Shown: one piece after another, positions 1 through 59,635 of the stretch
Numbering within the stretch: position 1 is the first letter of the stretch
How the letters are laid out: the number at the start of each line of letters is the position of its first letter
Virus genome (UHGV): UHGV-0248400
DNA length: 59,635 nucleotides
From: a virus
Strand: one strand, 5' to 3'
Notes under the pieces: generated by a model
The model's database searches: none
Seen by the model: only the letters and a program-made list of their open reading frames with translations
Told to the model about the DNA's origin: nothing
Program-made: the position numbers and the translations under genes

Positions 1-710
1 CAATGGAATGCGCCGTGATGGACAGACCCACTGAATCCTATTCGCTTTTCATACAGCAAATGGGACGCCCGTTACGCTATATCCCCGGTAAAAAAGCACT
101 CATTATTGATAAAGTGGGTAACGTCCGTCGTTTTATCGCCCGTGGTTTTCCGTTACCCGATCAGCATTACAACTGGTCGTTAGACGACCGCGATCGTAAA
201 TCATCAAGCGGCGGATCCAGTAACACCACCTGTACAAATAAAGGGGATGCGGTAAAGGGTATTGAACCGTGTCTGAAACCTTATCCTGCAGGGCTTGCTG
301 CTTGCCCTTACTGCGGTCATGTACCGGAAAAAGCGCTACGTTCAGGACCGGATCGCGTTGAGGGTAATTTACGTGAACTGACTGCTGAAGAACTCGAAGA
401 ACTGCGCCGCGCAGTGGTCATTATCGACCGTGACCCGGCAGCAGTTAAAGACCAGATGTTAAACGCTGGCGCACCTCCTGTTGCAGCTTACAGCGCGATG
501 AAAAATATTCAGGCGATGAACGATGCACAGCGTAAACTACGTTCCATGATAACCACATGGGCTGGGTTACAGCGTGATAAAGGCGTATCACCTGATGACG
601 CTTATCGTATGTTTTATCAGGTTTTCGGCGTTGATGTACTTACGGCACAGGCATTACACACGCGGGAGGCAAACGAGTTGTCAGCACGGGTTGCAGGAAC
701 TATGATTTAA
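1..710 (+). CDS. SF2 DEAD/DEAH-type helicase, C-terminal part (continues 58681..59635 across circular junction)
   Basis: Window end ...GYDCP reads in frame into AMECAVMDRPTESYSLFIQQMGRPLR (helicase motifs V-VI, QxxGRxxR). Stop at 708-710. Confidence 0.7.
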   Translation, partial: MECAVMDRPTESYSLFIQQMGRPLRYIPGKKALIIDKVGNVRRFIARGFPLPDQHYNWSLDDRDRKSSSGGSSNTTCTNKGDAVKGIEPCLKPYPAGLAACPYCGHVPEKALRSGPDRVEGNLRELTAEELEELRRAVVIIDRDPAAVKDQMLNAGAPPVAAYSAMKNIQAMNDAQRKLRSMITTWAGLQRDKGVSPDDAYRMFYQVFGVDVLTAQALHTREANELSARVAGTMI

Positions 711-754
711 TGGTAATCTGTTTAGAATTATTTTAAATACGCGTAGAGGGTAAT

Positions 755-973
755 ATGAAAATCATCGCTTGCTTTAAACACGAGTTGACTTTAAGCGAAT
801 GGGAAATGTTGAACTGGCGTAATGAGTACGAAATCAAAACTTTTGGTGAAATCGTCATGATCAACGCTACTTTTGATTTTTATTTAAAGAAAATTTCACC
901 TGAAACATTAGTTAAGTTTAAAGATGTTGGTCAGTTTTTGAAAACTGATGCGCCGGGGGTTGTACATGCGTGA
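755..973 (+). CDS. hypothetical protein (72 aa)
   Basis: ATG with AGAGGG SD 8 nt upstream. Closely follows helicase stop. Confidence 0.5.
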   Translation: MKIIACFKHELTLSEWEMLNWRNEYEIKTFGEIVMINATFDFYLKKISPETLVKFKDVGQFLKTDAPGVVHA

Positions 974-1472
974 TTTGATGATTGATATTGAAACATGTGG
1001 CACGAAACCCGGTTGTGCGGTGCTTTCCATTGGTGCTGTATATTTCGATCGCAAAGGTAATATCGGTGAACAGTTTTACGCATCAATGGGTTTTAGCGCG
1101 TTGTCATACGGTAATGCTGATGCTGATACAATGCGTTGGTGGTCGCAGCAGTCTGAACAGGCGCGTACTGATGCGTTTGGCGGGACTGATGACCCACGTG
1201 AAGTAGCACAGCGTTTTGCAAAATTCATTCGTTCTGATGCGCTTCCCTGGGGTAACGGATCTGTATTTGATATCACCATTTTAGAAGCATGGTTTGATGT
1301 GGTAGGTATCCGCTGCCCGTGGAAATTCTGGAATGTTCGCGATGTGCGCACGGCGGTGGATTTGCTGGGTATCAATACTAAACTGTTTATCCGCGATGGC
1401 GTTTTTCATAACGCGCTGGATGATTGCCTTCATCAGATCAAATATCTCACCAGCGGGACTAAACACTTATGA
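948..1472 (+). CDS. DnaQ-like (DEDDh) 3'-5' exonuclease
   Basis: LMIDIETCG Exo I motif with downstream DEDD-type residues and HNALDD near C-terminus. True start may be ATG 966, which has a GGGGG SD. Confidence 0.65.
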   Translation: MRRGLYMRDLMIDIETCGTKPGCAVLSIGAVYFDRKGNIGEQFYASMGFSALSYGNADADTMRWWSQQSEQARTDAFGGTDDPREVAQRFAKFIRSDALPWGNGSVFDITILEAWFDVVGIRCPWKFWNVRDVRTAVDLLGINTKLFIRDGVFHNALDDCLHQIKYLTSGTKHL

Positions 1473-1960
1473 CACCTCTTGAAGAGTGGGCAAAACGTCA
1501 CGGTATCAGCCAGATGGCGCTGTATGAGTTATACGGCCTTTTTCAGCCGGATGGTAAGCCGCATGAAGATGGTAAAAGTGAATCAGCAACCTCTAAGGAA
1601 TGCGAACTGATCGCGGCCCGTGCTGGTCAACGTCTCTGGCGAAACAATAACGGCGCTTTACAAAACGAAAAAGGCCAGTGGGTGCGTTACGGTCTGGGTA
1701 ATACCAGCAAAAAAATCAACGATGTTATGAAATCCAGTGACTATATCGGGATCAAAACGTTGATCATCACCCCTGCTGATGTTGGTCGTAAAATTGGTAT
1801 GTTTATCGCGGCTGAAATGAAAGAGCCAAACTGGCACATGACCCCCAGTGATAAACGCGCCCAGGCGCAGGCCACTTTTGGTACAGTTGTAGTTAACGCA
1901 GGTGGTGAATTTCGTTTCATCACCCATCCCTCACAGTTTGAACAATGGATGAAAGAATGA
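1469..1960 (+). CDS. VRR-NUC family PD-(D/E)XK nuclease
   Basis: ATGA overlap with upstream gene. Motif pattern ...G..E..V..L...G...N.G... SDYIGI ... EMK is typical of VRR-NUC. Confidence 0.5.
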   Translation: MTPLEEWAKRHGISQMALYELYGLFQPDGKPHEDGKSESATSKECELIAARAGQRLWRNNNGALQNEKGQWVRYGLGNTSKKINDVMKSSDYIGIKTLIITPADVGRKIGMFIAAEMKEPNWHMTPSDKRAQAQATFGTVVVNAGGEFRFITHPSQFEQWMKE

Positions 1961-2130
1961 ATAACGAACGCGTAAACCGTCTGCAAAAACTGATCGATAC
2001 TCACGGGATTGAAAACGTTGCTAAACGTATGAACGTAAGTGAGATCCACATTAAACGTAATCTTCTCACAGGTCATTCAGCGATTAACCTGGTAAAACTC
2101 ATGGCTGCTGAACGTCAGTTCGGAGCGTAG
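1957..2130 (+). CDS. small HTH-like protein (~57 aa)
   Basis: ATGA overlap with upstream stop. ENVAKRMNVSEIHIKRNLLTGHS resembles a helix-turn-helix. The ORF track starts it at 1945. Confidence 0.4.
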   Translation: MNNERVNRLQKLIDTHGIENVAKRMNVSEIHIKRNLLTGHSAINLVKLMAAERQFGA

Positions 2131-2133
2131 ATC

Positions 2134-4488
2134 ATGAAGGGATTACTGAACCGTAAACAATGGGTTTGCTGGAGGCTGGAGCATATTGAAGGTCGCCCAA
2201 AACCCACGAAAGCACCTTACAGCCCAGTCCACGGGTACAAGGCCAGTACAACAAATCCGGCTGACTGGTCTGACTATCATACTGCGCTGGGTATGGCGCA
2301 AATACATGGTATGTCTGGTGTCGGTTTCGTGTTCACTGAAAACGATCCCTATTTTTTCATTGACGTCGATAACTGTCTGGTAGATCAGGCTACTGCCACG
2401 TGGTCACCACTGGCACACGAATTTGTAAACCGTTTCCCCGGCGCTTACACCGAAGTAAGCCAGTCAGGAACAGGCTTACATATCATCTGTGCGTATAGCA
2501 GTTTACCGGAAGGGTTTAACAGCCTTAACGATCAGAAAACCGGGCTTGAAATGTACTGGCGCGATCGCTTTGTTGCCATGACATTAACCGGGAATGGTGA
2601 AGTTGACGTTGACTATACACAGGGTGTTCACGACTCGATCGCCCGGTATGGGCGCATTCGTTCTGATCGTTCCGCACACTGGACCAGCGCACCCTGTGAT
2701 GAATGGTCAGGCCCAGAAGATGACGAAGAACTGATCGCAATGGCGTTGAAGTCATCCAGTGCGGCTTCAGTTTTTGGCAATAAAGCATCGTTTGCGGATC
2801 TGTGGACGGCAAATGTTGAAAAATTGTCTGTCAGTTATGCGAGCGATCAGGGGAAAGATTATAACGGAAACGCAGCTGATGCGGCCCTGTGTTCACATCT
2901 TGCTTTCTGGACAGGTAAAAACTGTGAACGCATGGAGCGGTTATTTAATAAATCAGCGCTTGTTCGTGGTAAATGGACAGATCGAAAAGATTACCGTGAG
3001 AGAACAATATTAGGTGCAGTTGAACGTTGTGATACCGTTTATCGTGCACAACCAGCGCTGACCCCAGAACTGATTAATGCTGTTACGCCAGCGCCTACAG
3101 TCGCGGTAACGGGTAGTGTTCCGGCGTATATGTCGATCAGACCTGGCGAAGGTGCTTATGGGGCTAACCACACGGTTAACGCATCCACTTTCGTTAATAA
3201 CTATTATCCTAATAACACGCTGGTTTTTGTACAGCAGCAACCGTACCGCTTTAACGGTCGCGTCTGGGAACGTGTGACAGAAGATGAATTAAAACATCAG
3301 TTATCTATGGCAATGCTGGCGAGCGAACCAAAAGCTGATGTTATTAACGGCACCTATAAGGTTTTAAGCTATTTATTCACCCGTGCAGATCGTGAGTTAG
3401 GCACCTGGCCGGGCGTTGATGTTTCACACTATATTGTGTGTCAAAACGGGATACTTGACGTTCACACCAGAAAATGTGAGCCGCATAACCCTGATTTCTT
3501 CACCACCAGTATTTTACCATACAGTTATGACCCTTTCGCACAGGCACCCGTTTTTCAGGATTTTCTGAATACGACGCTGGAAGGCGATCAGGAACGTATT
3601 GCACTGCTGCAGGAATGGCTGGGGTATATGCTGGTTAACTCCTATGACTATCAGAAAGCGATGTTACTGATCGGTGCGCCTCGTTCTGGTAAAGGTACTA
3701 TCGGCCAGATTATTCAGGCGCTGGTAGGTGATGAAGCCTATGCCGGGATTACGCTTGAAGGGCTGGCAAGTGATGCTGTTCTGGAAACTGTGCTTGATAA
3801 ATCCGTGTTATTTATTGGCGATGCTCACAGTGTTTCCGGGCCTGACCGTAACAGGATCCTCGACCGTTTTAAATCGATAACCGGGGCTGATGCGATCCCT
3901 GTTAACCGTAAATATAAAGGTGCGTGGAATGGTCGTTTACCGGGTCGTATGACACTTGCCGCGAACAACATCCCGGCCTTTGCTGATGATTCTGGCGCAA
4001 TGGCAAACCGCTTGCTGATCCTGCCGTTTAACATCTCGTTTCTGGGTCGTGAAGATATCACGCTGAAATCACGGTTAATGAAAGAATTACCGGGGATCTG
4101 CAACTGGGCTATCGAAGGTCTTGAACGGTTGCGTAAAAATAATCGCTTCACTGAACCAACAGCAAGTATTGTTGAGCGTCAGGAAATCATGGATCAGCAG
4201 GCACCGCTGATGGCGTTTGTTCGCGACTGCTGCGAGCTGTTACCTGATAGCGTAACCCACACTGAAGAACTTTTCTGTAGATATAAAATGTGGAAGATGC
4301 AGGAGGGCGGCGCGACGATGACGAAAACCGCTTTCAGCCGGGCGTTTAAAAGTATGTTGCGTGGTCGTGTGGTTAAAGATGTGGTGTCTGTTAACGGTCA
4401 GCGGGCAAACGGTTTCCGAGGAGTGCGTTTACTCCCTTTCCAGCCAGCGGGTAACGTTGTTCCTTTCGCGCCCGCCAGTAATAGTTAA
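2134..4488 (+). CDS. DNA primase / SF3 (P4-alpha, D5-like) replicative helicase
   Basis: 784 aa. The C-terminal half carries Walker A GAPRSGKGT and Walker B VLFIGDAH. The N-terminal half is D5_N/prim-pol like. Typical phage primase-helicase organisation. Confidence 0.8.
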   Translation: MKGLLNRKQWVCWRLEHIEGRPKPTKAPYSPVHGYKASTTNPADWSDYHTALGMAQIHGMSGVGFVFTENDPYFFIDVDNCLVDQATATWSPLAHEFVNRFPGAYTEVSQSGTGLHIICAYSSLPEGFNSLNDQKTGLEMYWRDRFVAMTLTGNGEVDVDYTQGVHDSIARYGRIRSDRSAHWTSAPCDEWSGPEDDEELIAMALKSSSAASVFGNKASFADLWTANVEKLSVSYASDQGKDYNGNAADAALCSHLAFWTGKNCERMERLFNKSALVRGKWTDRKDYRERTILGAVERCDTVYRAQPALTPELINAVTPAPTVAVTGSVPAYMSIRPGEGAYGANHTVNASTFVNNYYPNNTLVFVQQQPYRFNGRVWERVTEDELKHQLSMAMLASEPKADVINGTYKVLSYLFTRADRELGTWPGVDVSHYIVCQNGILDVHTRKCEPHNPDFFTTSILPYSYDPFAQAPVFQDFLNTTLEGDQERIALLQEWLGYMLVNSYDYQKAMLLIGAPRSGKGTIGQIIQALVGDEAYAGITLEGLASDAVLETVLDKSVLFIGDAHSVSGPDRNRILDRFKSITGADAIPVNRKYKGAWNGRLPGRMTLAANNIPAFADDSGAMANRLLILPFNISFLGREDITLKSRLMKELPGICNWAIEGLERLRKNNRFTEPTASIVERQEIMDQQAPLMAFVRDCCELLPDSVTHTEELFCRYKMWKMQEGGATMTKTAFSRAFKSMLRGRVVKDVVSVNGQRANGFRGVRLLPFQPAGNVVPFAPASNS

Positions 4489-4527
4489 AATAATTCTTGA
4501 CGGATTACAAGGAAGTGATCCATACTC
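4483..4527 (+). promoter_or_regulatory. conserved sigma70-type promoter copy (UP-like AAAATAATTC, -35 TTGACG 4497-4502, 17-bp spacer GATTACAAGGAAGTGAT, -10 CATACT)
   Basis: One of 11 near-identical copies of GTTTAAAATAATTCTTGACGGATTRCA. Faces downstream + genes. Confidence 0.5.
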
Positions 4528-4556
4528 TGTACATCAACTGAACAGGGGTTAAGACG

Positions 4557-4696
4557 ATGACTAAAGAACAAGCACGTTTCAAAAAACTAGGTTATATGCG
4601 CGCGGCAAGAATTTCTAAGAAAATGAGTTGTTCGTTGCGTAAACGTGATGTTTTAAGAGCGCTTCATTACCGTGACTTACAGAAAACGCTTTCGTA
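4557..4696 (+). CDS. small basic protein (46 aa)
   Basis: ATG 4557 with AGGGG SD, directly downstream of the promoter. Below the ORF-track size cutoff. Confidence 0.3.
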
Positions 4697-4908
4697 AGCA
4701 ATATACATGCCGATGCAGCGCTTATGACTTTCCACACCGTTTCAGCGGTGGGCGCTGTCAGGGTTTGTGGTTAGTCGAGCCTAATCATTATTGCCCGGCG
4801 TGTAACTTGCTTGCGGATTCTGGTTGTCAGGTCATCAACGGTATTGAACATCCGCGCGAATGCCCATTAGTTCAGGACTTTTGCAATCACCACGAGGTTA
4901 AATTATGA
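4672..4908 (+). CDS. Cys-rich small protein (putative zinc finger, 78 aa, GTG start)
   Basis: CxC...CPAC...C...C pattern. Ends HHEVKL, encoded by a repeated intercistronic junction CACGAGGTTAAATTATGAAA. Confidence 0.4.
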   Translation: MTYRKRFRKQYTCRCSAYDFPHRFSGGRCQGLWLVEPNHYCPACNLLADSGCQVINGIEHPRECPLVQDFCNHHEVKL

Positions 4909-5138
4909 AAGTTATGTTTAAGGGTGGTTCCTATGACGGTGAATTAATAGACGTTGATGACTCGTTACCAGAGTATTTGAATATGGTTAAGCGTAGGAAA
5001 CCATCTGTAGCTAAGTATGACGATTATGATAAAGGATTACCGGTTGTTATAAAATTCACTACTGAAACATATCAATGCAAAGATTTTTATAATAATGGTC
5101 AATACACTCATAGCGAATATCACGAGGTTAAATTATGA
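4905..5138 (+). CDS. hypothetical protein (77 aa)
   Basis: ATGA start-stop overlap and GAGG SD. Ends YHEVKL, the same junction repeat as the upstream gene. Confidence 0.5.
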   Translation: MKVMFKGGSYDGELIDVDDSLPEYLNMVKRRKPSVAKYDDYDKGLPVVIKFTTETYQCKDFYNNGQYTHSEYHEVKL

Positions 5139-5347
5139 AACCGCGTTATCGGTTAATGAAATTATCAGATTGTGCAAATGGTACGCGCTTTTATTTTTAT
5201 CGTTCTAAAATGATGCTGCCTTATACGCTGATTGCCATCAATCGTAAGAAATACGAAGGTGTTTATCACATAGGGCATGATTTCAATATTAACGTTCGGA
5301 TGTTTAGAATATCGTTAAATAAACAAGTTTGGGCCAAGGTGGAATAA
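5135..5347 (+). CDS. hypothetical protein (70 aa)
   Basis: ATGA overlap and a coupled RBS. Confidence 0.45.
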   Translation: MKPRYRLMKLSDCANGTRFYFYRSKMMLPYTLIAINRKKYEGVYHIGHDFNINVRMFRISLNKQVWAKVE

Positions 5348-5542
5348 ATGGGTGGTCGTGGGTCTTGTCGTAGAACTCGTTCGTTACGCTGTAGCAAGTG
5401 TTATGAACAATACGGTTATAACGGTCTTGTCAAAGTAACAGGTAAGAATGGAAACGCTTTTACCTGCCGCTGTGAAACCTGTGGTTATACTTATCAAACA
5501 ACATCAGCGGCTGCACGCCGCGCCTGGAGATACCGTGCTTGA
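5348..5542 (+). CDS. zinc-ribbon small protein (64 aa)
   Basis: AAGGTGG SD. CxxC...CxC...CxxC motifs. Confidence 0.45.
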   Translation: MGGRGSCRRTRSLRCSKCYEQYGYNGLVKVTGKNGNAFTCRCETCGYTYQTTSAAARRAWRYRA

Positions 5543-5696
5543 ACGTATCGTTATTACAATTATTTTCCTGATTTCCGTGGCGCTGGTTTCTTCAAATCTG
5601 GCGTTTATCAGTGAACAGTGGGTACTGGCGTTGACAGGTGTTGTTGCAGGATTAGCCAGTATTGCCGCGTGTATGTGGGGTGCTCAAGATGACTAA
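5448..5696 (+). CDS. small hydrophobic/membrane protein
   Basis: Hydrophobic segments IVITIIFLISVALV and VLALTGVVAGLASIAA. Overlaps 5348..5542 out of frame. Start uncertain: ATG 5448 or GTG 5535. Confidence 0.3.
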   Translation: METLLPAAVKPVVILIKQHQRLHAAPGDTVLERIVITIIFLISVALVSSNLAFISEQWVLALTGVVAGLASIAACMWGAQDD

Positions 5697-5904
5697 ATTA
5701 GGAGCGGTGATCCGTAAAGGTGAATATTACGCACAAATTAATGATCGTCTGGAATGGGTTAATATCAACTATGCGACTATTTTCAGTTCGACATATAAAG
5801 CAGGTGTAGCATTACAGGCGCTTCGTGAACAGGGGTTTGACGTGCGTAAAATGTGTGTCGCACAGGTTAAGGTAATAACTAGTGTAATGGAGACTGGTGT
5901 TTAA
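5689..5904 (+). CDS. hypothetical protein (71 aa)
   Basis: ATG 5689 overlaps the upstream stop. The track ORF starts at an upstream TTG. Confidence 0.4.
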   Translation: MTKLGAVIRKGEYYAQINDRLEWVNINYATIFSSTYKAGVALQALREQGFDVRKMCVAQVKVITSVMETGV

Positions 5905-5906
5905 CC

Positions 5907-6104
5907 ATGACCCATCTTGAAAAACTACGGTCGCTGATGGGGTATTACCAGTCTGGTAGCGATCAGATAATCAGTCTTGCCCAGGATCCCCACACGGGGC
6001 TTTACTGGGTCAGTTGTAAACGTGCATGGTATGAATGCGGTGCAACACTGGAAGCCGCGATTGATACCGCTTACGAAAAACATGGGGTGCCTTCTTATGA
6101 GTGA
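5907..6104 (+). CDS. hypothetical protein (65 aa)
   Basis: GGAGA SD 7 nt upstream of ATG. Confidence 0.5.
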   Translation: MTHLEKLRSLMGYYQSGSDQIISLAQDPHTGLYWVSCKRAWYECGATLEAAIDTAYEKHGVPSYE

Positions 6105-6591
6105 ACAATACGTTTATCGATACAATGACGTTAACCGGGTTGGTGATGGTCACGCGCAGATTGAACTATTGCGCCGGGTAATCATTAAAGAAACTGAACA
6201 CTATGTATGGTCTGTTCCTGAGCCTTTACCATGGAATGGTGTTCCGGGTGTGTTAAGCGATCTCGCTTATTACTGGTCACACCCTAAGCGCAGTTATTAC
6301 TACCCGAAGAAAACGAAAAAGAATGCGGATCGGTCTGCCTGGCATATTACTAAAGAACAGGCAATGAAAGCGTGGTTCATTCGTAAACAACACCAGTTAG
6401 CACGCCTAAGACTGGCGCTGGAACGCGTTGAACTCTGTGTGGAAGGTGTTAAAGCGCAGGGGGTGTTATCTCCATCTGGTTACGATAAAGTTGGTGATCA
6501 GTGGCAACCACTGCGGGTGCATAAAATACCTGATACCGTGGAATGTGGTTCAGGTCCGGTACTGTCTGAGTATAGTTGGGTGGAGTATTGA
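6097..6591 (+). CDS. hypothetical protein (~164 aa)
   Basis: ATG 6097 (MSEQYVYRY...) overlaps the upstream stop. The track lists a longer ORF from 5977. Confidence 0.5.
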   Translation: MSEQYVYRYNDVNRVGDGHAQIELLRRVIIKETEHYVWSVPEPLPWNGVPGVLSDLAYYWSHPKRSYYYPKKTKKNADRSAWHITKEQAMKAWFIRKQHQLARLRLALERVELCVEGVKAQGVLSPSGYDKVGDQWQPLRVHKIPDTVECGSGPVLSEYSWVEY

Positions 6592-6593
6592 TT

Positions 6594-6797
6594 ATGATTG
6601 TGGGGGATTTATATGTTTATCAACAAACTGGTATTTTTGAAAAATGCTGGGTTTTAATAACACATCATAATCCTTGCGAGGGATTGATCATATGGGCAGA
6701 CGGTGTAAAACAAAGATCTATGATTACAGATCAGGATTTCCGCAAATACAACGGGGAATTAGTCGGGCGTAATGTAAAAATGAGGCCAATGCTATGA
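6594..6797 (+). CDS. hypothetical protein (67 aa)
   Basis: ATG 6594 with GGTGGAG SD. The track starts at an upstream alternative codon. Confidence 0.4.
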   Translation: MIVGDLYVYQQTGIFEKCWVLITHHNPCEGLIIWADGVKQRSMITDQDFRKYNGELVGRNVKMRPML

Positions 6798-7189
6798 TCG
6801 TAGTCGTCACGGGTGGGCGTGATTATAATGATAAGGCTGCTATCTTCGGTGCATTATCAATACTACACGCACAACACCCGATCACTGAATTGATCGAAGG
6901 TGAAGCGTCTGGTGTTGATTCAATCTGCCGTGAATGGGCGGAACTGCACGCGATCCCTGTTCGTCGCTGTCCGGCTGACTGGGGTAATCTTGACGTGCCG
7001 GGCGCGGTTATTAAACAGGGTAAGCACGGGTCGTATAACGCCGTAGCTGGTCATCAGCGTAACCAGAGTATGTTAGATGACGAACCACGCCCGGCATACG
7101 GTGTTGTGTTCCCTGGTGGGCGTGGAACGGCTGATATGCATCGTCGCATGTTGAAAGCTGGTTTAACCGTATGGGTGCCTTATGGTTGA
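6794..7189 (+). CDS. SLOG-superfamily Rossmann-fold protein (DUF2493/YpsA-like, LOG-related)
   Basis: N-terminus VVVTGGRDYND, plus GEASGVD...WA and PGGRGTADM motifs characteristic of DUF2493. ATGA coupling with neighbours. Confidence 0.55.
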   Translation: MIVVVTGGRDYNDKAAIFGALSILHAQHPITELIEGEASGVDSICREWAELHAIPVRRCPADWGNLDVPGAVIKQGKHGSYNAVAGHQRNQSMLDDEPRPAYGVVFPGGRGTADMHRRMLKAGLTVWVPYG

Positions 7190-7610
7190 TAGTTTCAGTG
7201 GTGAATATCGCTGGTTAAGTAATTTCCATCCGGTCACCGTAATTTATGACGGGTATGTTTTTAAAACTGTTGAACATGCTTACCAGGCACTTAAATGTAA
7301 ATTTTATCAGGATTTCTTGGAGGTTAAAAACTGTGAAACGCCGGGTCAGGCTAAACGTAGCGCTCGTCAAAAAATAATGCGTGATGACTGGGATAAAGTT
7401 AAAATCCCGGTGATGTTTTATTTATTGCAGCAGAAGTTTTCAGATCCTCATTTATGGTCTTTGCTCATTGCTACTGGTGATCAACCGATCGTTGAAGGTA
7501 ACCAGTGGGGCGACACTTTCTGGGGTGTTTGTCGTGGTAAAGGTGAAAACCATTTAGGCAAAATGATCATGGCCATCCGCGCCGGACAACAACACTATGA
7601 AACTGTCTAA
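7182..7610 (+). CDS. NADAR-domain protein (YbiA/DUF1768-like N-glycosidase)
   Basis: Core YRWLSNFHP...F.TVEHAYQALK...G.WG....G.N.LGK is diagnostic of the NADAR family. Start overlaps the upstream gene. Confidence 0.7.
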   Translation: MVDSFSGEYRWLSNFHPVTVIYDGYVFKTVEHAYQALKCKFYQDFLEVKNCETPGQAKRSARQKIMRDDWDKVKIPVMFYLLQQKFSDPHLWSLLIATGDQPIVEGNQWGDTFWGVCRGKGENHLGKMIMAIRAGQQHYETV

Positions 7611-8025
7611 AAAACAGCGTCAGGAACTGCGTATGAAGTTTGGCGGGTATTGTGCTTACTGTGGTCAGTTGTTGCCGGAAAAAGGATGGCACGCTGACCA
7701 CATTGAAGCGATCCACAGGAAACTTGAAATTGATGAGGATGCAAGAAGCAAAGGAAAATGGAAACTGAAACAGACTGGTGAATCATACCGACCACAACAC
7801 GATACCCTGGAAAATCTTTATCCAGCTTGTGCACCCTGTAACCTGTTTAAATCTGTTTATGATATTGAGGAATTCAGGAGACAAATTGCCTTTCAGGCTG
7901 GGAGGGCACTTAAAACGTCTGTCAATTTCCGCACTGCTGAACGCTTCGGACTGGTTCAGGTAGTTGAACGCCCCGTGGTATTCTGGTTCGAGATCTACCC
8001 TCTCATAGTTCAAAATAATTCTTGA
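7597..8025 (+). CDS. HNH endonuclease
   Basis: CAYCG...H.DH...C..CN is an HNH motif with zinc-binding Cys pairs. Start overlaps the NADAR gene end. Confidence 0.6.
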   Translation: MKLSKKQRQELRMKFGGYCAYCGQLLPEKGWHADHIEAIHRKLEIDEDARSKGKWKLKQTGESYRPQHDTLENLYPACAPCNLFKSVYDIEEFRRQIAFQAGRALKTSVNFRTAERFGLVQVVERPVVFWFEIYPLIVQNNS

Positions 8026-8051
8026 CACATTGCAAACCCTCCACCATAATC
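8010..8051 (+). promoter_or_regulatory. conserved promoter copy (-35 TTGACA 8022-8027, 17-bp spacer, -10 CATAAT 8045-8050)
   Basis: CAAAATAATTCTTGACACATTGCAAACCCTCCACCATAAT. Overlaps the 3' end of the HNH gene and faces the ParB-like gene. Confidence 0.55.
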
Positions 8052-8077
8052 AGCCTCAGTTACTACACATGAGGCTG
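8051..8077 (+). promoter_or_regulatory. 5'-UTR hairpin sequestering SD (CAGCCTCA...TGAGGCTG)
   Basis: 8-bp stem immediately after the predicted TSS. The 3' arm contains the GAGG SD of the 8085 gene. A near-identical stem occurs at 27785-27810. Confidence 0.35.
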
Positions 8078-8084
8078 AAAAACA

Positions 8085-8843
8085 ATGTCCAACATCCATT
8101 CACTGCGCAAGTTGTCAGAAGCAGACAAAGAAAACGTAAAACGCGCTAACTCCTTCATGATCGACCCGCGCATTATCCAGATCGAGCCGGGCTTTAACCC
8201 TCGTGGTATGTTCACGGAAAACTACTGGGAACAACCGGACACTCTGGCGCATATCGAACAGTTCGTTAAAGCATACCGCAACGGTGATTTCGTCCCGCCG
8301 ATCGCCGTTAAAGTTATCAATGGTGTACCTTATGTGCGCGACGGTGAGCACCGCTTACGGGCGCTGTGTAAACTGATCGCTGAAGGCGTACCGTTCCAGC
8401 GTGTTGAAGTCGTTGAAGCGTCTGGTGACGAACTGGCGCAGGCTAAAACCAACTATAACGCTAACAATGGTCGCCCGTGGTCAGCCGTCGAACGTGCGGT
8501 TCATTACGGTCGTTTTAAATCCTACGGTATGACCGTTGAAGAAATCGCCCACGAGGTCGGTAAAACCGTACAGCACGTTTACCAGTTGCTGACTATCCTT
8601 GAAATGCCGCTGGAACTCAAACGCCGGATCCAGGAAGGGTCGATCAGTGCATCAGCCGCTATCAACCTGTTTAAAAACCCGGACGTTGCTACCGTAAAAC
8701 GTCCCCCGGCTAAACTGATTCGTTCGGCTGTTGACGCCATCCGTGGTGAATGGTCGGTCACGCGGCAGGAAGGCGGTAAAGTCCTGGTTGAACTGACCGC
8801 TGAACAGTATGAAGCACTGAAGGCGCTGAAAGATCATGAATAA
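8085..8843 (+). CDS. ParB/sulfiredoxin-like nuclease domain protein
   Basis: ParB N-terminal domain signature ...VRDGEHRLRA... with a C-terminal helical part. GAGG SD. Confidence 0.6.
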   Translation: MSNIHSLRKLSEADKENVKRANSFMIDPRIIQIEPGFNPRGMFTENYWEQPDTLAHIEQFVKAYRNGDFVPPIAVKVINGVPYVRDGEHRLRALCKLIAEGVPFQRVEVVEASGDELAQAKTNYNANNGRPWSAVERAVHYGRFKSYGMTVEEIAHEVGKTVQHVYQLLTILEMPLELKRRIQEGSISASAAINLFKNPDVATVKRPPAKLIRSAVDAIRGEWSVTRQEGGKVLVELTAEQYEALKALKDHE

Positions 8844-8948
8844 ATTCCCAGTAGGATTCAGAACGGCAGAGGAACGCCGTTCATTTTTCAAAACGATTAT
8901 TGGCGCGTTTTTATTTGGCGGGCTGATACTTCTGTTGAGGGCGGTGTT

Positions 8949-9317
8949 ATGACCAGAGAAGAACTGCTGAACATCATTGAAACCGATCACGTTCAGTGTG
9001 GCGAGGCTGCTGCACTGGCCCGCATGGCGCTGGCATTTTATGAGTGGCATGATAAAACAGCGTGGATGCAAACGGATAAGCGTTTTGATGTCCTGACACC
9101 GTGGGGTAAGCATCGTGCGGATGTTCTGAAAGAATATATTGAACATCTGGAAAACCGCACCGTGAGTTTGCCGAAATTAAAAATGCTCGAAGATTATCTT
9201 GCAGAAGTAGCTACCGAAGAGAAAAAGCAAATTTTGATTGGTGTGAAACTTGAGTTTCATCGCGCACTGTCTGACGCTGGTATTAAAGTGGAGATTAGCG
9301 ACCATGTTAGAAAATAA
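8949..9317 (+). CDS. hypothetical protein (122 aa)
   Basis: GAGGG SD. Confidence 0.5.
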   Translation: MTREELLNIIETDHVQCGEAAALARMALAFYEWHDKTAWMQTDKRFDVLTPWGKHRADVLKEYIEHLENRTVSLPKLKMLEDYLAEVATEEKKQILIGVKLEFHRALSDAGIKVEISDHVRK

Positions 9318-9462
9318 CCCCAACTACGGCACAATCCAGTGTAAGTCTAAATTTATACGGCTTACAGCAGATGAAGAAAAAGCCTGCAAAGGTCGCAATA
9401 GTTTCCCCAGTGTTAATGAAAACAAGTGGGTTAGCAAATTTATTAAGGATGGTAAGAAATGA
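9304..9462 (+). CDS. small protein (52 aa)
   Basis: ATG 9304 overlaps the upstream gene. The track ORF is longer via an upstream alternative start. Confidence 0.3.
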   Translation: MLENNPNYGTIQCKSKFIRLTADEEKACKGRNSFPSVNENKWVSKFIKDGKK

Positions 9463-9683
9463 CCGCTCGTTTCCTTAACTCAACTGCAGCCCGTGATATT
9501 AAACCCGGTGATAAAATCGAATGTTTCGGTGAATGGTACTGGGTGCGTTATATCAATTATCACGGGTCGTCGCTTACTTTACGCCTGCAGCCAGAAGATG
9601 AACAGCTATCACCATTTCGTGAACATGATCGCGTTGTTGTGACGGTGCCGGGCGATTTGATGATTGATGTGGAGGCACGCTAA
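9459..9683 (+). CDS. hypothetical protein (74 aa)
   Basis: AAGGATGG SD and ATGA overlap. Confidence 0.5.
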   Translation: MTARFLNSTAARDIKPGDKIECFGEWYWVRYINYHGSSLTLRLQPEDEQLSPFREHDRVVVTVPGDLMIDVEAR

Positions 9684-9895
9684 TGAAACTGACATACGAT
9701 CAACGGCAAGCCTTGATCGGTAAATCATTTGTATCAAACATGAATCACCCCGTTGAATCCAGCGTTACCGTACACGATGTTGAACGTTGTGGGGGTGGAT
9801 ACACTGTCAAATTCACCAGACACGATCAGTGGGGAGGACTTATTTATTGTGGTTTACAACGGTTCCTGAAACGTTTCCCACATGAGGTACGCTGA
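9683..9895 (+). CDS. hypothetical protein (70 aa)
   Basis: GGAGG SD. Starts MKLT via the repeated junction GAGGYACGCTRATGAAACTGACA. Confidence 0.5.
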   Translation: MKLTYDQRQALIGKSFVSNMNHPVESSVTVHDVERCGGGYTVKFTRHDQWGGLIYCGLQRFLKRFPHEVR

Positions 9896-10113
9896 TGAAA
9901 CTGACAGTTGCGCAAAAATTCTGGTTAAATGAATTATGGAAAGCGTATACGTTTAACCCTAGCAAAGTATTATCTGTTGTTTATGATAAACCACCTGCTA
10001 CCGTAATGAAGGCGCTGGAAAGAAAAGGTTTGTGTCTGAACATAATGGACACTTTCTGGAAAATCACAAATGAAGGTCGTGAACAATTTAATCAAATATT
10101 GAAAGAGGAATAA
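9895..10113 (+). CDS. hypothetical protein (72 aa)
   Basis: Same junction repeat as 9683, giving an identical MKLT start. Confidence 0.5.
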   Translation: MKLTVAQKFWLNELWKAYTFNPSKVLSVVYDKPPATVMKALERKGLCLNIMDTFWKITNEGREQFNQILKEE

Positions 10114-10118
10114 CGCTG

Positions 10119-10370
10119 ATGACTGTATTTGAAATGGAAGGTTTCCTTCGTGGTAAATGCGTGCCGGGTGATTTGAAAGTTAATGAGTCAAACGCTGAAT
10201 ACCTAGTACGTAAATTATCACGGGTGGATCAACAACTCGAATCACTTGATAAACTGGCTGGTCTGTTCCTGCAACTGTCAACCGAACGTGGTGGGCGTGT
10301 GGCAACAGCTTACGCTGAATGTGCCGATCTACTGGCTAAAACCGTTAGTGAGATAAGGAAAAACAAATGA
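10119..10370 (+). CDS. hypothetical protein (83 aa)
   Basis: SD-like GGAATAACGCTG upstream. Confidence 0.45.
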   Translation: MTVFEMEGFLRGKCVPGDLKVNESNAEYLVRKLSRVDQQLESLDKLAGLFLQLSTERGGRVATAYAECADLLAKTVSEIRKNK

Positions 10371-10537
10371 ACGAAATCGAAAAACTGGTCAAACGTTTAC
10401 GGGCAGCAGGTCACAAACTGACCGTTGAAAATAACTGGATTGTTGTTAATCCACCCTGTGCGCTGGCTGATACACTTTTGATTCAGAAACTGAATAAGGG
10501 TGAAAAACTGGCTAAATATATTAAGGAACATCCGTGA
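10367..10537 (+). CDS. small protein (56 aa)
   Basis: ATGA overlap at both ends (MNEIEKLVKRL...). Confidence 0.4.
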   Translation: MNEIEKLVKRLRAAGHKLTVENNWIVVNPPCALADTLLIQKLNKGEKLAKYIKEHP

Positions 10538-10941
10538 TGAAAGCAGACGCATATCAGTTCAAAAGCCAGTGTGGTACATGGTTAGATCTTCGTGAAGATA
10601 TGATTGAACGAGCAAAAGCCGATGGTTATGAAGTTCGTTCTTTATATGCCATTGTTGATCCAGATCCTGAAGATTATTTTGCCGGACTGGTACTTGCTGC
10701 GCGCATCCGTGCTGAAAAAGCAATGTTGAAATTTCCGCAACCTAATTATGTTCTTGCAAAACTTGGAGAAGAACATGGTGAAGTGGTTAAAGAATTTATT
10801 CATTATGCTGAAGGGCGAGGTGACTGGTCAAAACTTGAAAATGAACTCATCGATAATCTGGCAATGATGATCCGACTGGTTAAAGAAGGTGACCAGACTA
10901 TTAACTTTATACCACCAGAGGGCATCCGTGATGAAAATTAA
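10537..10941 (+). CDS. MazG-like nucleoside triphosphate pyrophosphohydrolase
   Basis: LAKLGEEHGEVVKEF resembles the EExxE MazG motif, with a downstream ELIDNLAMMIRL helix. Confidence 0.5.
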   Translation: MKADAYQFKSQCGTWLDLREDMIERAKADGYEVRSLYAIVDPDPEDYFAGLVLAARIRAEKAMLKFPQPNYVLAKLGEEHGEVVKEFIHYAEGRGDWSKLENELIDNLAMMIRLVKEGDQTINFIPPEGIRDEN

Positions 10942-11161
10942 AAATATGGCTGCGTCTGGCCTGTCAGGGCGTATCTTTTACGGTACGATGGAAACCAGTA
11001 ATGGTGGTCAGTCCGGGCGCTGGTTAGCCGGGAAGCAGGACGTTACTGATATGGCGATCAAAGCCGTTGCTGAACACTGCTATCAGACGGGTAACAGTTA
11101 CAGCTATCAACTCGTTACCGGGGAGACTATCACCCTGTCAGTTGAGGTGAGCAAACCATGA
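10931..11161 (+). CDS. hypothetical protein (76 aa)
   Basis: ATG 10931 with AGAGGG SD. The track ORF begins at an upstream alternative codon. Confidence 0.4.
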   Translation: MKIKNMAASGLSGRIFYGTMETSNGGQSGRWLAGKQDVTDMAIKAVAEHCYQTGNSYSYQLVTGETITLSVEVSKP

Positions 11162-11370
11162 AAATAAAATTCGAACACTCTGTTGCACATTTTGCTAAAG
11201 GTATGCACCCGTCACATGGGCCGCAAAACTGGCCGTGGTGGCGCTGGGTTTCTTTCAGTCTGGTTCCGATCGATGTTGTCAGACCATCTTACGGCTTGCG
11301 CCTCTGGTTCTACACTCGCTGGGGTGCTGGTTATGTTGGTATTTACTTAGACAGGCGTACTAAACCATGA
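11158..11370 (+). CDS. hypothetical protein (70 aa)
   Basis: ATGA overlap. Confidence 0.45.
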   Translation: MKIKFEHSVAHFAKGMHPSHGPQNWPWWRWVSFSLVPIDVVRPSYGLRLWFYTRWGAGYVGIYLDRRTKP

Positions 11371-11534
11371 AACGATTACTTCTGATCTCTCTGCTGGCAA
11401 CCGCTACGGGTTCGGCAAGTCGAAAGATGGTAAACGGATGTTCGTAAAAGACAACGGCAACTACACCGCTAAAGAAACGCTGATCACCTTATCTGCAACA
11501 AACTGTCATCCCTTCTGAACTGGTGGCGGGGCGC

Positions 11535-12470
11535 TCAACCCCGCTGCATATCCGTGTAAAACTGCATAATCACATCGTCCGGGAATGCGTTAAAATCACA
11601 CTGCGGGTTCATCATCATGGCGAACGGTCGAACGTATTCGCGGATCTCTGGCGTTACAGTAGCCTGTGTGGTCATCGCGTTAAACAGCGTGCCTGTTCCT
11701 TCATAACGCTCTGTCAGCGTCACCATTACATCAAGCACATCAGAAGGCCATTCCCGACCGATATGATTGTGTAACCAGTTTTCCGTAATGTTGTACCCGG
11801 TGGTGTTCCGGCGCAGAGTGTACAGCGCGTTATTGAAGTTGCCGCACAGCGTTTCAAACCGTTTCCAGACGTCGAAGCCATAGCGGATCACTACATCCTT
11901 TTGACTCATCACCCGTGGTGTTGCGTCCGGTTCTGCCTGTGGTAAACCGTCGCGGATCACGCCGTCCATATAGTTCAGAACATCAGGATACCAGCCGCTG
12001 TCGATCCGGTTCAGTACCCATGACTCAGTGACCCGGCGATTCAGTCCGGCGTTACGCAGTACGTCAACCGCCTTAAATGTCCCGCCACACTGATCCCTGA
12101 ACCGTTCCCAGACATCATAGCCGTAGATCACCTGTTCAACTTCCTTATCCACCATCCGCAACTGCTGAAAATAATTATCGCTAAACCGACGATGAGGCAG
12201 CGCAGCACGCAGGGTATCAACGCTGACGCTTTTGTTCAGTACATGCGGCTGCGCTGGCGGTTGCGTGGCGATGACCACGGGGTTCAGATCCAGTTCCCCG
12301 CCCGTTACCGTACTGAGGATTAGATTTAACGTTTCTGCCCGTGGTAGCCGTTTTCCTGTCATCCATTCAGTAAAACGACCCTTGTTTACGTTGCAACCCA
12401 TCATGTTCAGATAATTTACAGCGTTGTCTGCTGAACCAAAGTGACGAGCAAACTTATCGAATAAATTCAT
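11535..12470 (-). CDS. putative DNA-binding regulator with N-terminal HTH-like region and tandem-duplicated C-terminal domains
   Basis: 311 aa with an AAGGTG SD. Internal repeats (VIYGYDVWERFRDQCG... and VIRYGFDVWKRFETLCG...). Isolated minus-strand gene next to iteron region I. Its RBS lies inside an inverted iteron copy. Confidence 0.5.
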   Translation of the reverse strand: MNLFDKFARHFGSADNAVNYLNMMGCNVNKGRFTEWMTGKRLPRAETLNLILSTVTGGELDLNPVVIATQPPAQPHVLNKSVSVDTLRAALPHRRFSDNYFQQLRMVDKEVEQVIYGYDVWERFRDQCGGTFKAVDVLRNAGLNRRVTESWVLNRIDSGWYPDVLNYMDGVIRDGLPQAEPDATPRVMSQKDVVIRYGFDVWKRFETLCGNFNNALYTLRRNTTGYNITENWLHNHIGREWPSDVLDVMVTLTERYEGTGTLFNAMTTQATVTPEIREYVRPFAMMMNPQCDFNAFPDDVIMQFYTDMQRG

Positions 12471-12474
12471 TGTT

Positions 12475-12935
12475 GTTACACCTTACCAGATGTGATTAGG
12501 TCAAGTTTACGCCTTATATGAAACAAGTACAACTCTTATATGCAACAGGATCAAAGTTGGCCTTGTTACAACTGGTAGGATGAAAGAGAAACCTTGTTAC
12601 ATCTGGTAAGCTGAAACATAGATTGCTAAAGTTCTATGTAAACCATCCAAGCACATCTGGTAAGCTGAAACTAAAAATCCTTATATATTAGTTATTTATC
12701 TTTTTATAGTATAGATAGTATAGATAGTATAGATATATAAGAAATTATAAAGTAGGTATAGTTAGGCTAGTTAAATTGGTAAGCTGAAACAAGGTAAACT
12801 AGGAGGGATTAAAAAGTTATAGGAAAATACCATACTATCTATGATTTTCAATGTTATCAACAACTTAAAGTATGTTGTAGACAATCCGTGATAAATTGTG
12901 CAAAATTAACCAAAATGGTAAGAGGAAACTAGCTT
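12475..12935. repeat. AT-rich iteron region I (ATCTGGTAAGCTGAAAC x3-4, TTGTTACA half-sites, (AGTATAGAT)x3)
   Basis: No ORF across ~460 bp. Direct and inverted repeats are seen directly. Homologous to 30515-30790. Confidence 0.6.
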
Positions 12936-13571
12936 ATGAAAATTTCAGATCGTGCGAAACGTGCCAGTCTGGAATTAAGTCCTGAACAGCTCAACTTCGC
13001 CAACCTGTGGCTAGATCGCGCAAATAACGGCCTGAGCAACGCCCAGTGCGTTTTAAGGTCTTATCCGGGTCATAACACTGAGGCGGCTGCAGCGACGACC
13101 GCACACCGTCTGCTGTCGAATACGAAGGTATTGAACTATCTCGATGCAATGGGAAGCCATGCGCTGGAATCTGTCGGTGAATCGTTATCGTCTCGTGTCG
13201 AATGGTGGAAGCGTGCGGCAAGTACCGCTGAAGAATTACTGGAGCCGTTTTGCAAACGTGTAGTGATCCCTGGTACGGACGATGACGAATGCAAACATCT
13301 GTGGGTGAACAGCACTGACGATATCCCGAACCACCTGCAGCAATACGTGGTGCGTTACAAACGTTATCTGTTGGGCGGGTACACGCTGGAAACGCGTGAA
13401 CTGTTCGATCCCAAGACGCGGGCGAAAGCATCGGAGAACCTGGATAAAATCACCGGGAACAGCGTTGAGCGTGTGGAACTGTCAGGGGCGGTTGGTAATC
13501 TGGTCCAGACGGTGCCAGACGGTGCCAGCATTGAAGATATTGCACAGTTGTATCAGAAGGCGTTGAAATAA
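12936..13571 (+). CDS. terminase small subunit (Terminase_2/P27-like)
   Basis: LSPEQLNFANLW...NG.SNAQ...Y...AA.ATAHRLLSNTKVLNYL matches the N-terminal HTH pattern of P27-type TerS. AAGAGG SD. Confidence 0.55.
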   Translation: MKISDRAKRASLELSPEQLNFANLWLDRANNGLSNAQCVLRSYPGHNTEAAAATTAHRLLSNTKVLNYLDAMGSHALESVGESLSSRVEWWKRAASTAEELLEPFCKRVVIPGTDDDECKHLWVNSTDDIPNHLQQYVVRYKRYLLGGYTLETRELFDPKTRAKASENLDKITGNSVERVELSGAVGNLVQTVPDGASIEDIAQLYQKALK

Positions 13572-13634
13572 CGCCTGCAACCGTTTGCGTTTTGACTATC
13601 TAAGGGCGGGTAGTGCTATGGTACATGGTGGCGT

Positions 13635-13660
13635 AAAAAAGCCCCTTACGGGGCGTTTTA
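13635..13660. terminator. bidirectional rho-independent terminator (AAAAAAGCCCCTTACGGGGCGTTTTA)
   Basis: GC stem flanked by an A-run and a T-run, placed between convergent genes. Confidence 0.6.
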
Positions 13661-13827
13661 TTCAGCAGCCCATTTACGAGCATTTTGACGATTGATCAAA
13701 GCACATTCGATCATTGTGCGTCTGGAACAATTTAAACCTTTAGCTTTCGCTTGTTTTGCACGGTTACGGTAATGCTTAACTTCTTCACGACATTCTTTAG
13801 CAAATATTTCTGTTAAAATGCTCATTT
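13658..13827 (-). CDS. small basic protein (55 aa)
   Basis: GAGGA SD. Lies downstream of the minus-oriented promoter at 13858-13900. Below the track size cutoff. Confidence 0.4.
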
Positions 13828-13857
13828 CTTGTTCCTCACAATTCGTTGTCTATGTGA

Positions 13858-13900
13858 GTAATTTACACTTCCTTGTGTAATCCGTCAAGAATTATTTTAA
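13858..13900 (-). promoter_or_regulatory. conserved promoter copy (-35 TTGACG, 17 bp, -10 TAAATT)
   Basis: Reverse complement of GTGTAATCCGTCAAGAATTATTTTAAA. Confidence 0.5.
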
Positions 13901-14044
13901 ATATTCGTCATCACCAGTAACCCAGAAACGATCGCCAACATCAGGTGACGATTCCCAGGGCATCTTTTCAGTTACTTCCAGTTCCACATCGCCCCGCGTG
14001 TTTTCAGCGATAATCTTCACGGGTACGCCGTCATAGGTTTTCAT
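13892..14044 (-). CDS. small protein (~50 aa)
   Basis: ATGA overlap with the rdgC stop. Its 3' end overlaps the promoter UP element. Confidence 0.3.
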
Positions 14045-14958
14045 CGTTGAGCCTCCCCGCCCAGAGCGGTTACAAGCTGTTTGATCAGCGCTGAAAGTTC
14101 ACCTGTCATCAGTGTAAAATCAGCGTCGAACCGCGCTAACACATCTTCACGATCGATATCGTCGTTCTGGTCGATCAGTTCGTCGCAGAATTTCAGGCGC
14201 GTTAAAATCGCGTCATCAGTCAGCGTGAACATAACCCGCTGTTGCCAGTCCAGCGCCAGTTTAGTAATGAATTTCCCGGCTTCGATGTGCGTTTTAATTT
14301 CATCGCTTACCAGATCCTGTTTCTTAACGCGGGCAATACCACCATCAGCCAGGATCGCTTTCAGTTCTGCCGCGTCACCGATCGCGAAATAATCACCGGG
14401 GACTTTACCGAGCTTGACCCATTCAGTCATCGTCAGTTCAACAGGGTTTTCAATGGTCAGCGGGATAACCGGGAGGCTACCCAGACTTTTACGCAGCAGC
14501 GCCAGTGCATCTTCAGCTTTGCGAGCGCTGGACGTATCGACAACAATCAGACCGCTCATAACATCGATCCACAACTGCGTGCGACTGTCTTTGGTGAATG
14601 CTCGTGGTAACAGAGACTGCAACACTTCATCTTTCAGGCTGTCTTTCTCTGTTTTCTTCAGCTTGCGACCCTGTTCATTTTCCAGTTTCGCAATGCGCGC
14701 GTTCAGTTCCTGTTTGATAACCGGACCGGGCAGGATTTTTTCCTGACGTTGCACGGTTAACAGATACTGACCGTTTGCCTGATGTGCCAGGGTCTGGCTG
14801 AAAGCAGTCGCCGGAACCCATCCGGTGCGTGCCGTATCCTGGGAACCGCACGGCGTAAACTGGAACGGCAGCAACTGTTGTTCAATGGTTGCCAGTTGTG
14901 CCATCAGCGACATAGGATTGCTGATACGGTAGATAATTGCGTTTTTGAAGAAGTTCAT
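14041..14958 (-). CDS. rdgC: recombination-associated protein RdgC homolog
   Basis: 305 aa. It aligns along its whole length with E. coli RdgC (FKN..YR...[12 protein letters not shown]...KILP..VIKQ...[23 protein letters not shown]...LLPRAF...LGGEAQR). Confidence 0.8.
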
Positions 14959-14960
14959 AA

Positions 14961-15299
14961 TTAGTCGATATCCTGTGGGTTAATTTTAATGGTTGTTTCG
15001 ATTTTCGGTGTACTACCAGCCGTTGATAATGTTTGATATTCGATTACGTCAACTTCAATAAACATACCGTTAGTAACAGCATCGTTTATTGCTACGTTCA
15101 GTTCATCTGTCAGACGCTTAATTTCACGCTGGCGTGCCAGTGCTTCTGATAATTTCACTTCAATACCCTCTTTAATAACCGGTACAATTCCGCAGCGGCA
15201 GTTGATCATCCGTTCACGACCGTTATCATCAACTGCTGCAGGGATGTAAGTTACGCCCGGTTCAAGTTCAACCGTGGGCGACCAGTCGAAACGGTTCAT
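14961..15299 (-). CDS. hypothetical protein (112 aa)
   Basis: Compact operon spacing. Confidence 0.5.
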
Positions 15300-15502
15300 T
15301 CACAACGCTCCCATGAATGTTGACCAGTACGCGCCGCAAGCCAGCCTGACCACTTATTTTTAATATCAATATCGTCATAATCCATTAGTCCGTTTTCATC
15401 ACGGACACCGTCTAATGATTTCCATCCCAGACAGGTATCACGCGTGATCCACTCTTCGAAATTACGCTGTTCACGAATTCTAATTTCTAACGAACGGGTC
15501 AT
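15296..15502 (-). CDS. hypothetical protein (68 aa)
   Basis: Overlapping start-stop. Confidence 0.45.
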   Translation of the reverse strand: MTRSLEIRIREQRNFEEWITRDTCLGWKSLDGVRDENGLMDYDDIDIKNKWSGWLAARTGQHSWERCE

Positions 15503-15723
15503 TTCCGGTTCCTTCTTTTCCGTGCATCGCGCCGGGACTGTGCAACACCAGTTTTACGGCGCGGCTGTTTGGTCGGTAACTGTTGGGTAACCTGTGGTAG
15601 TTGTAATCCAGTGGTTACCGTTTCGAAATCACCGATCGTGAGTTTACCCAGACTTTTAATCTGTTCGCGGAACTGTTTCAACGTTTCACAGAAAGGGTAC
15701 AAACCTACAATGATATTTTTCAT
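15499..15723 (-). CDS. hypothetical protein with basic C-terminus (74 aa)
   Basis: Overlapping start-stop. Confidence 0.45.
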   Translation of the reverse strand: MKNIIVGLYPFCETLKQFREQIKSLGKLTIGDFETVTTGLQLPQVTQQLPTKQPRRKTGVAQSRRDARKRRNRK

Positions 15724-15992
15724 ACGTTCAGCACCGCGAAATCAGGCGACAGGCTGCGGTGATCGTGCTGCCCGGACCAGGTGAAAGAAAAGGTGTAATC
15801 GCACTGTTCGCCGTTGAACAGGAAGGGGATTTGAAACCCCGTATCGTCGGTGATGCGAACTTTTACGGGGTATTCAGCTTGTGGGTCGATGGCGACAATC
15901 TGGCCGAAAGGTTTTGTTTTCCGACGTGCAAGAACGTCGATGAGTTGTGGATTGGTGATTTCCACCTGTTGACCAACATGATAGATAGACAT
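15720..15992 (-). CDS. hypothetical protein (~90 aa)
   Basis: ATG ~15990 with GGAG SD. The longer track ORF starts at TTG inside the promoter -35 box and is rejected. Confidence 0.45.
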   Translation of the reverse strand: MSIYHVGQQVEITNPQLIDVLARRKTKPFGQIVAIDPQAEYPVKVRITDDTGFQIPFLFNGEQCDYTFSFTWSGQHDHRSLSPDFAVLNV

Positions 15993-16024
15993 TCTGTTGA
16001 CTCCGGGTTGTTTGTACACAACCA

Positions 16025-16068
16025 AAAGTCTATTTGATAATTCGTAATCCGTCAAGAATTATTTTAAA
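16025..16068 (-). promoter_or_regulatory. conserved promoter copy (-35 TTGACG, 17 bp, -10 TAGACT)
   Basis: Reverse complement of CGTAATCCGTCAAGAATTATTTTAAACC. Confidence 0.5.
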
Positions 16069-16236
16069 CCGTGCATCACTATCTATCGCGTAACAGATAC
16101 CGTTGCTGTAAACGGTTGTAGTCTGGGTAATCCGTTGATAATCGTGACACTGACCGCGAACACGCAGATCATATGCTGACTGTACGACGAACCATGCAAC
16201 CATTATTGCTAACAATTTCAAAACAAATCTAAGCAT
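16030..16236 (-). CDS. small protein with N-terminal hydrophobic segment (68 aa)
   Basis: ATG. Its 3' end reads through the promoter motif, so the C-terminal extent is uncertain. Confidence 0.35.
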   Translation of the reverse strand: MLRFVLKLLAIMVAWFVVQSAYDLRVRGQCHDYQRITQTTTVYSNGICYAIDSDARFKIILDGLRIIK

Positions 16237-16295
16237 TTCCGCACCCTCCTGTGTTTACCCCAGAGTAGTGCGGATTTCCGGGGAGGCTATGGGGG

Positions 16296-16796
16296 TTAGT
16301 CTGATTTAACGGTAACGCCTGCTGCGTTGAGGACTTTGGCGCAATCCTGAACACCTTGACGGTAACAGTCAGCACGACTCGCGTCTTTCGGTATTACGAT
16401 GAATGAAGTATCTGGCAACTCAACGACTAGTCGATCGTTCTCATAGAAATCAGCAACGCGGTTTAACGCGGCGATCAATGCGTCAACTTCATGTTTGTTT
16501 TCCGGTCCGTTTAACAGTACGCCTTCAACTGAGGGTAGATCGGCAATCGTGGGCCATTTCATTTCGATGAATCGACGCAAATCACTTAAACAATGTGCGA
16601 TATCTTTCATGTTTTGCATTGCTAACGAGTCATAAGTGTTGCGACTGGCTTTCCACATACACCATGCACGAGATAAACGATCGCCATCAGTTTCACGGTA
16701 ATCATCCCCGTGAGTTTGACGTAGATTTTCCAGTACAATTTTCGGTGTCCCATAAACTTTAGAATAACTTTCTTCAAACTGGTCACGACTGTTCAT
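16296..16796 (-). CDS. hypothetical protein (166 aa)
   Basis: Long ORF with an ATG start. Confidence 0.5.
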   Translation of the reverse strand: MNSRDQFEESYSKVYGTPKIVLENLRQTHGDDYRETDGDRLSRAWCMWKASRNTYDSLAMQNMKDIAHCLSDLRRFIEMKWPTIADLPSVEGVLLNGPENKHEVDALIAALNRVADFYENDRLVVELPDTSFIVIPKDASRADCYRQGVQDCAKVLNAAGVTVKSD

Positions 16797-16947
16797 AACT
16801 TGTGCACCTTAAAATTACAGCCTGAATAGCGATGTTTACCGCATAATTTACAGCGGTGTTCCTCAGTGGCGTAATTACGTTCATCCCCATGAATGGTTCT
16901 GAACAGATACCACTGATGTTTGCAAAAAAGACGTCTAATGAAGTTTA

Positions 16948-17175
16948 TTAAAGTTCTGCCTCTACGCTGGTTATCAGTTCACCTTCAGTGACCAAATCAG
17001 AAATGATAAGTGTTAAAAACAAATCTTTTTGATTTTTGAAAAGAAAGCGGTTGACCTCATTAACTATTTCTTTAACTTTCACCTGGTCACAAGGGTTACA
17101 AAATACTGTCATGTTTTTAATACCTTTCTGAACACAACGAATGATTTGTTCAGCTAACAACAAATTACCGTTCAT
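16948..17175 (-). CDS. hypothetical protein (75 aa)
   Basis: ATG start. Confidence 0.45.
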   Translation of the reverse strand: MNGNLLLAEQIIRCVQKGIKNMTVFCNPCDQVKVKEIVNEVNRFLFKNQKDLFLTLIISDLVTEGELITSVEAEL

Positions 17176-17380
17176 ATTTAATCACCCCGTGACCAGGTGC
17201 GAAGCAAACCGTATTACGTTCTTTGAAAACCCATCCGGCTTGCTTTGCCTGTTTCAGACAATCGCGAAAGTTTTCACCAGCGAACCCAGTAACTTTAGTT
17301 GTGGAAAACGAACCTTTGGGTTGATTGCACATTCTACAATCACAGTAAAGGTCCATTGAATACCCGCTAACTACTGGCAT
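17165..17380 (-). CDS. Cys-rich small protein (~71 aa)
   Basis: ATG 17380 with AGAGG SD. CDC..C and C..C motifs. Confidence 0.4.
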   Translation of the reverse strand: MPVVSGYSMDLYCDCRMCNQPKGSFSTTKVTGFAGENFRDCLKQAKQAGWVFKERNTVCFAPGHGVIKYER

Positions 17381-17392
17381 CAGCAACCTCTC

Positions 17393-17572
17393 TTACAGGC
17401 TTTGTATCATTCGAAGTATTACCGGTCTTACCGCAGCGCGTATTTCAAGTAGTGAATATTCAGGAAACAGGCGTTCCATTTCAGACCATACGTCATTGGC
17501 ATTATTTTTAACGCGACAAATACGAACCATCGCTATTTGCATTTCTGCTTCATCATCCTGTCTTTTAGTCAT
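17393..17572 (-). CDS. small protein (~59 aa)
   Basis: ATG with AGAGAGG SD (AGAGGTTGCTGA junction repeated at 17380). The track ORF extends to a TTG at 17680. Confidence 0.35.
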   Translation of the reverse strand: MTKRQDDEAEMQIAMVRICRVKNNANDVWSEMERLFPEYSLLEIRAAVRPVILRMIQSL

Positions 17573-17574
17573 GG

Positions 17575-17757
17575 TCAGCAACCTCTCTTCTGCTGGTATT
17601 CGATTTTGTTCAATGTGTTTTGCACGATCTGCCATGAGCGTAACATGAACAACGCCGCGTATTGTGACAACATGACGCAACGAGGTTGAACACTGTATGC
17701 CTCGATAGTGTCCATATCATCAGGTGTCAGAAGGAAACGCCAAGGTGTGCTATTCAT
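17575..17757 (-). CDS. small protein (~60 aa)
   Basis: ATG with GGAGCGG SD. The track ORF starts at 17790. Confidence 0.35.
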   Translation of the reverse strand: MNSTPWRFLLTPDDMDTIEAYSVQPRCVMLSQYAALFMLRSWQIVQNTLNKIEYQQKRGC

Positions 17758-17944
17758 GTTCAAGCCGCTCCAGCAGTTCGCGGATCTCATGCAGAATGTG
17801 CTGCTTTGTCTGCGTCGTTACACAAACACCATCGGTACGCCCAAACGTGTTCAGGACCGTTTGAAGCGCGTGTTTCAGTTCGATATATTCCGTGACAGGT
17901 ATAGAAACCATCACCACTAATTTTCCGTCAGTGTTAGCCATCAT
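17750..17944 (-). CDS. small protein (~64 aa)
   Basis: ATG 17944 with GTGGGG SD. Confidence 0.4.
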   Translation of the reverse strand: MMANTDGKLVVMVSIPVTEYIELKHALQTVLNTFGRTDGVCVTTQTKQHILHEIRELLERLEHE

Positions 17945-18135
17945 AAACCCCACACGTTAGTTACTAAATCATACAAAACGATAGTTGGGAGAAACACACC
18001 AACCAGAACGATCACGTATATGTGCCATACTCTTTTCGAATGTAACACCAGTGGAATGACAACATAGGTGATAAACAAATAAATAAGTGCGCAAACAATC
18101 ACGGTTACTACTATTTTTCCGGGTAATCCGCTCAT
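17941..18135 (-). CDS. small membrane protein (2 TM, 64 aa)
   Basis: AGGAG SD. Hydrophobic helices. Confidence 0.5.
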   Translation of the reverse strand: MSGLPGKIVVTVIVCALIYLFITYVVIPLVLHSKRVWHIYVIVLVGVFLPTIVLYDLVTNVWGL

Positions 18136-18201
18136 GTTGATTACTCCTGTTCAGTTAATGCTCAAAGCATAGTAGCATTTCTGCAATTGTTAAAACGGCC
18201 A

Positions 18202-18390
18202 TCATAACTCCCATATTAATTTGATGATAAGCCAGAACGCTAATATCATTAGTGAAACGAGAAACGGTCCGTACATAACTTCAAATGAGCGCTTCAGTCG
18301 CCAGACAGCCGGTGTGTAGAAACAGATCACGCCTTGAAATAAACAAACGACAAAAAGAGTTGTTAATATTTTATCTAATAATTCAATCAT
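18202..18390 (-). CDS. small membrane protein (~62 aa, 2 TM)
   Basis: ATG (MIELLDK...). The track extends to a TTG at 18474. Confidence 0.4.
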   Translation of the reverse strand: MIELLDKILTTLFVVCLFQGVICFYTPAVWRLKRSFEVMYGPFLVSLMILAFWLIIKLIWEL

Positions 18391-18542
18391 GTTGGTTACC
18401 CCGTTGTTAGATGGTGCATAGTGTGTGATTTCGTGGAGTGAGTTACGCTTTATACTCACCGTAGCGCCTGACAATAAGCGGTATCTTCAGCCGGACATTA
18501 CCGGGTTACTACATACTTGGTCAGGTATTTTGTCTACGTGTA

Positions 18543-18586
18543 AGACTATAACCGTGCATCTGCAATTCGTCAAGAATTATTTTAAC
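18543..18586 (-). promoter_or_regulatory. conserved promoter copy (-35 TTGACG, 17 bp, -10 TATAGT)
   Basis: Reverse complement of TGCAATTCGTCAAGAATTATTTTAACC. Heads the 13.66-18.47 kb minus-strand cassette. Confidence 0.55.
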
Positions 18587-18647
18587 CGATACCAGCTACG
18601 ATATCCCGTGGTAAACTGTACAGAACTGTTGAAAACGGAACATCACA

Positions 18648-20411
18648 ATGAATAAATTCGCTGGCAACATTCACAAGTACCCGCGCTGGCGGGACGCTTA
18701 CGCAGAAGATGAACGGATCTGGCGCAAAGGTGAACCACGGCCTGATTATCGTCAGTGTTACATCGACCGTATCAACCTGATAAACCGTATGCGCACCGAT
18801 CGGGCAATCATCCCGGTACTGAAAAAGTATTACGAAACTAACCCAGTGGCGTTCATCCTCGACTGGGCGTTTACCTACGATCCGCGTAACGTTGGTACGG
18901 AATTTCCGCCGAACATGCCGTTCTGTCTGTTTGAGCGTCAGATCGATATGATTCAGTTCGTTTATGAAGCGCTCGAAGATAAAGAAAAAGGATTGTGGGA
19001 AAAATCCCGCGATTATGGCGCAACGTGGGTTGCCTGCGGGTTATCCGTGTGGGCGTGGCTCTATCGTCCCGGTTCGTCGGTTGGCTGGGGGTCACGTAAA
19101 GAAACGCTCGTTGATAAACTGGGGGATCCTGACAGTATTTTTGAAAAAATCCGCCAGATTATCCGCGCTCTGCCTCCTGAATTACGCCCGGTTGGTTACC
19201 GTGAAAAAGATCACCTGACGTTCATGAAATGTATCAACCCGGAAAACGGTGCAACAATTACTGGTGAGGCCGGGGATAACATCGGGCGCGGTGGTCGTAA
19301 GTCAATTTATTTTCTCGATGAGGCTGCACACGTTGATCGCCCTGAACTGATCGAAGCGTCATTGTCAGCTAACACCAACGTTCGTATCGATATCAGTTCT
19401 GTTAACGGTGTCGGTAACGTTTTTTATCGTAACCGTAAAGCAGGCATTGAATGGGAGCCGGGTAAGAAAATACCCCGTGGTAAATTGCGCGTCATGGTTC
19501 TGGACTGGCGCGATCACCCGGCGAAAGATGATGAATGGTATAAACGAGAAAAACAGTCATTCGCTGAAAAAGGTTTACAGCATATTTTCGCACAGGAAGT
19601 TGACCGCGATTATGCTGCAGCCGTTCAGGGTGTACTCATTAAAGCTGAATGGGCGCGGGCCGCATTCGATGCGTTCAAAGATATCGCGTGGCGTAAAGCA
19701 AACGGTCTGCTTGCACCAGCAGGTAAACGCATTGCCGGGCAGGATGCCGCAGACGGTGGTGAAGATGCGAGCGCGCTGGTCGTTGCTCATGGTGTATTTA
19801 TCACGCATCTACAACTTGACCACCGCAGCGCAGAACTGGCCGCACCTGGTATGCTGAATGCTGCGAACATGATCGGTGTTGATGAATACTGGTATGAAGT
19901 GAACGGCGTTGGTGCTGGCGTTAAAGTAGCGGCTAACGATCGTAAGGATACGTTGCGGTTCCGTGTTCGTCCGTGGTTACCGAACGGAAAAGTAGTCAAT
20001 CCTGGCGGTGATATTATTGGCGGAACGATACCGGGCGATAAAGACCGTAAAACAAACAAAGATTATTTCAGCAACTATAAAGCACAGGCATCATGGGCGC
20101 TGCGTATGCGTTGTCAGAGAATTTATAAATGGTATGTCGAAGGTCAACCACAGGATCCTGATGAGATTATTCTGATTGATCCCGGACTAGAAAACGCGCA
20201 GCGTCTGGAGGCCGAATTGTGCCAACCAACGTATAGCACTAATGGTGCGGGGAAAATCGTTATTGATAAAAAACCAAATGGTTCTAAATCACCTAACTTT
20301 TTCGACGCAACCGTTATTGCTACATCACCGAAGCGCGTAGAATTCGAGGAAGAAGCGTTTACAGGTACAGTAAACGCTGTTGGAACACCAGATTACGGGA
20401 GTATATTCTAA
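18648..20411 (+). CDS. terminase large subunit
   Basis: 587 aa. The ATPase region precedes an RNaseH-like nuclease region. Confidence 0.85.
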   Translation: MNKFAGNIHKYPRWRDAYAEDERIWRKGEPRPDYRQCYIDRINLINRMRTDRAIIPVLKKYYETNPVAFILDWAFTYDPRNVGTEFPPNMPFCLFERQIDMIQFVYEALEDKEKGLWEKSRDYGATWVACGLSVWAWLYRPGSSVGWGSRKETLVDKLGDPDSIFEKIRQIIRALPPELRPVGYREKDHLTFMKCINPENGATITGEAGDNIGRGGRKSIYFLDEAAHVDRPELIEASLSANTNVRIDISSVNGVGNVFYRNRKAGIEWEPGKKIPRGKLRVMVLDWRDHPAKDDEWYKREKQSFAEKGLQHIFAQEVDRDYAAAVQGVLIKAEWARAAFDAFKDIAWRKANGLLAPAGKRIAGQDAADGGEDASALVVAHGVFITHLQLDHRSAELAAPGMLNAANMIGVDEYWYEVNGVGAGVKVAANDRKDTLRFRVRPWLPNGKVVNPGGDIIGGTIPGDKDRKTNKDYFSNYKAQASWALRMRCQRIYKWYVEGQPQDPDEIILIDPGLENAQRLEAELCQPTYSTNGAGKIVIDKKPNGSKSPNFFDATVIATSPKRVEFEEEAFTGTVNAVGTPDYGSIF

Positions 20412-21115
20412 TGACCACGCTAACACTCTTGAGTAGTGAAACCAGTGACGATTTATTGACCAAAATCAACGATGCATTGAGTGATGGTAAATTTCTTTAC
20501 GGTACAACAACAGTTTTACCGGGTGAGAGTCATAACCCGGTGCGTTTTTTCCAGTATGTCAGCGATATTGATATTACCAGCGGGGCAAGCGCTTATGATA
20601 TCTGGCTACAGCAGGGTAACACAGGAAGTGAACAGGATTTTCTGGATAGTCTACAGGGTGCATCCTACGTGCGCCAGAAATCAGAGGTGACCTGGTCGGG
20701 TATCTCACTGGTTATTCCAACCGGATCGCCGATCAACCTGATTAACGCACTGAAAGCGCTCACCCCCAGCGGTGGTACGTTAGCGCCATTCTTCAACACC
20801 ACTGACAACAAACTGCACGTATTCAACCAGAACATGACGGTTAATTTTAAACTTAACCTGATTGGTTCGTGGGCAGGATCAACCGAAAACCGCAGCATGA
20901 CCTTAAATTTTGTTGGCACAACGGGTAACACACTGACTTATTCACGAGATAGTAGCGTGACCAGTGATAATGTATCGTTCAGAACGTTCCTGAGTATCGA
21001 CCAGGATGGGAATATTGCAACGAACGGTACAGAGTTGACGATCGTCAGTAACGGTGCCGCGTTTACCGCCACACAGGTGTTATTGATTGCTGAACAGCTT
21101 GTGCCGACTCCTTAA
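20411..21115 (+). CDS. fibre-like protein carrying the conserved phage tail-fibre motif SAYDIWLQQGNTGSEQDFLDSL
   Basis: The motif GxSAYxIWLxxGNTGxExDFL is widespread in phage tail and head fibre proteins. ATGA overlap with terL. Confidence 0.45.
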   Translation: MTTLTLLSSETSDDLLTKINDALSDGKFLYGTTTVLPGESHNPVRFFQYVSDIDITSGASAYDIWLQQGNTGSEQDFLDSLQGASYVRQKSEVTWSGISLVIPTGSPINLINALKALTPSGGTLAPFFNTTDNKLHVFNQNMTVNFKLNLIGSWAGSTENRSMTLNFVGTTGNTLTYSRDSSVTSDNVSFRTFLSIDQDGNIATNGTELTIVSNGAAFTATQVLLIAEQLVPTP

Positions 21116-21123
21116 AATGAACA

Positions 21124-21147
21124 GCCCCGTTACTCCGGGGCGTTTTC
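21124..21147 (+). terminator. rho-independent terminator (GCCCCGTTACTCCGGGGCGTTTTC)
   Basis: GC stem followed by a T-run. Confidence 0.55.
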
Positions 21148-21299
21148 GTCGCGGTAAACGTCAGCGCAGCCGTATTTATTTTCAGGATGATACAACAGTT
21201 CAACTTTCAATGCTGCCTGACACTCAGCCCAGGTAAGAACGTTATCTGTCACTGGTTCAATTGAAGAACCGTTTAAAACCAGTACCAATACATAACCGA

Positions 21300-21626
21300 T
21301 CAGCATTTTTTGAGAGTCTCCCGCCAGTCCAGACCATGAAGGTTTACGGATCCAAGAAAATGATGACTGGAACTTTGTAACCAGACATCATTTTTCATTT
21401 CTGGTTCCCGCAGATAAGAAAACACACTACCGTTTCGATCTGTCGCAATAAAACTGTGACTTTTTGGAACCATTAAAACAGTACCAAAATAATTAACCGC
21501 TTTATGTTCTGCGATTGATTCAAATGTCATTTTACAGTCCGGCGCTTCCTCGTGGATATCCCACGACTTACCGCAATGCGAACACTGGTATTCATCATTG
21601 CAGCGAATAGCGTTTACATGGTTCAT
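21300..21626 (-). CDS. Cys-rich protein (108 aa)
   Basis: C..C...C..C at the N-terminus. Confidence 0.45.
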   Translation of the reverse strand: MNHVNAIRCNDEYQCSHCGKSWDIHEEAPDCKMTFESIAEHKAVNYFGTVLMVPKSHSFIATDRNGSVFSYLREPEMKNDVWLQSSSHHFLGSVNLHGLDWRETLKKC

Positions 21627-21937
21627 TATTCAACCTCTCTGATTTGTTCACCTATGATCCGTTTCAAACGAGTGAGGCGGCGACACTGATTTATAAAGGC
21701 ACCATTTGACCATGGCTGACTAAAACGACCAGTTGACACGGGATTCATAAGACCGGGAATTGTCACTGAAGCATCTGCCGTGACCCGCTCACTTTCGCGA
21801 TCATAACTAATTTCAATGTTAAGACCGTTATCAGGATTGAACATATGGCAACCTGTCTCAGTACCTGTTCCCATATAGTGAGCCATGCACGTCATACCCT
21901 GAACTGTCAGAAATTGTTTATACTGCTCGTAAGTCAT
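21626..21937 (-). CDS. hypothetical protein (103 aa)
   Basis: ATGA coupling. Confidence 0.45.
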   Translation of the reverse strand: MTYEQYKQFLTVQGMTCMAHYMGTGTETGCHMFNPDNGLNIEISYDRESERVTADASVTIPGLMNPVSTGRFSQPWSNGAFINQCRRLTRLKRIIGEQIREVE

Positions 21938-22140
21938 TTCACAGTCTCCGGGTATCCGAGTAACTTAACCAGACGATAATAACGTTTCCATCTCGCCTGA
22001 CCGATATTTAATTTATGGGCGCGGCAATATGTCCCGCATTTACTGAAATACTGGCGTTTATGATTGCTGATGTTCACGGTGTGCGTATAACCATCGCGAA
22101 CATCAATGAGTAGTAACCGCGCCTGACGATTATTTTTCAT
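21934..22140 (-). CDS. hypothetical protein (~68 aa)
   Basis: ATG 22140 with GGAGA SD. Confidence 0.4.
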   Translation of the reverse strand: MKNNRQARLLLIDVRDGYTHTVNISNHKRQYFSKCGTYCRAHKLNIGQARWKRYYRLVKLLGYPETVK

Positions 22141-22448
22141 TCTACAGTCTCCGGTACAAACCATTGGGAGGCCAGATAAGCGCACCCGGCGATCTTGTGC
22201 TCGTGTTTCGGTTCGAAATTACCCAGAATCACTCTAAGGTGCATGTGAGCATCTTTGAAGTTCACACCTTGTACAGCGACTGCGTAATTTTCCAGACCTT
22301 TGAAAAACCATTTGCTGATCCACTTGTTCCACGGGTTAGAGTCTTGGAAAAACTCTTTCGGGATATCTTTCATGGCCGGGAGAAAAGTAGCAAGGTTTTT
22401 TGGACCAAAAGCGATATCGGCTTTAGTAATATTTTCGATCGGTTTCAT
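22137..22448 (-). CDS. hypothetical protein (103 aa)
   Basis: ATG start, first gene downstream of the promoter. Confidence 0.5.
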   Translation of the reverse strand: MKPIENITKADIAFGPKNLATFLPAMKDIPKEFFQDSNPWNKWISKWFFKGLENYAVAVQGVNFKDAHMHLRVILGNFEPKHEHKIAGCAYLASQWFVPETVE

Positions 22449-22479
22449 TTCGTTTACTACTCCTGTTCAGTTGATATTG

Positions 22480-22523
22480 AAAGCCTAACCGTACATCTGC
22501 AATCCGTCAAGAATTATTTTAAC
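22480..22523 (-). promoter_or_regulatory. conserved promoter copy (-35 TTGACG, 17 bp, -10 TAGGCT)
   Basis: Reverse complement of TGCAATCCGTCAAGAATTATTTTAACCCC. Confidence 0.5.
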
Positions 22524-22572
22524 CCCGTGCAAAACTAACCCGCCTGATATAACATACGTTAAGAATAAACCC

Positions 22573-23940
22573 GTGGAGCCTGTGAAGATGGCAGATGACC
22601 AATTTGAACAACTAGCCGTTGCCGGATACAGTCGCACAGGCAACCAGGTTAATGACGACTTTTTACCTAAACTCAACGGTAAACAGGGTCGTCGTATCCT
22701 TCGCCAGATGGCAGAGAACGACGAAACGATCGGTGGTGTACTGTTCGCCATGAACAGCGTTTATCGTTCCGTACAGTGGATTTTTGACCCGTCTGATAAA
22801 GAAGATCCGCAAGCTGTTAAATACGCTCAATGGCTGCAGAATGCTATTGAAAACCAGATGGGTGATCCACAGGGTGCGTTACCTGATGATACCTGGTCAG
22901 CATTCGTTCAGACCTGGACCGATACCGATGTTTTCGGCTGGGGATGGTATGACGTCTGGGTTAAAGATTTACCCGATGGTTCCGTGGGTATCGCCCGTCT
23001 CGTTCCGGTTGCGGCTGAAACGCTCGACGGCTGGGAGATTGAAGAACCGACAGGCTATGTCACGGGTATTCATCAGCGTCAGCCGTCAACCAATATCAGC
23101 AAACTGATCCCCCGGTCACGATCGCTGCATCTGATTTCATCACCGAACAAAGGTAACCCGGAAGGCTTATCACTGCTGCGCACAGCATATCGCCCGTGGT
23201 ATTACAAAAAAGTTCATCTGGAAATCGAAGCAATTCTGGCAGAACGTGGAACAGGTTTCCCGGTCATTACCGTTAACCCTGACATTAAAAAAGCGGCTAA
23301 CGATCCGACGCTGTCTGAACAGCAACGTCAGTTAGCACAGGCAATGATAGATGAATTTGAAAACATCGCGGCTAATATTAAGCGTAATGAACAGTCTGGT
23401 CTGGTGATTTACTCAAAACCGTATATCACCGGGTTTGATAACGAAACAGGGGTGACGACATACGGCGGTGAACAACAGGTTAAACTGGAATTCCTGACGC
23501 CTGAACAGTCTAACGCCGTGGATATCGACCGCACGATTAAGCGTCTCGATACCAGTATTGCCCGTGCGCTACTGGCTGACTTTATGTTTTTCGGCACAGG
23601 TGGCAACACAGGGAACCAGGCGAACCTGGGAAGCCGGACTGAACTGTGGATCCGTGCGATGCAGTCGCGTATCGATAGCAACGTTGAATGTATTAACCGT
23701 CAGTTAATCCCGCAGTTATGGAAACTGAATGCATTCCCGGATGAATATAAACCAACGCTACGCGCAGGCTCAATCAGTAAAGACAGTATTGAAACACTGA
23801 CCACCGCGCTTACACGTCTGGCACAGGCTGGCGCGCCAGTATTCCCGGATCCTGTACTTCAGGAATTCGTGTATAAAGAGGCGGGATTACCAACAGCGGG
23901 AATTGATAAAACTGGTGACGGTTTACCATCTATTGATTAA
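22573..23940 (+). CDS. portal protein
   Basis: 455 aa. Size and position between terL and head morphogenesis. Confidence 0.75.
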   Translation: MEPVKMADDQFEQLAVAGYSRTGNQVNDDFLPKLNGKQGRRILRQMAENDETIGGVLFAMNSVYRSVQWIFDPSDKEDPQAVKYAQWLQNAIENQMGDPQGALPDDTWSAFVQTWTDTDVFGWGWYDVWVKDLPDGSVGIARLVPVAAETLDGWEIEEPTGYVTGIHQRQPSTNISKLIPRSRSLHLISSPNKGNPEGLSLLRTAYRPWYYKKVHLEIEAILAERGTGFPVITVNPDIKKAANDPTLSEQQRQLAQAMIDEFENIAANIKRNEQSGLVIYSKPYITGFDNETGVTTYGGEQQVKLEFLTPEQSNAVDIDRTIKRLDTSIARALLADFMFFGTGGNTGNQANLGSRTELWIRAMQSRIDSNVECINRQLIPQLWKLNAFPDEYKPTLRAGSISKDSIETLTTALTRLAQAGAPVFPDPVLQEFVYKEAGLPTAGIDKTGDGLPSID

Positions 23941-23942
23941 AT

Positions 23943-23972
23943 AAAAAAGGGGTCTATAACAGACCCCAAAAC
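23943..23972. terminator. hairpin terminator (GGGGTCTATAACAGACCCC), U-run on minus strand
   Basis: Stem with an A-run on the 5' side and a T-run on the minus-strand 3' side. Between the portal gene and the convergent minus cassette. Confidence 0.5.
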
Positions 23973-24039
23973 ACCAACGACCAGAACAGAATTAATATGA
24001 TTGCCATCAGTGAATAAACTTTCTGGTTGTATGTCATGA

Positions 24040-24375
24040 TCACCCCACATAATTTGCAACTATTTGATCGCAGTCGTCCGTGTTGCGGGCCAGTCGATAA
24101 ATTTCAGAAGCAACCTGTGACCGATAATACATATCGACGTTGTAATTATTGGTCACGTAGTTATAAGCCGCTTCGTAACTGCCGAACATTTTGTGATTGC
24201 TCACAACTTCTTTTTTCACTGAACCATTCAGCAACCAGCCGATCAACAACAGTATTGCACCGATGCCAGGACTGGTTAAAACCGCAATGAAGAACCAGGT
24301 TCCGGGGTTACGCCCGGTACGTTTGGCAAAGGCACCAACCAGAGCGCTAAACAGGATCCACAGGATTACGAACAT
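24040..24375 (-). CDS. small inner-membrane protein (2 TM, ~111 aa)
   Basis: AAGGAG SD before ATG 24375. Hydrophobic N-terminal half. Confidence 0.5.
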   Translation of the reverse strand: MFVILWILFSALVGAFAKRTGRNPGTWFFIAVLTSPGIGAILLLIGWLLNGSVKKEVVSNHKMFGSYEAAYNYVTNNYNVDMYYRSQVASEIYRLARNTDDCDQIVANYVG

Positions 24376-24404
24376 TTTCAAATCTCCTTAATCAGTTGTT
24401 GAGT

Positions 24405-24448
24405 TAACAGTACACGTCCATGTGTAATCCGTCAAGAATTATTTTGAA
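24405..24448 (-). promoter_or_regulatory. conserved promoter copy (-35 TTGACG, 17 bp, -10 TACTGT)
   Basis: Reverse complement of GTGTAATCCGTCAAGAATTATTTTG. Confidence 0.45.
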
Positions 24449-24699
24449 ACGTCGAATACTGGCGGAACACCCATTGCAGCCATAACCCGCCGCTGTTCGT
24501 ACTCCTGACGCAGTTTTTGCAACTTCTCTATACCGATATCACAACCCCGGATTATATCGTCACACAGGTCAGTATAACTTGCATCAGCTTGTGGCGTGGT
24601 TCGCGGATAGTCAACCAGTGACGGATCCGTAATGATAACTTTCGGGAGAAACGCCACCACATCCCCGACGCCGTTTTTCATGATGGTCATGAGTCGCAC
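24439..24699 (-). CDS. hypothetical protein (86 aa)
   Basis: ORF of 86 aa with an uncertain start. Confidence 0.4.
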   Translation of the reverse strand: MRLMTIMKNGVGDVVAFLPKVIITDPSLVDYPRTTPQADASYTDLCDDIIRGCDIGIEKLQKLRQEYEQRRVMAAMGVPPVFDVSK

Positions 24700-25283
24700 C
24701 CGTGATAAAGTTCCTGACCCGGTTCAACTTTAGACCCGCAACACTGGCAAACCAAACGGTATTCGAAACCAGGTGCTGCACAGTGCTTACGGTAACCAGC
24801 GTCGTAAAGTTCCCGGCATGCATAGATAACAGTGGTCATGTTATAATTAGTGACCGATCCGAGCATTTCTTTAACAACAGTTTCACGTTCATCAGGCAGT
24901 GGTTTGAAATCGTCGTCGTTAACCAGAAACGATTCAGAACCGTCTTCAGGCTTAACCCACACTTCGTTACCGTTGACGCCCAGTACGTTAACAGTGGTCC
25001 ATTCGTTGCCGTTATTCCACTGGCAGACTGTACCGACAGTTGGTAGCCCTTGACCGTCCCACACTTCGAACACCTCGATCAGTTCGCGCTGTGCGATGAT
25101 AGGCATCCCACCCATACCATCATAACCTGTTTCTCTCTGATTACCCTTGTTTTGCCAACGACCAAGACCTATTACCTGCTCGTAAAATACAAGACACCAG
25201 GATCCTTGACATACACTAAGCGCCCAGTCTGGCGCACCTTCAAAATCTGCTTCAGAACCTGTGATATATTTCCACTGTTTCAT
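24687..25283 (-). CDS. hypothetical protein (198 aa, C-terminal Cys cluster)
   Basis: ATG start. Confidence 0.5.
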   Translation of the reverse strand: MKQWKYITGSEADFEGAPDWALSVCQGSWCLVFYEQVIGLGRWQNKGNQRETGYDGMGGMPIIAQRELIEVFEVWDGQGLPTVGTVCQWNNGNEWTTVNVLGVNGNEVWVKPEDGSESFLVNDDDFKPLPDERETVVKEMLGSVTNYNMTTVIYACRELYDAGYRKHCAAPGFEYRLVCQCCGSKVEPGQELYHGCDS

Positions 25284-25286
25284 AAG

Positions 25287-25655
25287 TTATTTCCTCACCG
25301 GGCACCAGTGGTTGAACACTGATGGATCAAGACCACCAACTATTGCCGCACATTTTGTAATCACACCGCGCGTATATTTTTCACGGTCTGTTACTGGTTT
25401 ACTACCCACGTAAATGCTGGCTTTATATCGGTTGTTAACATCTGCGAAAATTTGATTACCGTTATCGCAGATACGCATCTGACACTCAACCATCAAACTG
25501 AAAGCATCAGCGTTATTGATAAGCGGGTTCCACAAACGACCACCACCGATATCGATCCCTTCGTTTACGTCGCGCTCGCCATACGCGATATAGTATTTAC
25601 CCTCAATTTCACCAGCGCGGGCCGCATTGATTAGCAATTCACGATTAGTCATCAT
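25287..25655 (-). CDS. hypothetical protein (122 aa)
   Basis: ATG start. Confidence 0.5.
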   Translation of the reverse strand: MMTNRELLINAARAGEIEGKYYIAYGERDVNEGIDIGGGRLWNPLINNADAFSLMVECQMRICDNGNQIFADVNNRYKASIYVGSKPVTDREKYTRGVITKCAAIVGGLDPSVFNHWCPVRK

Positions 25656-26155
25656 TTACGCCCCGTCGATCCGAAACCACCTTTACGCTGACTTTCCACG
25701 CCGGGCAACTGTTCCACTTCAACCACAGTTACCGGTTCAACGCGCTCTACCATCAGTTGACAGCAACGTTCACCGTGTTCCAGCATGAACACCTTGTGGG
25801 AATGGTTAACCAGAGTAATGAAATATTCGCCGGGATAATCGCGGTCACCAACACCCACGCAGTTGATCAGCGTCATACCATTTTTCAGGCTGAGGCCGGA
25901 ACGAGGGTAGAATTTGATGCAGTGATCAGCATCGACAGACATTTTCAGACCAGTGGGGATCAGTGCGCGTTCGCCTGGGTAAATACCAATAATACCCTCA
26001 ATGGGTTTTCGTTCCAGTTTAGCGCCTGCAGGCGGAAAGATTGTCACGGTTTCAGACCACAGGCACGCGCGAACATCCATCCCGGCGCTATCAGCCGTTT
26101 CCCGCGTTGGGATCACAGCCAGGTTAGTGAGTCGTTGAATGTAAAGATTAGACAT
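25652..26155 (-). CDS. dut: dUTP diphosphatase
   Basis: dUTPase motifs AGMDVRA, IPTGL, PRSGL and a C-terminal GGFGSTG motif 5. Confidence 0.8.
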   Translation of the reverse strand: MSNLYIQRLTNLAVIPTRETADSAGMDVRACLWSETVTIFPPAGAKLERKPIEGIIGIYPGERALIPTGLKMSVDADHCIKFYPRSGLSLKNGMTLINCVGVGDRDYPGEYFITLVNHSHKVFMLEHGERCCQLMVERVEPVTVVEVEQLPGVESQRKGGFGSTGRK

Positions 26156-26186
26156 TGGTTAGTTCCTCGTTGTGTTTCGACACTTG

Positions 26187-26230
26187 CAATAGTGGATTCT
26201 GTAGTGTAATCTGTCAAGAATTATTTATAA
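26187..26230 (-). promoter_or_regulatory. conserved promoter copy (-35 TTGACA, -10 CACTAT/ACTATT)
   Basis: Reverse complement of GTGTAATCTGTCAAGAATTATTTATAA. Confidence 0.45.
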
Positions 26231-26246
26231 CCAACGAGGAACAAAC

Positions 26247-26976
26247 GATGAGTAAAGTTGACTGGAGCAAAGCGCCTGACTGGGCTGAATGTGTTGTCAT
26301 ACGTACAGGTTATCAACTTAGTGTTCATTATCACTGGTCTGAATTACCCCGTTCGCAGGCTCGCATGATGAAGATTGAAACAGACACTAATTTTTTAATG
26401 TCTGATCCTGCTTTTTGGCGAATTGTTGAACATCGTCCTGTCGATGTAACTTCTAAAACAACGATGAGTAAAATTGACTGGAGCAAAGCGCCTGACTGGG
26501 CAACCTGTGCGGTTGTACAATCACTTAGCACTGATTATTTCTGGTCTGAAAAACCAAGAAGTGGTGCACGCATGATGGATGTTCAAACAGGGCTTATTCT
26601 TGAAATGAAGCGCCCTGAATTCTGGGAAATAGCTGCTGTTCGTCCGATGGAACCACAACACAGCAGCCCCTGTGCATTTACCCCAGCAGATCAACCATCA
26701 ACTGCACCAGAACTGTTGAACCGGGCCGCTGAACTTCTGGCTGAACGTGGTAAACAGTATGATAAGTCAGGTGAAGAACGTTCAGCGGCTGCAATTGTAG
26801 CTGCGTTTAACATAATCACCAAACGCGATTTAACACCGGGTGAAGGCTGGCTGTTCATGGTCCTGTTGAAAGCGGTTCGTTTCTATTCAAACACTGAAAC
26901 ACCACACCGTGACAGCCTGGAAGATATGATCGCATTTGCTGCATTGCACGCTGAGGAATATCTGAATGATAAGTGA
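26247..26976 (+). CDS. protein with tandem-duplicated N-terminal domain (MSKxDWSKAPDWA...RMM..) and helical C-terminal domain
   Basis: ATG 26247 with GAGGA SD. Two ~70-aa repeats, with ~45 nt of near-identical DNA at 26247 and 26461. Confidence 0.5.
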
Positions 26977-27157
26977 GTTGCAGGCGTTCCACCTCATGGT
27001 GAAGCACAGCATGATCATCATTCATTGCGATCGCGATAAGTCGGTATTCACCGACGACTTACAATATACGGAACAGTGGGTTGATGATTTCGATAAACCG
27101 AAAGCCACATGCCGTTTAATTGAACGTGTGGCGCGTGACCTGGGGGAACAAACGTGA
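26966..27157 (+). CDS. hypothetical protein (63 aa)
   Basis: Overlapping start. Confidence 0.4.
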   Translation: MISELQAFHLMVKHSMIIIHCDRDKSVFTDDLQYTEQWVDDFDKPKATCRLIERVARDLGEQT

Positions 27158-27477
27158 GCAGTATACCAGAACTTTTAGTTTTGTTTCGTGGGAATCAAAC
27201 AGCACTCGCAAAGGAATTAGGCATCGACAGAAATACTGTCAGAAAATATGCTCACGATAAGAGGTGCAGATTTCACACTATTTTAAATGGTAAGTTAATG
27301 ACTGCAAAAACAGATGATGAATTGATCGATCTTCAGAAAATAAAAGATACCCAACAACTTGCAAATATGGAAAGGGACCATGAACAGTTGTTGAATGAGC
27401 TGGCGCAACTGGAAGAACAGATCAGAAAAGTGAAAAACCGTTTACAAGGGGTGACCAAACGTGAATTTCAGCGATGA
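27154..27477 (+). CDS. HTH (XRE-like) protein with C-terminal coiled coil, candidate transcription regulator
   Basis: NQTALAKELGIDRNTVRKYAHD helix-turn-helix, plus LNELAQLEEQIRKVKNRL coiled coil. Confidence 0.45.
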   Translation: MSSIPELLVLFRGNQTALAKELGIDRNTVRKYAHDKRCRFHTILNGKLMTAKTDDELIDLQKIKDTQQLANMERDHEQLLNELAQLEEQIRKVKNRLQGVTKREFQR

Positions 27478-27778
27478 TTTAGAACGTTCTGCAGAATATA
27501 GCGGTTATCCTGCAGATCATCCGAAAGTGATCGGTGTACATGAGTTTATCGATATAGTTGTAACATTGCAGTTGTGTATTGCGATGAATAAAGATAAACC
27601 AAATACTGCGTTAAAACGTTGTGCACAGGCACTGAAACAACGAATGACAATGCCAAATACAATCAAAATGCTTGACGTTGTTCTTTCACAACCATTCCCA
27701 TCAGGCTATGTTGCCAAACTCCAGCGCCTGCTGATCGCAACTGATCGTGAAGTTGGTCAACGCATGATAAACCTGTGA
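27461..27778 (+). CDS. hypothetical protein (105 aa)
   Basis: Overlapping start. Confidence 0.45.
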   Translation: MNFSDDLERSAEYSGYPADHPKVIGVHEFIDIVVTLQLCIAMNKDKPNTALKRCAQALKQRMTMPNTIKMLDVVLSQPFPSGYVAKLQRLLIATDREVGQRMINL

Positions 27779-27784
27779 TACAAT

Positions 27785-27814
27785 AAGCCTCAGTAACCAC
27801 GCTGAGGCTTTTCT
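27785..27814 (+). promoter_or_regulatory. hairpin (AAGCCTCAG...CTGAGGCTT TTCT) occluding SD of head-morphogenesis gene; possible weak terminator/attenuator
   Basis: 9-bp stem. Its 3' arm contains the GAGG SD. It is followed by TTTTCT and then ATG 27815. The stem sequence is nearly identical to the hairpin at 8051-8077. Confidence 0.35.
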
Positions 27815-28768
27815 ATGAAAGACCCATACCCGGACATTGCTGATAAATATGACCTGCGGATCCGTGAAGCACTGAACATCGTGTGGGAAAACGTGCGCCG
27901 TAGTGAGTCATTAGCTAATCTTGAGTATATTATTGAAACTCAGGGTATTAGCGGGTTACTCCCAATTCTTGACACTCTCCCGGATGAGTTGAGCGCACAG
28001 CTACGACCTGTTATTGAAAACGCGATAGCTGAATCAGGTCGTGTAGTCGTTCAGGTTCTACCGAAAGCAGCTGTTACTGCCCCCGTGGTTTTCAGCCTTG
28101 TTAACCCACGGGTCGGTGCGTATATCAATAACTATGTTGGGCAGATGATCCGCGAAGTAAGCGATGAAACGGTGAAGGCTGTTCAGATTGCTGTGAACCA
28201 GGGTGTTATTACCGGGCGCAACCCACGCCAGATTGCCCGTGATTTTCGTTCCAGTATCGGGTTAACCAGTCGTCAGGAACAAACCGTTCAGCGGTTGCGT
28301 GCTGCGCTTGAAAAAGGTGAAGCAGGTTATGTGAACAGCTTAACCACCGTGACTGATAGCGCAAAAAACGCCGTAAGCGCCGGGAAACTGTCTGAAAGCC
28401 AGATTGATAAGATTGTTGAACAAACCCGCTTACGCTACGTAAAACAGCGCACAGAGACAATCGCACGTACTGAGTCATTACGTGCAACATCTGTTGGTCA
28501 GGATCTGGCAATTCGTGAAGGGCAGATCACCGGGGCTATCAGCAATGAACTGTTAAAGCGCTGGTTATATCGTCACGATACACGCACTCGTGACGCACAT
28601 ATTAGCGCCGGGGAAACTAACGGGTGGATCCCAATGAACAGACCGTTTTCAACACCGTTAGGGCCGCTTATGTTCCCTCGTGACCCTAACGGAAGCGCAT
28701 CGAATACGATTAACTGCAGGTGCCGGGTACAGTACAGTTTGCCGGAAGATATCGGTTCACTGGGTTAA
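27815..28768 (+). CDS. head morphogenesis protein (Mu gpF / SPP1 gp7-like)
   Basis: 317 aa with the C-terminal NCRC motif typical of F-like proteins. Located after the portal gene. Confidence 0.65.
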   Translation: MKDPYPDIADKYDLRIREALNIVWENVRRSESLANLEYIIETQGISGLLPILDTLPDELSAQLRPVIENAIAESGRVVVQVLPKAAVTAPVVFSLVNPRVGAYINNYVGQMIREVSDETVKAVQIAVNQGVITGRNPRQIARDFRSSIGLTSRQEQTVQRLRAALEKGEAGYVNSLTTVTDSAKNAVSAGKLSESQIDKIVEQTRLRYVKQRTETIARTESLRATSVGQDLAIREGQITGAISNELLKRWLYRHDTRTRDAHISAGETNGWIPMNRPFSTPLGPLMFPRDPNGSASNTINCRCRVQYSLPEDIGSLG

Positions 28769-29019
28769 AGACGCCGCGCATACTCTTTACTGGCTAATTC
28801 AGCTTCTTCGATGGTGCGATAGGGGTTGCTGAATTGTTCAGCTTCATCTGTATATACGAAACAGACCTCTTCACTACATGGATCACGAAGTTTATAAACT
28901 GGACCCGCTTTTTCAACATCACGAACTTTGTCACAAACAAGCGCCCCGTGACAGGTTGCCTCCTGAAGTTCATTCCAGGTCATACCCCCAATAGGGCGAT
29001 TTTCAAACATATATTTCAT
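28765..29019 (-). CDS. hypothetical protein (84 aa)
   Basis: ATG start with coupled spacing. Confidence 0.45.
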   Translation of the reverse strand: MKYMFENRPIGGMTWNELQEATCHGALVCDKVRDVEKAGPVYKLRDPCSEEVCFVYTDEAEQFSNPYRTIEEAELASKEYARRL

Positions 29020-29288
29020 AATGATTCCTCTTTACACATACAGCGCCCGAACATAGCCAGAGTAATCGGAGACGGATCAGCAGGGCTTGAAACAGAATCA
29101 GCGTGGTAAACAGTCCCGCGATAAATCACGCTGAAACCATTCTCTTTAATCAGCATGAGTTTTCCGGTTCTGGCGGTCATTCGAATACTGTTACCTGTTC
29201 GTTTTTCGATTACAAAATCAACCTTATCACCCACTTTCACAGGTGTTGGTTCACCCTGATAACCGTTACATACATCACAACGTTTCAT
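29016..29288 (-). CDS. hypothetical protein (90 aa)
   Basis: ATG start. Confidence 0.45.
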   Translation of the reverse strand: MKRCDVCNGYQGEPTPVKVGDKVDFVIEKRTGNSIRMTARTGKLMLIKENGFSVIYRGTVYHADSVSSPADPSPITLAMFGRCMCKEESL

Positions 29289-29299
29289 GGGCGTTTACC

Positions 29300-29473
29300 T
29301 CACGGTTCTGACATTTCAAGATTAACACTAATACCAGAACGAATGGCCTGTGGTGCTAATTTTGCCAGTTCTTCCTGATCGTCGCGCCATTGTTTTCTGA
29401 GTATTTCGATACTCTCACGAACGCAAACCTGACGCCTGCGCAGTTCTTTAATTCGTTTTTCGATATCGGTCAT
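29300..29473 (-). CDS. small coiled-coil protein (57 aa)
   Basis: ATG (MTDIEKRIKELRRRQ...). Below the track size cutoff. Confidence 0.35.
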   Translation of the reverse strand: MTDIEKRIKELRRRQVCVRESIEILRKQWRDDQEELAKLAPQAIRSGISVNLEMSEP

Positions 29474-29479
29474 GGGTGT

Positions 29480-29701
29480 TTACCATCCGTTATTAGTTTT
29501 AGAAACAATATCTAATTCTTGTTTGACAGCATTTTCAATATCATCCAGTGCTTTAAGTTCATGCTCCCAATATGAACGATCATCGGATCCAATTACTGGT
29601 GAATTTTCACGGGCAATCTTCAAAGCATCACGCCAGTTGTGAATATGGGTATTAATCATCTCAGCGAGACTTGAATGACCTTTGTAATCTACATTTTTCA
29701 T
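29480..29701 (-). CDS. hypothetical protein (~73 aa)
   Basis: ATG with AGGA SD. The track extends to 29824. Confidence 0.35.
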   Translation of the reverse strand: MKNVDYKGHSSLAEMINTHIHNWRDALKIARENSPVIGSDDRSYWEHELKALDDIENAVKQELDIVSKTNNGW

Positions 29702-29900
29702 TTTTAATTTCCTGAATAAGTTTGAAAGCATAGTCAGCCATTTTTCGATCGAACCACGGCTTCTGTGTTTTTGCGTAACGGTATGCATTATTACCGTAAA
29801 CAGAGTGCGCCCCGTAACTGCCAAACTGACATTTCGGACACTCCACCCCCGTGTTAAATATCCACTCGCAAGAGGCGCATACGCGTAGTTTGGCAGTCAT
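29661..29900 (-). CDS. zinc-ribbon protein (79 aa)
   Basis: CASC...CPKC motifs. AGGAG SD in the repeated junction GCAGGAGTAACGCTGATG. Confidence 0.5.
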   Translation of the reverse strand: MTAKLRVCASCEWIFNTGVECPKCQFGSYGAHSVYGNNAYRYAKTQKPWFDRKMADYAFKLIQEIKNEKCRLQRSFKSR

Positions 29901-29905
29901 CAGCG

Positions 29906-30145
29906 TTACTCCTGCCCCGGGTAGATAACATCGTATTCGTTGATCTCCACCCAGTAATATTCACCTTCAGCCCGATCATCCGATTTCCACAAAATATTAT
30001 CGAACTGATTAATACGTTCAATGACTTTTTCAGCATGTTCTTTAGCCAGTTCAAAACTGCTGTACATACCGCCTTCACGTTCCCCACAGCCTGGTGCACT
30101 ATTCATGCCAGATCGAACTTCAAAAACTGATTCTAAGTCACACAT
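29906..30145 (-). CDS. hypothetical protein (79 aa)
   Basis: Identical junction GCAGGAGTAACGCTGATG. Confidence 0.5.
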   Translation of the reverse strand: MCDLESVFEVRSGMNSAPGCGEREGGMYSSFELAKEHAEKVIERINQFDNILWKSDDRAEGEYYWVEINEYDVIYPGQE

Positions 30146-30150
30146 CAGCG

Positions 30151-30426
30151 TTACTCCTGCTTTTCACCACAGAACGGGCAGTAAGACATTTTCACGTTAG
30201 TTTCTAATCGCGTGAAGTTCTTCGCCAGTTCGCCGTTTTTCTTCGGCGCACGATACGCCAGGCGATATTTCAGCATGATGTAGATGTTCCCGGATGATAG
30301 CCCCAGACACTGGTTATCCCAGCCCACTTTGTCAAATATGTTGGTACTGACTTCTGCGCCCTGCGGCACTTTTTCCATCAGTCGTTGTTGAAGTTCGTCA
30401 CCAAGTTTTTTCATGCATTCGCACAT
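30151..30426 (-). CDS. hypothetical protein with C-terminal CPFC (91 aa)
   Basis: AAGGA SD. First gene downstream of the promoter. Confidence 0.5.
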   Translation of the reverse strand: MCECMKKLGDELQQRLMEKVPQGAEVSTNIFDKVGWDNQCLGLSSGNIYIMLKYRLAYRAPKKNGELAKNFTRLETNVKMSYCPFCGEKQE

Positions 30427-30466
30427 GGGTTGTTCCTTATAGTTGAAGCCCCATTATTGGGTGTAG

Positions 30467-30510
30467 TAACCATACATCCCTGTCTGCAATCCGTCAAGAA
30501 TTATTTTAAA
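30467..30510 (-). promoter_or_regulatory. conserved promoter copy (-35 TTGACG, 17 bp, -10 TATGGT)
   Basis: Reverse complement of TGCAATCCGTCAAGAATTATTTTAAACC. Confidence 0.55.
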
Positions 30511-30514
30511 CCTT

Positions 30515-30790
30515 CTTTCATCTTACCAGTTCTGTAAGCTGTAACTCAGCATCATAGATGACATAGATAGTATGAAAGAGTTATACAGATCTGGTAAGCC
30601 GTAACATAGATTACATAGTTTGCGTATATTTATTTTTAACAAATTTATCTTCTAACTTACTGTTTTTATTATCTTTTACATACTTATCATAGATAGTATA
30701 GATTTATATAAGAATTATAAAAGTAAGGTAAGTAAGGGTTAGTAGGGTAAGATCTAAAAGATAAGGAAAACAGCATGAAATGTATGATAC
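30515..30790. repeat. AT-rich iteron region II (ATCTGGTAAGCCGTAAC, CTTACCAG, GGTAAG tandem half-sites, TAGTATAGAT)
   Basis: Homologous to 12475-12935. 30590-30619 vs 12601-12631 share a near-identical 30-mer, and the ATAGATAGTATAGAT...ATAAGAATTATAAAAGTA blocks also match. Confidence 0.6.
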
Positions 30791-30825
30791 TATGCACCCG
30801 TGGTTAACTCGCGAGGAAACACCCA

Positions 30826-31236
30826 ATGATCGAAGTTAAAGTTAACAAGGTCGATTCACAGTTACGGATGGTTTTCGGCTGGGGTTCGATTTGTAAAAAA
30901 CGTAATCAGGAAACGGGTCAGTTAGAAATTTACACTGACACCGACAACGAACAATTCCCTGAAGATGTAACGTTAAAAGCATGGCTGGATTTCATGAACG
31001 GCGATCAGCGGATCATGGATAACATGCACAACGAACAACCCGTGGGTAAAGTGGTGTTCGCTTTTCCGATGACCGAAGATATCGCCGCAAGTTTTGGACT
31101 GGTTGAAAAACTGGATCAAACAGGCGTTATTGTTGGTACGCTGATCACTGATGATGACATTCTGAAAAAATTTCAGTCTGGCGAATATACCGGGTATAGT
31201 ATCGGTGGAACTGCTTACTATGAGGACGTTGAATAA
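30826..31236 (+). CDS. putative prohead protease (XkdF-like) or head maturation protein
   Basis: 136 aa. FMNGDQRIMDNMHNE resembles the XkdF D...H core. First gene of the head block. Confidence 0.35.
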   Translation: MIEVKVNKVDSQLRMVFGWGSICKKRNQETGQLEIYTDTDNEQFPEDVTLKAWLDFMNGDQRIMDNMHNEQPVGKVVFAFPMTEDIAASFGLVEKLDQTGVIVGTLITDDDILKKFQSGEYTGYSIGGTAYYEDVE

Positions 31237-32492
31237 TGCGTACTGATGGCACTAACCATTTACGCCGGGCGCGGTCAATGAAAATTGGCTTTCTGTCCGG
31301 TGTGACCAAACCAGCGCATGAAGGCGCAAACGCCCTTATGCTTAAATCCCACGGTGAAACACCCGGCGAATCCTTGCTGAAGTCTGCGTTTAGTGCGGCG
31401 CTTGCTGAACAGCAGCTGGAACAGCAGGTGAACCAGTTCCTTTCTAACTCATGGGTGCTTAATGAAGCGCTTCGCGAGTCAGCAGAGGATATTGCGAAAG
31501 ATGATTCAATTACTGATAAACAAGCAGCATTGCGTGACGCAGTAAATGAATATATTATAACAATGCAGCAGGCCGCTGGTATTTCGCTTAATAAAGCGAA
31601 GGGTGGTAAAACAGAAGGTGGTGAAGTATTCCCGGCATCCGATTACGCTTATGTACCGGACCCGGAAAAACCTTCAACCTGGAAACTTCGTTTAACCTCC
31701 ACGCCCGGCGGAAAACCTGATTCACGTATTGTCGGCGCTGCACTGGCTGCATTAGGTCCAGGGTATCGCGGTAATAAGGTTGAAATCCCTGAAGCTGATT
31801 TAGCAGGTGTGAAAAGTAAGGTTCGGGCTGCGTGGAAAGAATTGCACCCGGATCAAGAAATCCCCCAGGTTTTAAAAACGGCAGAGGAAATTGAAATGTC
31901 CGAACTGGAAAAATACAAAGCTCTGGCTGAGATGAGCGATACCCACAAGGCGTATCATGATGCTCTGCCTGAAACCGATCAGGAAGCATTCCGTAAAATG
32001 GACGCAACCGCCCGTGACGCTCTGGTAGTTATGGCGAAACAGGATGATGAATCTTTTACTACCCTGGCAGGCCAGGAAGTGAAAAAATCCGTAGCTGGCG
32101 CAATGTATGACGTTCTGAAAACTCAGGACGAACAGATCCGTAAAGCACAAAACGAAGCGGCGCTGGCGAAAGCTAAAGAAGTAGTCAATACCGACTATGC
32201 GCATATTCCGGGCGAAGTTGTTCAGAAAACCGCTATGGTTATGGCGCTGGATAAACTGCCGGAAGCAGATCGCAATTTCCTGGTAGAAAAACTGAAACAG
32301 GCCGATACCCTGTGGAAAGAGCGTAAAACGCCTGCCGCATCGAACGGTGGTAAAGGTTCCAGTGCGTTTGAAGATCTGGTCAGCGAATACATGAAGAACA
32401 ACCCAGGCAAAACCCGTGCACAGGCCATGCAGGCCGTCGCATCTACCAAAAAAGGCCAGGATGTTATCGAAACCATGCGAGGTGATGAATAA
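31236..32492 (+). CDS. putative scaffolding protein
   Basis: 418 aa, A/E/K-rich and helical. Lies between the protease and the capsid gene. TAATG overlap. Confidence 0.4.
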   Translation: MRTDGTNHLRRARSMKIGFLSGVTKPAHEGANALMLKSHGETPGESLLKSAFSAALAEQQLEQQVNQFLSNSWVLNEALRESAEDIAKDDSITDKQAALRDAVNEYIITMQQAAGISLNKAKGGKTEGGEVFPASDYAYVPDPEKPSTWKLRLTSTPGGKPDSRIVGAALAALGPGYRGNKVEIPEADLAGVKSKVRAAWKELHPDQEIPQVLKTAEEIEMSELEKYKALAEMSDTHKAYHDALPETDQEAFRKMDATARDALVVMAKQDDESFTTLAGQEVKKSVAGAMYDVLKTQDEQIRKAQNEAALAKAKEVVNTDYAHIPGEVVQKTAMVMALDKLPEADRNFLVEKLKQADTLWKERKTPAASNGGKGSSAFEDLVSEYMKNNPGKTRAQAMQAVASTKKGQDVIETMRGDE

Positions 32493-32899
32493 TGGCTACT
32501 AATAGCAAAATCTACTGGAACTATGAGCGCCCGACCCGTGCTGTTGCCAGCGTAGCGATCGCCGCTGGTGTTGGCCTGGTGCTCGATACCAGTCTGGGCG
32601 ACACCAACGCATGCGTACCGAAATACAAACTTCCTGCTGCTGGCGGTCGTATCGACGGCGTAGCACTGGACGATGTAGCGGCTAATCAGTTCTTTGATCT
32701 GGTCAACGAAAAAGAAAAATTCGTTCCGATTAAAGCGGCTGCGGCTTTCGGTGTCGGTGTTGAACTCGCAGTAACTGCCGCTGGTAAATTCCAGACTGCA
32801 ACCACGGGTCAACTGGTCGTGGCAATTTCGCAGACCCAGGCCACCGCTGCGGATCAGGTTGTTACGGCTTTAGTCCGTGCGCCGTACGCTAAAGCATAA
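32492..32899 (+). CDS. putative head decoration/accessory capsid protein
   Basis: 135 aa, Ala/Gly/Val-rich. Immediately upstream of the major capsid gene. Confidence 0.35.
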   Translation: MATNSKIYWNYERPTRAVASVAIAAGVGLVLDTSLGDTNACVPKYKLPAAGGRIDGVALDDVAANQFFDLVNEKEKFVPIKAAAAFGVGVELAVTAAGKFQTATTGQLVVAISQTQATAADQVVTALVRAPYAKA

Positions 32900-32914
32900 T
32901 CAGGAGCAAATCAG

Positions 32915-33934
32915 ATGAGCTATAAACAGAATTTCCGCGACGTTAGCAACCCGGATCTATTCCTGTCTAACTTTTCGGTAGCGTACTGGCAGGATACATC
33001 ACTGTTCGTCGGTACTCGTTACTTCCCGGTTGTTCCGGTAAACCTGGCGGCTGGTAAGTATCTTACCTATCCGAAAGGTTATTTCGGTCGCCCGGTTAAC
33101 TCGAAACGCGCTGAAGATGGTGTTGCCAACACTATCGGCTACAAAACCAAAAGCGAAGGCTATACCGTCGATGACGACGCGATCCGTATTTTTATCTCTG
33201 ATAAAAAACGTGCAAACGTCGCAAACGGTCAGCAGCTGGATATGGAAGCAACAGGCGTTGTTACCGATGCACTGCTGATTAACAAAGAGATCGACTTCGT
33301 TTCTAAGTTCCTGGTGCCGGGTAAATGGGCAACTGACTATCAGGGTGTTGCATCTGGTCCTACTGGTAACCAGTTCCTGAAATGGTCTAATGCCAACTCT
33401 GACCCGATCGGTGATATCCTGTCTCGCCGCGTAGCGTTCTCGCTGGCAACTGGTGGTCGCCGCTGGAACAAGGCGCTGATGACCCTGGACGTTTACGACG
33501 CTCTGACCCGTAACCCGTCTGTGATCGACCGTATCAACGGTGCGTCTACCAGTCAGAATCCGGGTATTGTGACCCAACAAGCGCTGGCCGCTCTACTGGA
33601 AGTCAACGAGATCGAAATTATGCAGTCCGTAGTTAACATGGCTGCTGACGGTCTGGAAACTGCAGAAGGTGACCCGCTTACCGATATGCAGTTTGCAGCT
33701 GAAGGCGTGCTGATGCTGAACTATGTTGAACCGACAGTGGGCAACATGAAGCCTATCGCAGCTGTTACCTTTGCCTGGAATGAATTTGTTGGTCTGGGCA
33801 TTGATAACGGTCCGGCGATCCGTACCTATCCGGGTGTTGAAGGTCGTCGCGGTAACTTTGTTGAAGCAGAGTTTGCGATCGATACCCAGATGGTTGCACC
33901 GGATATGGGTATTCTGTTCTACGACGCTGTTTAA
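32915..33934 (+). CDS. major capsid protein
   Basis: 339 aa. Position after the scaffold. AGGAGCAAA SD. Followed by a long non-coding and terminator region. Confidence 0.65.
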   Translation: MSYKQNFRDVSNPDLFLSNFSVAYWQDTSLFVGTRYFPVVPVNLAAGKYLTYPKGYFGRPVNSKRAEDGVANTIGYKTKSEGYTVDDDAIRIFISDKKRANVANGQQLDMEATGVVTDALLINKEIDFVSKFLVPGKWATDYQGVASGPTGNQFLKWSNANSDPIGDILSRRVAFSLATGGRRWNKALMTLDVYDALTRNPSVIDRINGASTSQNPGIVTQQALAALLEVNEIEIMQSVVNMAADGLETAEGDPLTDMQFAAEGVLMLNYVEPTVGNMKPIAAVTFAWNEFVGLGIDNGPAIRTYPGVEGRRGNFVEAEFAIDTQMVAPDMGILFYDAV

Positions 33935-33996
33935 CAGTCTGCCGTAATCACAAAGGGGTGGCTAACGCTGCCCCTTTTGCTTATGTGAGGTTTATC

Positions 33997-34371
33997 ATGA
34001 AAAAAAATGAATTTGATCCGTCAGCTAAATATCGTTTCACCCGTCCTATGCTCTGGCACGGTAAGTACGTTGCCACGGGTGATGCTGTTCCCGACGATGG
34101 TACACCTGTTGGCATTTTGCGTGCCTTGTTCAAACAGCGGCAGATTGAAGCCGTTGTATCGGTGAGTATTGCGAAAGAACCGGTAACTATTAGTCAGAAA
34201 GATGACAAAATAACTATCAGCGCTGGCCCGGTAGCTGAGATCCGCAGTGAAGGCGCTGGCTTCTATAACGTCTATATGTCCGGCATGCCATTAACCCCGG
34301 CTAAAATTCGCGGTAAGAAAGCCGTTGAAAAATGGTGCGAAGAACAAAAGTTGACTTACAAGTATTCTTGA
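33997..34371 (+). CDS. hypothetical head-associated protein (~124 aa)
   Basis: ATG 33997 with GTGAGG SD. The track begins at 33958. Confidence 0.4.
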   Translation: MKKNEFDPSAKYRFTRPMLWHGKYVATGDAVPDDGTPVGILRALFKQRQIEAVVSVSIAKEPVTISQKDDKITISAGPVAEIRSEGAGFYNVYMSGMPLTPAKIRGKKAVEKWCEEQKLTYKYS

Positions 34372-34766
34372 CGTATTGTTAGTTCAAGGCGACGCTGATT
34401 AGATAGAACTGCATAGCAGACGCTGTTGAAAACCTTAGCCTTTAATCGGTCACCGTGTGTGACGCTGGATAAACGTAACCAGCAACTATCAGGTAAGAGC
34501 GCTGTTAAGTAGCTTCAGGGGACATCCCCGCACAGGTGACGACTTATGCGCAAAAGTAGATGTGGTAAGGCTTAAAGCGCTCTTTCCGATAGTTTTCGTG
34601 GCGACTTTGCGGGTTTTTAGAAACTGACCACAAAGATAAATGCAAACGAAGAAATGTATCTGGCAGTAGCCTAACGGCTAAACACCAGTGAGGTATTCCA
34701 GCTCCTCATCAACGAATCTGGCGCACTGGCCCGGTGTGATTAATAATGGGCACACAACAGGTAAGA

Positions 34767-34831
34767 ACACTGACAGGTGGATGTTCGTAGCGCTGCGTAA
34801 CTTTAGATGGGTTCGAGTCCCATACAGTGTT
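34767..34831 (+). other. tRNA-like remnant (acceptor-like ACACTGA/ACAGTGT, T-arm ATGGG-TTCGAGT-CCCAT, no CCA)
   Basis: A perfect T-arm and a 6/7 acceptor pairing are seen. The D and anticodon arms cannot be folded (about 8 nt too short). Probably a degenerate tRNA. Confidence 0.3.
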
Positions 34832-35144
34832 CTTTCCGTTGTGGTGAATACGTAGGCTGATACGTTAATCAGGTGAACGAGAACCCTGCTTGTCAGAGTG
34901 CGCGGCAGAACCTGTGATGCCCAGGCGGAACAGGGGTGTAAAACGAGGCGTCGCACGAACGCCTATTGTCACTAAGTCGGAGATCAGCACCGGCCACCAC
35001 ACAATAAGCATACGATACCATCGCCTTTCAAGTAGGTATCCGGGTCGGAACACACTACGCCTGATGACGCTGATAGCAGAAACCAAATGGTCGCGTAGTC
35101 TCCCAATGTTCCGATTTAGTCGGGAGAGTGAGAAAGGCATATAC

Positions 35145-35232
35145 GGATAGTTGACTGAGAGGCCGAAAGTGGTCGGTTGCTAACCGATAAACCGGAAACG
35201 GTTCACAGGTTCGAATCCTGTACTATCCGCCA
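35145..35232 (+). tRNA. tRNA-Ser (anticodon GCU), type II with long variable arm, encoded CCA
   Basis: Hand fold: acceptor GGATAGT/ACTATCC, 3-bp D stem ACT/AGT with D-loop GAGAGGCCGAA (GG present), anticodon stem GTCGG/CCGAT with loop TTGCTAA (U33, GCT, A37), variable stem-loop CCGG-AAA-CGG, T-arm ACAGG-TTCGAAT-CCTGT, discriminator G, CCA. Confidence 0.8.
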
Positions 35233-35361
35233 AATACGCGAATCACACCAACAGGAGGTGATCGCTATCTTGCTGGCGGGCAAGCCGCAAAGCGTGGGTA
35301 AAGCACGTTGTGAAACGTTCTGAACTGCGTAAAGAATTAACCCAGAGCCATGCAATTATTC

Positions 35362-35388
35362 GCCGTCTGTTTAAGACGGCTTTTTTTC
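35362..35388 (+). terminator. rho-independent terminator (GCCGTCTGTTTAAGACGGC TTTTTTT)
   Basis: 7-bp GC-rich stem followed by a 7-T run, ending the tRNA / non-coding island. Confidence 0.65.
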
Positions 35389-35427
35389 GTGCTAAAATAA
35401 TGAAAACTATTCTGTACAGGTGACCAC

Positions 35428-35838
35428 ATGGCAATCACAGTTGAAGGTATCCGCAATTTAATTAACGTTCCTGATATCAGTGATGAAACAATTCAGTGGT
35501 ATATCGACAACGGCTATACAAACCCGTTAAGTATCTGCATCGCACTTTGTGATTACATGGCTTCATTGGTCAGTAACGACACTGATATTAAAGTTGGTCC
35601 TATTTCACTTTCTGGTAGTGACGCCGCTAAAGCCTGGAACTTGCTTAAAAAAGATTTTATTTTGCGTTTGAATACCGGGACGGATCCGGGTGGTTCAGGA
35701 TTTGGCTTAGGGTTTGGTGTTGGTGGTATCACATTAACTGGTCAGGGTATGCCACCTGCTATTCAGCGTGGACAGTTTGATAACCCACCGATCACGCTTG
35801 AGAACAACACTACGCGCATCAATGAAGGTGAACAGTAA
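35428..35838 (+). CDS. head-tail connector / head completion protein (putative)
   Basis: 136 aa. First gene after the island, in the order typical of head-tail joining genes. Glycine-rich C-terminus. Confidence 0.4.
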   Translation: MAITVEGIRNLINVPDISDETIQWYIDNGYTNPLSICIALCDYMASLVSNDTDIKVGPISLSGSDAAKAWNLLKKDFILRLNTGTDPGGSGFGLGFGVGGITLTGQGMPPAIQRGQFDNPPITLENNTTRINEGEQ

Positions 35839-36212
35839 TGTCCGATCAACGTAACCGTGTTTTAGCAGGTGTAACCCGTGCACTCGCAGAAGTGGGTGAA
35901 GATCTGACTGTATCACGTACAGTAACCACACCAAACCCCAGCAACCCCACGCTGCCAGGTGTGACAGAAACTACGGTTCACAGTTGCCGTGGTTATGTTT
36001 ACCCACTGGAAAAATGGGATCCGTCAACCATGACGCGCAACACCGTGACAATGGTCATTATGGATACGAAATCTTTTGACCCGCCTTTTGTACCTGAACG
36101 TGGCGATGTGGTAATTGATAACCGTGGGCGTGAATACAGGCTGTTAGACCGTCAAAATCCGCGTTTGCTGGGTGATGATATGGCGTTTATTCATCCTACA
36201 GGCGCTGCATAA
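35838..36212 (+). CDS. head-tail adaptor (putative)
   Basis: ATGTCC overlaps the upstream stop (TAATG). 124 aa. Confidence 0.4.
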   Translation: MSDQRNRVLAGVTRALAEVGEDLTVSRTVTTPNPSNPTLPGVTETTVHSCRGYVYPLEKWDPSTMTRNTVTMVIMDTKSFDPPFVPERGDVVIDNRGREYRLLDRQNPRLLGDDMAFIHPTGAA

Positions 36213-36640
36213 TGGCACGTAACGTTAATGATATAAACCGGATCACTGGTGTCTTTAAAGACATTAAAGCTGATTTACAGGATTTCACAAATCGTGAGGT
36301 TATCCGGTATGTTTTAACGTTGCGTAATATTTTAATCAGTGAGCCACCTACAGGCACACCCGTTGATACAGGATGGGCATCTAATAACTGGTGGTTCGAT
36401 CAAAGTCAACCAGCTAACAGCCCTTCTACAGCATCTGGTGATGTTGCAACCAGTAAAGCGCGTATTGAACAGGATACAATAACGATCAGCAGCATTGTTG
36501 TTAATGGTCAGTCACTGCACATAACGAATAACGTTCCATATATCGGTGTTCTGAATAGTGGTAGCAGCTTACAAACACCATCCGGGTTTGTGGATCGTGC
36601 TATTTTAACAGCCGGAATTATGGTGAGGTTCAATCAATGA
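36212..36640 (+). CDS. tail completion / neck protein (putative)
   Basis: 142 aa. TAATG coupling. Confidence 0.4.
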   Translation: MARNVNDINRITGVFKDIKADLQDFTNREVIRYVLTLRNILISEPPTGTPVDTGWASNNWWFDQSQPANSPSTASGDVATSKARIEQDTITISSIVVNGQSLHITNNVPYIGVLNSGSSLQTPSGFVDRAILTAGIMVRFNQ

Positions 36641-37059
36641 AAATCTCTGACGTATCCGGGGTTGTTTATAATCGTGTTCTGGCTAATCTCCCAGTGGAGA
36701 TAACACCGGATCGTTTTACGATTGCATCTGGTAACCTTCCCGATGATACAACAAAGAAACCCGGACTTATTTTAACGCATAACCCCGGTCCGTGGGCAAT
36801 TACAACACTGGGTGGTGAGGGTGTTTGTCGTCGTCGCTTACGTACAGGGAACGTTTTTTTACAGGTGCGCACTCCTGCACAATACGGAATGGACACGTTA
36901 AGTCTTGATATTGCTGATCGACTGGCGCGTTTGTTTGAAGGTATCTGGCAGGATCGCCCGTTACTTTATACAGGTGTTGATGTAAGATATGTGGGACGTG
37001 ATAATGCCTGGTTCCTCGCGAATACGGTTATCACTTATGAATTCGAAGAAGTCTATTAG
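36637..37059 (+). CDS. tail terminator protein (putative)
   Basis: 140 aa. ATGA coupling. Precedes the major tail gene. Confidence 0.4.
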   Translation: MKISDVSGVVYNRVLANLPVEITPDRFTIASGNLPDDTTKKPGLILTHNPGPWAITTLGGEGVCRRRLRTGNVFLQVRTPAQYGMDTLSLDIADRLARLFEGIWQDRPLLYTGVDVRYVGRDNAWFLANTVITYEFEEVY

Positions 37060-37075
37060 CGAATGAGGAACCAAA

Positions 37076-38533
37076 ATGGCTGAGTCAATTTTTAACTGTA
37101 ATCAGGCCAGCGCTGCAGACGTTAACGCAACCCGTCTTTCTGTGGCTAAGGTCTGTGAACCTGTCAGCGGTACACCCTGGACTGTACAGCAACCGAACGA
37201 AATCAGTTCGTATTCGGCTGATATTACCAAAACGCAACGTACCCCGATTAGCACTGACCGATCCGCACGGAAAGGCACTGTAACCAACGTCGAAGTTGCC
37301 CCAGGGTTTCAGACTGATATCACGCTGGACACATTCCGTTACTGGGGTGACGGCTTCCTTTACAGCCGCTGGATGGGTGCCGGGGCTATCGATATTGATG
37401 TGATCAGTGTTGATAGCGATAGCTATACCGTTGCCGCACTTGCAAGCGCGTTACCAGCCGGAACCTTAGTTTATGCAGCAGGGTTTATGATGGCTGCGAA
37501 CAATGGCCTGAAAACTGTTGGTTCAGGTAGCACGACTACCGATATCAATGTTGCTGGTCTGGTAGCTGAGGCATCCCCACCAGCGACTGCACGTTTATAT
37601 GTAGTCGGTACAGTCGCGGCTGCAGGCGATATTGCGGTGAATGCAAATGGGCAAATCACCTCAACCACGCTGGACTTTACCACGCTGGGGTTAATTCCGG
37701 GCCAGTACATCTATATTGATGGTTTCACCCAGACCGTCACCAGTAAGTTGGCGCGGGTTGTCGCGGTTACCGCCCATGTGCTTACGCTGGCAAGCAGTGA
37801 GTTTGTAACAGAAGTCGGTACAGGGAAAACGGTTAGTATTTACGTTTCCAGTTTTGTGCGTAACGTTCCGGTTGATTCAGCAGATTTTGTTAAAACTGAA
37901 TATACAATGGAAGCGCGTTATAACACTGAACCGGAAATTTTCGAATATGCCCGTGGTGTCAGCGCTAACCAGATGACCATCAACGCGCCGCTGACTGAAA
38001 AAATGACAATGGATCTGACGTTTGTCGCACAGGATTTGTCAGAGCCTGTTGATACTCCGCTGCCGGGTTCTGGTTATTACGATTTCGTTGAAAACGAAGC
38101 GTATAACACGGTTACTAACCTCAACCGTGTTCGCCTGACCGGGATCGATGAAAGTGGGCTTTCAACCTATCTGAAAGATACCACCATCACGATCAACAAC
38201 AACGTATCGGGTGAAAACACGCTGGGCCGCATGGGTGCCACGTTTACCAACCTGGGTAACCTGGAAGTCACCATTGATACTGAAGCAGTTATGACTGATG
38301 GCGCGGTGCTTGCGGCGATCCGTAACAACACTACCGTTACGTTTGAACTGGCTGGCGTTAATGGTGACGGTGCATTCGTGGTTAACATTCCTGCTATGAC
38401 GCTGGGTGATGGTTCTAAGAACCTGGCGACGGGTGAGAAGGTTAAAGTGACAGTATCAGGTACAGCCCATGAAGAAGCGGGTCTGGACTTCATGATCGGC
38501 TTCAGCCTGTTCCCGTATCTGCCAACTCTGTAA
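37076..38533 (+). CDS. major tail (tube) protein with C-terminal extra (Ig-like?) domain
   Basis: 485 aa, Thr/Val/Ala-rich. Followed by a strong terminator. Upstream of the G/G-T chaperone pair. Confidence 0.55.
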   Translation: MAESIFNCNQASAADVNATRLSVAKVCEPVSGTPWTVQQPNEISSYSADITKTQRTPISTDRSARKGTVTNVEVAPGFQTDITLDTFRYWGDGFLYSRWMGAGAIDIDVISVDSDSYTVAALASALPAGTLVYAAGFMMAANNGLKTVGSGSTTTDINVAGLVAEASPPATARLYVVGTVAAAGDIAVNANGQITSTTLDFTTLGLIPGQYIYIDGFTQTVTSKLARVVAVTAHVLTLASSEFVTEVGTGKTVSIYVSSFVRNVPVDSADFVKTEYTMEARYNTEPEIFEYARGVSANQMTINAPLTEKMTMDLTFVAQDLSEPVDTPLPGSGYYDFVENEAYNTVTNLNRVRLTGIDESGLSTYLKDTTITINNNVSGENTLGRMGATFTNLGNLEVTIDTEAVMTDGAVLAAIRNNTTVTFELAGVNGDGAFVVNIPAMTLGDGSKNLATGEKVKVTVSGTAHEEAGLDFMIGFSLFPYLPTL

Positions 38534-38540
38534 AAGAACT

Positions 38541-38567
38541 GCCCCGGTTAGTCCGGGGCTTTTTATT
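38541..38567. terminator. bidirectional rho-independent terminator (GCCCCGGTTAGTCCGGGGC TTTTTATT)
   Basis: Perfect 7-bp stem, with an A-run upstream and a T-run downstream. Confidence 0.65.
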
Positions 38568-39189
38568 ACACGTACTGGATCTGTTTAGGTGAAAATGGTT
38601 TGTCATATTTGCCATTACCTTTCAACCACTCAACCAATTGTTTACGTAAACTTTTACGAAACTCAGATTGTAAATTACTGTTGAGAAGTTTAACGAATAC
38701 AGGGAACATATCCGGGTGGTATGCACGGTAAAGTTTCTCAACTTGTTCACGGTTAACGTTATATTCCCGAACGATCAACCTGAACTGTGCGTTTAGTTTG
38801 CGCTGTTGGTTTACTTTTTTGATTTGGCAGTAACGTTGCCATTTTTCCTCTTGTTCCTGTTCGTAAACTTTATACGCTTCCAAAACTTCTGGTGTTGCAT
38901 CTGGTCGGGATCCGTAGCATGGGTAACACCATCCCCGTGTGCTCGCAAAGGTGTACCAGGACGCTGATTGTGTTTCAGGGTGCCAGATTAACATTTCAAA
39001 ATCTGAATCATGATAACCATTGTTTTCACGCTCTTTGATACAGCACCCGTGGTCAGTTTCATAAAGAAAATAGCAAGGAGGGTAGTTTTCGCCGTTATGG
39101 CGAATATGGATAGGGCTGTAAGCACCTTCTAAAAGTTTAATATTTCCTTCGAAAACAGAGCTATGCCAACCCATGTTGATAATCGCCAT
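38566..39189 (-). CDS. moron: Cys/Trp/Tyr-rich protein of unknown function (~207 aa) inserted in tail module
   Basis: ATG 39189 with GAGGG SD. Own copy of the conserved promoter. Opposite strand to the flanking tail genes. The track ORF start at 39249 is a TTG inside the -35 box. Confidence 0.5.
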   Translation of the reverse strand: MAIINMGWHSSVFEGNIKLLEGAYSPIHIRHNGENYPPCYFLYETDHGCCIKERENNGYHDSDFEMLIWHPETQSASWYTFASTRGWCYPCYGSRPDATPEVLEAYKVYEQEQEEKWQRYCQIKKVNQQRKLNAQFRLIVREYNVNREQVEKLYRAYHPDMFPVFVKLLNSNLQSEFRKSLRKQLVEWLKGNGKYDKPFSPKQIQYV

Positions 39190-39218
39190 CGTCTTACCCT
39201 CAGTTCGTTTCGTTGTGA

Positions 39219-39262
39219 TAACTATACATTCCTGTCTGCAATCCGTCAAGAATTATTTTAAA
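39219..39262 (-). promoter_or_regulatory. conserved promoter copy (-35 TTGACG, 17 bp, -10 TATAGT)
   Basis: Reverse complement of TGCAATCCGTCAAGAATTATTTTAAACATC. Confidence 0.55.
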
Positions 39263-39327
39263 CATCTTGCGTAATTCGTACAGAACTATTACTATCAACG
39301 TGTCATCTAACATAACAGGTAAACATC

Positions 39328-39750
39328 ATGTCCAAGTTTGATCATCTTAAAAAAGCACTTTCACCGTTGGTTTTGAAAGCCTCTGCTGAACTGATTCTGA
39401 ACGAAAATTTCAAAATCATCGTGCTGAACCTGAACACCGCTAACCAGGCGTATAACGCTGCTGTTGCGAACTACATGAAAGGTCGCGCGGCGCTTCCTGA
39501 AGATTTTTTTGAACGTCTCTGGAAACAGGAGTATTTCCCGCAGGGGATCGAGTTCGTCGCTAATGTCCTGATGCTGGACTGGGTATTGTTGTCAGAAGAT
39601 GACACGCCTGAACCGTTCAGCCCGGAAGAAGCGATTGAACTGATGAACGATGATCGGTTTGGGCCGTCCATTTATGCGCGGGTGATTCAGTTCTCCATCA
39701 ACTCCGCAATGTTTAAAGACGACTGGGAGAAACAGATCACAAAAAACTAA
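39328..39750 (+). CDS. tail assembly chaperone G
   Basis: 140 aa, immediately upstream of the tape measure gene. Ends ...QITKN* with the slippery AAAAAAC site at 39741-39747. Confidence 0.65.
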   Translation: MSKFDHLKKALSPLVLKASAELILNENFKIIVLNLNTANQAYNAAVANYMKGRAALPEDFFERLWKQEYFPQGIEFVANVLMLDWVLLSEDDTPEPFSPEEAIELMNDDRFGPSIYARVIQFSINSAMFKDDWEKQITKN

Positions 39751-40016
39751 TCGACTTCCTCCAGTGGAACCGCAAAACAGACGGCGATGATTTGGACTGG
39801 GTTGCACAGGGGGCTGCAGCGCGTGGTAAGGCCGTTCCGGCAGTAATCAGCAATCGTCCGGTATTACGTCGTGACGCATTGTTTTACTGGAATGCTTACC
39901 TCGATCTGATGACGGCTGACTGGGGAACCTGTGAACGTTACGCCCGGTGTTATAACGTTGACGCTCAATTCCTGTGGTCATTACTGATTAAATTACGCGC
40001 TGTTGGGTCAAAGTAG
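39328..40016 (+). CDS. tail assembly chaperone G-T fusion via -1 programmed ribosomal frameshift at A_AAA_AAC (39741-39747)
   Basis: The -1 frame is open from the slippery heptamer to 40016 (KKLIDFLQWNRKTDGDDLDWVAQG...). Classic conserved G/GT arrangement upstream of TMP. Confidence 0.55.
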
Positions 40017-40072
40017 TCACGGGGTCACGGTTGAGTTAAACTATTCGTATCATCGTTTCAGGAGGCTTGACC

Positions 40073-42988
40073 GTGGCCCAATATCCTATTGATATAAAGT
40101 TAGACACCGGGTCTGCTGACCGTGATCTAAAAAATCTTAATACTCAGTTAGATCAAACTGAGAAATCAACAATAGCCGCAGCACAGGCAGCAAACCAGTT
40201 ATCTGCTGCTGATCAACAGGTCGCTAAAGCATCCCAGCAATTAGCCCAACAACAAGTCCAACAGGCTGCTAAAGCCGCTGCTGTTGCCCGTGCTACTCGT
40301 GAGGCTGCGCAGGAACAATCGCGCCTTTTAGCCACACAGGGGGCTGCTGCGCGTGCTGCTGGTGAAACGGTCAATAACCAACAGAAGTTTGCAGATCTTG
40401 CTAAAACAATTAAACAAGCAACTGCTGATGAAAAGAAAGCAATTGACGATCTGACAAACAGCCTTAAAAAACTGGATAGCCAGCAGAATAATACAAACCA
40501 GTCAGCACAGAAAACCAATACTGCATTTGACAATATCGCAACAGGTGTTAAAGGTTTTATCGGTTTACAGGTGGTCAGTACCGTAGCTGAATGGGGTAAG
40601 GCATTTATCGATACCGCATCCCAGGTTGAACTTTTACAGAGTCGCATTCAGCTTTATTCAAATACATCTGTTGAAGCAACACAGATTTTTCAGCAACTGG
40701 TACAACAGGCTAACCGTGCGGGTACAGATATTAATGCTGTAGCCAACAGTTTTCAGCGTTTTGCGGCTGCTGGTAAAGATGCCGGGATCAGTAATCAGGT
40801 TATTCTGCAGTTCACCGACAACCTGCAGAAAATGGCGCGTATTTCTGGCGCATCTTCACAGGAAGCATCCGCCGCTATCTACCAGCTATCACAGGCATTT
40901 GCGTCTGGTCGATTACAGGGTGACGAATTCAGATCTGTTTCGGAACAGATGCCTACTGTTTTGCAAGTGTTAGCTAAACAGTTAGGTGTCACCACGGGTG
41001 AATTAAAACAAATGGGTTCTGAGGGACTCATTACCCGTGATCAAATGTTGTTGTTAAACAACGCCACCGACGATATTAACGCACAGTTCGACCGTATGCC
41101 GCGTACCGTCGATCAGGCTGCTACAGCGTTGCAGAATAACCTTTCTGTGGCTATCGCTGAACTGGATCAGCAGATCGGCGCGTCTAAGTTCCTGGCGAAA
41201 TTCCTCGATTTACTGGCAGGCGGTGTATCCGGGGTTACTGACCTGGTCAAAGCCGCTGGTGAAATTGATAAAATGGCGCAGGCTACAAATAACCTGAACG
41301 CCGTTACCAGTCAACGTGAATCGAACCTGAAAGAGATCGCGGATCTCGAAAAACAGATCCAGAATGGTTACACCACGCAATCAATCGGTGGTTATACCAA
41401 ATTTGTTAATAATACTGCTGATGCACAAAAACGCCTGACTGAACTTAAAAAATTAGATGTTCAGTTAACAAAACAGCAGGCAGACGCACAGAGGCAGGTA
41501 ACACAGGCTACTCCACTGGGTAAAGGAGTTGCTGAAAATCTCGCGTCACAGGCGAGCAAGTTAGCATCACTGAACAAAAGTGTCACAGCTGCTGGTCGTC
41601 CTGATGCAGATGCAGCCAAACAGATTAAAAACCTGCAGGAACAATTCACTTATACTAAAGCACTTGCCGATGGTAACTACGAACTGGCCGCTGCTCAAAA
41701 ACTGGGTAATAAAGCCACCAAAGACCAGATCTCTTCTTACGCTGCGTTACTGAAACAGCAGGCAGAGTATAAGCAAGGTCTTAAAGACGATAAAAAAGCC
41801 CAATCAGAGGCCGCAGCAGCCGCAAAACGGGCACAGAAAGAACTGGAACGTAATCAGGCTGCGAATGAAAAGTATTTAAAAACACTTAATGATAAAGTTA
41901 ATGCAGGTCAATACGATGTTGAGCTGGCCCGTGAACAGGTTCAGCTGAGTCTCACACAGGGTGCATCAGTCGATCAGCTTACAGCAGCCTATCAGAAATC
42001 TTACCTGGTACAGCAACAGTTAACGCTACAGTCACAACAGGCAGAAGCACAATCACGCCTGAATAAAGACGCTACGGACGCTGAACGTAAAGCTGTAGAT
42101 GAACAGGTTGCTGCGTTGCAGCGCCAGCAGGAGGCTAAACGCCTTGCTGCGCAGGTTTCCCAGGTTCAGAGCGATGTTACCAGCACGTTAAACCCGGTCC
42201 AAAGTCAAATGGACCAGATTAATGAACAGGAAGCACAACGTTTAACCGTTGCTGAACAGGCGCGTCAACAGGACTTGATTAACGAACAACAGTACCAGGA
42301 TCTGAAAACACAGATCATGATGGCTGGCGAACAGCAACGCAATGATGTAATGACCGCTAATAATGCGATGTTGCTGGGTGCGACTGGCGATCTTTTTGGT
42401 GGTCTGGCTGATATTCTGAAAAATTCACAAGGTGAACAGTCCAGCATCTATAAAACGATGTTTGCGGCAAGTAAAGCATTCGCCATTGCACAGGCGTCTG
42501 TTCTCTTGTGGGAAAACGTCAGTAAAGCAATGGCTGTTGGTTTCCCGCTTAACATTCCATTCATCGCAGGTGCTTTAGCACAGGGTACGTCTATTTTAAG
42601 TAGCCTGTCATCTGTTACCGCGACTGGGTTTGCAACGGGCGGTTTAGTTACGGGGCCGGGTACAGGGCAAAGCGATAGTATCAACGCCCGTTTAAGCAAC
42701 GGTGAATTCGTCAGCACTAAACAGGCAACAAGCCGCTATCGTGATACACTGGAGGCCATGAACCGTGGCACCTATACGCCAGGCTCAGAAGGCGGATCAG
42801 CACCTAACGTACAGGTTCATAACTATGGTGGTGAGCGTGTACAAGTTAAACAGGGGTTGACCCGTGACGATGTGGTTCTGATTATCGGTGAAGAATTCCC
42901 GCGTCAGTCTGCTGCACAAATCAACAACCCGTATAGTCAGACTAATAAAGCCTTGAATAGCGCATACAGCATGAACAGGAAACTTTAA
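40073..42988 (+). CDS. tape measure protein
   Basis: ~970 aa, coiled-coil and Gln/Ala-rich, after G/G-T. AGGAGG SD 7 nt before GTG 40073. The track starts at TTG 40067. Confidence 0.85.
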   Translation: MAQYPIDIKLDTGSADRDLKNLNTQLDQTEKSTIAAAQAANQLSAADQQVAKASQQLAQQQVQQAAKAAAVARATREAAQEQSRLLATQGAAARAAGETVNNQQKFADLAKTIKQATADEKKAIDDLTNSLKKLDSQQNNTNQSAQKTNTAFDNIATGVKGFIGLQVVSTVAEWGKAFIDTASQVELLQSRIQLYSNTSVEATQIFQQLVQQANRAGTDINAVANSFQRFAAAGKDAGISNQVILQFTDNLQKMARISGASSQEASAAIYQLSQAFASGRLQGDEFRSVSEQMPTVLQVLAKQLGVTTGELKQMGSEGLITRDQMLLLNNATDDINAQFDRMPRTVDQAATALQNNLSVAIAELDQQIGASKFLAKFLDLLAGGVSGVTDLVKAAGEIDKMAQATNNLNAVTSQRESNLKEIADLEKQIQNGYTTQSIGGYTKFVNNTADAQKRLTELKKLDVQLTKQQADAQRQVTQATPLGKGVAENLASQASKLASLNKSVTAAGRPDADAAKQIKNLQEQFTYTKALADGNYELAAAQKLGNKATKDQISSYAALLKQQAEYKQGLKDDKKAQSEAAAAAKRAQKELERNQAANEKYLKTLNDKVNAGQYDVELAREQVQLSLTQGASVDQLTAAYQKSYLVQQQLTLQSQQAEAQSRLNKDATDAERKAVDEQVAALQRQQEAKRLAAQVSQVQSDVTSTLNPVQSQMDQINEQEAQRLTVAEQARQQDLINEQQYQDLKTQIMMAGEQQRNDVMTANNAMLLGATGDLFGGLADILKNSQGEQSSIYKTMFAASKAFAIAQASVLLWENVSKAMAVGFPLNIPFIAGALAQGTSILSSLSSVTATGFATGGLVTGPGTGQSDSINARLSNGEFVSTKQATSRYRDTLEAMNRGTYTPGSEGGSAPNVQVHNYGGERVQVKQGLTRDDVVLIIGEEFPRQSAAQINNPYSQTNKALNSAYSMNRKL

Positions 42989-42990
42989 AT

Positions 42991-43494
42991 ATGGCTACCA
43001 CTGACGATTTACCACGGCTTGAGTATGGGGGCGAAATGGTTCGCCCTGCGCGTGATAACTATAACTATAACCCTCCCTGGGGTGCGACGAAATCAGATAT
43101 CGCCGGGACACTATCACGGCTGGGGCGTAGTGCTTTCGGTGGCCCGGCTGATGTTTCCTGTACTGTTCAGTTGCATAGCCCGGCAATGCTTCAGTGGTGG
43201 GATGATTTTTATAACCTTGAAATTGCTGAAGGTACGAAGCGTTTCGTAATGGAACTGTTTGTGAACGGTTTTATTCAGGAACATGTCGTACAGATCGTAT
43301 CGCGGCCAGCAGCAGCTACTGTTGGCTGGAAAGGAAGTATTGACCTGCAATTGCAGGCAGTACCGATCATCGACCGCTGTGCTATGGCGTCCCGCTTACT
43401 CATCACTAAATGTCAGGGTGACCACTCATCTTGCTATATTAATGATTTGATTGAATTAGGTTTATCTCTCAATAACGCCTGGACACCAGAATGA
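42991..43494 (+). CDS. minor tail protein (distal tail, gpM-like position)
   Basis: 167 aa directly after TMP. Confidence 0.45.
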   Translation: MATTDDLPRLEYGGEMVRPARDNYNYNPPWGATKSDIAGTLSRLGRSAFGGPADVSCTVQLHSPAMLQWWDDFYNLEIAEGTKRFVMELFVNGFIQEHVVQIVSRPAAATVGWKGSIDLQLQAVPIIDRCAMASRLLITKCQGDHSSCYINDLIELGLSLNNAWTPE

Positions 43495-43997
43495 AAGACG
43501 AACTGAAAGAACTATTGACAGTCGCCACAACGGGTAAAGGAGTGGTTGACGGCATAAAGCTTAATCATAGTTCCTGGCCGCAGCCACTTTATATCACCAG
43601 TGTTTATCCCGGCTTTACGGCAGTACATGAAGATGGTCTGGAATATGATTACGAATATATTCCCATGTCTGTTAAAAAAGCGAACAAGCAAAATGACTTA
43701 TCGCAGGATTACAGTTTTACTATTCAGGATTTGAATGAGGTCGTTGGGGTTTATCTGGACCTGATACCACTTGACAGTGAAGAAAAACCATCCGTGGAGT
43801 TGCGGACCTTCGTGTACCGTGAGGACGGATCGATTTCTGATATTCAGGATGGCCCATACGTTCTTGAGTCTGGCGATATCACAACGGAACCGCAAGGGTG
43901 TACGTTTACCGCGACACCACCTATCACTAACTTTTCAGGAACAGGTGAACTGTATACCTTTGAACTTTTCCCCTCATTACTGGCATATACATCATGA
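43491..43997 (+). CDS. minor tail protein (gpL-like position)
   Basis: 168 aa. ATGA coupling. Confidence 0.45.
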   Translation: MKDELKELLTVATTGKGVVDGIKLNHSSWPQPLYITSVYPGFTAVHEDGLEYDYEYIPMSVKKANKQNDLSQDYSFTIQDLNEVVGVYLDLIPLDSEEKPSVELRTFVYREDGSISDIQDGPYVLESGDITTEPQGCTFTATPPITNFSGTGELYTFELFPSLLAYTS

Positions 43998-44353
43998 TCG
44001 GTGATCGTTATGATGTTGATAAATGGAACTGTACACATGAAGTGAGTCAGTGGTACAGGTTAAATAACTATCCTCATCAGTTGCAAAGCGTCAATAGTAG
44101 TGAATGGGGTGTATCGTTCGTCAGATGGATGCGTAAGCGTTTTACGCCATTAGTTAAGCCTGAACAGGGCGCGTTAGTTTTAATGAAAAATCGTTGTTCT
44201 GGTGGGCTTCACGTTGGCGTTTGGGATGACGGTATGGTTCACCATTGCTATCAGCCTCCCGGTGATACACCAGGACAAACCATAAGAACGCCTCTAAGTA
44301 TAATAAAATGTTCTCATAAAGACGTGACTTTCTGGAGAATGAAAAATGTCTAA
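43994..44353 (+). CDS. tail assembly NlpC/P60-family peptidase (gpK-like)
   Basis: CTHEVSQWY...GGLHVGVW..G.VHH is a Cys-His-His arrangement typical of NlpC/P60 in lambda-K-like proteins. Confidence 0.5.
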   Translation: MIGDRYDVDKWNCTHEVSQWYRLNNYPHQLQSVNSSEWGVSFVRWMRKRFTPLVKPEQGALVLMKNRCSGGLHVGVWDDGMVHHCYQPPGDTPGQTIRTPLSIIKCSHKDVTFWRMKNV

Positions 44354-46883
44354 AGTTGTTTACCACACAGTACCGATTGAAAAAGCTGAAAATGTTGATT
44401 TTGGTGAATGGTTACTGAAACGCTGGCCCGTTGGATCTGTTCGTCCCCGTGGGTTACTTATTTTTAAAAACGATGAGAATATTACTCATGAGTGGGTACA
44501 TAATCCATCAGTTTTAAACGATCCTGACGCAACTTATCATATTTACGAATTACCACGCGGCGGTATTGTAAGCGCTATTACAGGTGTGATTGGCGCTATC
44601 CTCAACCCTATTTTAAAAATATTCACACCGCAGGGTAACGTTTCGAATGCCACAATAAACAGTAAAATAAAATCGTCGAACAACTCGTTACAGGGTCGTT
44701 CGAACGATTCCCGCCCTGGTGAACGAATTGCAGATATTCGTGGTATGGTCAGAGCATACCCGGATCTGTTAATGAACTACAATATTTTTAAAGACGGTAC
44801 AGAGTTTGAATGTCAGTTTCTTTGTCTGGGTGCTGGCTCATATGTTACCGATGAAATCAGCGATGGCGTAACACCTATCACTAACGTGTCTGGTTCTCAG
44901 ATTTCAATTTATGAACCAGGAACTGCACCTGGGTATGGTTCACCCTCAACTGTTATTAACGGTGCTATCGATATCGCATCCTTCCCCGTGGTTATCGCTA
45001 AAGAATCGAATGAAGTTGATGGCGCTGAACTATTTCCGCCGAACTACGCAGATGTTAGTTCAGGGAATGTCACCTATACCATTTATTCTACGGGTCAAAT
45101 AGATGCGATCAGTAATGATGACGATAACCCTATTAACTGGTCAGATCGTGTAGCTATCGGTGATGACTTTGTAATCTCTGGTTTTATCTCACTTGAAGAA
45201 CAAATAGTGGGTGGTGTTCCAACAGGTTTATATTACCTACACGATCTAAGCGGCACGTATCAGGTCACCGGAACATCTGATGACGGTGTTTTATTAGACG
45301 TATCGGGGAACGCTAACTGGTCTTTTCTTTCTTCTACCGGGCAAGCACCATACACTACTGTTTATGATGTTGGCGGTGGTTTATATTCATTAAGTGCGTC
45401 ATCTGGTGGTACTAAAATTACTTATAAACCGAGTATGGATACAACCCGCCCTTATAGTGTCGGCCCGTACTTAATGATTAATTCACCGAAAATTCTGGTG
45501 AATGCTTACGCTCAAAATGGTATTTATCGTCGTCGCTATTATATTACACCCTTTGATGTAACTTTACGTGTAACTGTATCGAACTATGATAATCCGTCTG
45601 ATCCTGAATATACTTTCGATTTTGTAGTTAAAGGTTCAACAAGCGCTACAGGCGCATCTTTATTATTTGACAACCCCTATCCTGATGCGGCGTTTATCAG
45701 GATGCAGCGCATTACAGATACTACATTAAATGAAAGCATTTCGACTATCGATACTGTTAAGTGGCGCGATATGTATGGTATTACTGATATTTCACCGCGC
45801 AGTTATGGTAATGTTACAACAATACATTCAGTAACCAAAGCTACATCTGCGGCTTTAAAATTAAAAGAAAGAAAGTTAAACATGCTTGCTACCAGAATTT
45901 ATAACGGTAGTCCGAGTAGTAATTTTGCGGATGTTGTTATGTCGATGCATCTTGATCCACACTTCGGACGCCGTGACCTATCGACAATCGATGTTGATGC
46001 ACTTTATGCAGTACAGCAACAACTGCTTGATTATTTTGGTGATCCTCGTGCTATTCAGGTTGGGTACACATTTGACGACAACGGGACCACCTATGAAGAA
46101 GCGTTGCAGACTATTTGCAATACGGTGAACGTAACACCATATCAGGTTGGTAGTGTGCTTTACTTCTGGCCTGAATTACCACAAGCAGTATCTGCTATGC
46201 AGTTTGGACACGCATTTAAAGTACCTGATACTGACAAACGTACCCGTGCATTTGCACCACCAAAAGAATACACAGGTGTTCAGGTTAAGTACTTCGATCA
46301 CGATGAAAAATCATATCTTTACGTTACGATCGGTGAAGAAACTAACCTGAATAAAATAGATTTAGTTGCCTGCCAGTCAAAATATCTGGCTACAATCCGC
46401 GCTAATCGTGAGATGAATAAACTACGTTATCAACGTATCACACACGAATGCACCGCGCTTAGCATCGGTTTACAGGCTACGCCAGGAATGCGTGTGGATA
46501 TGATCGATAATACCAGAATGAAACAACATGAGGGTGTGATTGTTGACGTTGACGGTTTAATGTTGACATTAAGTGATCCTGTTGATTTTGTTACAGGCAA
46601 TACATATTCAATTACGATAACCGGGCGTTTAGGTACGCTTGAAAATATTCCGGTTTCACCCGGTGATGATGAATTTACCGTTGTATTACAGTCAGCACCA
46701 ACAGAAGAAATATATACCGGGTGGTTACAGGATCGGACCAGTTATATTATCAGAACAGATGATGAACGTAGCAAGCTGGCAATGCTGGTACAGACTATGG
46801 AACCTTCAGGCGCTGACAACAACTATCAGGTAGGTTTAACGTGCATCAACTACGATGCACGTTACTACCAGGATGATAATTAA
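44346..46883 (+). CDS. tail tip / central fibre protein (gpJ-like host specificity protein)
   Basis: 845 aa. Last gene of the + tail block after the K-like gene. Confidence 0.5.
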   Translation: MSKVVYHTVPIEKAENVDFGEWLLKRWPVGSVRPRGLLIFKNDENITHEWVHNPSVLNDPDATYHIYELPRGGIVSAITGVIGAILNPILKIFTPQGNVSNATINSKIKSSNNSLQGRSNDSRPGERIADIRGMVRAYPDLLMNYNIFKDGTEFECQFLCLGAGSYVTDEISDGVTPITNVSGSQISIYEPGTAPGYGSPSTVINGAIDIASFPVVIAKESNEVDGAELFPPNYADVSSGNVTYTIYSTGQIDAISNDDDNPINWSDRVAIGDDFVISGFISLEEQIVGGVPTGLYYLHDLSGTYQVTGTSDDGVLLDVSGNANWSFLSSTGQAPYTTVYDVGGGLYSLSASSGGTKITYKPSMDTTRPYSVGPYLMINSPKILVNAYAQNGIYRRRYYITPFDVTLRVTVSNYDNPSDPEYTFDFVVKGSTSATGASLLFDNPYPDAAFIRMQRITDTTLNESISTIDTVKWRDMYGITDISPRSYGNVTTIHSVTKATSAALKLKERKLNMLATRIYNGSPSSNFADVVMSMHLDPHFGRRDLSTIDVDALYAVQQQLLDYFGDPRAIQVGYTFDDNGTTYEEALQTICNTVNVTPYQVGSVLYFWPELPQAVSAMQFGHAFKVPDTDKRTRAFAPPKEYTGVQVKYFDHDEKSYLYVTIGEETNLNKIDLVACQSKYLATIRANREMNKLRYQRITHECTALSIGLQATPGMRVDMIDNTRMKQHEGVIVDVDGLMLTLSDPVDFVTGNTYSITITGRLGTLENIPVSPGDDEFTVVLQSAPTEEIYTGWLQDRTSYIIRTDDERSKLAMLVQTMEPSGADNNYQVGLTCINYDARYYQDDN

Positions 46884-46885
46884 CT

Positions 46886-49390
46886 TTACATAGTTTCTGT
46901 TCTTAATGTTGGCGCTGTAAAGCTGACCGCAGCGCCACTAACCGTCGCATCACAAGCGGTAAACAGTTTTATGGTGTTACCAGAAATTTCAAATACTTTT
47001 TTAGCACCTGTTACACCTGCTATAGAAATAACGCATCCACGATATAAATTAGTAGCATCGTTTACGGTTATCGTTTTGCTGCCAGATGTTGTTGACGCTG
47101 TTACTCCTGTTAAAGTTCCGTATGTGCCATCCGTTAACACCGTGTATCTATTGCCAGCAGTGAAATCAGTTATTGTACTTCCTGCATAATGAGTGCCTAC
47201 AGATGGAGCACCGAGTTTTGTTTTTGCTGTACCCTTATACGCGCAAGATCCTGCCGCAATGGCAATATTAGAGTCAGACTGGTTAGCCTCTATGAATGAT
47301 AAAGGGCTTATGGTATTTACTAAAATACCCTGCGTGGCCGCTAAAGTATCGCTAACAGCTTGCCCGCGAACCTGATTATTCGTCATATCCAAAATATAAT
47401 CAAAACCAGACGGTCTAAACAGAATACCGTTTGCCAGTTGGCCCAACGTTGACGCCAGGCTGTACCCATCGATAGTATTACCGCTGATTTTAGCTTTCGG
47501 AGCTGTAAAAGTAGCAGTAACAGACCCGTTTACTTGATCCACAACAATGCCACCGGAATGTGCATTAACCATTGTGTTTCCGCTAATCTCAAGTTCATAA
47601 TCAAATTGATGTATGCGGATATAAGGTCTGCTCCCCGTTAAATCGAGTGGTGCCGCACGAAACGAGTTATTACGAATGAACATATTAGAAAATCTTTTGT
47701 ATGCATCCTGTGTTATTGCAGCAATACCAGCGCCACAACCACTAATTAGGTTATCTGTTATATAGATTTGGTCTATAATTGCCCGTGAATTTGGTACTGA
47801 ATTATCAGGCCAGAATCTCAGACGCACGCCACCCGATGTGTTATTAGTGGATTCACTCCCGATAATGTCAAAAAATTCATTGTGATGAATTTTTATATTC
47901 TTCACATATGAGTTATCGAGAGAGTTAGCATCATTTGTAAGATAAACTCCACCCTCATGACCTACGCGGAATCTGTTATAGGCTATCTCCGCACCGTCCA
48001 CAAAACTATAAAGTTTCATAGTTCCGTGCACCCTTGAAATCTTATTCCTGATAAAGTTTATATTTGAACAAGGGAACAGAGGATCAAATGACCCTGATGA
48101 TAGCGCATCGTCACCAATTTCCTCTAAAATGTTATCGTAGGCCCATACGTCGTTACATTTATAAAAATGGATACCGTCTGTGCCTGATTTTGGGCTGGCA
48201 TAGGTGCCAACATGGTTACCTGCGTAACATCTTCTTACCACTACAGATTGGCAAAAAACAAAGAAAATACCATACCCTATAGCATTTTCTTCTTTAACAT
48301 CCTCTAAAAGAATAGGGGAGAAGTTACCAAACGAGAAAGATTTTGGACCTGCTGAACCGGAATATGCAAGGTAGTTAGGGCGCACGCAAGAAACACCTTT
48401 CACTGTTCCCTGGTATTTTGTTACAGAGTTAGTCTCAGGACCAAAAGTTAAACCAGCTGACAAATGATCAAATACAAATACTACATGTGCGGACCCCGCA
48501 CCAATCAAGTCAACAATACCATTACCTAAAGTTACAGAAGACGTTAGACGCATTTTTAACGGCGTATTCTGTCTAATCGGTAATCTGGCAGAAAAAACGC
48601 GAAGAACCGCAGCAGTATCATCTGTTCCGGTTACAGTTGCACCAGAAATAACAGCATCACCAACAACACCACCATCAAAAAAGCTAACACCTTTCGATAT
48701 GTCACGCGCCCAACCAAAAGATGAGTTAACCCTGAAAAAGCTCACGCCATCATCGACCAGTGCCGTACTGCTAACACCAGTCAATATTCCACCGCCTTTC
48801 CCGGTACCAGTGTTATATTCTTTGAGAAATATTTTATTTCCAGCAGAACCGGTAATGGTTCTTAATTGAGTAACATTAGATACTGAACCAATTAATTTTA
48901 ACCCAGATGAAGATGCTAATTCCTGTCTCAGCGTTGCATCACCAACGCTTACCAGATGCGTAACATCAGTCGTCCATGATGTACTATTAATACCCGTGGT
49001 TGTGTATGGTGGATTGGTAGCCGCATTTAAACGCCAGAACTCATTCTGATAACGAATGATCTGGTTGCGAGCGGTAATTGTATACGGTCCATTTTCATAA
49101 TCTCCTAAAAACTGATAGCCAGAGTTTAAGAGGAATTGCTGAAAACGTGCTTCTTTATCTATCTGTGATGCAACAAACTCTGCTTCACGCTCATCTTGCG
49201 CTGTCTGAAACTGCGCTTCCATACCGTCAAGTGTCAAGTTCGTTACTTGCTCACCACGAATAGTATCAGTTACAGTTAAAGCATGTGCACCGTTAGCATC
49301 TTTGCTTTTAGCAACGCGCTCTATGTGTTGGACTGCTTGTTTACCTGTTTTAAGGTCGTCAGCACTGATATAATCACTGCAGTTAGCCAT
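46886..49390 (-). CDS. tailspike/tail fibre with predicted right-handed beta-helix (depolymerase-like) domain
   Basis: 834 aa on the opposite strand, convergent with the J-like gene (3-nt gap). Repetitive G/N/T/S/V-rich beta-helix-like pattern. Confidence 0.5.
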   Translation of the reverse strand: MANCSDYISADDLKTGKQAVQHIERVAKSKDANGAHALTVTDTIRGEQVTNLTLDGMEAQFQTAQDEREAEFVASQIDKEARFQQFLLNSGYQFLGDYENGPYTITARNQIIRYQNEFWRLNAATNPPYTTTGINSTSWTTDVTHLVSVGDATLRQELASSSGLKLIGSVSNVTQLRTITGSAGNKIFLKEYNTGTGKGGGILTGVSSTALVDDGVSFFRVNSSFGWARDISKGVSFFDGGVVGDAVISGATVTGTDDTAAVLRVFSARLPIRQNTPLKMRLTSSVTLGNGIVDLIGAGSAHVVFVFDHLSAGLTFGPETNSVTKYQGTVKGVSCVRPNYLAYSGSAGPKSFSFGNFSPILLEDVKEENAIGYGIFFVFCQSVVVRRCYAGNHVGTYASPKSGTDGIHFYKCNDVWAYDNILEEIGDDALSSGSFDPLFPCSNINFIRNKISRVHGTMKLYSFVDGAEIAYNRFRVGHEGGVYLTNDANSLDNSYVKNIKIHHNEFFDIIGSESTNNTSGGVRLRFWPDNSVPNSRAIIDQIYITDNLISGCGAGIAAITQDAYKRFSNMFIRNNSFRAAPLDLTGSRPYIRIHQFDYELEISGNTMVNAHSGGIVVDQVNGSVTATFTAPKAKISGNTIDGYSLASTLGQLANGILFRPSGFDYILDMTNNQVRGQAVSDTLAATQGILVNTISPLSFIEANQSDSNIAIAAGSCAYKGTAKTKLGAPSVGTHYAGSTITDFTAGNRYTVLTDGTYGTLTGVTASTTSGSKTITVNDATNLYRGCVISIAGVTGAKKVFEISGNTIKLFTACDATVSGAAVSFTAPTLRTETM

Positions 49391-49418
49391 CTTTTAACCC
49401 TCGTGGGAGTGTGGAACA

Positions 49419-49742
49419 ATGTCCGATAATCCGGTATTGAAATATTGGCCTATCATAACATTTATTGTAACTGGTGCGGTAGGTTTCGGCGTACTCCAGC
49501 AGCAGGTTAACGCAACGGCTAAAGATGTAGCTGACGCAAAGGTAAACGCCACCAACGCCTATAACCTCGCAAAACGTATTGAATCCCGTGTTGATGTTCA
49601 CGATGTAAAATTAGAGTATCAGGCTGTTCAGAATACTCAAATCCTTTCCAGCGTCAAAGAACTTACCCAGTCTACCAACGATCTAAAAGTCGTTATCGAA
49701 GGTCTTAAAAATCAACGTCGTACAGAGGGTGAAACAAGATGA
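49419..49742 (+). CDS. lysis-cassette membrane protein (single N-terminal TM + coiled coil; holin/antiholin-like)
   Basis: TM IITFIVTGAVGFGVL followed by a coiled coil. First gene of the lysis cassette. Confidence 0.35.
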   Translation: MSDNPVLKYWPIITFIVTGAVGFGVLQQQVNATAKDVADAKVNATNAYNLAKRIESRVDVHDVKLEYQAVQNTQILSSVKELTQSTNDLKVVIEGLKNQRRTEGETR

Positions 49743-50206
49743 GTAAATTAATACCTATTTTGAACTTTGAAGAAGGGTATAAGGAAAAACCTTACATTGA
49801 TACCCGTGGTTATCCGACAGTTGCGGGTGGCATTTTGATCGGTCCTAAAGGGGCTGCTTTAAGCAACTACACATTTACTGTTCCCCGTGAGGTCGGTGAT
49901 GTATGGAAACAGTCTATTATTAAGCAAAAGACATCAGAGATTAGTAATTATCCTGATATTGTCAATGCTTTAAAACAGTGCAACGATGCCCGTACAGATA
50001 TCATCATGAGTATGGCTTATCAGATGGGTGTTGCTGGTCTGGCAGGTTTTAAAAACACTTTAAAATTAATTTCCACGGGTGATTTTAAAGGTGCTGCGAA
50101 TGGCATGTTAAATAGTGCCTGGGCTAAACAAACACCGAACCGTGCTAAACGTCACGCACAGGTTATGATTGACGGGACGTATAAAGCATATGAGGGGCTT
50201 ATCTAA
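49739..50206 (+). CDS. endolysin, T4-lysozyme-like (GH24)
   Basis: N-terminus LNFEEGYKEKPYIDTRGYPTVAGG matches the E...Y.D..G..T.G.G catalytic region of GH24 lysozymes. Confidence 0.8.
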   Translation: MSKLIPILNFEEGYKEKPYIDTRGYPTVAGGILIGPKGAALSNYTFTVPREVGDVWKQSIIKQKTSEISNYPDIVNALKQCNDARTDIIMSMAYQMGVAGLAGFKNTLKLISTGDFKGAANGMLNSAWAKQTPNRAKRHAQVMIDGTYKAYEGLI

Positions 50207-50448
50207 TGGATATGTTCAGCATGTTTCGTAACGCAGCGGGTGGTATCTCGTTAAGCCGGGCGCAGGCCGCGCTGGGTTTCCTTGTGGTTACCGGGATCCT
50301 GATCTACCAGGCAGTTGACCAGACATTAGATAATACGGTTCTGCTAACATACTTCGGTTTCTGTATCGGTCAGTATGTAGGCGCTAAAAAGATCGCCGTT
50401 GATAAGGATATCAAAGAACAGAAAATTGATGCGGGGTTAAACCCATGA
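50206..50448 (+). CDS. holin (class II, 2 TM)
   Basis: 80 aa with two hydrophobic helices and a charged C-terminus. Lies between the endolysin and the spanins. TAATG coupling. Confidence 0.55.
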   Translation: MDMFSMFRNAAGGISLSRAQAALGFLVVTGILIYQAVDQTLDNTVLLTYFGFCIGQYVGAKKIAVDKDIKEQKIDAGLNP

Positions 50449-50843
50449 CTATTCGTAGCGTTATCATCACGATTATTGCGCTTTTACTGGCTTTAGCAGC
50501 GGGTGGTATCACCTGTTATAAGGCCGGATATAAAGCGCGGGTGAATGAAGAAAAACAAGAAAAGTTAAATGAGGCGCAACAGGAACAGTCACGTTTGAAA
50601 GCACAGCAACAGTTGGCTGATAACGTTTTACGTGGTCTTGCTGACTGGTCACAAAATACTAAAATTGTGGAAATTCGTCATGAAAAAACCAACACTGTTT
50701 TTCGTAATGAGTGTCTTACTCCTGAATATCAGCGCCTGTACAACGAACGAGTTAGTGAAGCAGAAAGCCGTTTATCAGGCCGCACTGGTTCAGAAGTGTC
50801 AGACCGAAAATCTACCACGATTAAACGGTCTGACGGGAACTGA
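50445..50843 (+). CDS. i-spanin (Rz-like)
   Basis: N-terminal TM IITIIALLLALAAGGI then a coiled coil. Contains the embedded o-spanin. Confidence 0.6.
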   Translation: MTIRSVIITIIALLLALAAGGITCYKAGYKARVNEEKQEKLNEAQQEQSRLKAQQQLADNVLRGLADWSQNTKIVEIRHEKTNTVFRNECLTPEYQRLYNERVSEAESRLSGRTGSEVSDRKSTTIKRSDGN

Positions 50844-50928
50844 TTCAACAGATGTGAATGACGTGTGGTTAGATATTTATTTCAAGTGTGCGTATATGCA
50901 CAATGGGTTAGTAGACAGCTTGCAGTAA
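50680..50928 (+). CDS. o-spanin (Rz1-like lipoprotein), embedded/overlapping in +1 frame
   Basis: MKKPTLFFVMSVLLLNISAC is a lipoprotein signal with a lipobox. It starts inside the i-spanin and extends beyond it. Confidence 0.55.
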   Translation: MKKPTLFFVMSVLLLNISACTTNELVKQKAVYQAALVQKCQTENLPRLNGLTGTDSTDVNDVWLDIYFKCAYMHNGLVDSLQ

Positions 50929-51141
50929 TTCATCAACAGTTACTTCTACCCAGGATGCTGGAACAGGGTATTCAGTCCGGTACATAAACAGGGATGTTCC
51001 GATCAGACCATTCGGATCTGTTTTGATTCCCCGCATCGCCATGAGTGGTAAAAACTGTTCACGAGTTTGTGGCAATCGTGCAAAGCGACCAGTGGGACGT
51101 TTTGCCGGATCCATAGGATTAAATTCAACGAGTGTGGACAT
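50908..51141 (-). CDS. hypothetical protein (77 aa)
   Basis: ATG. Last gene of the minus replication block. Confidence 0.4.
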   Translation of the reverse strand: MSTLVEFNPMDPAKRPTGRFARLPQTREQFLPLMAMRGIKTDPNGLIGTSLFMYRTEYPVPASWVEVTVDELLQAVY

Positions 51142-52483
51142 ACGCGATCCTCTGTTTAGCTATTTCACAATAATGTGGGTCCATTTCAAAACCGATAAAT
51201 TCAAAACCTTCGATTGCACAGGCTTTACCAGTTGAACCACTACCTGTAAATGGATCCAGAACTTTACCACCGGGTGGTGTAACGAGGCGTACAAGCCATT
51301 GCATCAGTGCTGTAGGTTTCACCGTAGGATGGTTATTACGTGCGCCTGATGTACGCCCGGCACCTGCACGGGGGCTATTTAACCCATCAGTATCAGGTTC
51401 ACGGTCTGTCATTTCAGCAGCGGTAACCATCGCCAACATAACACCTTCATCACGGTCTGATTTGCTCGCTTTAGCACAGTAGAAGAACCGCGCGGCGCTA
51501 CCTGAATCAGCGTGAAAGGCACCAGGAACCCTTTCACGCTGGCCTGTTACATTGCCCGTTGATGCCTGACTTGCTTCAGTACCTTTTATGGGTGCAGCAG
51601 CGCCAGCTTTCGCCGGGAACAGGCTTACGACTTCATATGAACCATCGTGGATAAAGTTTGCGGGGAAGCGGCCTTGTGTGTCAGGCTGGTTAGCAGTTGA
51701 TGGATCATAATTATCAGACAGACCTGTTATTGATGGTCTACCATTTGCAGATGATTTAAAATCGCCATTCAGTTCTGTTCGACAACCATCAATGTTCATA
51801 CCACCCGTACCGAACTGCAGGATATTTTCAGCAACCGTTCCAGCCAGTGGTTTACGCGCAACGCAAATAGGCTCATGAGCAGGTTTTAAAGCTGTTCCCC
51901 ATCCTTGCCACTGTTTTGCTTCGTCAGTAGCTGGTGCGGTGATAAGTTTTTTACTGAGGTCCATTGTATCGTGACGATTTTCAGCATCACGCCAATTATT
52001 ATTGATCGCTGAACTTTTACGATCTCGACCGTCAAAAGAACTTCGAGGATCTACAACACCTATTACTTCACGTTCAGCACCTGAAGCCTTATCAATCGCC
52101 TTGCTGATATCCAGTGACTTAGGGAAACCGGAACCATAAACCCAGTCAATTTGATCACGGATTTCAAATCCAGCTAAACGGATCGCCAGCGTCCCCAGGT
52201 CATAGGTGCGTGTTCCGAAAAACGCTAATAGGTGACCACCTGGTTTCAGAACGCGGAAAACTTCTTTCCAGACTGACGGACCCGGAACAAAACTATCCCA
52301 GGTTTTACCCATAAAACCACCGCCTGTATGAACATAATCGTCGCCGTTTAACCAATGGCGTAAAACTTCATTCATATCAGGTTGTTTACTGAGTCCGTAA
52401 GGCGGATCTGTCACGACTGCATCGATACTGTTATCGGAAAGCATCATACGCATACCGATCAGGCATTCCATGTTAATCACCAT
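51125..52483 (-). CDS. DNA N6-adenine/N4-cytosine methyltransferase (N6_N4_Mtase family, beta class) with large insertion
   Basis: Motif IV DPPYG near the N-terminus, motif I DPFTGSGSTG near the C-terminus, and HPTVKP. 452 aa. Confidence 0.75.
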   Translation of the reverse strand: MVINMECLIGMRMMLSDNSIDAVVTDPPYGLSKQPDMNEVLRHWLNGDDYVHTGGGFMGKTWDSFVPGPSVWKEVFRVLKPGGHLLAFFGTRTYDLGTLAIRLAGFEIRDQIDWVYGSGFPKSLDISKAIDKASGAEREVIGVVDPRSSFDGRDRKSSAINNNWRDAENRHDTMDLSKKLITAPATDEAKQWQGWGTALKPAHEPICVARKPLAGTVAENILQFGTGGMNIDGCRTELNGDFKSSANGRPSITGLSDNYDPSTANQPDTQGRFPANFIHDGSYEVVSLFPAKAGAAAPIKGTEASQASTGNVTGQRERVPGAFHADSGSAARFFYCAKASKSDRDEGVMLAMVTAAEMTDREPDTDGLNSPRAGAGRTSGARNNHPTVKPTALMQWLVRLVTPPGGKVLDPFTGSGSTGKACAIEGFEFIGFEMDPHYCEIAKQRIAYVHTR

Positions 52484-52823
52484 GTGGAATACTCTCTACG
52501 CTGTAATAAATAGGGATGCCCAGCCGTTCAGCTTCTGCAATTTCTGCCAGTGTACCAGACGAACGACGATAATCAGGAAGCACCAGAACAGCATCACAGC
52601 GGTGCATGACTTCCAGTGTACCTGACAGGTAGTATTCAGGCTGAACATTACGCAGACCGCCGTCAAAGTCCCATAGTTCGGTATTTTTGTGGGGGATCAC
52701 CGGGAACCATTCAGGACGCTCTAACGTCAGACGTTTACCCATTTGTTCAGCACGGGACACATTACGGGATGTTTTAAGCGCACAATCAGCGCGATAAGGT
52801 CCGGCAATATAGCAGAGTTTCAT
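52473..52823 (-). CDS. nucleoside 2-deoxyribosyltransferase-fold protein (Rcl/DNPH1-like, DUF4406-type)
   Basis: YIAGPY...D.VLVLPD...SSGT..E...A...G.P matches the Rcl/NDT Rossmann-like signature. Confidence 0.45.
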   Translation of the reverse strand: MKLCYIAGPYRADCALKTSRNVSRAEQMGKRLTLERPEWFPVIPHKNTELWDFDGGLRNVQPEYYLSGTLEVMHRCDAVLVLPDYRRSSGTLAEIAEAERLGIPIYYSVESIPHGD

Positions 52824-53161
52824 TATTTATTTTCCTGCATCATGAGAAATACGATCATTGCAGCGCGGAGTGCATTTTCATGTGTTGCGCTAATTTTTCC
52901 TCTTGAAGCAATCACAGCACCTTTAAGTTCTGTGTGTACATCATCACCCCAATTAATATCAATTTTATTTTCTACAATAATCGACCATGCATCAGCCGGG
53001 TTATTGCAGTAGTCATACCAGCGATAGTTATCGTTAGAACACAAACTACCAACAGAACGTTTATTCGCCTCGTGTGGATAATTTAAGGGTGTATATTTAT
53101 TTAAAGTTTTAGCAACTCTTTTATTGATCTCAAAATCACTTAATTTATTGTAGTTAACCAT
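52823..53161 (-). CDS. NinX-like protein (DUF2591)
   Basis: N-terminus YNKLSDFEINKRVAKTL resembles lambdoid NinX. Confidence 0.35.
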   Translation of the reverse strand: MVNYNKLSDFEINKRVAKTLNKYTPLNYPHEANKRSVGSLCSNDNYRWYDYCNNPADAWSIIVENKIDINWGDDVHTELKGAVIASRGKISATHENALRAAMIVFLMMQENK

Positions 53162-53690
53162 GACGTTTCATTCCTTCCAACATATCCCAGATGATAGCCA
53201 CACGGCGCGGGTTGGTGCTGATTGAATGCAGGGTTTCGCACCCGTGATGATAGCCCCAGCGAACAGATAATTCTGATAACAGGTAACCGCGAGTATTAGC
53301 CAGTTCTGCCAGTTCACCCGGTGCAAAAACAGTTGTGTTCGGTTCTGTCAGAACATGCGAGCCGAAAATTGCATCAGTGATGCGCCACGGTTTTATCAGG
53401 TCATCAACCATGTACCAGTTGTTGATACTAATTTCAGAGATACCCCAACGTGCAGCAAGCTTTAAACGCTCCTGACGTGCCGGGAAAACCGGCATTCGTG
53501 GTAAACGCAATTCGATCTGTTCTACAGGTTCAAAAAGTGCGTCATCGGTCAGACGGAATTCACCACGGTCATCAATGTAGAAACCACGGGATTTGCCGTC
53601 ACGAACGAACCCGTCAACGCGGTTGTAAACTTTACCCGGCGTAAACACGCCAATGGTGGAACCAGAAAGGAATTTATGTGAAGTATGCAT
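53154..53690 (-). CDS. hypothetical protein (178 aa)
   Basis: ATG. Within the replication block. Confidence 0.5.
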   Translation of the reverse strand: MHTSHKFLSGSTIGVFTPGKVYNRVDGFVRDGKSRGFYIDDRGEFRLTDDALFEPVEQIELRLPRMPVFPARQERLKLAARWGISEISINNWYMVDDLIKPWRITDAIFGSHVLTEPNTTVFAPGELAELANTRGYLLSELSVRWGYHHGCETLHSISTNPRRVAIIWDMLEGMKRHG

Positions 53691-53731
53691 TTGTTTATCG
53701 CCTCAGTAAGTTTTAAATAATTCTATACGGT

Positions 53732-55615
53732 TTACCGTAACGGCGCAACCAGCTTTTCAGCCTCTTTGATGTAAAACTCATAGTTCAGCGTTGCCCGGTT
53801 GAAGCGCTGCATGTTGTTACACTCTGTTACTGTCCAGCCTTTGCATACTGCCATACGGCGTTCTGGTGCGTTAGGATCAATCTTCAGTGCTTTAGCCAGT
53901 GGTGGCATGACTTTTATTAACGGTGAACCATCAGTGCTAACATAATAGCGGGTAATATTTTGAACCTGCTGATCGCCACACATGAGTTTGCTGTTACGGG
54001 GAACTTTCGTCACCAGCATGAAATCATGAATATCTTCATGTGATGTTATAAACTTACGAATATCTTTACCGTATACCAACGCGGCTTCAGCAGCTTTTGC
54101 AACAACCTGCATACTGTGGTTCTGATGCCAACCCAGGTCGCCGTTAGGGTTGGCATCAGTCTTAGTAGTGTGACAGTACGCACCTTTACGTTTAACTTTC
54201 TTACCGCCTTCATAAACAGCGATGTAGTTGTTTACATCACGAATAAACATCGCGTCATAAATGGCTTCTTCCAGTTCCAGACGTGTCAGTTTTTCCCACG
54301 CGTGACGAACCTGTTCAACCTGTCCTGTAAACACACGGGGGACGTATACTGTAAGACCATCAGTGTTAGCCTGAATCATAGACAGACCCGGAATTTTCAG
54401 AAGTTCTTCAGCTAACATACACAACAGTAACTGACCGTTGATAGTGATCGACATTGTATACGCCGGGTCATAGAACGGGCTGTATACGTTATTTGAGTCA
54501 CCGTAAACACCGTTAAGTGCCAGTTTTAACATTGCGTTTTCTGGCGTACCTTTCGGGTAACTGGAACGCATGTCATAAACGTTTTTATAAATCACACAGA
54601 ACTGTTTACCCAGATGTGCCGGGAACAGTTCATTACTGATCGCCAGGTTCGGGTAAAAACTGGCAACATCCAGATCGATGATTACATAATTATCAGTTGA
54701 CCGGATTGTTTGAGATTCAATCGATCCGTGGATACCACCTGTACCGAAATCAAAAGCAAAACCATTAATGTTTGCACTCAGATCTGTAAATACACCTTTT
54801 GTTTCAGTGATCACCTGCTGGCGTAACCAGTTCAATACACGGTTAAATTCAGGTTGTTCAAAACGTATATACGGAAAAATGACGTCATTAAGTGCAATTG
54901 AAGGTCGGATTGTTTGCCGTGGTTTTTTACCCGGCCCAGGGTGATAACATTCGATTCCTGATTTTTCCAGTTCCATAATGAAATAATCTTTACCAATTTT
55001 CGTATCATTATGGTTCATAAAATTTCGATTATATTTAGCACTTAGTTCACGCCGGAAATCGATCAGTTTTTTACTGTGACCGTGGAACATTAAGGTTGCT
55101 TTCAAATCGTGGATAAGATAGTGCCGAAGTGTATCAATTTGAGAATCAGTTAAATATATTCCTGGTGTAAAGGGAAGGTCTTCGATATTTTCCATTCTCA
55201 TGTTGAATTCAAGCGTTTTCAGACTGGTTCGTTTCGCCTGATTATCGAAGTGATGAATTTTATATAAATCAATCTGGGATACTATCCAGTCTTTTTCCCA
55301 CACTAAATGTGCAAAACGATTATCATCACCGGCATTAATGATTGAATCACCTTTTTTATAAATATCAGCATTGGTGATATACATTATATTGTTCAGAATC
55401 GAATGCTGAACTGGGTAGTCGTAACCCAGGTTATTATAACCAACTTCTTCACCGTTGTTTTCACGCAGGTATTCAGTAAACATGTAGAAAGCCTGACGAT
55501 CGTCACGACGATGTGAAATTTCAAAAATATAAGGTGTCCCGGTTAGTTCATGAATAGCGCCAAATAACCACACGTTAGGGTAATTTTCAATATCGTAAAT
55601 GTAAGCGTCTGACAT
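53732..55615 (-). CDS. DNA polymerase, family B-like with 3'-5' exonuclease motifs
   Basis: Exo I YDIENYP, Exo II NNLGYDYP, Exo III YLIHD. Pol motif A DLDVASFYPN (DxxSLYPS), motif B KLALNGVYG (Kx3NSxYG), motif C-like ANTDGL. Confidence 0.65.
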   Translation of the reverse strand: MSDAYIYDIENYPNVWLFGAIHELTGTPYIFEISHRRDDRQAFYMFTEYLRENNGEEVGYNNLGYDYPVQHSILNNIMYITNADIYKKGDSIINAGDDNRFAHLVWEKDWIVSQIDLYKIHHFDNQAKRTSLKTLEFNMRMENIEDLPFTPGIYLTDSQIDTLRHYLIHDLKATLMFHGHSKKLIDFRRELSAKYNRNFMNHNDTKIGKDYFIMELEKSGIECYHPGPGKKPRQTIRPSIALNDVIFPYIRFEQPEFNRVLNWLRQQVITETKGVFTDLSANINGFAFDFGTGGIHGSIESQTIRSTDNYVIIDLDVASFYPNLAISNELFPAHLGKQFCVIYKNVYDMRSSYPKGTPENAMLKLALNGVYGDSNNVYSPFYDPAYTMSITINGQLLLCMLAEELLKIPGLSMIQANTDGLTVYVPRVFTGQVEQVRHAWEKLTRLELEEAIYDAMFIRDVNNYIAVYEGGKKVKRKGAYCHTTKTDANPNGDLGWHQNHSMQVVAKAAEAALVYGKDIRKFITSHEDIHDFMLVTKVPRNSKLMCGDQQVQNITRYYVSTDGSPLIKVMPPLAKALKIDPNAPERRMAVCKGWTVTECNNMQRFNRATLNYEFYIKEAEKLVAPLR

Positions 55616-55694
55616 AGTAAATCCTGATAAGTAAATGGGGCGCTATGGCCCCATGTCTGTTTAAAGCGGTATGTCGTCCCAGTTCCAGTAACTA

Positions 55695-56495
55695 TCAGTA
55701 GCCGTTACCTGTGAGAAATCCTGGCGCGGGAGTGGTCATCACCATGTAACCCTGGTCGATCATTGCCTGGTCAGTCCAGCCTTGTGCAACAAACTGTTCG
55801 TAAGTCGCACCAGCGGCTTTTTCAGTCATCACTTTCACAGGAGCGGCTACAGGCGCAGGTGTCGCAACAGGAGCGGCTACAGGCGCAGGTGTCGCGCCGA
55901 TCGCAGTGGCACCTGCGGGCATTGCTGGTACAGCACCAAACACAGACGCAGGAGCCGGGCCAGAAATGATTTCTTCACCTGCGTACAGCAGTTGCGCCAT
56001 TTCCATATTGATGTAAACACCCGCCTGATTACCCGTTGCTTCATTCGCAGACGTCGATCCGCTGATCCGGTAGTAGTAGCCTTTTTTAGCCTGGTTTTTA
56101 TCGATCACAGGCTGGAACTGTGCGTTATACAACGGACAAGCATCGATCGCCACGTTGCGAGAAAAACCGATAATCCAGTGACCGGGATAACCCGTTTTAG
56201 TTGCGTGTTTCGGGTCGTCACCGTTCGTGATTTTCCACGCGAAAGTGGCTTGTTGCGTTTCCCCGGCAACATAGTGCGAACTGGCAGCTTTCAGGATTGC
56301 CTGGAATACTGCGCCCAGTTCACCCTGTTCTTCCCACCAGTTTGCGGCAGTTTTGGGGAATGCCAGACCAACCCACCAGTTGTATTTTTTAGGATCCAGA
56401 TCGCGTCCGTTGTTATCTTTCGTGTTCATATCGAAGAACGAACCACCAACCAGACGACCAACCGGAGTGACGAATTTTTCAACTACTTTAGCCAT
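55695..56495 (-). CDS. phage ssDNA-binding protein (DUF2815-like) with Pro/Ala linker
   Basis: N-terminus MAKVVEKFVTPVGRLVGGSFF. Contains a 27-bp tandem duplication encoding (ATPAPVAAPV)x2 at ~55843-55899. Confidence 0.45.
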   Translation of the reverse strand: MAKVVEKFVTPVGRLVGGSFFDMNTKDNNGRDLDPKKYNWWVGLAFPKTAANWWEEQGELGAVFQAILKAASSHYVAGETQQATFAWKITNGDDPKHATKTGYPGHWIIGFSRNVAIDACPLYNAQFQPVIDKNQAKKGYYYRISGSTSANEATGNQAGVYINMEMAQLLYAGEEIISGPAPASVFGAVPAMPAGATAIGATPAPVAAPVATPAPVAAPVKVMTEKAAGATYEQFVAQGWTDQAMIDQGYMVMTTPAPGFLTGNGY

Positions 56496-56507
56496 GTTAC
56501 TTACCTT

Positions 56508-57653
56508 TTATAATGGACGTGCGCCAGCGGGCATCGTCACGGGAGTATTGAAAACGGATTCAGCCATTGTGCTAAAACCAGTTCGAGCATCGGTATCAGG
56601 TACTAACGTAAACTGACCATCAGGTTTCGTTGTACACATGTCAACCAGCGCTTTCGGTAATGTTTTTTCCAGAGTAGCCAGAGGCTTCAGTTTACGTTCA
56701 TAAAGCGTATCAGGCATAACGCCAAACATAGGCGCGGCACCAATCAGTTTCCCTTCGTCGGTTAACTGACGTCGGGTTTGTTTCGGGGCCAGTTTAAAAC
56801 CGGGTAGCGGCTTACCTTGCCGAACGAAATGCAAACCCTGAATGTGCAACGCTGTTTTAGCATCACTCGCCCGTGAATAAAGTTCTTCCAGCAGCTGTAA
56901 ACGCTGCCCTACCTCTTCAGGTGTCAATGATGGTGGTGCATCAAGAACCGTAGCCAATTCAATGATCCTCTCATAAAGGGCCGGGCATAAACCACGGGCC
57001 GGGCAATAGTGACAATGATCGCCGACAACTAAAGGCGCATCGATCTTGTGAGCATCAGTAAAACCTTTCTTAAAGCGATCTGCCCAGTCCATCAATACGC
57101 CGCGTGAAAATTGCCAACGTCTAATCGTTCCGTTCGGATGCCATGCACGCGGTTGAACGACTGTAAATACCACTTGTTTAACCGAACTGATACAACGTTG
57201 GTCCAGTGCGTAATACACACCCTGTGTATTATCTTCGGCTTCCACTGCCTGATGACCGTACTTGTAATCCCAAACGTAAAGGATATCGGTTAAAAAATCA
57301 TACCAGCGATAATCACAGATGCCGTATTGCCCCGGCAAAAGCCAGTCAATATGAATGCGAACTTCTGAAAACAGCGGATCGATTTTTGCACCAACTGACA
57401 GAACATCAGCAATGAATTCATCAGCATGTTCATGCATGTCATCAGTTACTGTAATACCATTTGGTGCAACACAAGGCATCAACGGTGGTTTACCTTTAAT
57501 TTTTTGCTCAAGCACCCAGTGAGCGGCTTTACCTTCCTGTTTACTCGTGCTTAAAGGTTCATCGAAATCGATCCGCTGTGACAGTTGAACGCTACCCGGA
57601 CAAGATAACCAACGTTTAGAACCACTGGCACTAAAGGTAGCGTTGCGTGTCAT
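56508..57653 (-). CDS. PD-(D/E)XK nuclease with C-terminal 4-Cys cluster (Cas4/RecB-like exonuclease)
   Basis: D...VWDYKYG core (D/ExK) and C...CHYCPARGLC Fe-S cysteines. Confidence 0.6.
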   Translation of the reverse strand: MTRNATFSASGSKRWLSCPGSVQLSQRIDFDEPLSTSKQEGKAAHWVLEQKIKGKPPLMPCVAPNGITVTDDMHEHADEFIADVLSVGAKIDPLFSEVRIHIDWLLPGQYGICDYRWYDFLTDILYVWDYKYGHQAVEAEDNTQGVYYALDQRCISSVKQVVFTVVQPRAWHPNGTIRRWQFSRGVLMDWADRFKKGFTDAHKIDAPLVVGDHCHYCPARGLCPALYERIIELATVLDAPPSLTPEEVGQRLQLLEELYSRASDAKTALHIQGLHFVRQGKPLPGFKLAPKQTRRQLTDEGKLIGAAPMFGVMPDTLYERKLKPLATLEKTLPKALVDMCTTKPDGQFTLVPDTDARTGFSTMAESVFNTPVTMPAGARPL

Positions 57654-58426
57654 CAGAATGTACCACCCATGTTTTTGCTGACTTCAGCCTGACCCAGAAT
57701 GTTTTCAGCCTCTGCTGGCGTCTGGTTGATACGCTCGATCAGGTCGATAGCCGATTTCAGTTGAGCAGGGTCTGACAACGCCATGATGTTCTGCGTGTTG
57801 TACAGCGCCAGAATACGCTGGCTGATCGGCGCGGCACGCTCACCAGTGATTTGACCGAACATCTGCATCAGTGCAGACTGCAATACCTGGCTGTTATAGA
57901 CTTTCGCTGGGTCAGCGGCAGGCGCAACAGGTGCTACCGGGGCAGTCGGGGCGGTGTTCACAGGCGCTGTCGGAACAGTGCTGGCAGGTGCAACGGGTAC
58001 TGCAGGAGTCGGATCGACTGGTGCAACATAGCCCGGCGCAAGTTCAGCAGGTCCGGTATAGCGTCCGGCTGCAGCGGCTTCAGCGATCAGTTCGCGTTTT
58101 ACTTTATCCAGGAAAACTTCATCCAGCTTTTTACGCTGACGCCACAGACCATCGCCTTTATTGATGGATTTGCTGTCAGTGTGGATACGCGGATCGTGGC
58201 GCAGACCCCATGCGTCGAATTCGTTGGTACTGGTTTCGCCGTCATCGTCGTTATCAGATCCGGTAGCTGGTGCAGCAGGAGGAATGTTCGTTTGCAGAGC
58301 CAGAGGCGCAGGTGTCACACCATCAATGAAATGCTCACTGACGCCGTTGCCCGCGATAGCTGATGCCAGATTGTTGATCGCAGTTTCCAGACCCGGAGCG
58401 GTGATAAGCAATTTAACTTCAAACAT
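57653..58426 (-). CDS. hypothetical protein with Pro/Ala/Val-rich linker (~257 aa)
   Basis: ATG 58426 (MFEVKL...) downstream of the promoter TSS. The track ORF from 58495 begins inside the promoter. Confidence 0.4.
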   Translation of the reverse strand: MFEVKLLITAPGLETAINNLASAIAGNGVSEHFIDGVTPAPLALQTNIPPAAPATGSDNDDDGETSTNEFDAWGLRHDPRIHTDSKSINKGDGLWRQRKKLDEVFLDKVKRELIAEAAAAGRYTGPAELAPGYVAPVDPTPAVPVAPASTVPTAPVNTAPTAPVAPVAPAADPAKVYNSQVLQSALMQMFGQITGERAAPISQRILALYNTQNIMALSDPAQLKSAIDLIERINQTPAEAENILGQAEVSKNMGGTF

Positions 58427-58464
58427 AGTTGGTTCCTTGTGTGGGTGATTGGTTGTTACGTGGC

Positions 58465-58508
58465 TAAGGTTACGAGTCAGGTTGCAATGTGTCAAGAATT
58501 ATTTTATG
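58465..58508 (-). promoter_or_regulatory. conserved promoter copy (-35 TTGACA 58490-58495, 17 bp, -10 TAACCT)
   Basis: Reverse complement of TGCAATGTGTCAAGAATTATTTTATG. Heads the minus replication block. Confidence 0.5.
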
Positions 58509-58510
58509 AT
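58482..58510 (+). promoter_or_regulatory. possible divergent + strand promoter (TTGCAA-17-TATGAT) overlapping the minus promoter
   Basis: TTGCAA 58482-58487, spacer TGTGTCAAGAATTATTT, TATGAT 58505-58510. Upstream of the + early genes. Confidence 0.35.
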
Positions 58511-58540
58511 AATTTCACATTCAAAACGGAGATACAGACC

Positions 58541-58684
58541 ATGGGTTTATACAGTTTCATTCGTCACAACGTATTTTTCGACCGTGTAACGGGTAAGTAT
58601 ATTTTCCGGGGTCGTGAGTTTAAACGAAACGGACAGGCACAGAAAGCAGCGCGTGATGCATACGTTAAGGAGAACCGCGCGTGA
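58541..58684 (+). CDS. small basic protein (47 aa)
   Basis: GGAG SD 9 nt upstream of the ATG. GTGA overlap with the helicase start. Confidence 0.4.
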   Translation: MGLYSFIRHNVFFDRVTGKYIFRGREFKRNGQAQKAARDAYVKENRA

Positions 58685-59635
58685 GTCAACAACCTTTACG
58701 TTACTACCAGCAGGACGCCGTTAACGGCGTGAATGCGCAGTGGGACGCTGGTAAGAAAGATGTGATTCTGGTCATGCCCACCGGGAGTGGTAAAACGCGA
58801 ACGATGGCTGAACTGGTGAAAGTTGACGGGATCAAAGTTATCCAGGCGCACCGTAAGGAACTGGTCAGTCAGATAGCGATGGCGATTGCTGCGCAGGGAT
58901 TACCACACCGTTTTATTGCGCAAAAAGACGCTATTAAGTTTGCCACGGGGCAGCAGATGAAAAAGCTGGGTTACAGCACGTATGCACCCGGCGCGGATAT
59001 CGTTATTGCCAGTGCACCCACGCTGCGAACAAAAAAATACGAACGCTGGCACGATAGCGTAACCCGTGTTTTTTGTGATGAAGCCCATCACCTGGTACGC
59101 GGAACCATGTGGGGAACCTGTCGTGAACTTTTCCCAAAATCTTTAGGATTAGGCGTAACTGCATCACCGATCCGTGCAGATGGTAAAGGGCTTGGACGTC
59201 ATGCGTCTGGTTATGCTGATGCGATGGTGATCGGCCCGGCAATGCGCGAACTAATCAACCAGCAGCACCTGGCCGATTATCGCCTGATTATGGCTGAAAC
59301 AGATATTGACCTGACAGCGGATATGATTTCTAGCACTACGGGGGATTACAAGCCATCTGCGTTGAAAAAGGCAATGGAAGATTCAACCATCGTTGGTGAT
59401 ACAGTGAGCACCTGGAAAATGTACGCCGACGGTATGCTGACGGTGGTTTTCACCGTTGATGTTGACGCGGCTATAACATTGGCACAGGAATTCAGGGACG
59501 CGGGTATTCCTGCTGAGGCAATCAGTTCGCGTAATACCGATCAGGAACGCGCCGATATTCTGGACCGTTTCGAAAAACGCAAAACCCTGATCATGTGCAA
59601 CGCGGATCTGTTCGGCGAGGGTTATGACTGTCCGG
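58681..59635 (+). CDS. SF2 helicase, N-terminal part (continues at 1..710)
   Basis: Walker A VMPTGSGKT, DEAH-like FCDEAHH, TASP motif III. No stop before the window end. In frame with 3..710. Confidence 0.75.
   Translation, partial: MSQQPLRYYQQDAVNGVNAQWDAGKKDVILVMPTGSGKTRTMAELVKVDGIKVIQAHRKELVSQIAMAIAAQGLPHRFIAQKDAIKFATGQQMKKLGYSTYAPGADIVIASAPTLRTKKYERWHDSVTRVFCDEAHHLVRGTMWGTCRELFPKSLGLGVTASPIRADGKGLGRHASGYADAMVIGPAMRELINQQHLADYRLIMAETDIDLTADMISSTTGDYKPSALKKAMEDSTIVGDTVSTWKMYADGMLTVVFTVDVDAAITLAQEFRDAGIPAEAISSRNTDQERADILDRFEKRKTLIMCNADLFGEGYDCP

Follow-up and report, generated by a model that had tools for sequence, protein, structure and literature searches.

The DNA analysed here (the window; 59,635 nucleotides) is the whole genome of a ~60-kb Klebsiella siphophage with Carvaje, Sasha, and KP13-27 as its kin. 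At the 3′ end of the transcription unit of its replication region lies a SLOG/NADAR/HNH locus whose components have different histories. The three overlapping ORFs, all on the + strand, occur exactly where the first-pass annotation had placed them, and they are followed by a conserved border, an inverted repeat, and a ParB-like gene:

6794..7189, + strand: YAcAr (DUF2493) SLOG-family gene, 131 aa; backbone gene, found at the same position in every relative examined
7182..7610, + strand: YbiA-type NADAR gene, 142 aa, predicted base-ADP-ribose N-glycosidase; cassette body 7183-7597
7597..8025, + strand: HNH endonuclease gene, 142 aa, free-standing; a mobile cassette of its own, with its body at 7598-~8008
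8009..8050, + strand: right border of the hotspot, conserved tail ATAGTTCAAAATAATTCTTGA encoding '..IVQNNS*' of the last gene
8051..8077, + strand: inverted repeat CAGCCTCA-N11-TGAGGCTG, following the promoter and preceding the ParB-like gene
8085..8843, + strand: ParB-like gene (Pfam HTH_ParB, 1.5e-7; phrog_1033, 3.8e-55)

The SLOG and NADAR ORFs overlap by 8 nt (ATGGTTGA) and the NADAR and HNH ORFs by 14 nt (ATGAAACTGTCTAA); the start of the SLOG gene (6794-6797) is itself overlapped by an upstream 73-aa ORF. Start-stop overlap is common in this region, most small genes from the primase gene to the ParB-like gene being arranged likewise. The first-pass annotation had taken translational coupling as evidence for a module. 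We reject that argument because the overlaps are the rule along the gene array and the junctions are cassette borders (see below). All three genes are under purifying selection (dN/dS of 0.03-0.28 in comparisons with relatives).

Pfam searches upheld the earlier assignment of all three domains, and the motifs that had been quoted for the first two ORFs are present. For the SLOG ORF, YAcAr (PF10686) matched at 8.2e-21 (74 bits; curated threshold, 28.2), with the model spanning just residues 1-63 of the 131-aa protein, and a search of PHROGs matched phrog_289 (3e-25). The ORF contains the motifs GGRDYND, GEASGVD, and PGGRGTA. The protein has the features of the SLOG Rossmannoid fold and in fold is equally near to SLOG proteins without catalytic activity (YpsA, DprA/ShosA, and the sensor domain of ThsA). 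A sequence-profile search against the PDB returned nothing meaningful for it, and its sequence reveals no relative of solved structure. The catalytic motif of LOG phosphoribohydrolases is PGGxGTxxE. In the window protein the motif reads PGGRGTADM, which places Met115 at the position of the LOG catalytic Glu and an Asp one residue before it. No Pfam match to LOG (Lysine_decarbox), DprA, or YpsA was found. The Met at the Glu position and the missing Lysine_decarbox match speak against membership of the LOG phosphoribohydrolases. The protein also has neither the DNA_processg_A profile match nor the accessory domains of a DNA-binding SLOG protein of the DprA/ShosA type; at 131 aa, it is without the extra domains that DprA, ShosA, and ThsA have. 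In phages that carry a close SLOG homologue and no NADAR gene, SLOG is surrounded by genes for helicase, nuclease, clamp, primase, and ParB proteins. Of 50,697 phage records searched with tblastn, 660 have a detectable YAcAr/DUF2493 homologue, and the family is present in bacterial genomes too. To our knowledge, no member of the family has a known biochemical function.

The NADAR ORF matched Pfam PF08719 over residues 8-134 (6.1e-21; 75.8 bits, against a cutoff of 35.1) and phrog_1017 in PHROGs (6e-41), and it carries the motifs RWLSNF and TVEHAYQ. Among solved structures, its best match, and the only one found by sequence, is E. coli YbiA (2b3w; 6.5e-14). Across 33 homologues, residues E31, H32, K38, E105, W109, D111, and W114 are invariant; E31, K38, E105, D111, and W114 correspond to E43, K50, E125, D130, and W133 of the P. 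nicotianae NADAR protein. A catalytic and ADP-ribose-binding set of Glu, Lys, Glu/Asp/His, Asp, and Trp has been defined by structure and mutation (PMC11543638), and all the catalytic residues described by Schuller (2023) are kept in the window protein. The dN/dS of the gene against relatives is 0.06-0.13, and the protein is ~45% identical to the NADAR protein of T5-like phages.

Residue E105, in the sequence VEGNQWGD, lies at the position of P. nicotianae E125 and is the hallmark Glu of YbiA-type proteins; this position is occupied by His in T4-type NADAR proteins and by Asp in those of the BC4488/DarG1 type. The window protein also resembles E. coli YbiA and C. crocatus YbiA, the antitoxin of YarT, in being a stand-alone protein of ~140-160 aa. 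It differs from them in being phage encoded, in lying outside any LexA operon, and in having no ADP-ribosyltransferase toxin gene next to it, and it falls just under the TIGR02464 cutoff (72.9 bits, 0.8 below the curated value of 73.7). With DarG1, the NADAR antitoxin of DarT1-DarG1, it shares the superfamily and the predicted chemistry, removal of guanine-N2-ADP-ribose. DarG1 differs in having a family-specific Lys as well as the Asp, and DarT is neither adjacent to the window gene, whose neighbours are the SLOG, HNH, and ParB-like genes, nor present elsewhere in the window. A Pfam sweep of the 103 window ORFs found no ADP-ribosyltransferase (ART), DarT, Macro, Nudix, or DUF4326 gene. Since the window has no ADP-ribosyltransferase, Macro, or Nudix gene, the NADAR protein is an orphan and not half of a toxin-antitoxin pair. 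PADLOC gave weak matches only, of the NADAR ORF to PDC-M42C (1.8e-4) and of the HNH ORF to PtuB-like models, and supported no defence system. Because the protein is of the YbiA type and retains the full catalytic set, its most likely activity is that of a glycohydrolase acting on guanine-linked (possibly cytosine-linked) ADP-ribose.

The third ORF matched Pfam HNH (PF01844; 2.3e-5, 24.9 bits against a cutoff of 21.4) and phrog_2118, HNH endonuclease (1e-53). The gene is missing from phi_KPN_H2, AVIO78A, Bas82, and L167. In VLCpiS10a it is not at the SLOG site; this phage has it farther downstream, past the ParB-like gene, as a copy with 64% identity. Its product is 99% identical to the Carvaje copy and 77% identical to that of L004, a relative in which the SLOG and NADAR proteins are 92-94% identical to those of the window. 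Because the history of the HNH gene differs and one relative carries it at another site, we take it to be a selfish, horizontally exchanged mobile gene that lies outside the SLOG-NADAR function. It is a candidate for the free-standing HNH homing endonucleases of phages, with which it shares an HNH/His-Me motif with CxxC pairs, sharp-bordered presence or absence, a second site in a relative, and a phylogeny incongruent with the flanks; it is unlike them in that its 3′ end comes from the target site, whose conserved tail next to the promoter it reuses.

Relatives of the window phage occur in four states at this locus: SLOG alone (VLCpiS10a and Bas82), SLOG with NADAR (phi_KPN_H2 and AVIO78A), SLOG with HNH (Carvaje), and all three genes. 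The NADAR gene is absent from the close relatives Carvaje, VLCpiS10a, and Bas82, and SLOG often stands beside HNH in the clade (Carvaje, BU9, Sasha, and L007). In KP13-27, the SLOG gene is intact, the NADAR gene has a premature stop at W11, and the HNH gene is broken by a frameshift. Comparison of the relatives gave sharp breakpoints at 7182/7183, 7597/7598, and ~8008, and cassettes are inserted between the body of the SLOG gene and the promoter of the ParB-like gene. We concluded that NADAR and HNH are separate cassettes that have been gained and lost independently at one hotspot. The first-pass annotation had proposed a three-gene operon module; that proposal is not supported, given the independence of the two cassettes, the incongruent history of HNH, and the KP13-27 locus.

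At the right border of the hotspot, the conserved tail blends into the −35 hexamer of a putative sigma-70-like promoter, TTGACA-17-CATAAT (8022-8050), which matches at 11 of 12 positions, better than any other promoter candidate in the first 12 kb. The same tail closes SLOG in VLCpiS10a, NADAR in phi_KPN_H2, and HNH in the window. The last gene of the array always takes its final codons and stop from the promoter that follows it (upstream part and −35 hexamer). A 24-nt block of this border recurs at 58479-58502 on the − strand. The 3′ arm of the inverted repeat includes a GAGG ribosome-binding site, and a second copy of the repeat is found at 27786-27809, where chance would lead us to expect zero matches; the outer C-G pair of the repeat is T-A in AVIO78A and Bas82. 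The ParB-like gene is a backbone neighbour that lies downstream in all relatives and opens the next transcription unit.

Examination of gene neighbourhoods, which the first-pass annotation had suggested as a check on the pairing, gave a positive result for SLOG and NADAR. Among 78 independent NADAR-bearing viral contigs, six have a YAcAr gene within 4 kb of NADAR, and in five of these six the YAcAr gene adjoins NADAR or is one gene off, on the same strand. Besides the window, the contigs with this arrangement are L131, L156, L106, L126, and L158, with L123 at 3 kb; adjacency occurs in at least five unrelated phage lineages. By a rough estimate from the prevalences in PMC9503650, ~0.2 such adjacencies are expected by chance, versus the five observed. 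In addition, six natural proteins fuse PF10686 to PF08719, and they include both domain orders (P0241, P0246, P0249, P0296, P0300, and P0312). An AF2 model of the P0249 fusion, built from a four-sequence alignment, was poor (pTM, 0.44; pLDDT, 64.5). Beside one SLOG-NADAR fusion (L169) is an HNH_2 gene; it is encoded on the other strand, and its Pfam family is not that of the window HNH. The dS values of SLOG and NADAR agree for each genome pair, and the pair is kept in L167 at 59% and 64% amino acid identity, respectively. No SLOG gene was found within 5 kb of the Jedunavirus NADAR gene, and in neighbourhoods centred on SLOG, 78 of 80 viral contigs had no NADAR gene, the two exceptions belonging to the window phage's own clade. 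A reading of no link that was drawn from the SLOG-centred sample was overturned by the NADAR-centred sample and the fusion search.

Co-inheritance, adjacency in unrelated lineages, and fusions in both orders make SLOG and NADAR look functionally linked. The same data bear on a rather unlikely alternative in which the two are uncoupled in this phage: SLOG would be a DprA-like nucleotide- or single-stranded DNA (ssDNA)-binding accessory of replication or recombination, and NADAR an independent hotspot gene. Such independence fits poorly with natural fusions in both orders, with same-strand adjacency that recurs in unrelated large phages well above the chance estimate, and with co-inheritance down to ~60% identity.

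The first-pass annotation could not assign the pairing to a described system. It was in fact already catalogued in phages by Iyer, Burroughs, Anantharaman, and Aravind (2022; Viruses 14:1977, PMC9503650), who described SLOG-NADAR(-Macro-DUF4326) fusions and neighbourhoods as 'ADPr-processing.' Like those pairs, the window pair combines a SLOG protein of the YpsA-like clade with NADAR in the early/replication region of a tailed phage; its genes are adjacent, on the same strand, and overlapped start to stop, and the same two Pfam families are fused elsewhere. The window genome differs in having no Macro, Nudix, or DUF4326 partner, and in being that of a ~60-kb siphovirus, NADAR having been found only rarely in such phages (PMC9503650).

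Experimental work on other NADAR proteins points to counter-defence. All phage NADAR proteins tested (T4 AdfN, Bas32, and Bas60), which represent subfamilies other than that of the window protein, counter DarTG1 (PMC11257639; HIDEN-SEQ preprint). Every NADAR family assayed removes guanine-linked ADP-ribose from DNA and RNA, and the YbiA type also removes cytosine-linked ADP-ribose (PMC12945103, PMC11833690). Like AdfN (T4 gp30.3), NADAR-Bas32, and NADAR-Bas60 (Johannesman et al., PMC11257639), the window protein is an orphan phage NADAR with no cognate toxin and with the conserved catalytic Glu and Lys residues, encoded in the replication region; it is unlike AdfN in having Glu105 where the T4-type family has His. 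Since phage NADAR proteins counter DarTG1 experimentally, an anti-DarT role is the best-supported reading of the window gene. The anti-DarTG suggestion of the first-pass annotation is thus supported by the retained catalytic set and the precedent. E. coli YbiA and T4 NADAR, which are active in vitro, gave no rescue from DarT1 toxicity in one assay carried out in vivo (PMC11125620); therefore, in vitro chemistry is no guarantee of counter-defence.

The explanation that we favour, and hold to be on balance probable, is that a backbone SLOG gene is accompanied by a co-inherited, dispensable NADAR gene for counter-defence against DarT1-type or other base-directed toxins, and by a selfish HNH gene. 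We infer that the substrate is base-linked ADP-ribose and that the target defence is DarT1-like. By hydrolysing an N-glycosidic bond, the NADAR product would release ADP-ribose from guanine (possibly also from cytosine) in the ssDNA or RNA of the phage. Like AdfN of T4, it would then behave as an orphan antitoxin, countering ADP-ribosyltransferase toxins that are of the DarT1 type or otherwise directed at bases. The SLOG protein, we infer, probably binds the ADP-ribose moiety, or a related nucleotide, or processes it further, and the HNH cassette would play no part in ADP-ribose chemistry. The pair probably strips ADP-ribose marks that bacterial defences have put on phage DNA. Against this explanation, besides the absence of rescue in the in vivo assay, stand the low identity (~45%) to the NADAR protein of T5-like phages, the fact that most phages with a close SLOG homologue have no NADAR gene, and the close relatives that have either no NADAR gene or a broken one.

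In a second, unlikely alternative, the SLOG-NADAR pair would destroy or sequester soluble NAD-derived immune signals or toxins (Thoeris cADPR isomers or ADP-ribose phosphates) rather than repair nucleic acid. This was the prediction of Iyer et al. (PMC9503650) and the second option of the first-pass annotation. It sits uneasily with the fact that every NADAR protein assayed to date acts on base-linked ADP-ribose in DNA or RNA, and none of the NADAR assay papers cited here reports activity on cADPR. The window has none of the Macro, Nudix, and DUF4326 genes, and in the literature we found neither a signal-degrading nor a sponge activity reported for any YAcAr protein, nor an experimentally characterised phage SLOG anti-defence protein.

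A further possibility, which we put forward only tentatively, is that the YAcAr SLOG protein and NADAR work in series as a two-step module, with SLOG either catalytic in its own right or indispensable as the subunit that binds the ligand. NADAR would free ADP-ribose from modified bases, and SLOG would cleave or capture the ADP-ribose or a cADPR-type product. The pair could then both repair ADP-ribosylated phage DNA and clear NAD-derived signals.

We consider it very unlikely that the trio is a sensor-effector unit, with SLOG sensing an ADP-ribose-derived ligand and controlling HNH while NADAR recycles the ligand. Sporadic SLOG-HNH fusions have been described (PMC9503650), SLOG-HNH adjacency is frequent in the clade, and an HNH_2 gene adjoins the L169 fusion. 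Against this, HNH is absent from phi_KPN_H2, AVIO78A, Bas82, and L167, in VLCpiS10a it follows the ParB-like gene, in KP13-27 it carries a frameshift, its divergence is incongruent with that of SLOG and NADAR, and the L169 gene differs in strand and Pfam family. Least probable is a YbiA-type metabolic housekeeping role without counter-defence, in which NADAR would act as an N-glycosidase on reactive riboflavin-pathway intermediates: the near match to TIGR02464 ('riboflavin biosynthesis intermediates N-glycosidase') and the closeness to YbiA speak for it, but the score is below the curated cutoff, the Pfam sweep found no riboflavin genes among the window ORFs, the gene sits in a phage replication region as a cassette that can be dispensed with, and YbiA-type enzymes remove guanine- and cytosine-linked ADP-ribose as well.

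We concluded that the locus is a new example of the catalogued SLOG-NADAR pairing with a mobile HNH gene and not a new system; both the pairing and the counter-defence role of NADAR are already in the literature. The hotspot is a clean example of accessory-gene swapping in the early regions of phages. The clade is a natural test panel of near-isogenic cultured phages of Klebsiella, E. coli, and Salmonella in which all four locus states are represented, and it includes the BASEL-collection phage Bas82 and the natural NADAR nonsense allele of KP13-27. This panel makes testable the action of a YbiA-type phage NADAR protein against DarT1-like defences, the contribution of SLOG, and homing by HNH. 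The two-step reading, if true, would provide the first biochemical function for the large DUF2493 family.

The three ORFs that the first-pass annotation had placed at 6794, 7182, and 7597 are present at exactly these coordinates, with overlaps of 8 and 14 nt:

6794-7189, plus strand, SLOG (YAcAr/DUF2493, PF10686), 131 aa
7182-7610, plus strand, NADAR (PF08719), 142 aa
7597-8025, plus strand, HNH endonuclease, 142 aa

The family assignments also held. Pfam matched the first ORF to YAcAr ("YspA cpYpsA-related SLOG"; 8e-21), the second to NADAR (6e-21), and the third to HNH (2e-5), with a further match of the third to the PHROG HNH endonuclease family (1e-53); the quoted SLOG and NADAR motifs were all found. 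Relative to related phages, dN/dS was 0.05-0.14 for SLOG, 0.06-0.13 for NADAR, and 0.03-0.28 for HNH, indicating that all three ORFs encode proteins under selection. Start-stop overlap is usual along the entire gene array and is not peculiar to the trio.

The trio lies in the plus-strand replication region, between an upstream primase gene (2134-4488) and a downstream ParB-like gene (8085-8843), of what looks like a complete, circularly permuted Klebsiella siphophage genome of 59,635 bases. Sequence matches place the phage in the Carvajevirus, Sashavirus, and Nonanavirus neighborhood, the best in GenBank being KP13-27 (91% over 78% of the first 25 kb), VLCpiS10a, phi_270, Kpn BU9, phi_KPN_H2, and Carvaje. 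A ResIII/DEAD helicase gene (58681-59634) is truncated at the right end, and base 3 is the start of an unannotated 235-aa ORF (3-707); the ends look as though a circularly permuted genome had been opened within the helicase gene or next to it. GenBank records of relatives mislabel SLOG as "GTP-binding domain" or "swarming motility protein" and NADAR as "ParB-like protein," "swarming motility protein," "GTP cyclohydrolase II," or "riboflavin biosynthesis protein."

The proposal that the three genes form one operon module was not upheld, since all four gene combinations occur among relatives. SLOG is followed directly by the ParB-like gene in VLCpiS10a, and likewise in Bas82 with one small ORF between. 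The site holds SLOG-NADAR in phi_KPN_H2 and AVIO78A; SLOG-HNH in Carvaje and a metagenomic locus (L007), a pattern also assigned to Kpn BU9, Sasha, Sergei, and Solent from annotations and the lack of a match across the NADAR stretch; and SLOG-NADAR-HNH in the window, KP13-27, and two other loci (L004 and L005). Pairwise BLASTN put breakpoints at 7182/7183, 7597/7598, and ~8008. On these comparisons, the trio is a backbone SLOG gene plus two separable cassettes, NADAR and HNH.

Junction sequences place the cassettes between the final codons of SLOG (..VPY) and a conserved block, ATAGTTCAAAATAATTCTTGACA, which gives final codons (..IVQNNS) and a stop to whichever gene comes last: SLOG in VLCpiS10a (in another frame), NADAR in phi_KPN_H2, and HNH in the window. 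Since the last gene always ends in the same DNA block, the shared "..IVQNNS*" tail is promoter-proximal sequence. The stop codon, TGA, falls inside the -35 hexamer of TTGACA-17-CATAAT (8022-8050; 11/12 positions), the closest match to a sigma-70-like promoter within the first 12 kb. We conclude from this position that the array is the predicted 3' end of one transcription unit and that the insertion hotspot abuts the next predicted promoter. In the window (7183-8050) and three relatives (L164, 2857-2985; L001, 5065-5185; L003, 4365-4445), the last gene at the hotspot ends in ATAGTTCAAAATAATTCTTGA.

A 24-nt block with a consensus -35 hexamer, AAAATAATTCTTGACACATTGCAA, occurs at 8011-8034 (+), preceding the ParB-like gene, and in opposite orientation at 58479-58502 (-), where it heads the array of replication genes on the minus strand; we regard it as a probable phage-specific promoter element. 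An inverted repeat, AGCCTCA-N-TGAGGCT, also has two copies (8052-8076 and 27786-27809; zero matches expected by chance), both just upstream of start codons (the ParB-like gene at 8085 and a 317-aa gene at 27815). GAGG in its 3' arm doubles as a ribosome-binding site, and AVIO78A and Bas82 have T-A in place of C-G as its outer base pair; the repeat could serve as an operator or form a translational hairpin. In the minus-strand replication module, the gene adjoining a NinX homologue encodes a 116-aa protein (52476-52823, minus strand) that matches DUF7768 and DUF4406. DUF4406 is nucleoside 2-deoxyribosyltransferase-like, and this would be a second small TIR/DrHyd/SLOG-class protein in the window.

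The closest copy of HNH is that of Carvaje (99% amino acid identity; dS, 0.19), a phage without NADAR. At L004, which has the same three-gene arrangement, SLOG and NADAR are 92-94% identical to those of the window but HNH is only 77% identical, and VLCpiS10a carries a 64%-identical HNH homologue downstream of the ParB-like gene instead. By these comparisons, HNH behaves as a free-standing homing-type endonuclease gene and not as a module subunit. We take it to be a selfish cassette unrelated to SLOG-NADAR, its mobility being shown by comparison of the relatives and its cleavage activity presumed. In KP13-27 (L002, OP617744; 4391-5231), NADAR is cut short by a stop at codon 11 (W11*) and HNH shifts frame around codon 73, with SLOG intact (94.7% identity); the two cassettes could be decaying naturally, or the lesions could be errors of sequencing.

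The first-pass annotation could not assign the SLOG-NADAR pairing to a described system. Its novelty is overtaken by Iyer, Burroughs, Anantharaman, and Aravind (2022), who reported phage SLOGs, mostly of the YpsA-like clade, fused with or next to Macro, NADAR, and DUF4326 domains and sporadically also fused to those of HNH, helicase, and exonuclease type. Against a link, of the 80 viral contigs whose SLOGs are closest, only 2 have NADAR within 4 kb, both from the clade of this phage. In favor of one, YAcAr lies within 4 kb of NADAR in 8/80 NADAR-bearing viral contigs, 2 from this clade and 6 independent (15 to 191 kb; NADAR identity, ~47-53%). YAcAr scored above the Pfam threshold at 5/6 of the independent loci. 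SLOG overlaps a following NADAR, as in the window, at L131 and L156; the order is reversed, with overlap, at L106; and a single gene intervenes at L126 and L158. Adjacency was observed 5 times in 78 contigs versus ~0.2 expected by chance, a rough expectation from the prevalences of Iyer et al. A search with both proteins concatenated found six natural fusions with both Pfam domains (four SLOG-NADAR and two NADAR-SLOG), in which the key residues of both are kept. Synonymous divergence of SLOG and NADAR matches in every genome pair within this clade, and a relative with 59% and 64% identity (L167) still pairs them with the same 8-nt overlap. Our conclusion is that SLOG and NADAR are truly, though facultatively, linked and that each protein works without its partner in most phages.

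The L167 region (3089-5130; Logan SRR33471211 contig) encodes, in order, an HD_4 phosphohydrolase, YAcAr, NADAR, and Nmad5 (nucleotide-modification-associated domain 5), a nucleotide-centered cluster and possibly a hint of DNA base modification. On L131 (3639-5801), a 150-kb phage contig, SLOG and NADAR are followed by an ATP-dependent DNA ligase; T4 gene 30.3 (AdfN) adjoins gene 30, the DNA ligase gene.

SLOG homologues are stand-alone proteins of ~115-145 aa, with a few fused to DUF4326. Invariant residues are G7, G8, R9, G36, G40, D42, W63, G86, R89, and N90, with the motif P107 G108 G109 x G111 T112 x D114. The LOG motif is PGGxGTxxE; PGGRGTADM in the window SLOG is similar, but Met stands where LOG has Glu and is directly preceded by Asp. 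No solved structure matching SLOG was detectable by sequence, and the fold of the confident AlphaFold model (pLDDT, 96.6) does not discriminate among an enzyme, a ligand sensor, and a single-stranded DNA (ssDNA) binder. Also against a NADAR link, frequent neighbors at the closest-SLOG loci are a DEAD-box helicase (directly downstream at 13 loci), a PD-(D/E)XK-like nuclease, a sigma-like protein, Dcm, beta clamp, primase, and ParB. The SF1B helicase HelB of ICP1, a helicase-DUF2493 fusion, counts the same way, and YAcAr-helicase is a second functional association of the family, maybe a stronger one. On 13 unrelated viral contigs among the SLOG-centered loci (L004-L083; e.g., L028, 4329-6089), YAcAr directly precedes a ~586-aa DEAD/ResIII helicase with start-stop overlap. 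That SLOG is here a replication accessory without any tie to NADAR, one of two main rival readings, is doubtful. We found no experiments on any YAcAr protein in the literature. Because of its fusions, fold relatives, and replication-module context, we propose that SLOG would bind ADP-ribose moieties or related nucleotides, or process them further, possibly on ssDNA.

NADAR has >2,500 homologues, mostly stand-alone proteins of ~140 aa. By tblastn, they occur in 523/50,697 phage records, with close ones only in phi_KPN_H2, KP13-27, and AVIO78A and one at 45% identity in T5-like phages. Other architectures are NADAR+DUF4326, RNase_T+NADAR, and a ~350-aa PF08010 (Phage_30_3)+NADAR (among P0347, P0327, and P0248/P0254/P0285); in Enterobacter phage EC151 (MW464860, 8673-9071), NADAR adjoins a queuosine tRNA-ribosyltransferase-like gene, a 7-deazaguanine DNA-modification context. 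The only solved structure matching the window NADAR by sequence is E. coli YbiA (2b3w; 6.5e-14), and its TIGR02464 score of 72.9 bits is slightly below the cutoff of 73.7. Residues invariant in a 33-sequence alignment (E31, H32, K38, E105, W109, D111, and W114) have as counterparts E43, K50, E125, D130, and W133 in the complex of P. nicotianae NADAR with ADPr, and E88 and K95, known from mutation, in E. coli C7 NADAR; Glu at position E125 marks the YbiA type, with His in T4-type phage NADARs and Asp in the DarG1 type (PMC11543638).

All four NADAR families remove guanine ADP-ribose from DNA and RNA, and YbiA-type and general NADARs remove cytosine ADP-ribose too (PMC12945103, PMC11833690). T4 AdfN (gp30.3) and the unrelated phage NADARs of Bas32 and Bas60 let phages grow again on DarTG1 hosts (PMC11257639), and a second study confirmed the AdfN effect by transposon sequencing; in one plasmid assay, neither E. 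coli YbiA nor T4 NADAR rescued DarT1 toxicity (PMC11125620). No gene for an ADP-ribosyltransferase, Macro, Nudix, DUF4326, or NAD-salvage protein emerged from a Pfam sweep of 103 ORFs in the window, so NADAR is an orphan. The first-pass interpretation is largely reasonable for NADAR, where an anti-DarT reading is now backed by the experiments on other phage NADAR families. Base-ADP-ribose glycohydrolase chemistry is likely, and we infer that the target defense is DarT1-type or similar ADP-ribosylation, the marks of which NADAR would clear off replicating phage DNA. Iyer et al. (2022) predicted processing of ADPr-derived signals; that the pair attacks soluble cADPR-type signals instead of DNA marks, the other main rival reading, is unlikely.

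Taken as a whole, a NADAR clearing DarT1-type marks, a SLOG acting on ADP-ribose or a nucleotide, and a selfish HNH seem to us a somewhat probable account of the trio. This example is valuable chiefly because it offers a natural, tractable panel with which DUF2493 could be given a function.

Follow-up and report, generated by a model that had tools for sequence, protein, structure and literature searches.

Leftward small-gene blocks at probably ancestral seams between the late genes of a 9NA-like Klebsiella phage

The stretch of viral DNA analyzed here (59,635 nt in full; the window) is the 60-kb genome of a Klebsiella phage, a 9NA-like siphovirus that is to all appearances virulent. Its plus-strand virion genes are interrupted at five places by minus-strand blocks of small genes. 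The best explanation overall, which we consider probable, is that these blocks are leftward, promoter-headed units of hyperplastic content that occupy ancestral seams, and that the late units restart between them. The virion genes would form at least six rightward units rather than one operon, with the leftward units, whose genes would be mostly non-essential, at fixed seams. The interrupted layout is real but, for the 9NA-like group, seems largely ordinary. Genes interspersed among virion genes had been pointed out in the 2014 genome paper on 9NA, a phage that uses headful packaging from a pac site (PMC4153490). Leaving aside Zeng et al. 2019 (J Virol 93:e00848-19), a standard promoter, promoter-mediated recombination and a late-unit motif are not mentioned in the papers on 9NA-like phages that were consulted.

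By megablast, the window matched Klebsiella phage VLCpiS10a (94% identity, 76% coverage), alongside 24 further 9NA-like records (25 in total). Packaging, head and tail genes are homologous and syntenic with those of the group (Nonanavirus/Sashavirus plus unclassified Klebsiella relatives), and portal amino-acid identity to 9NA-like relatives is 87–99.6%. For comparison, we used seven close relatives (VLCpiS10a, KP13-27, phi_KPN_H2, Sergei, Sasha, AVIO78A and 9NA) and two distant phages, Proteus PM-CJR and Vibrio 1.194.O, whose portals are 63% and 42% identical to that of the window. Relatives were compared over their structural halves only (~30–36 kb), a scope in which homologues elsewhere in their genomes would be missed. 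As is a feature of the group, the virion genes stand in canonical order with small genes interspersed:

12936..13571, plus strand: terS (small terminase), the first late unit; phrog_51, E=6e-9; annotated TerS in Sasha, Sergei and VLCpiS10a
18648-20411, plus strand: terL; phrog_2
20411-21115, plus strand: 234-aa protein with a tail-needle-knob domain, overlapping terL; PF16532, E=1.3e-50
22573..23940, plus strand: portal; phrog_113, E=3e-61
26245-27778, plus strand: small genes, variable in the alignment of relatives
27815-28768, plus strand: head morphogenesis gene; phrog_2468, E=1e-66
30826..38533, plus strand: head and neck/tail late genes, from domain or family matches
30826-31236, plus strand: XkdF-type protease
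32915-33934, plus strand: major capsid protein (MCP)
35145-35232, listed within the plus-strand late unit 30826..38533: tRNA-Ser
37076-38533, plus strand: major tail protein (MTP)
39328..39750, plus strand: tail assembly chaperone (G), opening the next late unit; phrog_8233, with conserved CTTGCGTAATTCGTACAGAACTATTACTAT upstream

terS is 100% alignable in all seven relatives. A counterpart of the 234-aa gene, by comparison, is carried by VLCpiS10a alone among the seven. The genes flanking the blocks encode TerL with the tail-needle-knob-domain protein, portal, an SPP1-gp7-like head morphogenesis protein, the XkdF-type protease, the major tail protein and the tail assembly chaperone. As an earlier note on this DNA had claimed, terS and terL are split by an inverted stretch with rdgC, small genes and membrane peptides; the gap measures 5,076 bp and holds about 16 minus-strand ORFs. 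The four further blocks that it had placed at other seams were likewise recovered, and block 2 proved to extend to 21130, taking in an overlooked gene (21130-21306). The blocks and their two recognizable genes are:

13658..18582, minus strand: block 1, about 16 ORFs in three sub-units, with promoters at 18559-18582, 16041-16064 and 13874-13897
14041-14958, minus strand: rdgC (block 1); phrog_724, E=1.5e-124
21130..22519, minus strand: block 2, five small ORFs; promoter 22496-22519
24040..26224, minus strand: block 3, five ORFs; promoters 26205-26224 and, internally, 24421-24444
25652-26155, minus strand: dut (block 3); phrog_135
28765..30506, minus strand: block 4, about six small ORFs; promoter 30483-30506; without terminal hairpin
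38566..39258, minus strand: block 5, a single 207-aa gene (38566-39189); phrog_30881; promoter 39235-39258

Three small proteins of block 1 have transmembrane-like segments (membrane-type), and the last ORF of block 4 and the head morphogenesis gene overlap at the latter's stop codon. Because they consist mostly of small ORFs without assigned function, the blocks are plausible sites for accessory genes; no anti-defence function emerged for them from the analysis.

All five blocks are headed by a conserved promoter of ~25 nt, AAAATAATTCTTGACnnATTRCA with a 17-bp spacer, as had been proposed; three internal copies, at 16051 and 13884 in block 1 and at 24431 in block 3, had been overlooked. The 12-mer core, ATAATTCTTGAC, occurs in 11 exact copies in the window versus 0.29 expected. 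Each of these has a start codon 50–70 nt downstream and fits the sigma-70 sequence criteria (TTGACR, 17 bp, TAnnnT-like –10), and 8 of the 11 lie within the five variable blocks. Copies outside the blocks are:

4490, plus strand: exact promoter copy
8015, plus strand: exact promoter copy, heading a ParB-like gene
58491, minus strand: exact promoter copy, heading an operon of exonuclease, Gp2.5-like SSB and DNA polymerase
34365, plus strand: variant promoter copy

The leftward units would be transcribed by host sigma-70 RNA polymerase from this standard strong promoter, comprising an A/T-rich upstream tract, TTGACR, a 17-bp spacer starting nnATTRCA and a TAnnnT –10 box. Because the replication operon uses the same promoter, the block genes are most likely early or middle. 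AAAATAATTCTTGACnnATTRCA is common to 65 copies in eight genomes, and Proteus PM-CJR and Vibrio 1.194.O have their own standard promoter heading every minus-strand block. Across the 65 copies, hardly any variation is seen in nnATTRCA or in the upstream AAAATAATTC, a degree of conservation that exceeds the needs of sigma-70; the Proteus spacer is similar (ATTACA), and the Vibrio promoter has its own conserved spacer (GTAAC). These features would suit an element that is mainly an operator for a phage regulator, or a site for a modified polymerase, serving co-regulation only, with recombination incidental. Yet the –35 and –10 boxes, with 17 bp between them, are a good fit to sigma-70, and clean crossovers fall inside the element (see below for Sasha/Sergei and 13884). 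We therefore rate the operator reading as improbable; it also overlaps the explanation by promoter-headed units without excluding it.

At the distal ends, four hairpins were found:

13641..13654, both strands: two-way hairpin GCCCC-TTAC-GGGGC; dG –13.7 (plus) and –12.1 (minus); A-run before, T-run after
21124..21141, both strands: hairpin GCCCCG-TTACTC-CGGGGC, end of block 2; dG –15.4 and –14.7
23949..23967, minus strand: hairpin GGGGTCT-GTTAT-AGACCCC, end of block 3; U-run on the minus strand only
38541..38559, both strands: hairpin GCCCCGG-TTAGT-CCGGGGC, end of block 5; dG –19.7 and –15.9

Those at 13641-13654, where terS and block 1 converge, and at 38541-38559 look like two-way terminators, and that at 21124-21141 does so weakly; these three are GC hairpins with T/A runs to either side, and their dG ranges from –12 to –20 kcal/mol. 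The claim that every cassette ends at a bidirectional hairpin thus holds for blocks 1, 2 and 5, but not for block 3, with its one-way hairpin, or block 4, at whose end (28765) no hairpin was found and the folding z-score is positive. A GC hairpin would usually stop one or both transcripts where a leftward unit meets the preceding late unit. Given blocks 3 and 4, such insulation is not general.

On the late side, CCGTGNWWAAYT has six exact matches in the window, all on the plus strand (0.4 expected). Four of them lie 17–39 nt upstream of the start codons of terS, terL, portal and protease:

12886..12897, plus strand: CCGTGATAAATT, a candidate late motif of the –10 type; the terS ATG follows 39 nt downstream
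18606..18617, plus strand: candidate late motif CCGTGGTAAACT, then GTACAGAACT; the terL ATG follows 31 nt downstream of the motif
22525..22536, plus strand: candidate late motif CCGTGCAAAACT, then invariant CTGATATAACATACGTTAAGAA, upstream of portal
30798..30809, plus strand: CCGTGGTTAACT, a candidate late motif; the protease ATG follows 17 nt downstream

The other two are inside genes, namely terL (19475) and a 311-aa minus-strand gene (11552), and no exact match was found upstream of G or of the 26245 unit. Upstream of terL, GTGGTAAACTGTACAGAAC is invariant in all eight genomes; the protease-side motif closes a conserved stretch of ~330 bp that is non-coding; and the late-element blocks are invariant among the 5–8 genomes aligned per seam. 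The motif of the four late units, CCGTGnWWAAYT, resembles an extended –10 box without a –35, and every late unit seems to start anew at a conserved plus-strand element of its own, back-to-back with an early promoter.

The interleaved layout is common to all seven close relatives and recurs in Proteus PM-CJR and Vibrio 1.194.O. Four seams (terS–terL, portal–head morphogenesis, head morphogenesis–protease and MTP–G) are filled in every relative or almost every one, and the last three of these seams in the Vibrio phage as well; for blocks 1–4 no sampled relative has an empty seam. Seven block genes, dut included, are in place in 7/7 relatives, and dut occupies the same seam in the Proteus phage. 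Within the structural halves compared, every block homologue found in the seven relatives sits in the same seam as in the window. Since the layout is shared down to portal identities of 63% and 42%, the seam positions are therefore likely to be ancestral to a clade spanning enterobacterial, Proteus and Vibrio phages. The earlier note had pictured a colonisation of the seams, to be abandoned if relatives showed the same interleaved order; for the seam positions, they do.

The term moron denotes a gene that brings its own promoter and terminator and is inserted between two neighbours of a related phage's gene order. Such self-contained cassettes, inserted recently and independently into a once continuous late operon, would offer another account of the blocks. 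Block 5, at MTP–G, fits best: in phi_KPN_H2 this seam is cleanly empty, with the hairpin leading directly into the G upstream region, and KP13-27 and AVIO78A have a different small gene there. Promoter, gene and terminator of block 5 appear to be truly present or absent as one unit, and it is the sole moron-like block. Insertion would also accommodate lineage-specific minus-strand genes (Sasha gp06 after terL; 9NA gp46 between the tail terminator and MTP), two more filled seams in the Proteus phage (MCP–neck and G–TMP) and, at deep divergence, homologues in other seams, with a match to window 21300-21626 at terS–terL of the Proteus phage and one to the replication-arm gene 52823-53161 at its G–TMP seam. 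Against it stand the four seams filled so widely, the seven genes in place throughout and the lack of cross-seam homologues among the close relatives over the halves compared. Moreover, at its 'empty' block 5 seam 9NA retains a decayed promoter (TTGGCG) and no ORF, as would be expected if the block had been lost there and not if it had never been inserted. We regard recent insertion as an unlikely origin for the blocks.

An inversion history, also suggested earlier, would have the blocks once co-oriented within the late operon and then flipped, for example via inverted promoter copies. The same promoter does occur on the plus strand in relatives' late region, driving plus-strand small genes:

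9NA 5834, plus strand: promoter copy in the late region
Sergei 8101, plus strand: promoter copy in the late region
Sasha 5173, plus strand: promoter copy in the late region
AVIO78A 18978, plus strand: promoter copy in the late region

In addition, the small genes between terL and portal of the Vibrio phage are all plus-oriented, and the plus-strand window gene 27461-27778 has a minus-strand Vibrio homologue. However, over the structural halves compared, none of the seven close relatives has an inverted homologue of a block gene, and block orientation at each seam is stable from Klebsiella to Proteus phages, which makes inversion highly improbable.

Within the ancestral seams, content varies, as the earlier note had expected. 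Late genes are 98–100% alignable at 73–97% identity in relatives (91–100% for the coding parts of 30826-38533), whereas blocks are 5–100% alignable. Block 1 reaches only 5–74%, and its Sasha version is down to three genes. In block 2, ORFs 21130-21306 and 21300-21626 are kept in 7/7 relatives and 21626-22185 is variable; block 3 keeps 4/5 genes in all seven, and in block 4 the sole gene so kept is 30151-30426. Homology gaps coincide with ORF boundaries, and promoters are kept in 7/7 relatives. The seams thus seem to behave as hyperplastic regions, with gene-by-gene replacement whose limits are the gene boundaries. What is exchanged is in most cases one gene or one promoter-bounded sub-block, not a whole promoter-to-terminator cassette. 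Promoter copies do serve as recombination junctions.

Two cases illustrate that role. Between Sasha and Sergei there is a difference of 4.5 kb whose crossover lies within two directly repeated copies of the promoter, and the promoter-leader block at 13884 is a chimera junction with VLCpiS10a-like and KP13-27-like flanks. Clean recombination junctions appear in these cases only. Where two promoter copies have a flank in common, it is the upstream one only in 77 pairs and the downstream one only in 28 (105 one-flank), versus 60 pairs with similarity on both sides. The repeated promoter-leader blocks of ~25–75 bp could provide short homologies, at which recombination would delete, insert or swap promoter-bounded sub-blocks. 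Promoters at breakpoints may, on the other hand, simply be preserved by selection while their neighbours drift.

The organization resembles several known systems. In 9NA-like phages of Salmonella (9NA, Sasha, Sergei and Solent) and Klebsiella (VLCpiS10a, KP13-27 and others), virion genes are homologous and syntenic with those of the window, and minus-strand small genes lie at the same five seams. Block 5 with its hairpin (38541-39258) is like a moron in having its own promoter and terminator between late genes that stand next to each other in a close relative, whereas blocks 1–4 are multi-gene, apparently ancestral and never missing in sampled relatives. Morons were reportedly described in lambdoid phages by Juhala et al. 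in 2000 and by Hendrix et al. Their classic rationale is expression from a prophage, which is inapplicable here because the window phage is, by all appearances, virulent. In the hyperplastic regions of T4-like phages, many strong sigma-70-like early promoters stand among variable, small, non-essential genes, with conserved core blocks between (Arbiol et al. 2010, PMC2839356; Comeau et al. 2014, PMC4122927). The PeSL of these phages is a composite of stem-loop and promoter to which indels and replacements map, and recombination between neighbouring copies yields mini-circles (PMC2839356, PMC4122927). Similarly, promoter copies in the window are concentrated in variable regions between core genes (8/11), and breakpoints fall at the motif, as in Sasha versus Sergei, at 13884 and in the excess of one-flank pairs. 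The internal copies (13884, 16051 and 24431) differ from PeSLs in being preceded by coding sequence, without a stem-loop; the TAA of AAAATAA doubles as the stop codon of the gene upstream. PeSL-type composites of stem-loop and promoter occur only in some relatives, for example Sergei 1725-1765. Unlike T4, the window genome is that of a 60-kb siphovirus, and its blocks run antiparallel to the late genes.

A megablast search with window 13000–20500 matched 25 phage records. The best matches were the Klebsiella phages VLCpiS10a (76% covered, 93.9% identity), Kpn BU9 and KP13-27; lower matches included Salmonella phages 9NA, Sasha, Sergei, Solent and SP069, and E. coli phages AVIO78A, PJ16, PDP46 and KarinMuster. 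These matches indicate that the 59.6-kb window is essentially the whole genome of a 9NA-like siphovirus. Its late genes were assigned from an ORF map and profile searches (PHROGs, Pfam).

Late genes and minus-strand blocks of small genes
12936–13571, plus strand, terS
13658–18474, minus strand, block 1 (~16 ORFs, RdgC at 14041–14958)
18648–20411, plus strand, terL
20411–21115, plus strand, 234-aa protein with Sf6-type tail-needle-knob domain (PF16532, E=1.3e-50), overlapping the terL stop codon
21130–22448, minus strand, block 2 (5 ORFs)
22573–23940, plus strand, portal
24040–26155, minus strand, block 3 (5 ORFs, Dut at 25652–26155)
27815–28768, plus strand, SPP1-gp7-like head morphogenesis protein
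28765–30426, minus strand, block 4 (~6 ORFs)
30826–31236, plus strand, XkdF-type protease
37076–38533, plus strand, major tail protein, last of the head/neck/tail gene run
38566–39189, minus strand, block 5 (single 207-aa ORF)
39328–39750, plus strand, tail assembly chaperone (G)

As the earlier note had proposed, terS and terL are split by a minus-strand block; they lie 5,076 bp apart, with ~16 ORFs, including RdgC, between them. The four other blocks that it described as interrupting the late genes were confirmed by the ORF map and profile searches. GC skew is negative in all five, in keeping with their coding on the opposite strand. PHROGs and Pfam yielded functions for RdgC and Dut only, the remaining block proteins being of 'unknown function' or unmatched, and PDB sequence searches with four larger block proteins gave no significant match. 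Three small block 1 proteins have TM-like hydrophobic segments. Separately, the tail-needle-knob domain and the position of its gene after terL are odd for a siphovirus. This gene was found in VLCpiS10a alone among the seven relatives compared below; a 'tail needle knob' is likewise annotated in Kpn BU9 and Carvaje, both among the megablast-matched records.

A generic sigma-70 and terminator scan told little about promoters (37 found versus 33 expected). A conserved promoter was instead found by aligning and reading the divergent seams, where a block meets the next late gene. Every copy has TTGACR, 17 bp and then a TAnnnT-like hexamer, with an A/T-rich tract, TTAAAATAATTC, upstream and a ribosome-binding site and start codon 50–70 nt downstream. 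The window holds 11 exact copies of the 12-mer ATAATTCTTGAC (0.29 expected), and 9 copies of the promoter 24-mer at ≤3 mismatches (0 expected).

Copies of the standard early-type promoter
18569, 22506, 26213, 30493 and 39245, one at the head of each of the five blocks
16051 and 13884, internal to block 1
24431, internal to block 3
58491, heading the leftward replication operon (exonuclease, Gp2.5-like SSB, DNA polymerase, methyltransferase)
4490 and 8015, heading rightward early genes (8015, ParB-like)
34365, plus strand, variant TTCTTGACGTATTGTT, preceding the tRNA-Ser region

The expectation that a conserved promoter heads each block was thus borne out. At the internal copies, the preceding gene ends on the TAA within the motif. 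The five-block feature is real, and its promoter is well above chance. Because the replication genes use the same promoter, we infer from sequence that the block genes are early or middle genes. In the leader of block 1's first transcript lies a conserved hairpin-forming sequence, ACCGGGTTACTACATACTTGGT (18500–18521), common to 5 of 8 genomes despite differing downstream genes and possibly acting as a leader or attenuator element.

Blocks 1, 2, 3 and 5 each have a GC-rich hairpin at their convergent end:

13641–13654 and 38541–38559, A and T runs on both sides
21124–21141, weaker A/T runs on both sides
23949–23967, U-run for the minus-strand transcript only

At the end of block 4 nothing folds; its final ORF and the head morphogenesis gene overlap at the latter's stop codon. 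The statement that every cassette ends at a bidirectional hairpin therefore holds for at most three of five, block 3 being one-way and block 4 having none.

We compared the window with seven relatives (VLCpiS10a, KP13-27, phi_KPN_H2, Sergei, Sasha, AVIO78A and 9NA). In the annotated regions of all seven, the same strand alternation occurs at the same seams. By blastn, the late genes were 98–100% covered in 7/7 relatives and the blocks partly covered, a sharp separation of two classes.

Range of blastn coverage of each block across the seven relatives
Block 1, 5–74%
Block 2, 34–99%
Block 3, 39–92%
Block 4, 22–64%
Block 5, 16–100%

Block size varies widely too: block 1 comprises 3 genes (0.65 kb) in Sasha, 9 in 9NA and 16–18 in Sergei, VLCpiS10a and the window. 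Seven block genes (21130, 21300, 24040, 24439, 25287, dut and 30151) were present in all seven relatives, and four or five in none. At the protein level, all block-gene homologues in these relatives lie in the same seam and orientation; none had moved between seams or been inverted. Gaps in DNA homology fall at ORF boundaries, and the promoters are short stretches kept in 7/7 relatives within otherwise variable sequence.

More distant relatives, among them Gorganvirus and about 60 Vibrio phages, were found by tblastn with the portal. In Proteus phage PM-CJR, with a portal 63% identical, all five seams are likewise occupied by minus-strand blocks, dut again lying between portal and head morphogenesis; there are two extra blocks, one after the major capsid protein and one between the chaperone and tape-measure gene. 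In Vibrio phage 1.194.O, whose portal is 42% identical, minus-strand blocks follow the portal, precede the head genes, interrupt the neck genes and separate the major tail protein from the chaperone. Each lineage has its own standard promoter heading each block: TTTAAARTATnGCTTGACnnATTACA in Proteus (6 copies, all minus strand, versus 0.02 expected) and TTGACAnnnGTAACnnnnnTGTG in Vibrio (3 copies versus 0.01). Since interleaving is common to Klebsiella, Proteus and Vibrio phages, it is ancestral to a wide clade. By the earlier note's own criterion, this shared order refutes recent colonization of the late-operon seams by cassettes; what stands of the proposal is the variability of the blocks as accessory regions under standard regulation. 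The Proteus/Vibrio depth gave three cases of moved or inverted genes, a few homologues lying in different seams or arms; genes do move between regions, but slowly. The five-block layout is characteristic of an already sequenced, partly described phage group, and its oddity reflects an old, stable architecture, not recent invasion.

How block content changes is seen most clearly in two cases. Block 1 has identical flanks in Sasha and Sergei, but Sasha lacks Sergei gp05–gp17 (4.5 kb, including rdgC). In a three-way alignment the crossover lies inside the promoter, between Sergei copies 1725 and 6257, the switch being marked by one SNP within the motif. At window copy 13884, a promoter–leader block of ~75 bp is common to three genomes, those of VLCpiS10a, KP13-27 and the window; on its transcribed side the window matches only VLCpiS10a, on its upstream side only KP13-27. 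These clean cases show the repeated promoter to be a substrate for recombination. For all 65 promoter copies of the eight genomes, we also compared 150 bp of flanking sequence pairwise: 60 pairs shared both flanks, 77 the upstream only and 28 the downstream only, some of this one-flank sharing reflecting a conserved late gene adjoining a variable first block gene.

Block 5 is the sole unit behaving as a moron. At its seam, phi_KPN_H2 has the hairpin and then directly the upstream region of G, and KP13-27 and AVIO78A carry unrelated small genes. In 9NA (locus L002, 24380–24440) there is a promoter relic with the –35 mutated to TTGGCG, followed by a ribosome-binding-site-like sequence and then ~230 bp with no annotated ORF; the block seems to be decaying. 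Two further large minus-strand genes are lineage-specific, each in an otherwise unoccupied seam: Sasha gp06 (L006, 3584–5134, 516 aa), directly after terL, and 9NA gp46 (L002, 21691–22587, 298 aa), between the tail terminator and major tail protein. Neither has an exact standard promoter copy upstream.

Each divergent seam also has a second, plus-strand stretch, invariant in every genome aligned there (8 for terL and portal, 5 for protease, 3 for G):

before terL, GTGGTAAACTGTACAGAAC
before portal, CCGTGCAAAA...CTGATATAACATACGTTAAGAA
before protease, ACCCGTGGTTAACTCGCGAGGAA
before G, CTTGCGTAATTCGTACAGAACTATTA

The motif CCGTGnWWAAYT is common to four late units (terS, terL, portal, protease). 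All six exact matches in the window are on the plus strand (0.4 expected), four of them 17–39 nt upstream of the start codons of these genes, and in the fetched loci 28/28 matches are on the plus strand. It reads like an extended –10 box (TGnTAAAnT) without a –35 box, an arrangement typical of promoters needing an activator or modified polymerase. The late genes would then be several separately promoted units, not one operon read through the blocks. Another candidate, GTACAGAACT, was rejected as a general late motif: it occurs exactly only twice, at the terL and G seams, and its six 1-mismatch matches (3.15 expected) are not above chance.

Two long, AT-rich non-coding regions lie upstream of terS (12471–12935) and of the protease/head operon (30507–30825). 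They carry six and two copies, respectively, of an iteron-like repeat, CTGGTAAGCTGAAAC (11 matches at ≤3 mismatches in the whole window versus 1.5 expected); the former also has a tandem ATAGTATAG x3.9 (12706–12739). The protease-proximal repeat region is kept in 5/5 genomes aligned, and the equivalent Proteus and Vibrio regions have their own repeated 7–8-mers (GTGAAACA; GTGTTAC). The repeats could be late-regulator binding sites, a replication origin or a pac-related site. Divergent from terS across the first region is a minus-strand gene (11535–12470) without a standard early promoter copy. It encodes a 311-aa protein (phrog_25538; no Pfam match) with an internal duplication (YGYDVWERF... 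/ YGFDVWKRF...); this protein may bind the repeats.

A 1-kb, largely non-coding gap (34365–35427), among the most variable regions between relatives, separates the head and neck genes. It begins with the promoter variant, contains tRNA-Ser(GCT) (35145–35232), and ends with a terminator-like hairpin (~35362–35386) followed, just before the neck genes, by an extended –10-like box, TGCTAAAAT. An Rfam scan of 34372–35427 gave tRNA-Ser alone above threshold; a second T-arm-like sequence, near 34807–34823, failed to score as tRNA.

A broader reading, which we offer as doubtful, is that the standard promoter with its shared leader is a PeSL-like recombination linker and its spacer nnATTRCA a putative phage-switch operator, giving a conserved early/late switch at each seam. 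As a linker, it would let co-infecting 9NA-like siphoviruses swap promoter-bounded early-gene packets at fixed seams. As a switch, leftward early promoters would stand back-to-back with –35-less late promoters (CCGTGnWWAAYT), and a putative phage switch acting at nnATTRCA would shut the leftward units off when the late promoters fire; this divergent module would be found at every seam and have been kept from Klebsiella through to Vibrio phages.

The analysis places the window in a known phage group and gives, as putative regulatory elements, 12 promoters of early type, 4 candidate late ones and 4 terminator-like hairpins. It also pinpoints dispensable, exchangeable genome parts useful for engineering Klebsiella therapeutic phages, and the blocks can guide the choice of candidate host-takeover or anti-defence genes. 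Among further papers examined that cite the 9NA-like group, none mentions the layout or the promoters. Among known systems, the moron concept fits block 5 only. Conceptually closest are the hyperplastic regions and PeSL motifs of T4-like phages (PMC2839356, PMC4122927). Their composite stem-loop-plus-promoter structure is absent from the window, whereas copy distribution and breakpoint mapping match those of the 9NA-like promoter. Unless Zeng et al. 2019, the main comparative paper, already describes it, the T4 concept in which repeated regulatory motifs serve as recombination linkers is here carried over to a siphovirus family.

Follow-up and report, generated by a model that had tools for sequence, protein, structure and literature searches.

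A stable-RNA cassette in a phage structural operon

The window, by which we mean the whole 59,635-nt stretch of virus genome UHGV-0248400 that was analysed, holds an island of 1056 nt (34372–35427) that is a mosaic cassette of stable-RNA genes in the structural operon of a Klebsiella phage. PHROG matches identify the genes on its flanks as the major head protein (32915–33934) and phrog_19242 (33958–34371; directly upstream), and as phrog_21889 (35428–35838; directly downstream) and head closure Hc1 (35838–36212). An earlier reading made from the letters of the DNA (the sequence-only reading) had seen no credible open reading frame (ORF) in the island, and we agree: the longest ORFs have 92, 91 and 86 amino acids and lie on mixed strands, and neither these three nor a 37-residue ORF annotated in a relative match any PHROG family, so that the island ORFs were rejected as protein genes. 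That reading would have been refuted by a protein gene at this place in homologous phages; the relatives have no intact ORF here, and the non-coding assignment therefore survives. With no intact ORF in the relatives, nothing speaks for decay of a protein gene or of a homing element, the latter having been suggested. Another suggestion, a structured non-coding RNA, is supported by dense RNA structure, a dedicated terminator and a possible promoter. All RNA and promoter-like features given below lie on the plus strand.

A consensus scan returned two promoter-like sites of interest, although the count of such sites does not exceed that in shuffled sequences: TTGACT-17-TATTGT (34351–34379), which spans the stop codon of the upstream gene, and TTAAGA-16-TAAAAT (35371–35398), which overlaps the terminator and faces the head-closure genes. 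The island transcript may begin at the first of these or come by read-through from the head genes, and would end at the intrinsic terminator (GCCGUCUGUUUAAGACGGC plus a U run, 35362–35388), which a sequence scan recovered as previously described, with a 7-bp stem (35362–35380) followed by a T run. The first 73 nt of the island (34372–34444) are 97–100% identical in all four close relatives compared, including one that lacks the core RNA described below.

The tRNA-Ser(GCU) proposed at 35145–35232, a type II tRNA with encoded CCA, is called by ARAGORN and scores 54.3 bits with the Rfam tRNA model (RF00005; gathering threshold 29). Its 5′ side is adjoined by a structured leader (35002–35144) that moves with tRNA-Ser among unrelated phages; this block also precedes tRNA-Ser in T1-like DP01, and is present in the Ackermannviridae phage Magnus. 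On the 3′ side, the Shine–Dalgarno-like AACAGGAGGTGATC lies exactly where it had been placed (35250–35263), with a 17-codon TTG ORF (35270–35323) downstream. It is part of a hairpin (35236–35323 including the ORF) in which the Shine–Dalgarno-like bases (GGAGGUGAUC, 35254–35263) are paired with upstream AAUCAC in the minimum free energy (MFE) fold. The block 35236–35323 is 99–100% identical in close relatives, so its conservation is uninformative on coding. The hairpins noted earlier all exist, with coordinates shifted by a few bases for two of them; read from the sequence, they are GGGGACAUCCCC (34517–34528), GGCGU/ACGCC (34947–34963) and UCUCCC/GGGAGA (35099–35127). Rfam models of GOLLD and ROOL, large RNAs that phages carry near tRNA genes, gave zero matches in the window at E values up to 10, and the model of the Hfq sRNA STnc560 matched around the terminator only (18 bits against a gathering threshold of 55, E = 0.38).

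A tag frame within a conserved RNA core

The centre of the island, which the sequence-only reading overlooked, is a tmRNA-like element (34588–34766) that, with a helix closing at 34843, makes up a core of ~190 nt. On its 5′ side lies stem A (34484–34594), a long imperfect hairpin read from the sequence and predicted in the MFE fold, whose strands AACUAUC-A-GG-U-AAGAGCGCU (5′, 34484–34503) and AAGCGCUCUUUCCGAUAGUU (3′, 34575–34594) enclose a variable insert that includes the GGGGACAUCCCC hairpin. Stem A is of the same sequence type as stem B, which closes the core, and recurs in HK620 with G–U variants and another insert. The core begins with a 5′ arm, GAUAGUUUUCGU-GG-CGAC (34588–34605), and continues with hairpin HP1 (34605–34635; CUUUG…CAAAG plus an inner CGG-UUU/AAA-CUG helix) at the place of tmRNA pseudoknot 1 (PK1), where only a nested hairpin can be drawn. 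Support for HP1 is weaker than for the other core helices, with 84–87% of cells paired and few two-sided changes, for example UUAUG/CAUAA in N4-like phages.

Next comes the resume context AUAAAU (34636–34641), which precedes the GCA resume codon of a tag frame, GCA AAC GAA GAA AUG UAU CUG GCA GUA GCC (34642–34671), encoding ANEEMYLAVA and ending at a UAA stop codon (34672–34674) in the loop of helix 5. In each of the 92 distinct sequences of the family this frame runs for exactly 10 codons and then stops, while the other two frames are variable. The tag follows the pattern A-N-[DE]-x-x-hydrophobic-L-[AM]-[VA]-A, and its final codon specifies alanine in 92/92 sequences by way of three synonymous codons (GCU, GCC and GCG). 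AUAAAU itself is present in 86 of the 92, with A at −4 in all 92 and U at −5 in 89. An out-of-frame AUG, in AAAUGC, was considered as a start codon and rejected, as the frame that it opens varies from 4 to 12 codons.

Overlapping the end of the tag frame, covariation supports a helix 5 analogue (34660–34688) with the stop codon in its loop: the outer helix (CUGG/CCAG) is 98.6% paired, with three of four pairs changed on both sides, and three of five pairs of the inner helix (UAGCC/GGCUA) are likewise changed on both sides. It is followed by an H-type pseudoknot, PK2 (34689–34721), in which S1 (UGAGG/CCUCA, 34689–34693/34704–34708) is 98.6% paired with four of five pairs changed on both sides, and S2 (CCAG/CUGG, 34698–34701/34718–34721) is 95.1% paired with all four pairs so changed; the observed covariation was reached by none of 500 shuffles. 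A second pseudoknot or hairpin, PK3 (34729–34756), combines S1 (GCCC/GGGC; 92% paired, one pair changed on both sides), a candidate S2 (UGUG/CACA) with one-sided changes only, and the near-invariant loop GAUUAAUAA; a 26-mer across it occurs exactly in 107 IMG/VR contigs. Stem B (34753–34843; 5′ strand 34753–34772, 3′ strand 34825–34843) closes the core. Nearly all family members have a helix of 10–24 bp here, which covaries across many sequence versions; at its tip there may be as little as a 4-nt loop or as much as a 170-nt insert.

In the window, the tip of stem B holds a tRNA-like module (34767–34832), consisting of an 8-bp closing stem, a ACAGGUGGAU linker, a hairpin with the palindromic loop AGCGCU, and a T arm (AUGGG-UUCGAGU-CCCAU, 34807–34823). 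The T arm and closing stem had been recognized before, and are real; the accompanying label of a degenerate tRNA does not stand, as this is a conserved module, and seven variants of it in other phages show compensatory changes. Beyond an acceptor-type stem, a single hairpin and the T arm there is nothing of a cloverleaf, and the module lacks a D arm, G3:U70 and CCA; ARAGORN makes no call at 34767–34832, the Rfam tRNA model does not list it, and the mascRNA model gives 16.7 bits (E = 2.9). In VLCpiS10a, KP13-27, L034 and SP-076 the module precedes the core. Further downstream, module C (34840–35001) has a tRNA-shaped frame: UGUGGUG (34840–34846), hairpin ACGUAGGCUGAUACGU (34850–34865), a variable centre, a T-arm-like hairpin GUCGG-AGAUCAGCA-CCGGC (34976–34994) and CACCACA (34995–35001). 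The end blocks are kept in 30–60 of 115 loci, some of which have a canonical UUCGAYU loop in the T-arm-like hairpin.

Two known cases resemble this arrangement. The tRNA-shaped mascRNA at the 3′ end of MALAT1 is used to cut a non-tRNA RNA from a longer transcript, and the tRNA cluster of T4 includes the stable RNAs species 1 and 2, whose role is unknown. Both share with the island tRNA shapes or neighbouring tRNAs beside a non-tRNA RNA; from its position, the tRNA-like module may have a role in processing.

Relationship to tmRNA

The core is very probably a functional tag-template RNA derived from tmRNA; judged by its sequence, it looks like the mRNA-like half of tmRNA without the tRNA half, and it belongs to an unannotated and very large family whose members are encoded by phages, prophages and phage-plasmids. 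With tmRNA (SsrA, RF00023) it has in common a GCA resume codon with U(−5) and A(−4) upstream, a 10-codon frame with an A-N-D/E start and a hydrophobic residue before an Ala-type end, a stop codon in helix 5, and H-type pseudoknots downstream. The frame-setting bases of E. coli tmRNA are U85 and A86 according to the mutational literature, and bases of this kind are present at −5/−4 in the phage family. When the phage frame is set against the E. coli ssrA tag, ANDENYALAA, the two match in length and register, each codon opposite a codon. By contrast, the phage RNA has no acceptor stem, G3:U70, T arm in tmRNA topology or CCA; it has a hairpin instead of PK1 and at most two pseudoknots after the tag rather than three; its core measures ~190 nt rather than 363; and its 5′ end is complementary to host tmRNA.

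In the searches, every Rfam tmRNA score fell below gathering: 11–15 bits for tmRNA (threshold 47), 20–30 for tmRNA_permuted (47), 18–25 for alpha_tmRNA (50) and 13 for beta_tmRNA (84). Such sub-threshold matches nonetheless occur at the same spot in nine of nine diverse loci. A profile search with nhmmer for similarity to E. coli ssrA aligned only the tag, at a non-significant 1.9 bits, and ARAGORN called no tmRNA in the window or in at least 30 related loci. When the loci were inspected by eye for a T arm flanked by acceptor strands, only local tRNA-like hairpins without G3:U70 came to light, and in the minimal FelixO1-like units the stretch from promoter to tRNA-Arg has no T arm.

Three ways of assigning a tRNA-like domain to the core were tried and rejected. 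Pairing the 5′ strand of stem A with the 3′ strand of stem B (GCGCUGU/ACAGUGU) would give a G3:U70 pair and a well-placed T arm, but each stem is perfectly complementary locally (A5′:A3′ and B5′:B3′) whereas the cross pairs are mismatched, and relatives either lack stem A or have the T-arm module at the opposite end of the core. A mini-tRNA just downstream of the core in wV8, with G3:U70, A73 and CCA, was considered as an alanine acceptor; it is a degenerate counterpart of the tRNA-Arg(UCU) of Michonne and phiSUSP1. Finally, Infernal alignment of FelixO1-like loci suggested a permuted tmRNA using the upstream tRNA-Ile, a reading that we discarded because a promoter lies in between and other families have no upstream tRNA.

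Genes related to tmRNA are not without example in phages. Complete tmRNAs have been described in mycobacteriophages Bxz1, Catera and others and in Bacillus phage G, and mycobacteriophage DS6A encodes an RNA that is a tRNA-like domain only (PMC4131195). The latter is thus a half-molecule as well, albeit the opposite half, whereas the core RNA would be the tag-template half. The 2014 census listed Bacillus phage G and DS6A as the only further phage cases and no ssrA in other viral or plasmid genome projects (PMC4131195), from which it follows that the phage tag-template family was not recognized there. We found no description of such a family or its tag peptides in the open-access literature; it may have been described elsewhere.

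Distribution and genomic context

Used as a query, the island matches 757 phage records, mostly over window positions 34580–34779; these belong to unrelated families and almost none is annotated. A FelixO1-type query gave 142 further records and a phiMAM1-type query 426, sets that may overlap. The core RNA is found in P1, HK620, and FelixO1-like, T1-like, N4-like and Ackermannviridae phages, and both the frame and the pseudoknots are kept in sequences that are as little as ~70% identical, across eight or more phage families that are not related. Matches are also present in 820 of 5426 E. coli genomes, about 1 in 7, with 731 of 881 places on plasmids; the E. coli matches listed carry no RNA annotation.

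The setting is always a same-strand tRNA array or a late leader. In HK620 the core lies between pR′/qut and tQ, in P1 between a dicF-like region and tRNA-Asn, and FelixO1-like units end at a normal tRNA-Arg; HK620 and KP13-27 have the core without an adjoining tRNA gene. Modules come and go even between close relatives of the phage studied here: phi_KPN_H2 lacks the core, KP13-27 lacks the tRNA, and in some the tRNA-like module has changed sides relative to the core. A consensus-like promoter (TTGACA-17-TAGATT or TAAGAT) ends ~8 nt upstream of GUUUUCG in phages of the T1-like and FelixO1-like groups, so that, given the usual −10 spacing, transcription is expected to start ~0–5 nt upstream of this motif.

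Complementarity of the 5′ arm to host tmRNA

The stretch of host tmRNA to which the 5′ arm is complementary begins at the resume codon and reaches codon 6 (nt ~86–106), in a region (nt 79–107) that is single-stranded in tmRNA. UUUUCG stands upstream of the tag in all 124 tag-bearing copies, with an invariant GUUUUCG core. With E. coli tmRNA, UAGUUUUCGU pairs with ACGAAAACUA and GCGAC with GUCGC; the Panisse arm forms 13 contiguous base pairs. The sampled hosts share this target sequence, which is unchanged in 108 of 120 enterobacterial ssrA copies. A conserved arm thus faces a conserved target site, as the sequence of an antisense RNA against host tmRNA would lead one to expect. The Salmonella tag, which we take to be ANDETYALAA and which was encountered once among the ssrA copies compared, would introduce one mismatch into the duplex; the arm is nonetheless unchanged in Salmonella phages.

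For 16 of 23 distinct arms, the best duplex site in the 363-nt tmRNA lies within nt 80–112, and the 32-nt arm duplex has a median energy of −28.4 kcal/mol with the host template region compared with −15.8 kcal/mol with the phage's own. The computed binding of ten lineage-specific arms to the host site is better than that of 95–99.9% of 3000 natural 28-nt windows, figures that are to be read with the complementarity having been noticed after the fact and with the lineages not being independent tests, since their arms have one 8-mer in common. Single short arms did no better than shuffled arms against the whole 363-nt tmRNA (p = 0.00–0.71). In the MFE fold, part of the arm is paired with the first tag codons of the RNA itself, and a 'closed' form in cis is therefore possible.

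Enterobacteria and their prophages have antisense sRNAs that act through a 5′ seed, such as the prophage-encoded anti-sRNAs AgvB and AsxR. The core RNA resembles these in having a conserved single-stranded 5′ end complementary to one host RNA; it differs in that the proposed target is tmRNA and that the remainder of the molecule is a tag template and not just a terminator hairpin.

Proposed mechanism and alternative explanations

Our best explanation as a whole is a tag-template RNA, carried in a stable-RNA cassette, that docks on host tmRNA, and we put its probability at roughly one half. As to how it would work, an RNA of ~190 nt would be freed from a tRNA-containing transcript, with ends and RNase P cuts that we infer, either by virtue of a nearby transcription start or through tRNA-processing enzymes cutting at flanking tRNAs and tRNA-like modules; the latter, to judge only from their position, would act as processing punctuation. 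The 5′ arm would then base-pair with host tmRNA where its template is single-stranded (resume codon through codon 6), masking the host tag template and tethering the phage template to the host alanyl-tRNA-like domain and SmpB. Rescued ribosomes might continue on the phage frame, with addition of the phage tag; at minimum, host tagging would be blocked. The specific proposition that the RNA docks in this manner as a trans-acting surrogate template, hijacking the Ala-tRNA-like domain and SmpB so that the phage tag replaces that of the host, is tentative, drawn as it is from sequence complementarity, and we regard it as a possibility rather than as the expected outcome. To our knowledge there is no precedent for a template supplied in trans to tmRNA, and a translating or loading ribosome might not use one.

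tmRNA–SmpB is near-universal in bacteria and has been studied for 30 years as one molecule whose tRNA and mRNA halves have to be physically joined. If the family is real, hundreds of phages, including P1, HK620 and the Felix O1 group, encode half a molecule in which the tag frame is under selection and the tRNA half is absent. It would follow either that a template provided in trans can be used, or that phages possess a dedicated means of interfering with ribosome rescue. A true tag swap would amount to reprogramming by the phage of ribosome rescue and protein tagging in the cell. Some phages have long been known to depend on host ssrA, for which the proposed RNA would help to account. It would also give a function to a conserved 'non-coding gap' of many phage genomes, and a new family to RNA annotation pipelines, which now leave a blank or spurious small ORFs there.

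The alternative that fares best, though we think it rather unlikely, is an antisense decoy or inhibitor that pairs with host tmRNA or sequesters SmpB, S1 or RNase R, switching host tagging off while its own frame stays untranslated. It draws on the same complementarity between arm and host, the position of the arm at the 5′ terminus is typical of an sRNA seed, and stalled phage proteins would escape destruction; a location among tRNA genes also fits, as tRNAs too reduce stalling. Strong inhibition of tmRNA by a domain-only tmRNA fragment, as reported in a study that PMC4131195 cites, points the same way. A short antisense RNA would suffice for this purpose, however, and the decoy leaves unexplained the 10-codon frame in 92/92 sequences, the degron-like C terminus encoded by synonymous codons, the stop codon and the −5/−4 bases.

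Alternatively, the phages could encode a complete two-piece tmRNA, with a charged tRNA-like module as the acceptor piece (34767–34832 here; in other phages a different T-arm insert or a mini tRNA-like RNA ending in ACCA) joined to the core through stem B or other pairing, which we consider improbable. The coding part is also separable from the T-arm part in the two-piece tmRNAs of alpha-proteobacteria, cyanobacteria and some beta-proteobacteria; the best, if weak, Rfam matches are to tmRNA_permuted, and the T-arm module upstream of the coding part in some phages equals a permuted gene order. Several independent lineages have a T-arm hairpin immediately next to the 3′ strand of stem B, and N4-like phages have a conserved mini tRNA-like RNA with ACCA. 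In genuine two-piece tmRNAs, though, the coding piece provides the 5′ acceptor strand and the pieces jointly accept alanine, whereas no shared acceptor stem can be drawn for the phage RNA: the modules close on themselves, and the 5′ end of the core has no strand complementary to their 3′ acceptor strand. With its own closed acceptor stem, the module moreover has A3:U70 or C3:G70 in place of G3:U70, the one in the window lacks CCA and has a base-paired 3′ trailer, and T arms are absent from the majority of the family, among them HK620, DP01 and the minimal FelixO1-like units. An ARAGORN ssrA call in the FelixO1-like phage Moogle, reported in its genome announcement (PMC4319497), would favour two pieces, but is reproduced neither by the deposited record nor by our rerun of ARAGORN, whose runs here gave no tmRNA, Moogle included.

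It is similarly improbable that the core does no more than aid tRNA maturation, be it as a passive leader of tRNA operons, as a scaffold for their processing, or as what is left, in decay, of a captured tmRNA and tRNA genes. Linkage to tRNA genes, the tRNA-shaped flanking modules and their gain and loss between close relatives would all suit such a role, but a relic would lose the 10-codon frame and the covarying pseudoknots over the range down to ~70% identity and at least eight families in which both persist, and HK620 and KP13-27 have the core with no tRNA gene beside it.

Equally improbable is the view that the island exists for tRNA-Ser(GCU) and for tRNA-like decoys against anticodon nucleases or other tRNA-targeting defences: the tRNA is real, tRNA-like modules are present and AGY codons are frequent, but this accounts for only ~90 of the 1056 nt, and it is the tag-template RNA, not the tRNA, that is widely conserved, KP13-27 having the core without the tRNA. 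Supply of AGC/AGU codons, which had been raised as another possible role of the tRNA, is a sufficient reading: AGU and AGC make up 40% of the serine codons of the phage, and plain codon supply is therefore enough to account for tRNA-Ser(GCU) as an ordinary phage tRNA.

A structured, non-coding island in the late operon

The phage of the window is a Klebsiella siphophage near vB_KpnS-Carvaje, VLCpiS10a and KP13-27. Its island (34372-35427) is preceded by the major head protein gene (32915-33934; PHROG) and, directly upstream, a small conserved gene (33958-34371), and is followed by a gene at 35428-35838 and head closure Hc1 (35838-36212; PHROG). The sequence-only reading had described a stretch without a credible open reading frame (ORF) but rich in RNA structure, and this observation is confirmed: ORFs within 34372-35427 reach at most 92 aa on mixed strands, with no match to any PHROG family; ARAGORN calls the tRNA-Ser(GCU) at 35145-35232 (Rfam 54.3 bits, gathering score 29); the tRNA-like element with T arm GGGUUCGAGUCCC is present at 34767-34832; the 10-nt anti-16S match GGAGGUGAUC lies at 35254-35263; and the intrinsic terminator is found at 35362-35380, followed by a U run. 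The GC hairpins also exist, although a few bases from where they had been placed. One weak promoter-like site precedes the island (34351-34379), and a second such site overlaps the terminator (35371-35398). The accompanying interpretation is partly supported; what the island contains is more interesting than that reading proposed.

The core has the layout of a tmRNA mRNA-like domain

Rfam matches to the core of the island (34588-34766, closed by stem B to 34843) are without exception to tmRNA models at a constant spot, both here and at eight loci drawn from different phage families. All fall below threshold: tmRNA_permuted scores 20-30 bits, alpha_tmRNA 18-25 and tmRNA 11-15, where the gathering scores are 47-50. 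These matches arise because the core contains AUAAAU and, directly after it, a tag frame (34642-34674; GCA AAC GAA GAA AUG UAU CUG GCA GUA GCC UAA), which encodes ANEEMYLAVA and equals the E. coli tag ANDENYALAA in length and register. Among 92 distinct sequences of the family, as we call the phage, prophage and plasmid relatives of the core, the frame comprises 10 codons plus stop in every case, the two other frames being variable, and follows the pattern A-N-[D/E]-x-x-[Y/F/V/M/I]-L-[A/M]-[V/A]-A. Its final alanine codon is GCC (48 sequences), GCG (24) or GCU (19), and its leucine codon CUG or UUG. The tag frame, which has neither start codon nor ribosome-binding site, is thus under selection for its amino acids. 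In the same 92 sequences, position -4 from the resume codon is always A and position -5 almost always U; we take these positions to correspond to A86 and U85 of E. coli tmRNA, which fix the reading frame.

Pairs were counted against a hand-drawn structure in 56 representatives that were less than 93% identical. Helix 5 (34660-34688) has the stop codon in its loop; its outer part is 98.6% paired, and three of four outer and three of five inner pairs show two-sided changes. PK2 (34689-34721) is 98.6% paired in stem 1 and 95.1% in stem 2, with two-sided changes in four of five and four of four pairs, respectively. Stem 1 of PK3 (34729-34756) is supported and its stem 2 is a candidate; the 5' hairpin (HP1, 34605-34635) is weakly supported. 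Over the whole drawing, 89% of cells are paired, compared with 30-46% when partners are slid, and none of 500 shuffles matched the observed covariation. Practically all members have, 3' of PK3, the 10-24-bp helix of stem B (34753-34843), which occurs in many different sequences and is capped by anything from a 4-nt loop to inserts of up to 170 nt. [quoted passage not shown] It would work as tmRNA does and probably descends from it; it lacks two defining features, a tRNA-like domain and a score above any Rfam threshold.

The family is widespread in phages and plasmids

With the island as BLAST query, ~190 nt (window ~34580-34779) recur in 757 phage records, with an identity of 70-95% and across unrelated groups: Ackermannviridae, Felixounavirus and relatives, T1-like Drexlerviridae, N4-like Schitoviridae, HK620 (P22-like) and HK633 (lambdoid), phage P1, and 7-11-like and Erwinia phages. 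More divergent queries added 142 and 426 records, counts that may overlap. Family matches occur in 820 of 5426 complete E. coli genomes, at 881 places (731 on plasmids, 150 on chromosomes); where listed, the plasmids measure ~90-130 kb, the size of P1-type phage-plasmids. Nearly all matches lie beneath no annotation or just tiny 'hypothetical proteins'. The element shares its strand with the phage tRNA genes and lies within or adjoining the tRNA array; in P1 it is bounded by a dicF-like region and tRNA-Asn, and in HK620 it lies in the late leader, with pR'/qut on one side and the tQ terminator on the other. A pR'-to-tQ transcript of HK620 (L001 2740-3447) would span ~650 nt, comprising stem A, core, stem B and module C; we take its equivalent in lambda to be the short 6S RNA, and HK620 lysogens might therefore express the core constitutively.

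In the Klebsiella phage K60PH164C1 (L124 1-1605), a pseudo-CDS annotated 'RIIA lysis inhibitor' covers three tRNA genes and the tmRNA-like element, and is probably an annotation artefact. The Rfam sRNA family STnc100 scores above its gathering threshold in the Klebsiella phage Magnus (L003 4341-4555; 52.9 bits against 47), a few hundred bases from the tRNA genes and beneath annotated tiny ORFs, and matches partially in P1 (L007 2678-2797; 33.4 bits).

Known phage tmRNAs are complete molecules, DS6A having a single half (PMC4131195), the opposite of that represented by the core. A 2014 census of The tmRNA Website lists eight mycobacteriophages with ssrA and no other viral or plasmid genome project, naming just Bacillus phage G and DS6A as further phage cases (PMC4131195). 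The genome announcement of a FelixO1-like phage mentions an ARAGORN ssrA call without detail (PMC4319497); our open-access full-text search, tag peptides included, found no description of the family.

The 5' arm is complementary to host tmRNA

All 124 tag-bearing copies, which were not selected for the motif, carry UUUUCG upstream of the tag. The 5' arm (34588-34605) is complementary to host tmRNA and not to the phage's own template: in the window, UAGUUUUCGU pairs with ACGAAAACUA (host codons 3-6), and GCGAC of the arm pairs with GUCGC, spanning the host resume codon. Contiguous pairs number 12 in wV8 (FelixO1-like) and 13 in Erwinia phage Panisse. For 16 of 23 distinct arms, the best duplex site falls between nt 80 and 112 of E. 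coli tmRNA (363 nt); the median 32-nt arm duplex is -28.4 kcal/mol with the host template versus -15.8 with its own, although the 5' strand of HP1, possibly unavailable, contributes part of the extra energy. With the host site fixed at 28 nt, ten lineage-specific arms, which share one 8-mer and hence are not independent tests of a complementarity noticed post hoc, outdo 95-99.9% of 3000 natural windows; duplexes of single arms with whole tmRNA were not significant. Of 120 enterobacterial ssrA copies found beside prophages, 108 have the host site unchanged, and the ACC codon of Salmonella tmRNA would presumably introduce one mismatch. Pairing in cis, between the arm and the first tag codons of its own RNA, is also predicted to be possible.

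A degron-like frame without initiation signals would be readable only by tmRNA-style resumption of translation, which needs an alanyl-tRNA-like domain and SmpB; the core RNA has neither, and host tmRNA is the one partner of this kind that is known in the cell. The conserved arm would tether the core RNA exactly at the host resume site, simultaneously masking the host tag template, and the phage template would replace it (a 'tag swap'). This putative need for host tmRNA, together with a tether at the resume site, favours docking with template replacement as the most likely single mechanism, though one that is less likely than not and whose proposed steps are tentative; should docking in trans prove correct, it would be a novel mechanism. 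The core RNA seems rather unlikely to be a pure inhibitor or decoy.

The search for a tRNA half

A cryptic two-piece phage tmRNA, of which the core would be one part, is improbable. ARAGORN calls no tmRNA here, nor at over 30 related loci. FelixO1-like units have a normal tRNA-Arg directly downstream, leaving no room for an acceptor strand, and lack a T arm. Three candidate tRNA-like domains failed on comparison with other family members: one with stem A cross-paired to stem B, one built on the wV8 mini-tRNA with G3:U70, and a permuted one using the upstream tRNA.

In wV8 (L006 ~1645-1730), the normal tRNA-Arg(UCU) of Michonne and phiSUSP1 is replaced by a counterpart that ARAGORN does not call (Rfam tRNA 31.7 bits, gathering score 29); by eye its D arm seems to be missing, and its acceptor stem happens to hold G3:U70, A73 and CCA. 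N4-like phages (EC1-UPM, L120 ~1433-1497; L121, L124) have a conserved ~65-nt tRNA-like minihelix ~400 nt downstream of the core, with a 7-bp acceptor stem, a small hairpin, a T arm (UCUGG-UUCGAGU-CCAGA) and A-CCA; it has C3:G70 instead of G3:U70 and is likewise uncalled.

In DP01 (T1-like) and Michonne (FelixO1-like), a promoter with a perfect TTGACA ends ~8 nt 5' of the invariant GUUUUCG, so transcription is expected to start ~0-5 nt upstream of this motif. In FelixO1-like phages, the extreme 5' end is complementary to the terminal-helix loop (CUUAG/CUAAG, in Panisse CGUAG/CUUACG; ~1462-1468 with ~1640-1655 in L117 and with ~1650-1662 in L119); one apparent compensatory change separating these two lineages hints at a ring-closing contact.

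tRNA-like modules and cassette exchange

In several lineages, the window included, stem B is tipped by a T-arm hairpin, a self-closing module without G3:U70 or CCA. The same module lies upstream of the core in two close relatives, VLCpiS10a and KP13-27, as well as in L034 and SP-076. On our reading, from position alone, these modules, like true tRNAs in other phages, mark cut sites of tRNA-processing enzymes that release the core. That the core is a passive scaffold of the tRNA operon, or a relic, is improbable.

The hairpin loop of the window's module (34789-34794), like that in L004, L008, L034, L053, L129 and L130, is the 6-nt palindrome AGCGCU, invariant in all seven variants above a covarying stem; it could contact itself, loop to loop, or the AGCGCU of stem A.

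Stem A (34484-34594) duplicates the helix type of stem B, with a different insert, and module C (34840-35001) has a tRNA-shaped frame whose end blocks recur in 30-60 of 115 loci. A structured leader of ~140 nt (35002-35144) directly precedes tRNA-Ser, likewise in the T1-like DP01 (L005 ~1905-2051), and a matching block is present in Magnus (Ackermannviridae; L003 ~3010-3150); it looks as if leader and tRNA-Ser move as one cassette. Among near-identical phages (L128, L129 and L130 compared with window 34372-35427), the modules assort independently: phi_KPN_H2 has the tRNA and no core, KP13-27 the core and no tRNA, VLCpiS10a an extra 66-aa ORF 3' of the tRNA, and the tRNA-like module lies upstream or downstream, between a constant first 73 nt and last ~190 nt. 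Given such assortment, the island is an exchange hotspot for RNA cassettes.

Codon supply adequately explains tRNA-Ser(GCU), since AGU (12.6 per 1000 codons) and AGC (11.4) together make up 40% of the phage's serine codons. The Shine-Dalgarno-like match to 16S rRNA (within 35241-35267) is predicted to form a hairpin with AAUCAC just upstream, and may belong to this hairpin, downstream of the tRNA, instead of being a ribosome-binding site; relatives are 99-100% identical across the 17-codon ORF that follows, so conservation is uninformative on coding. Window 35302-35464 bears a weak likeness to the Salmonella Hfq-binding sRNA STnc560 (18 bits, E 0.38), centred on CCAUGCAA, the terminator hairpin and the U run.
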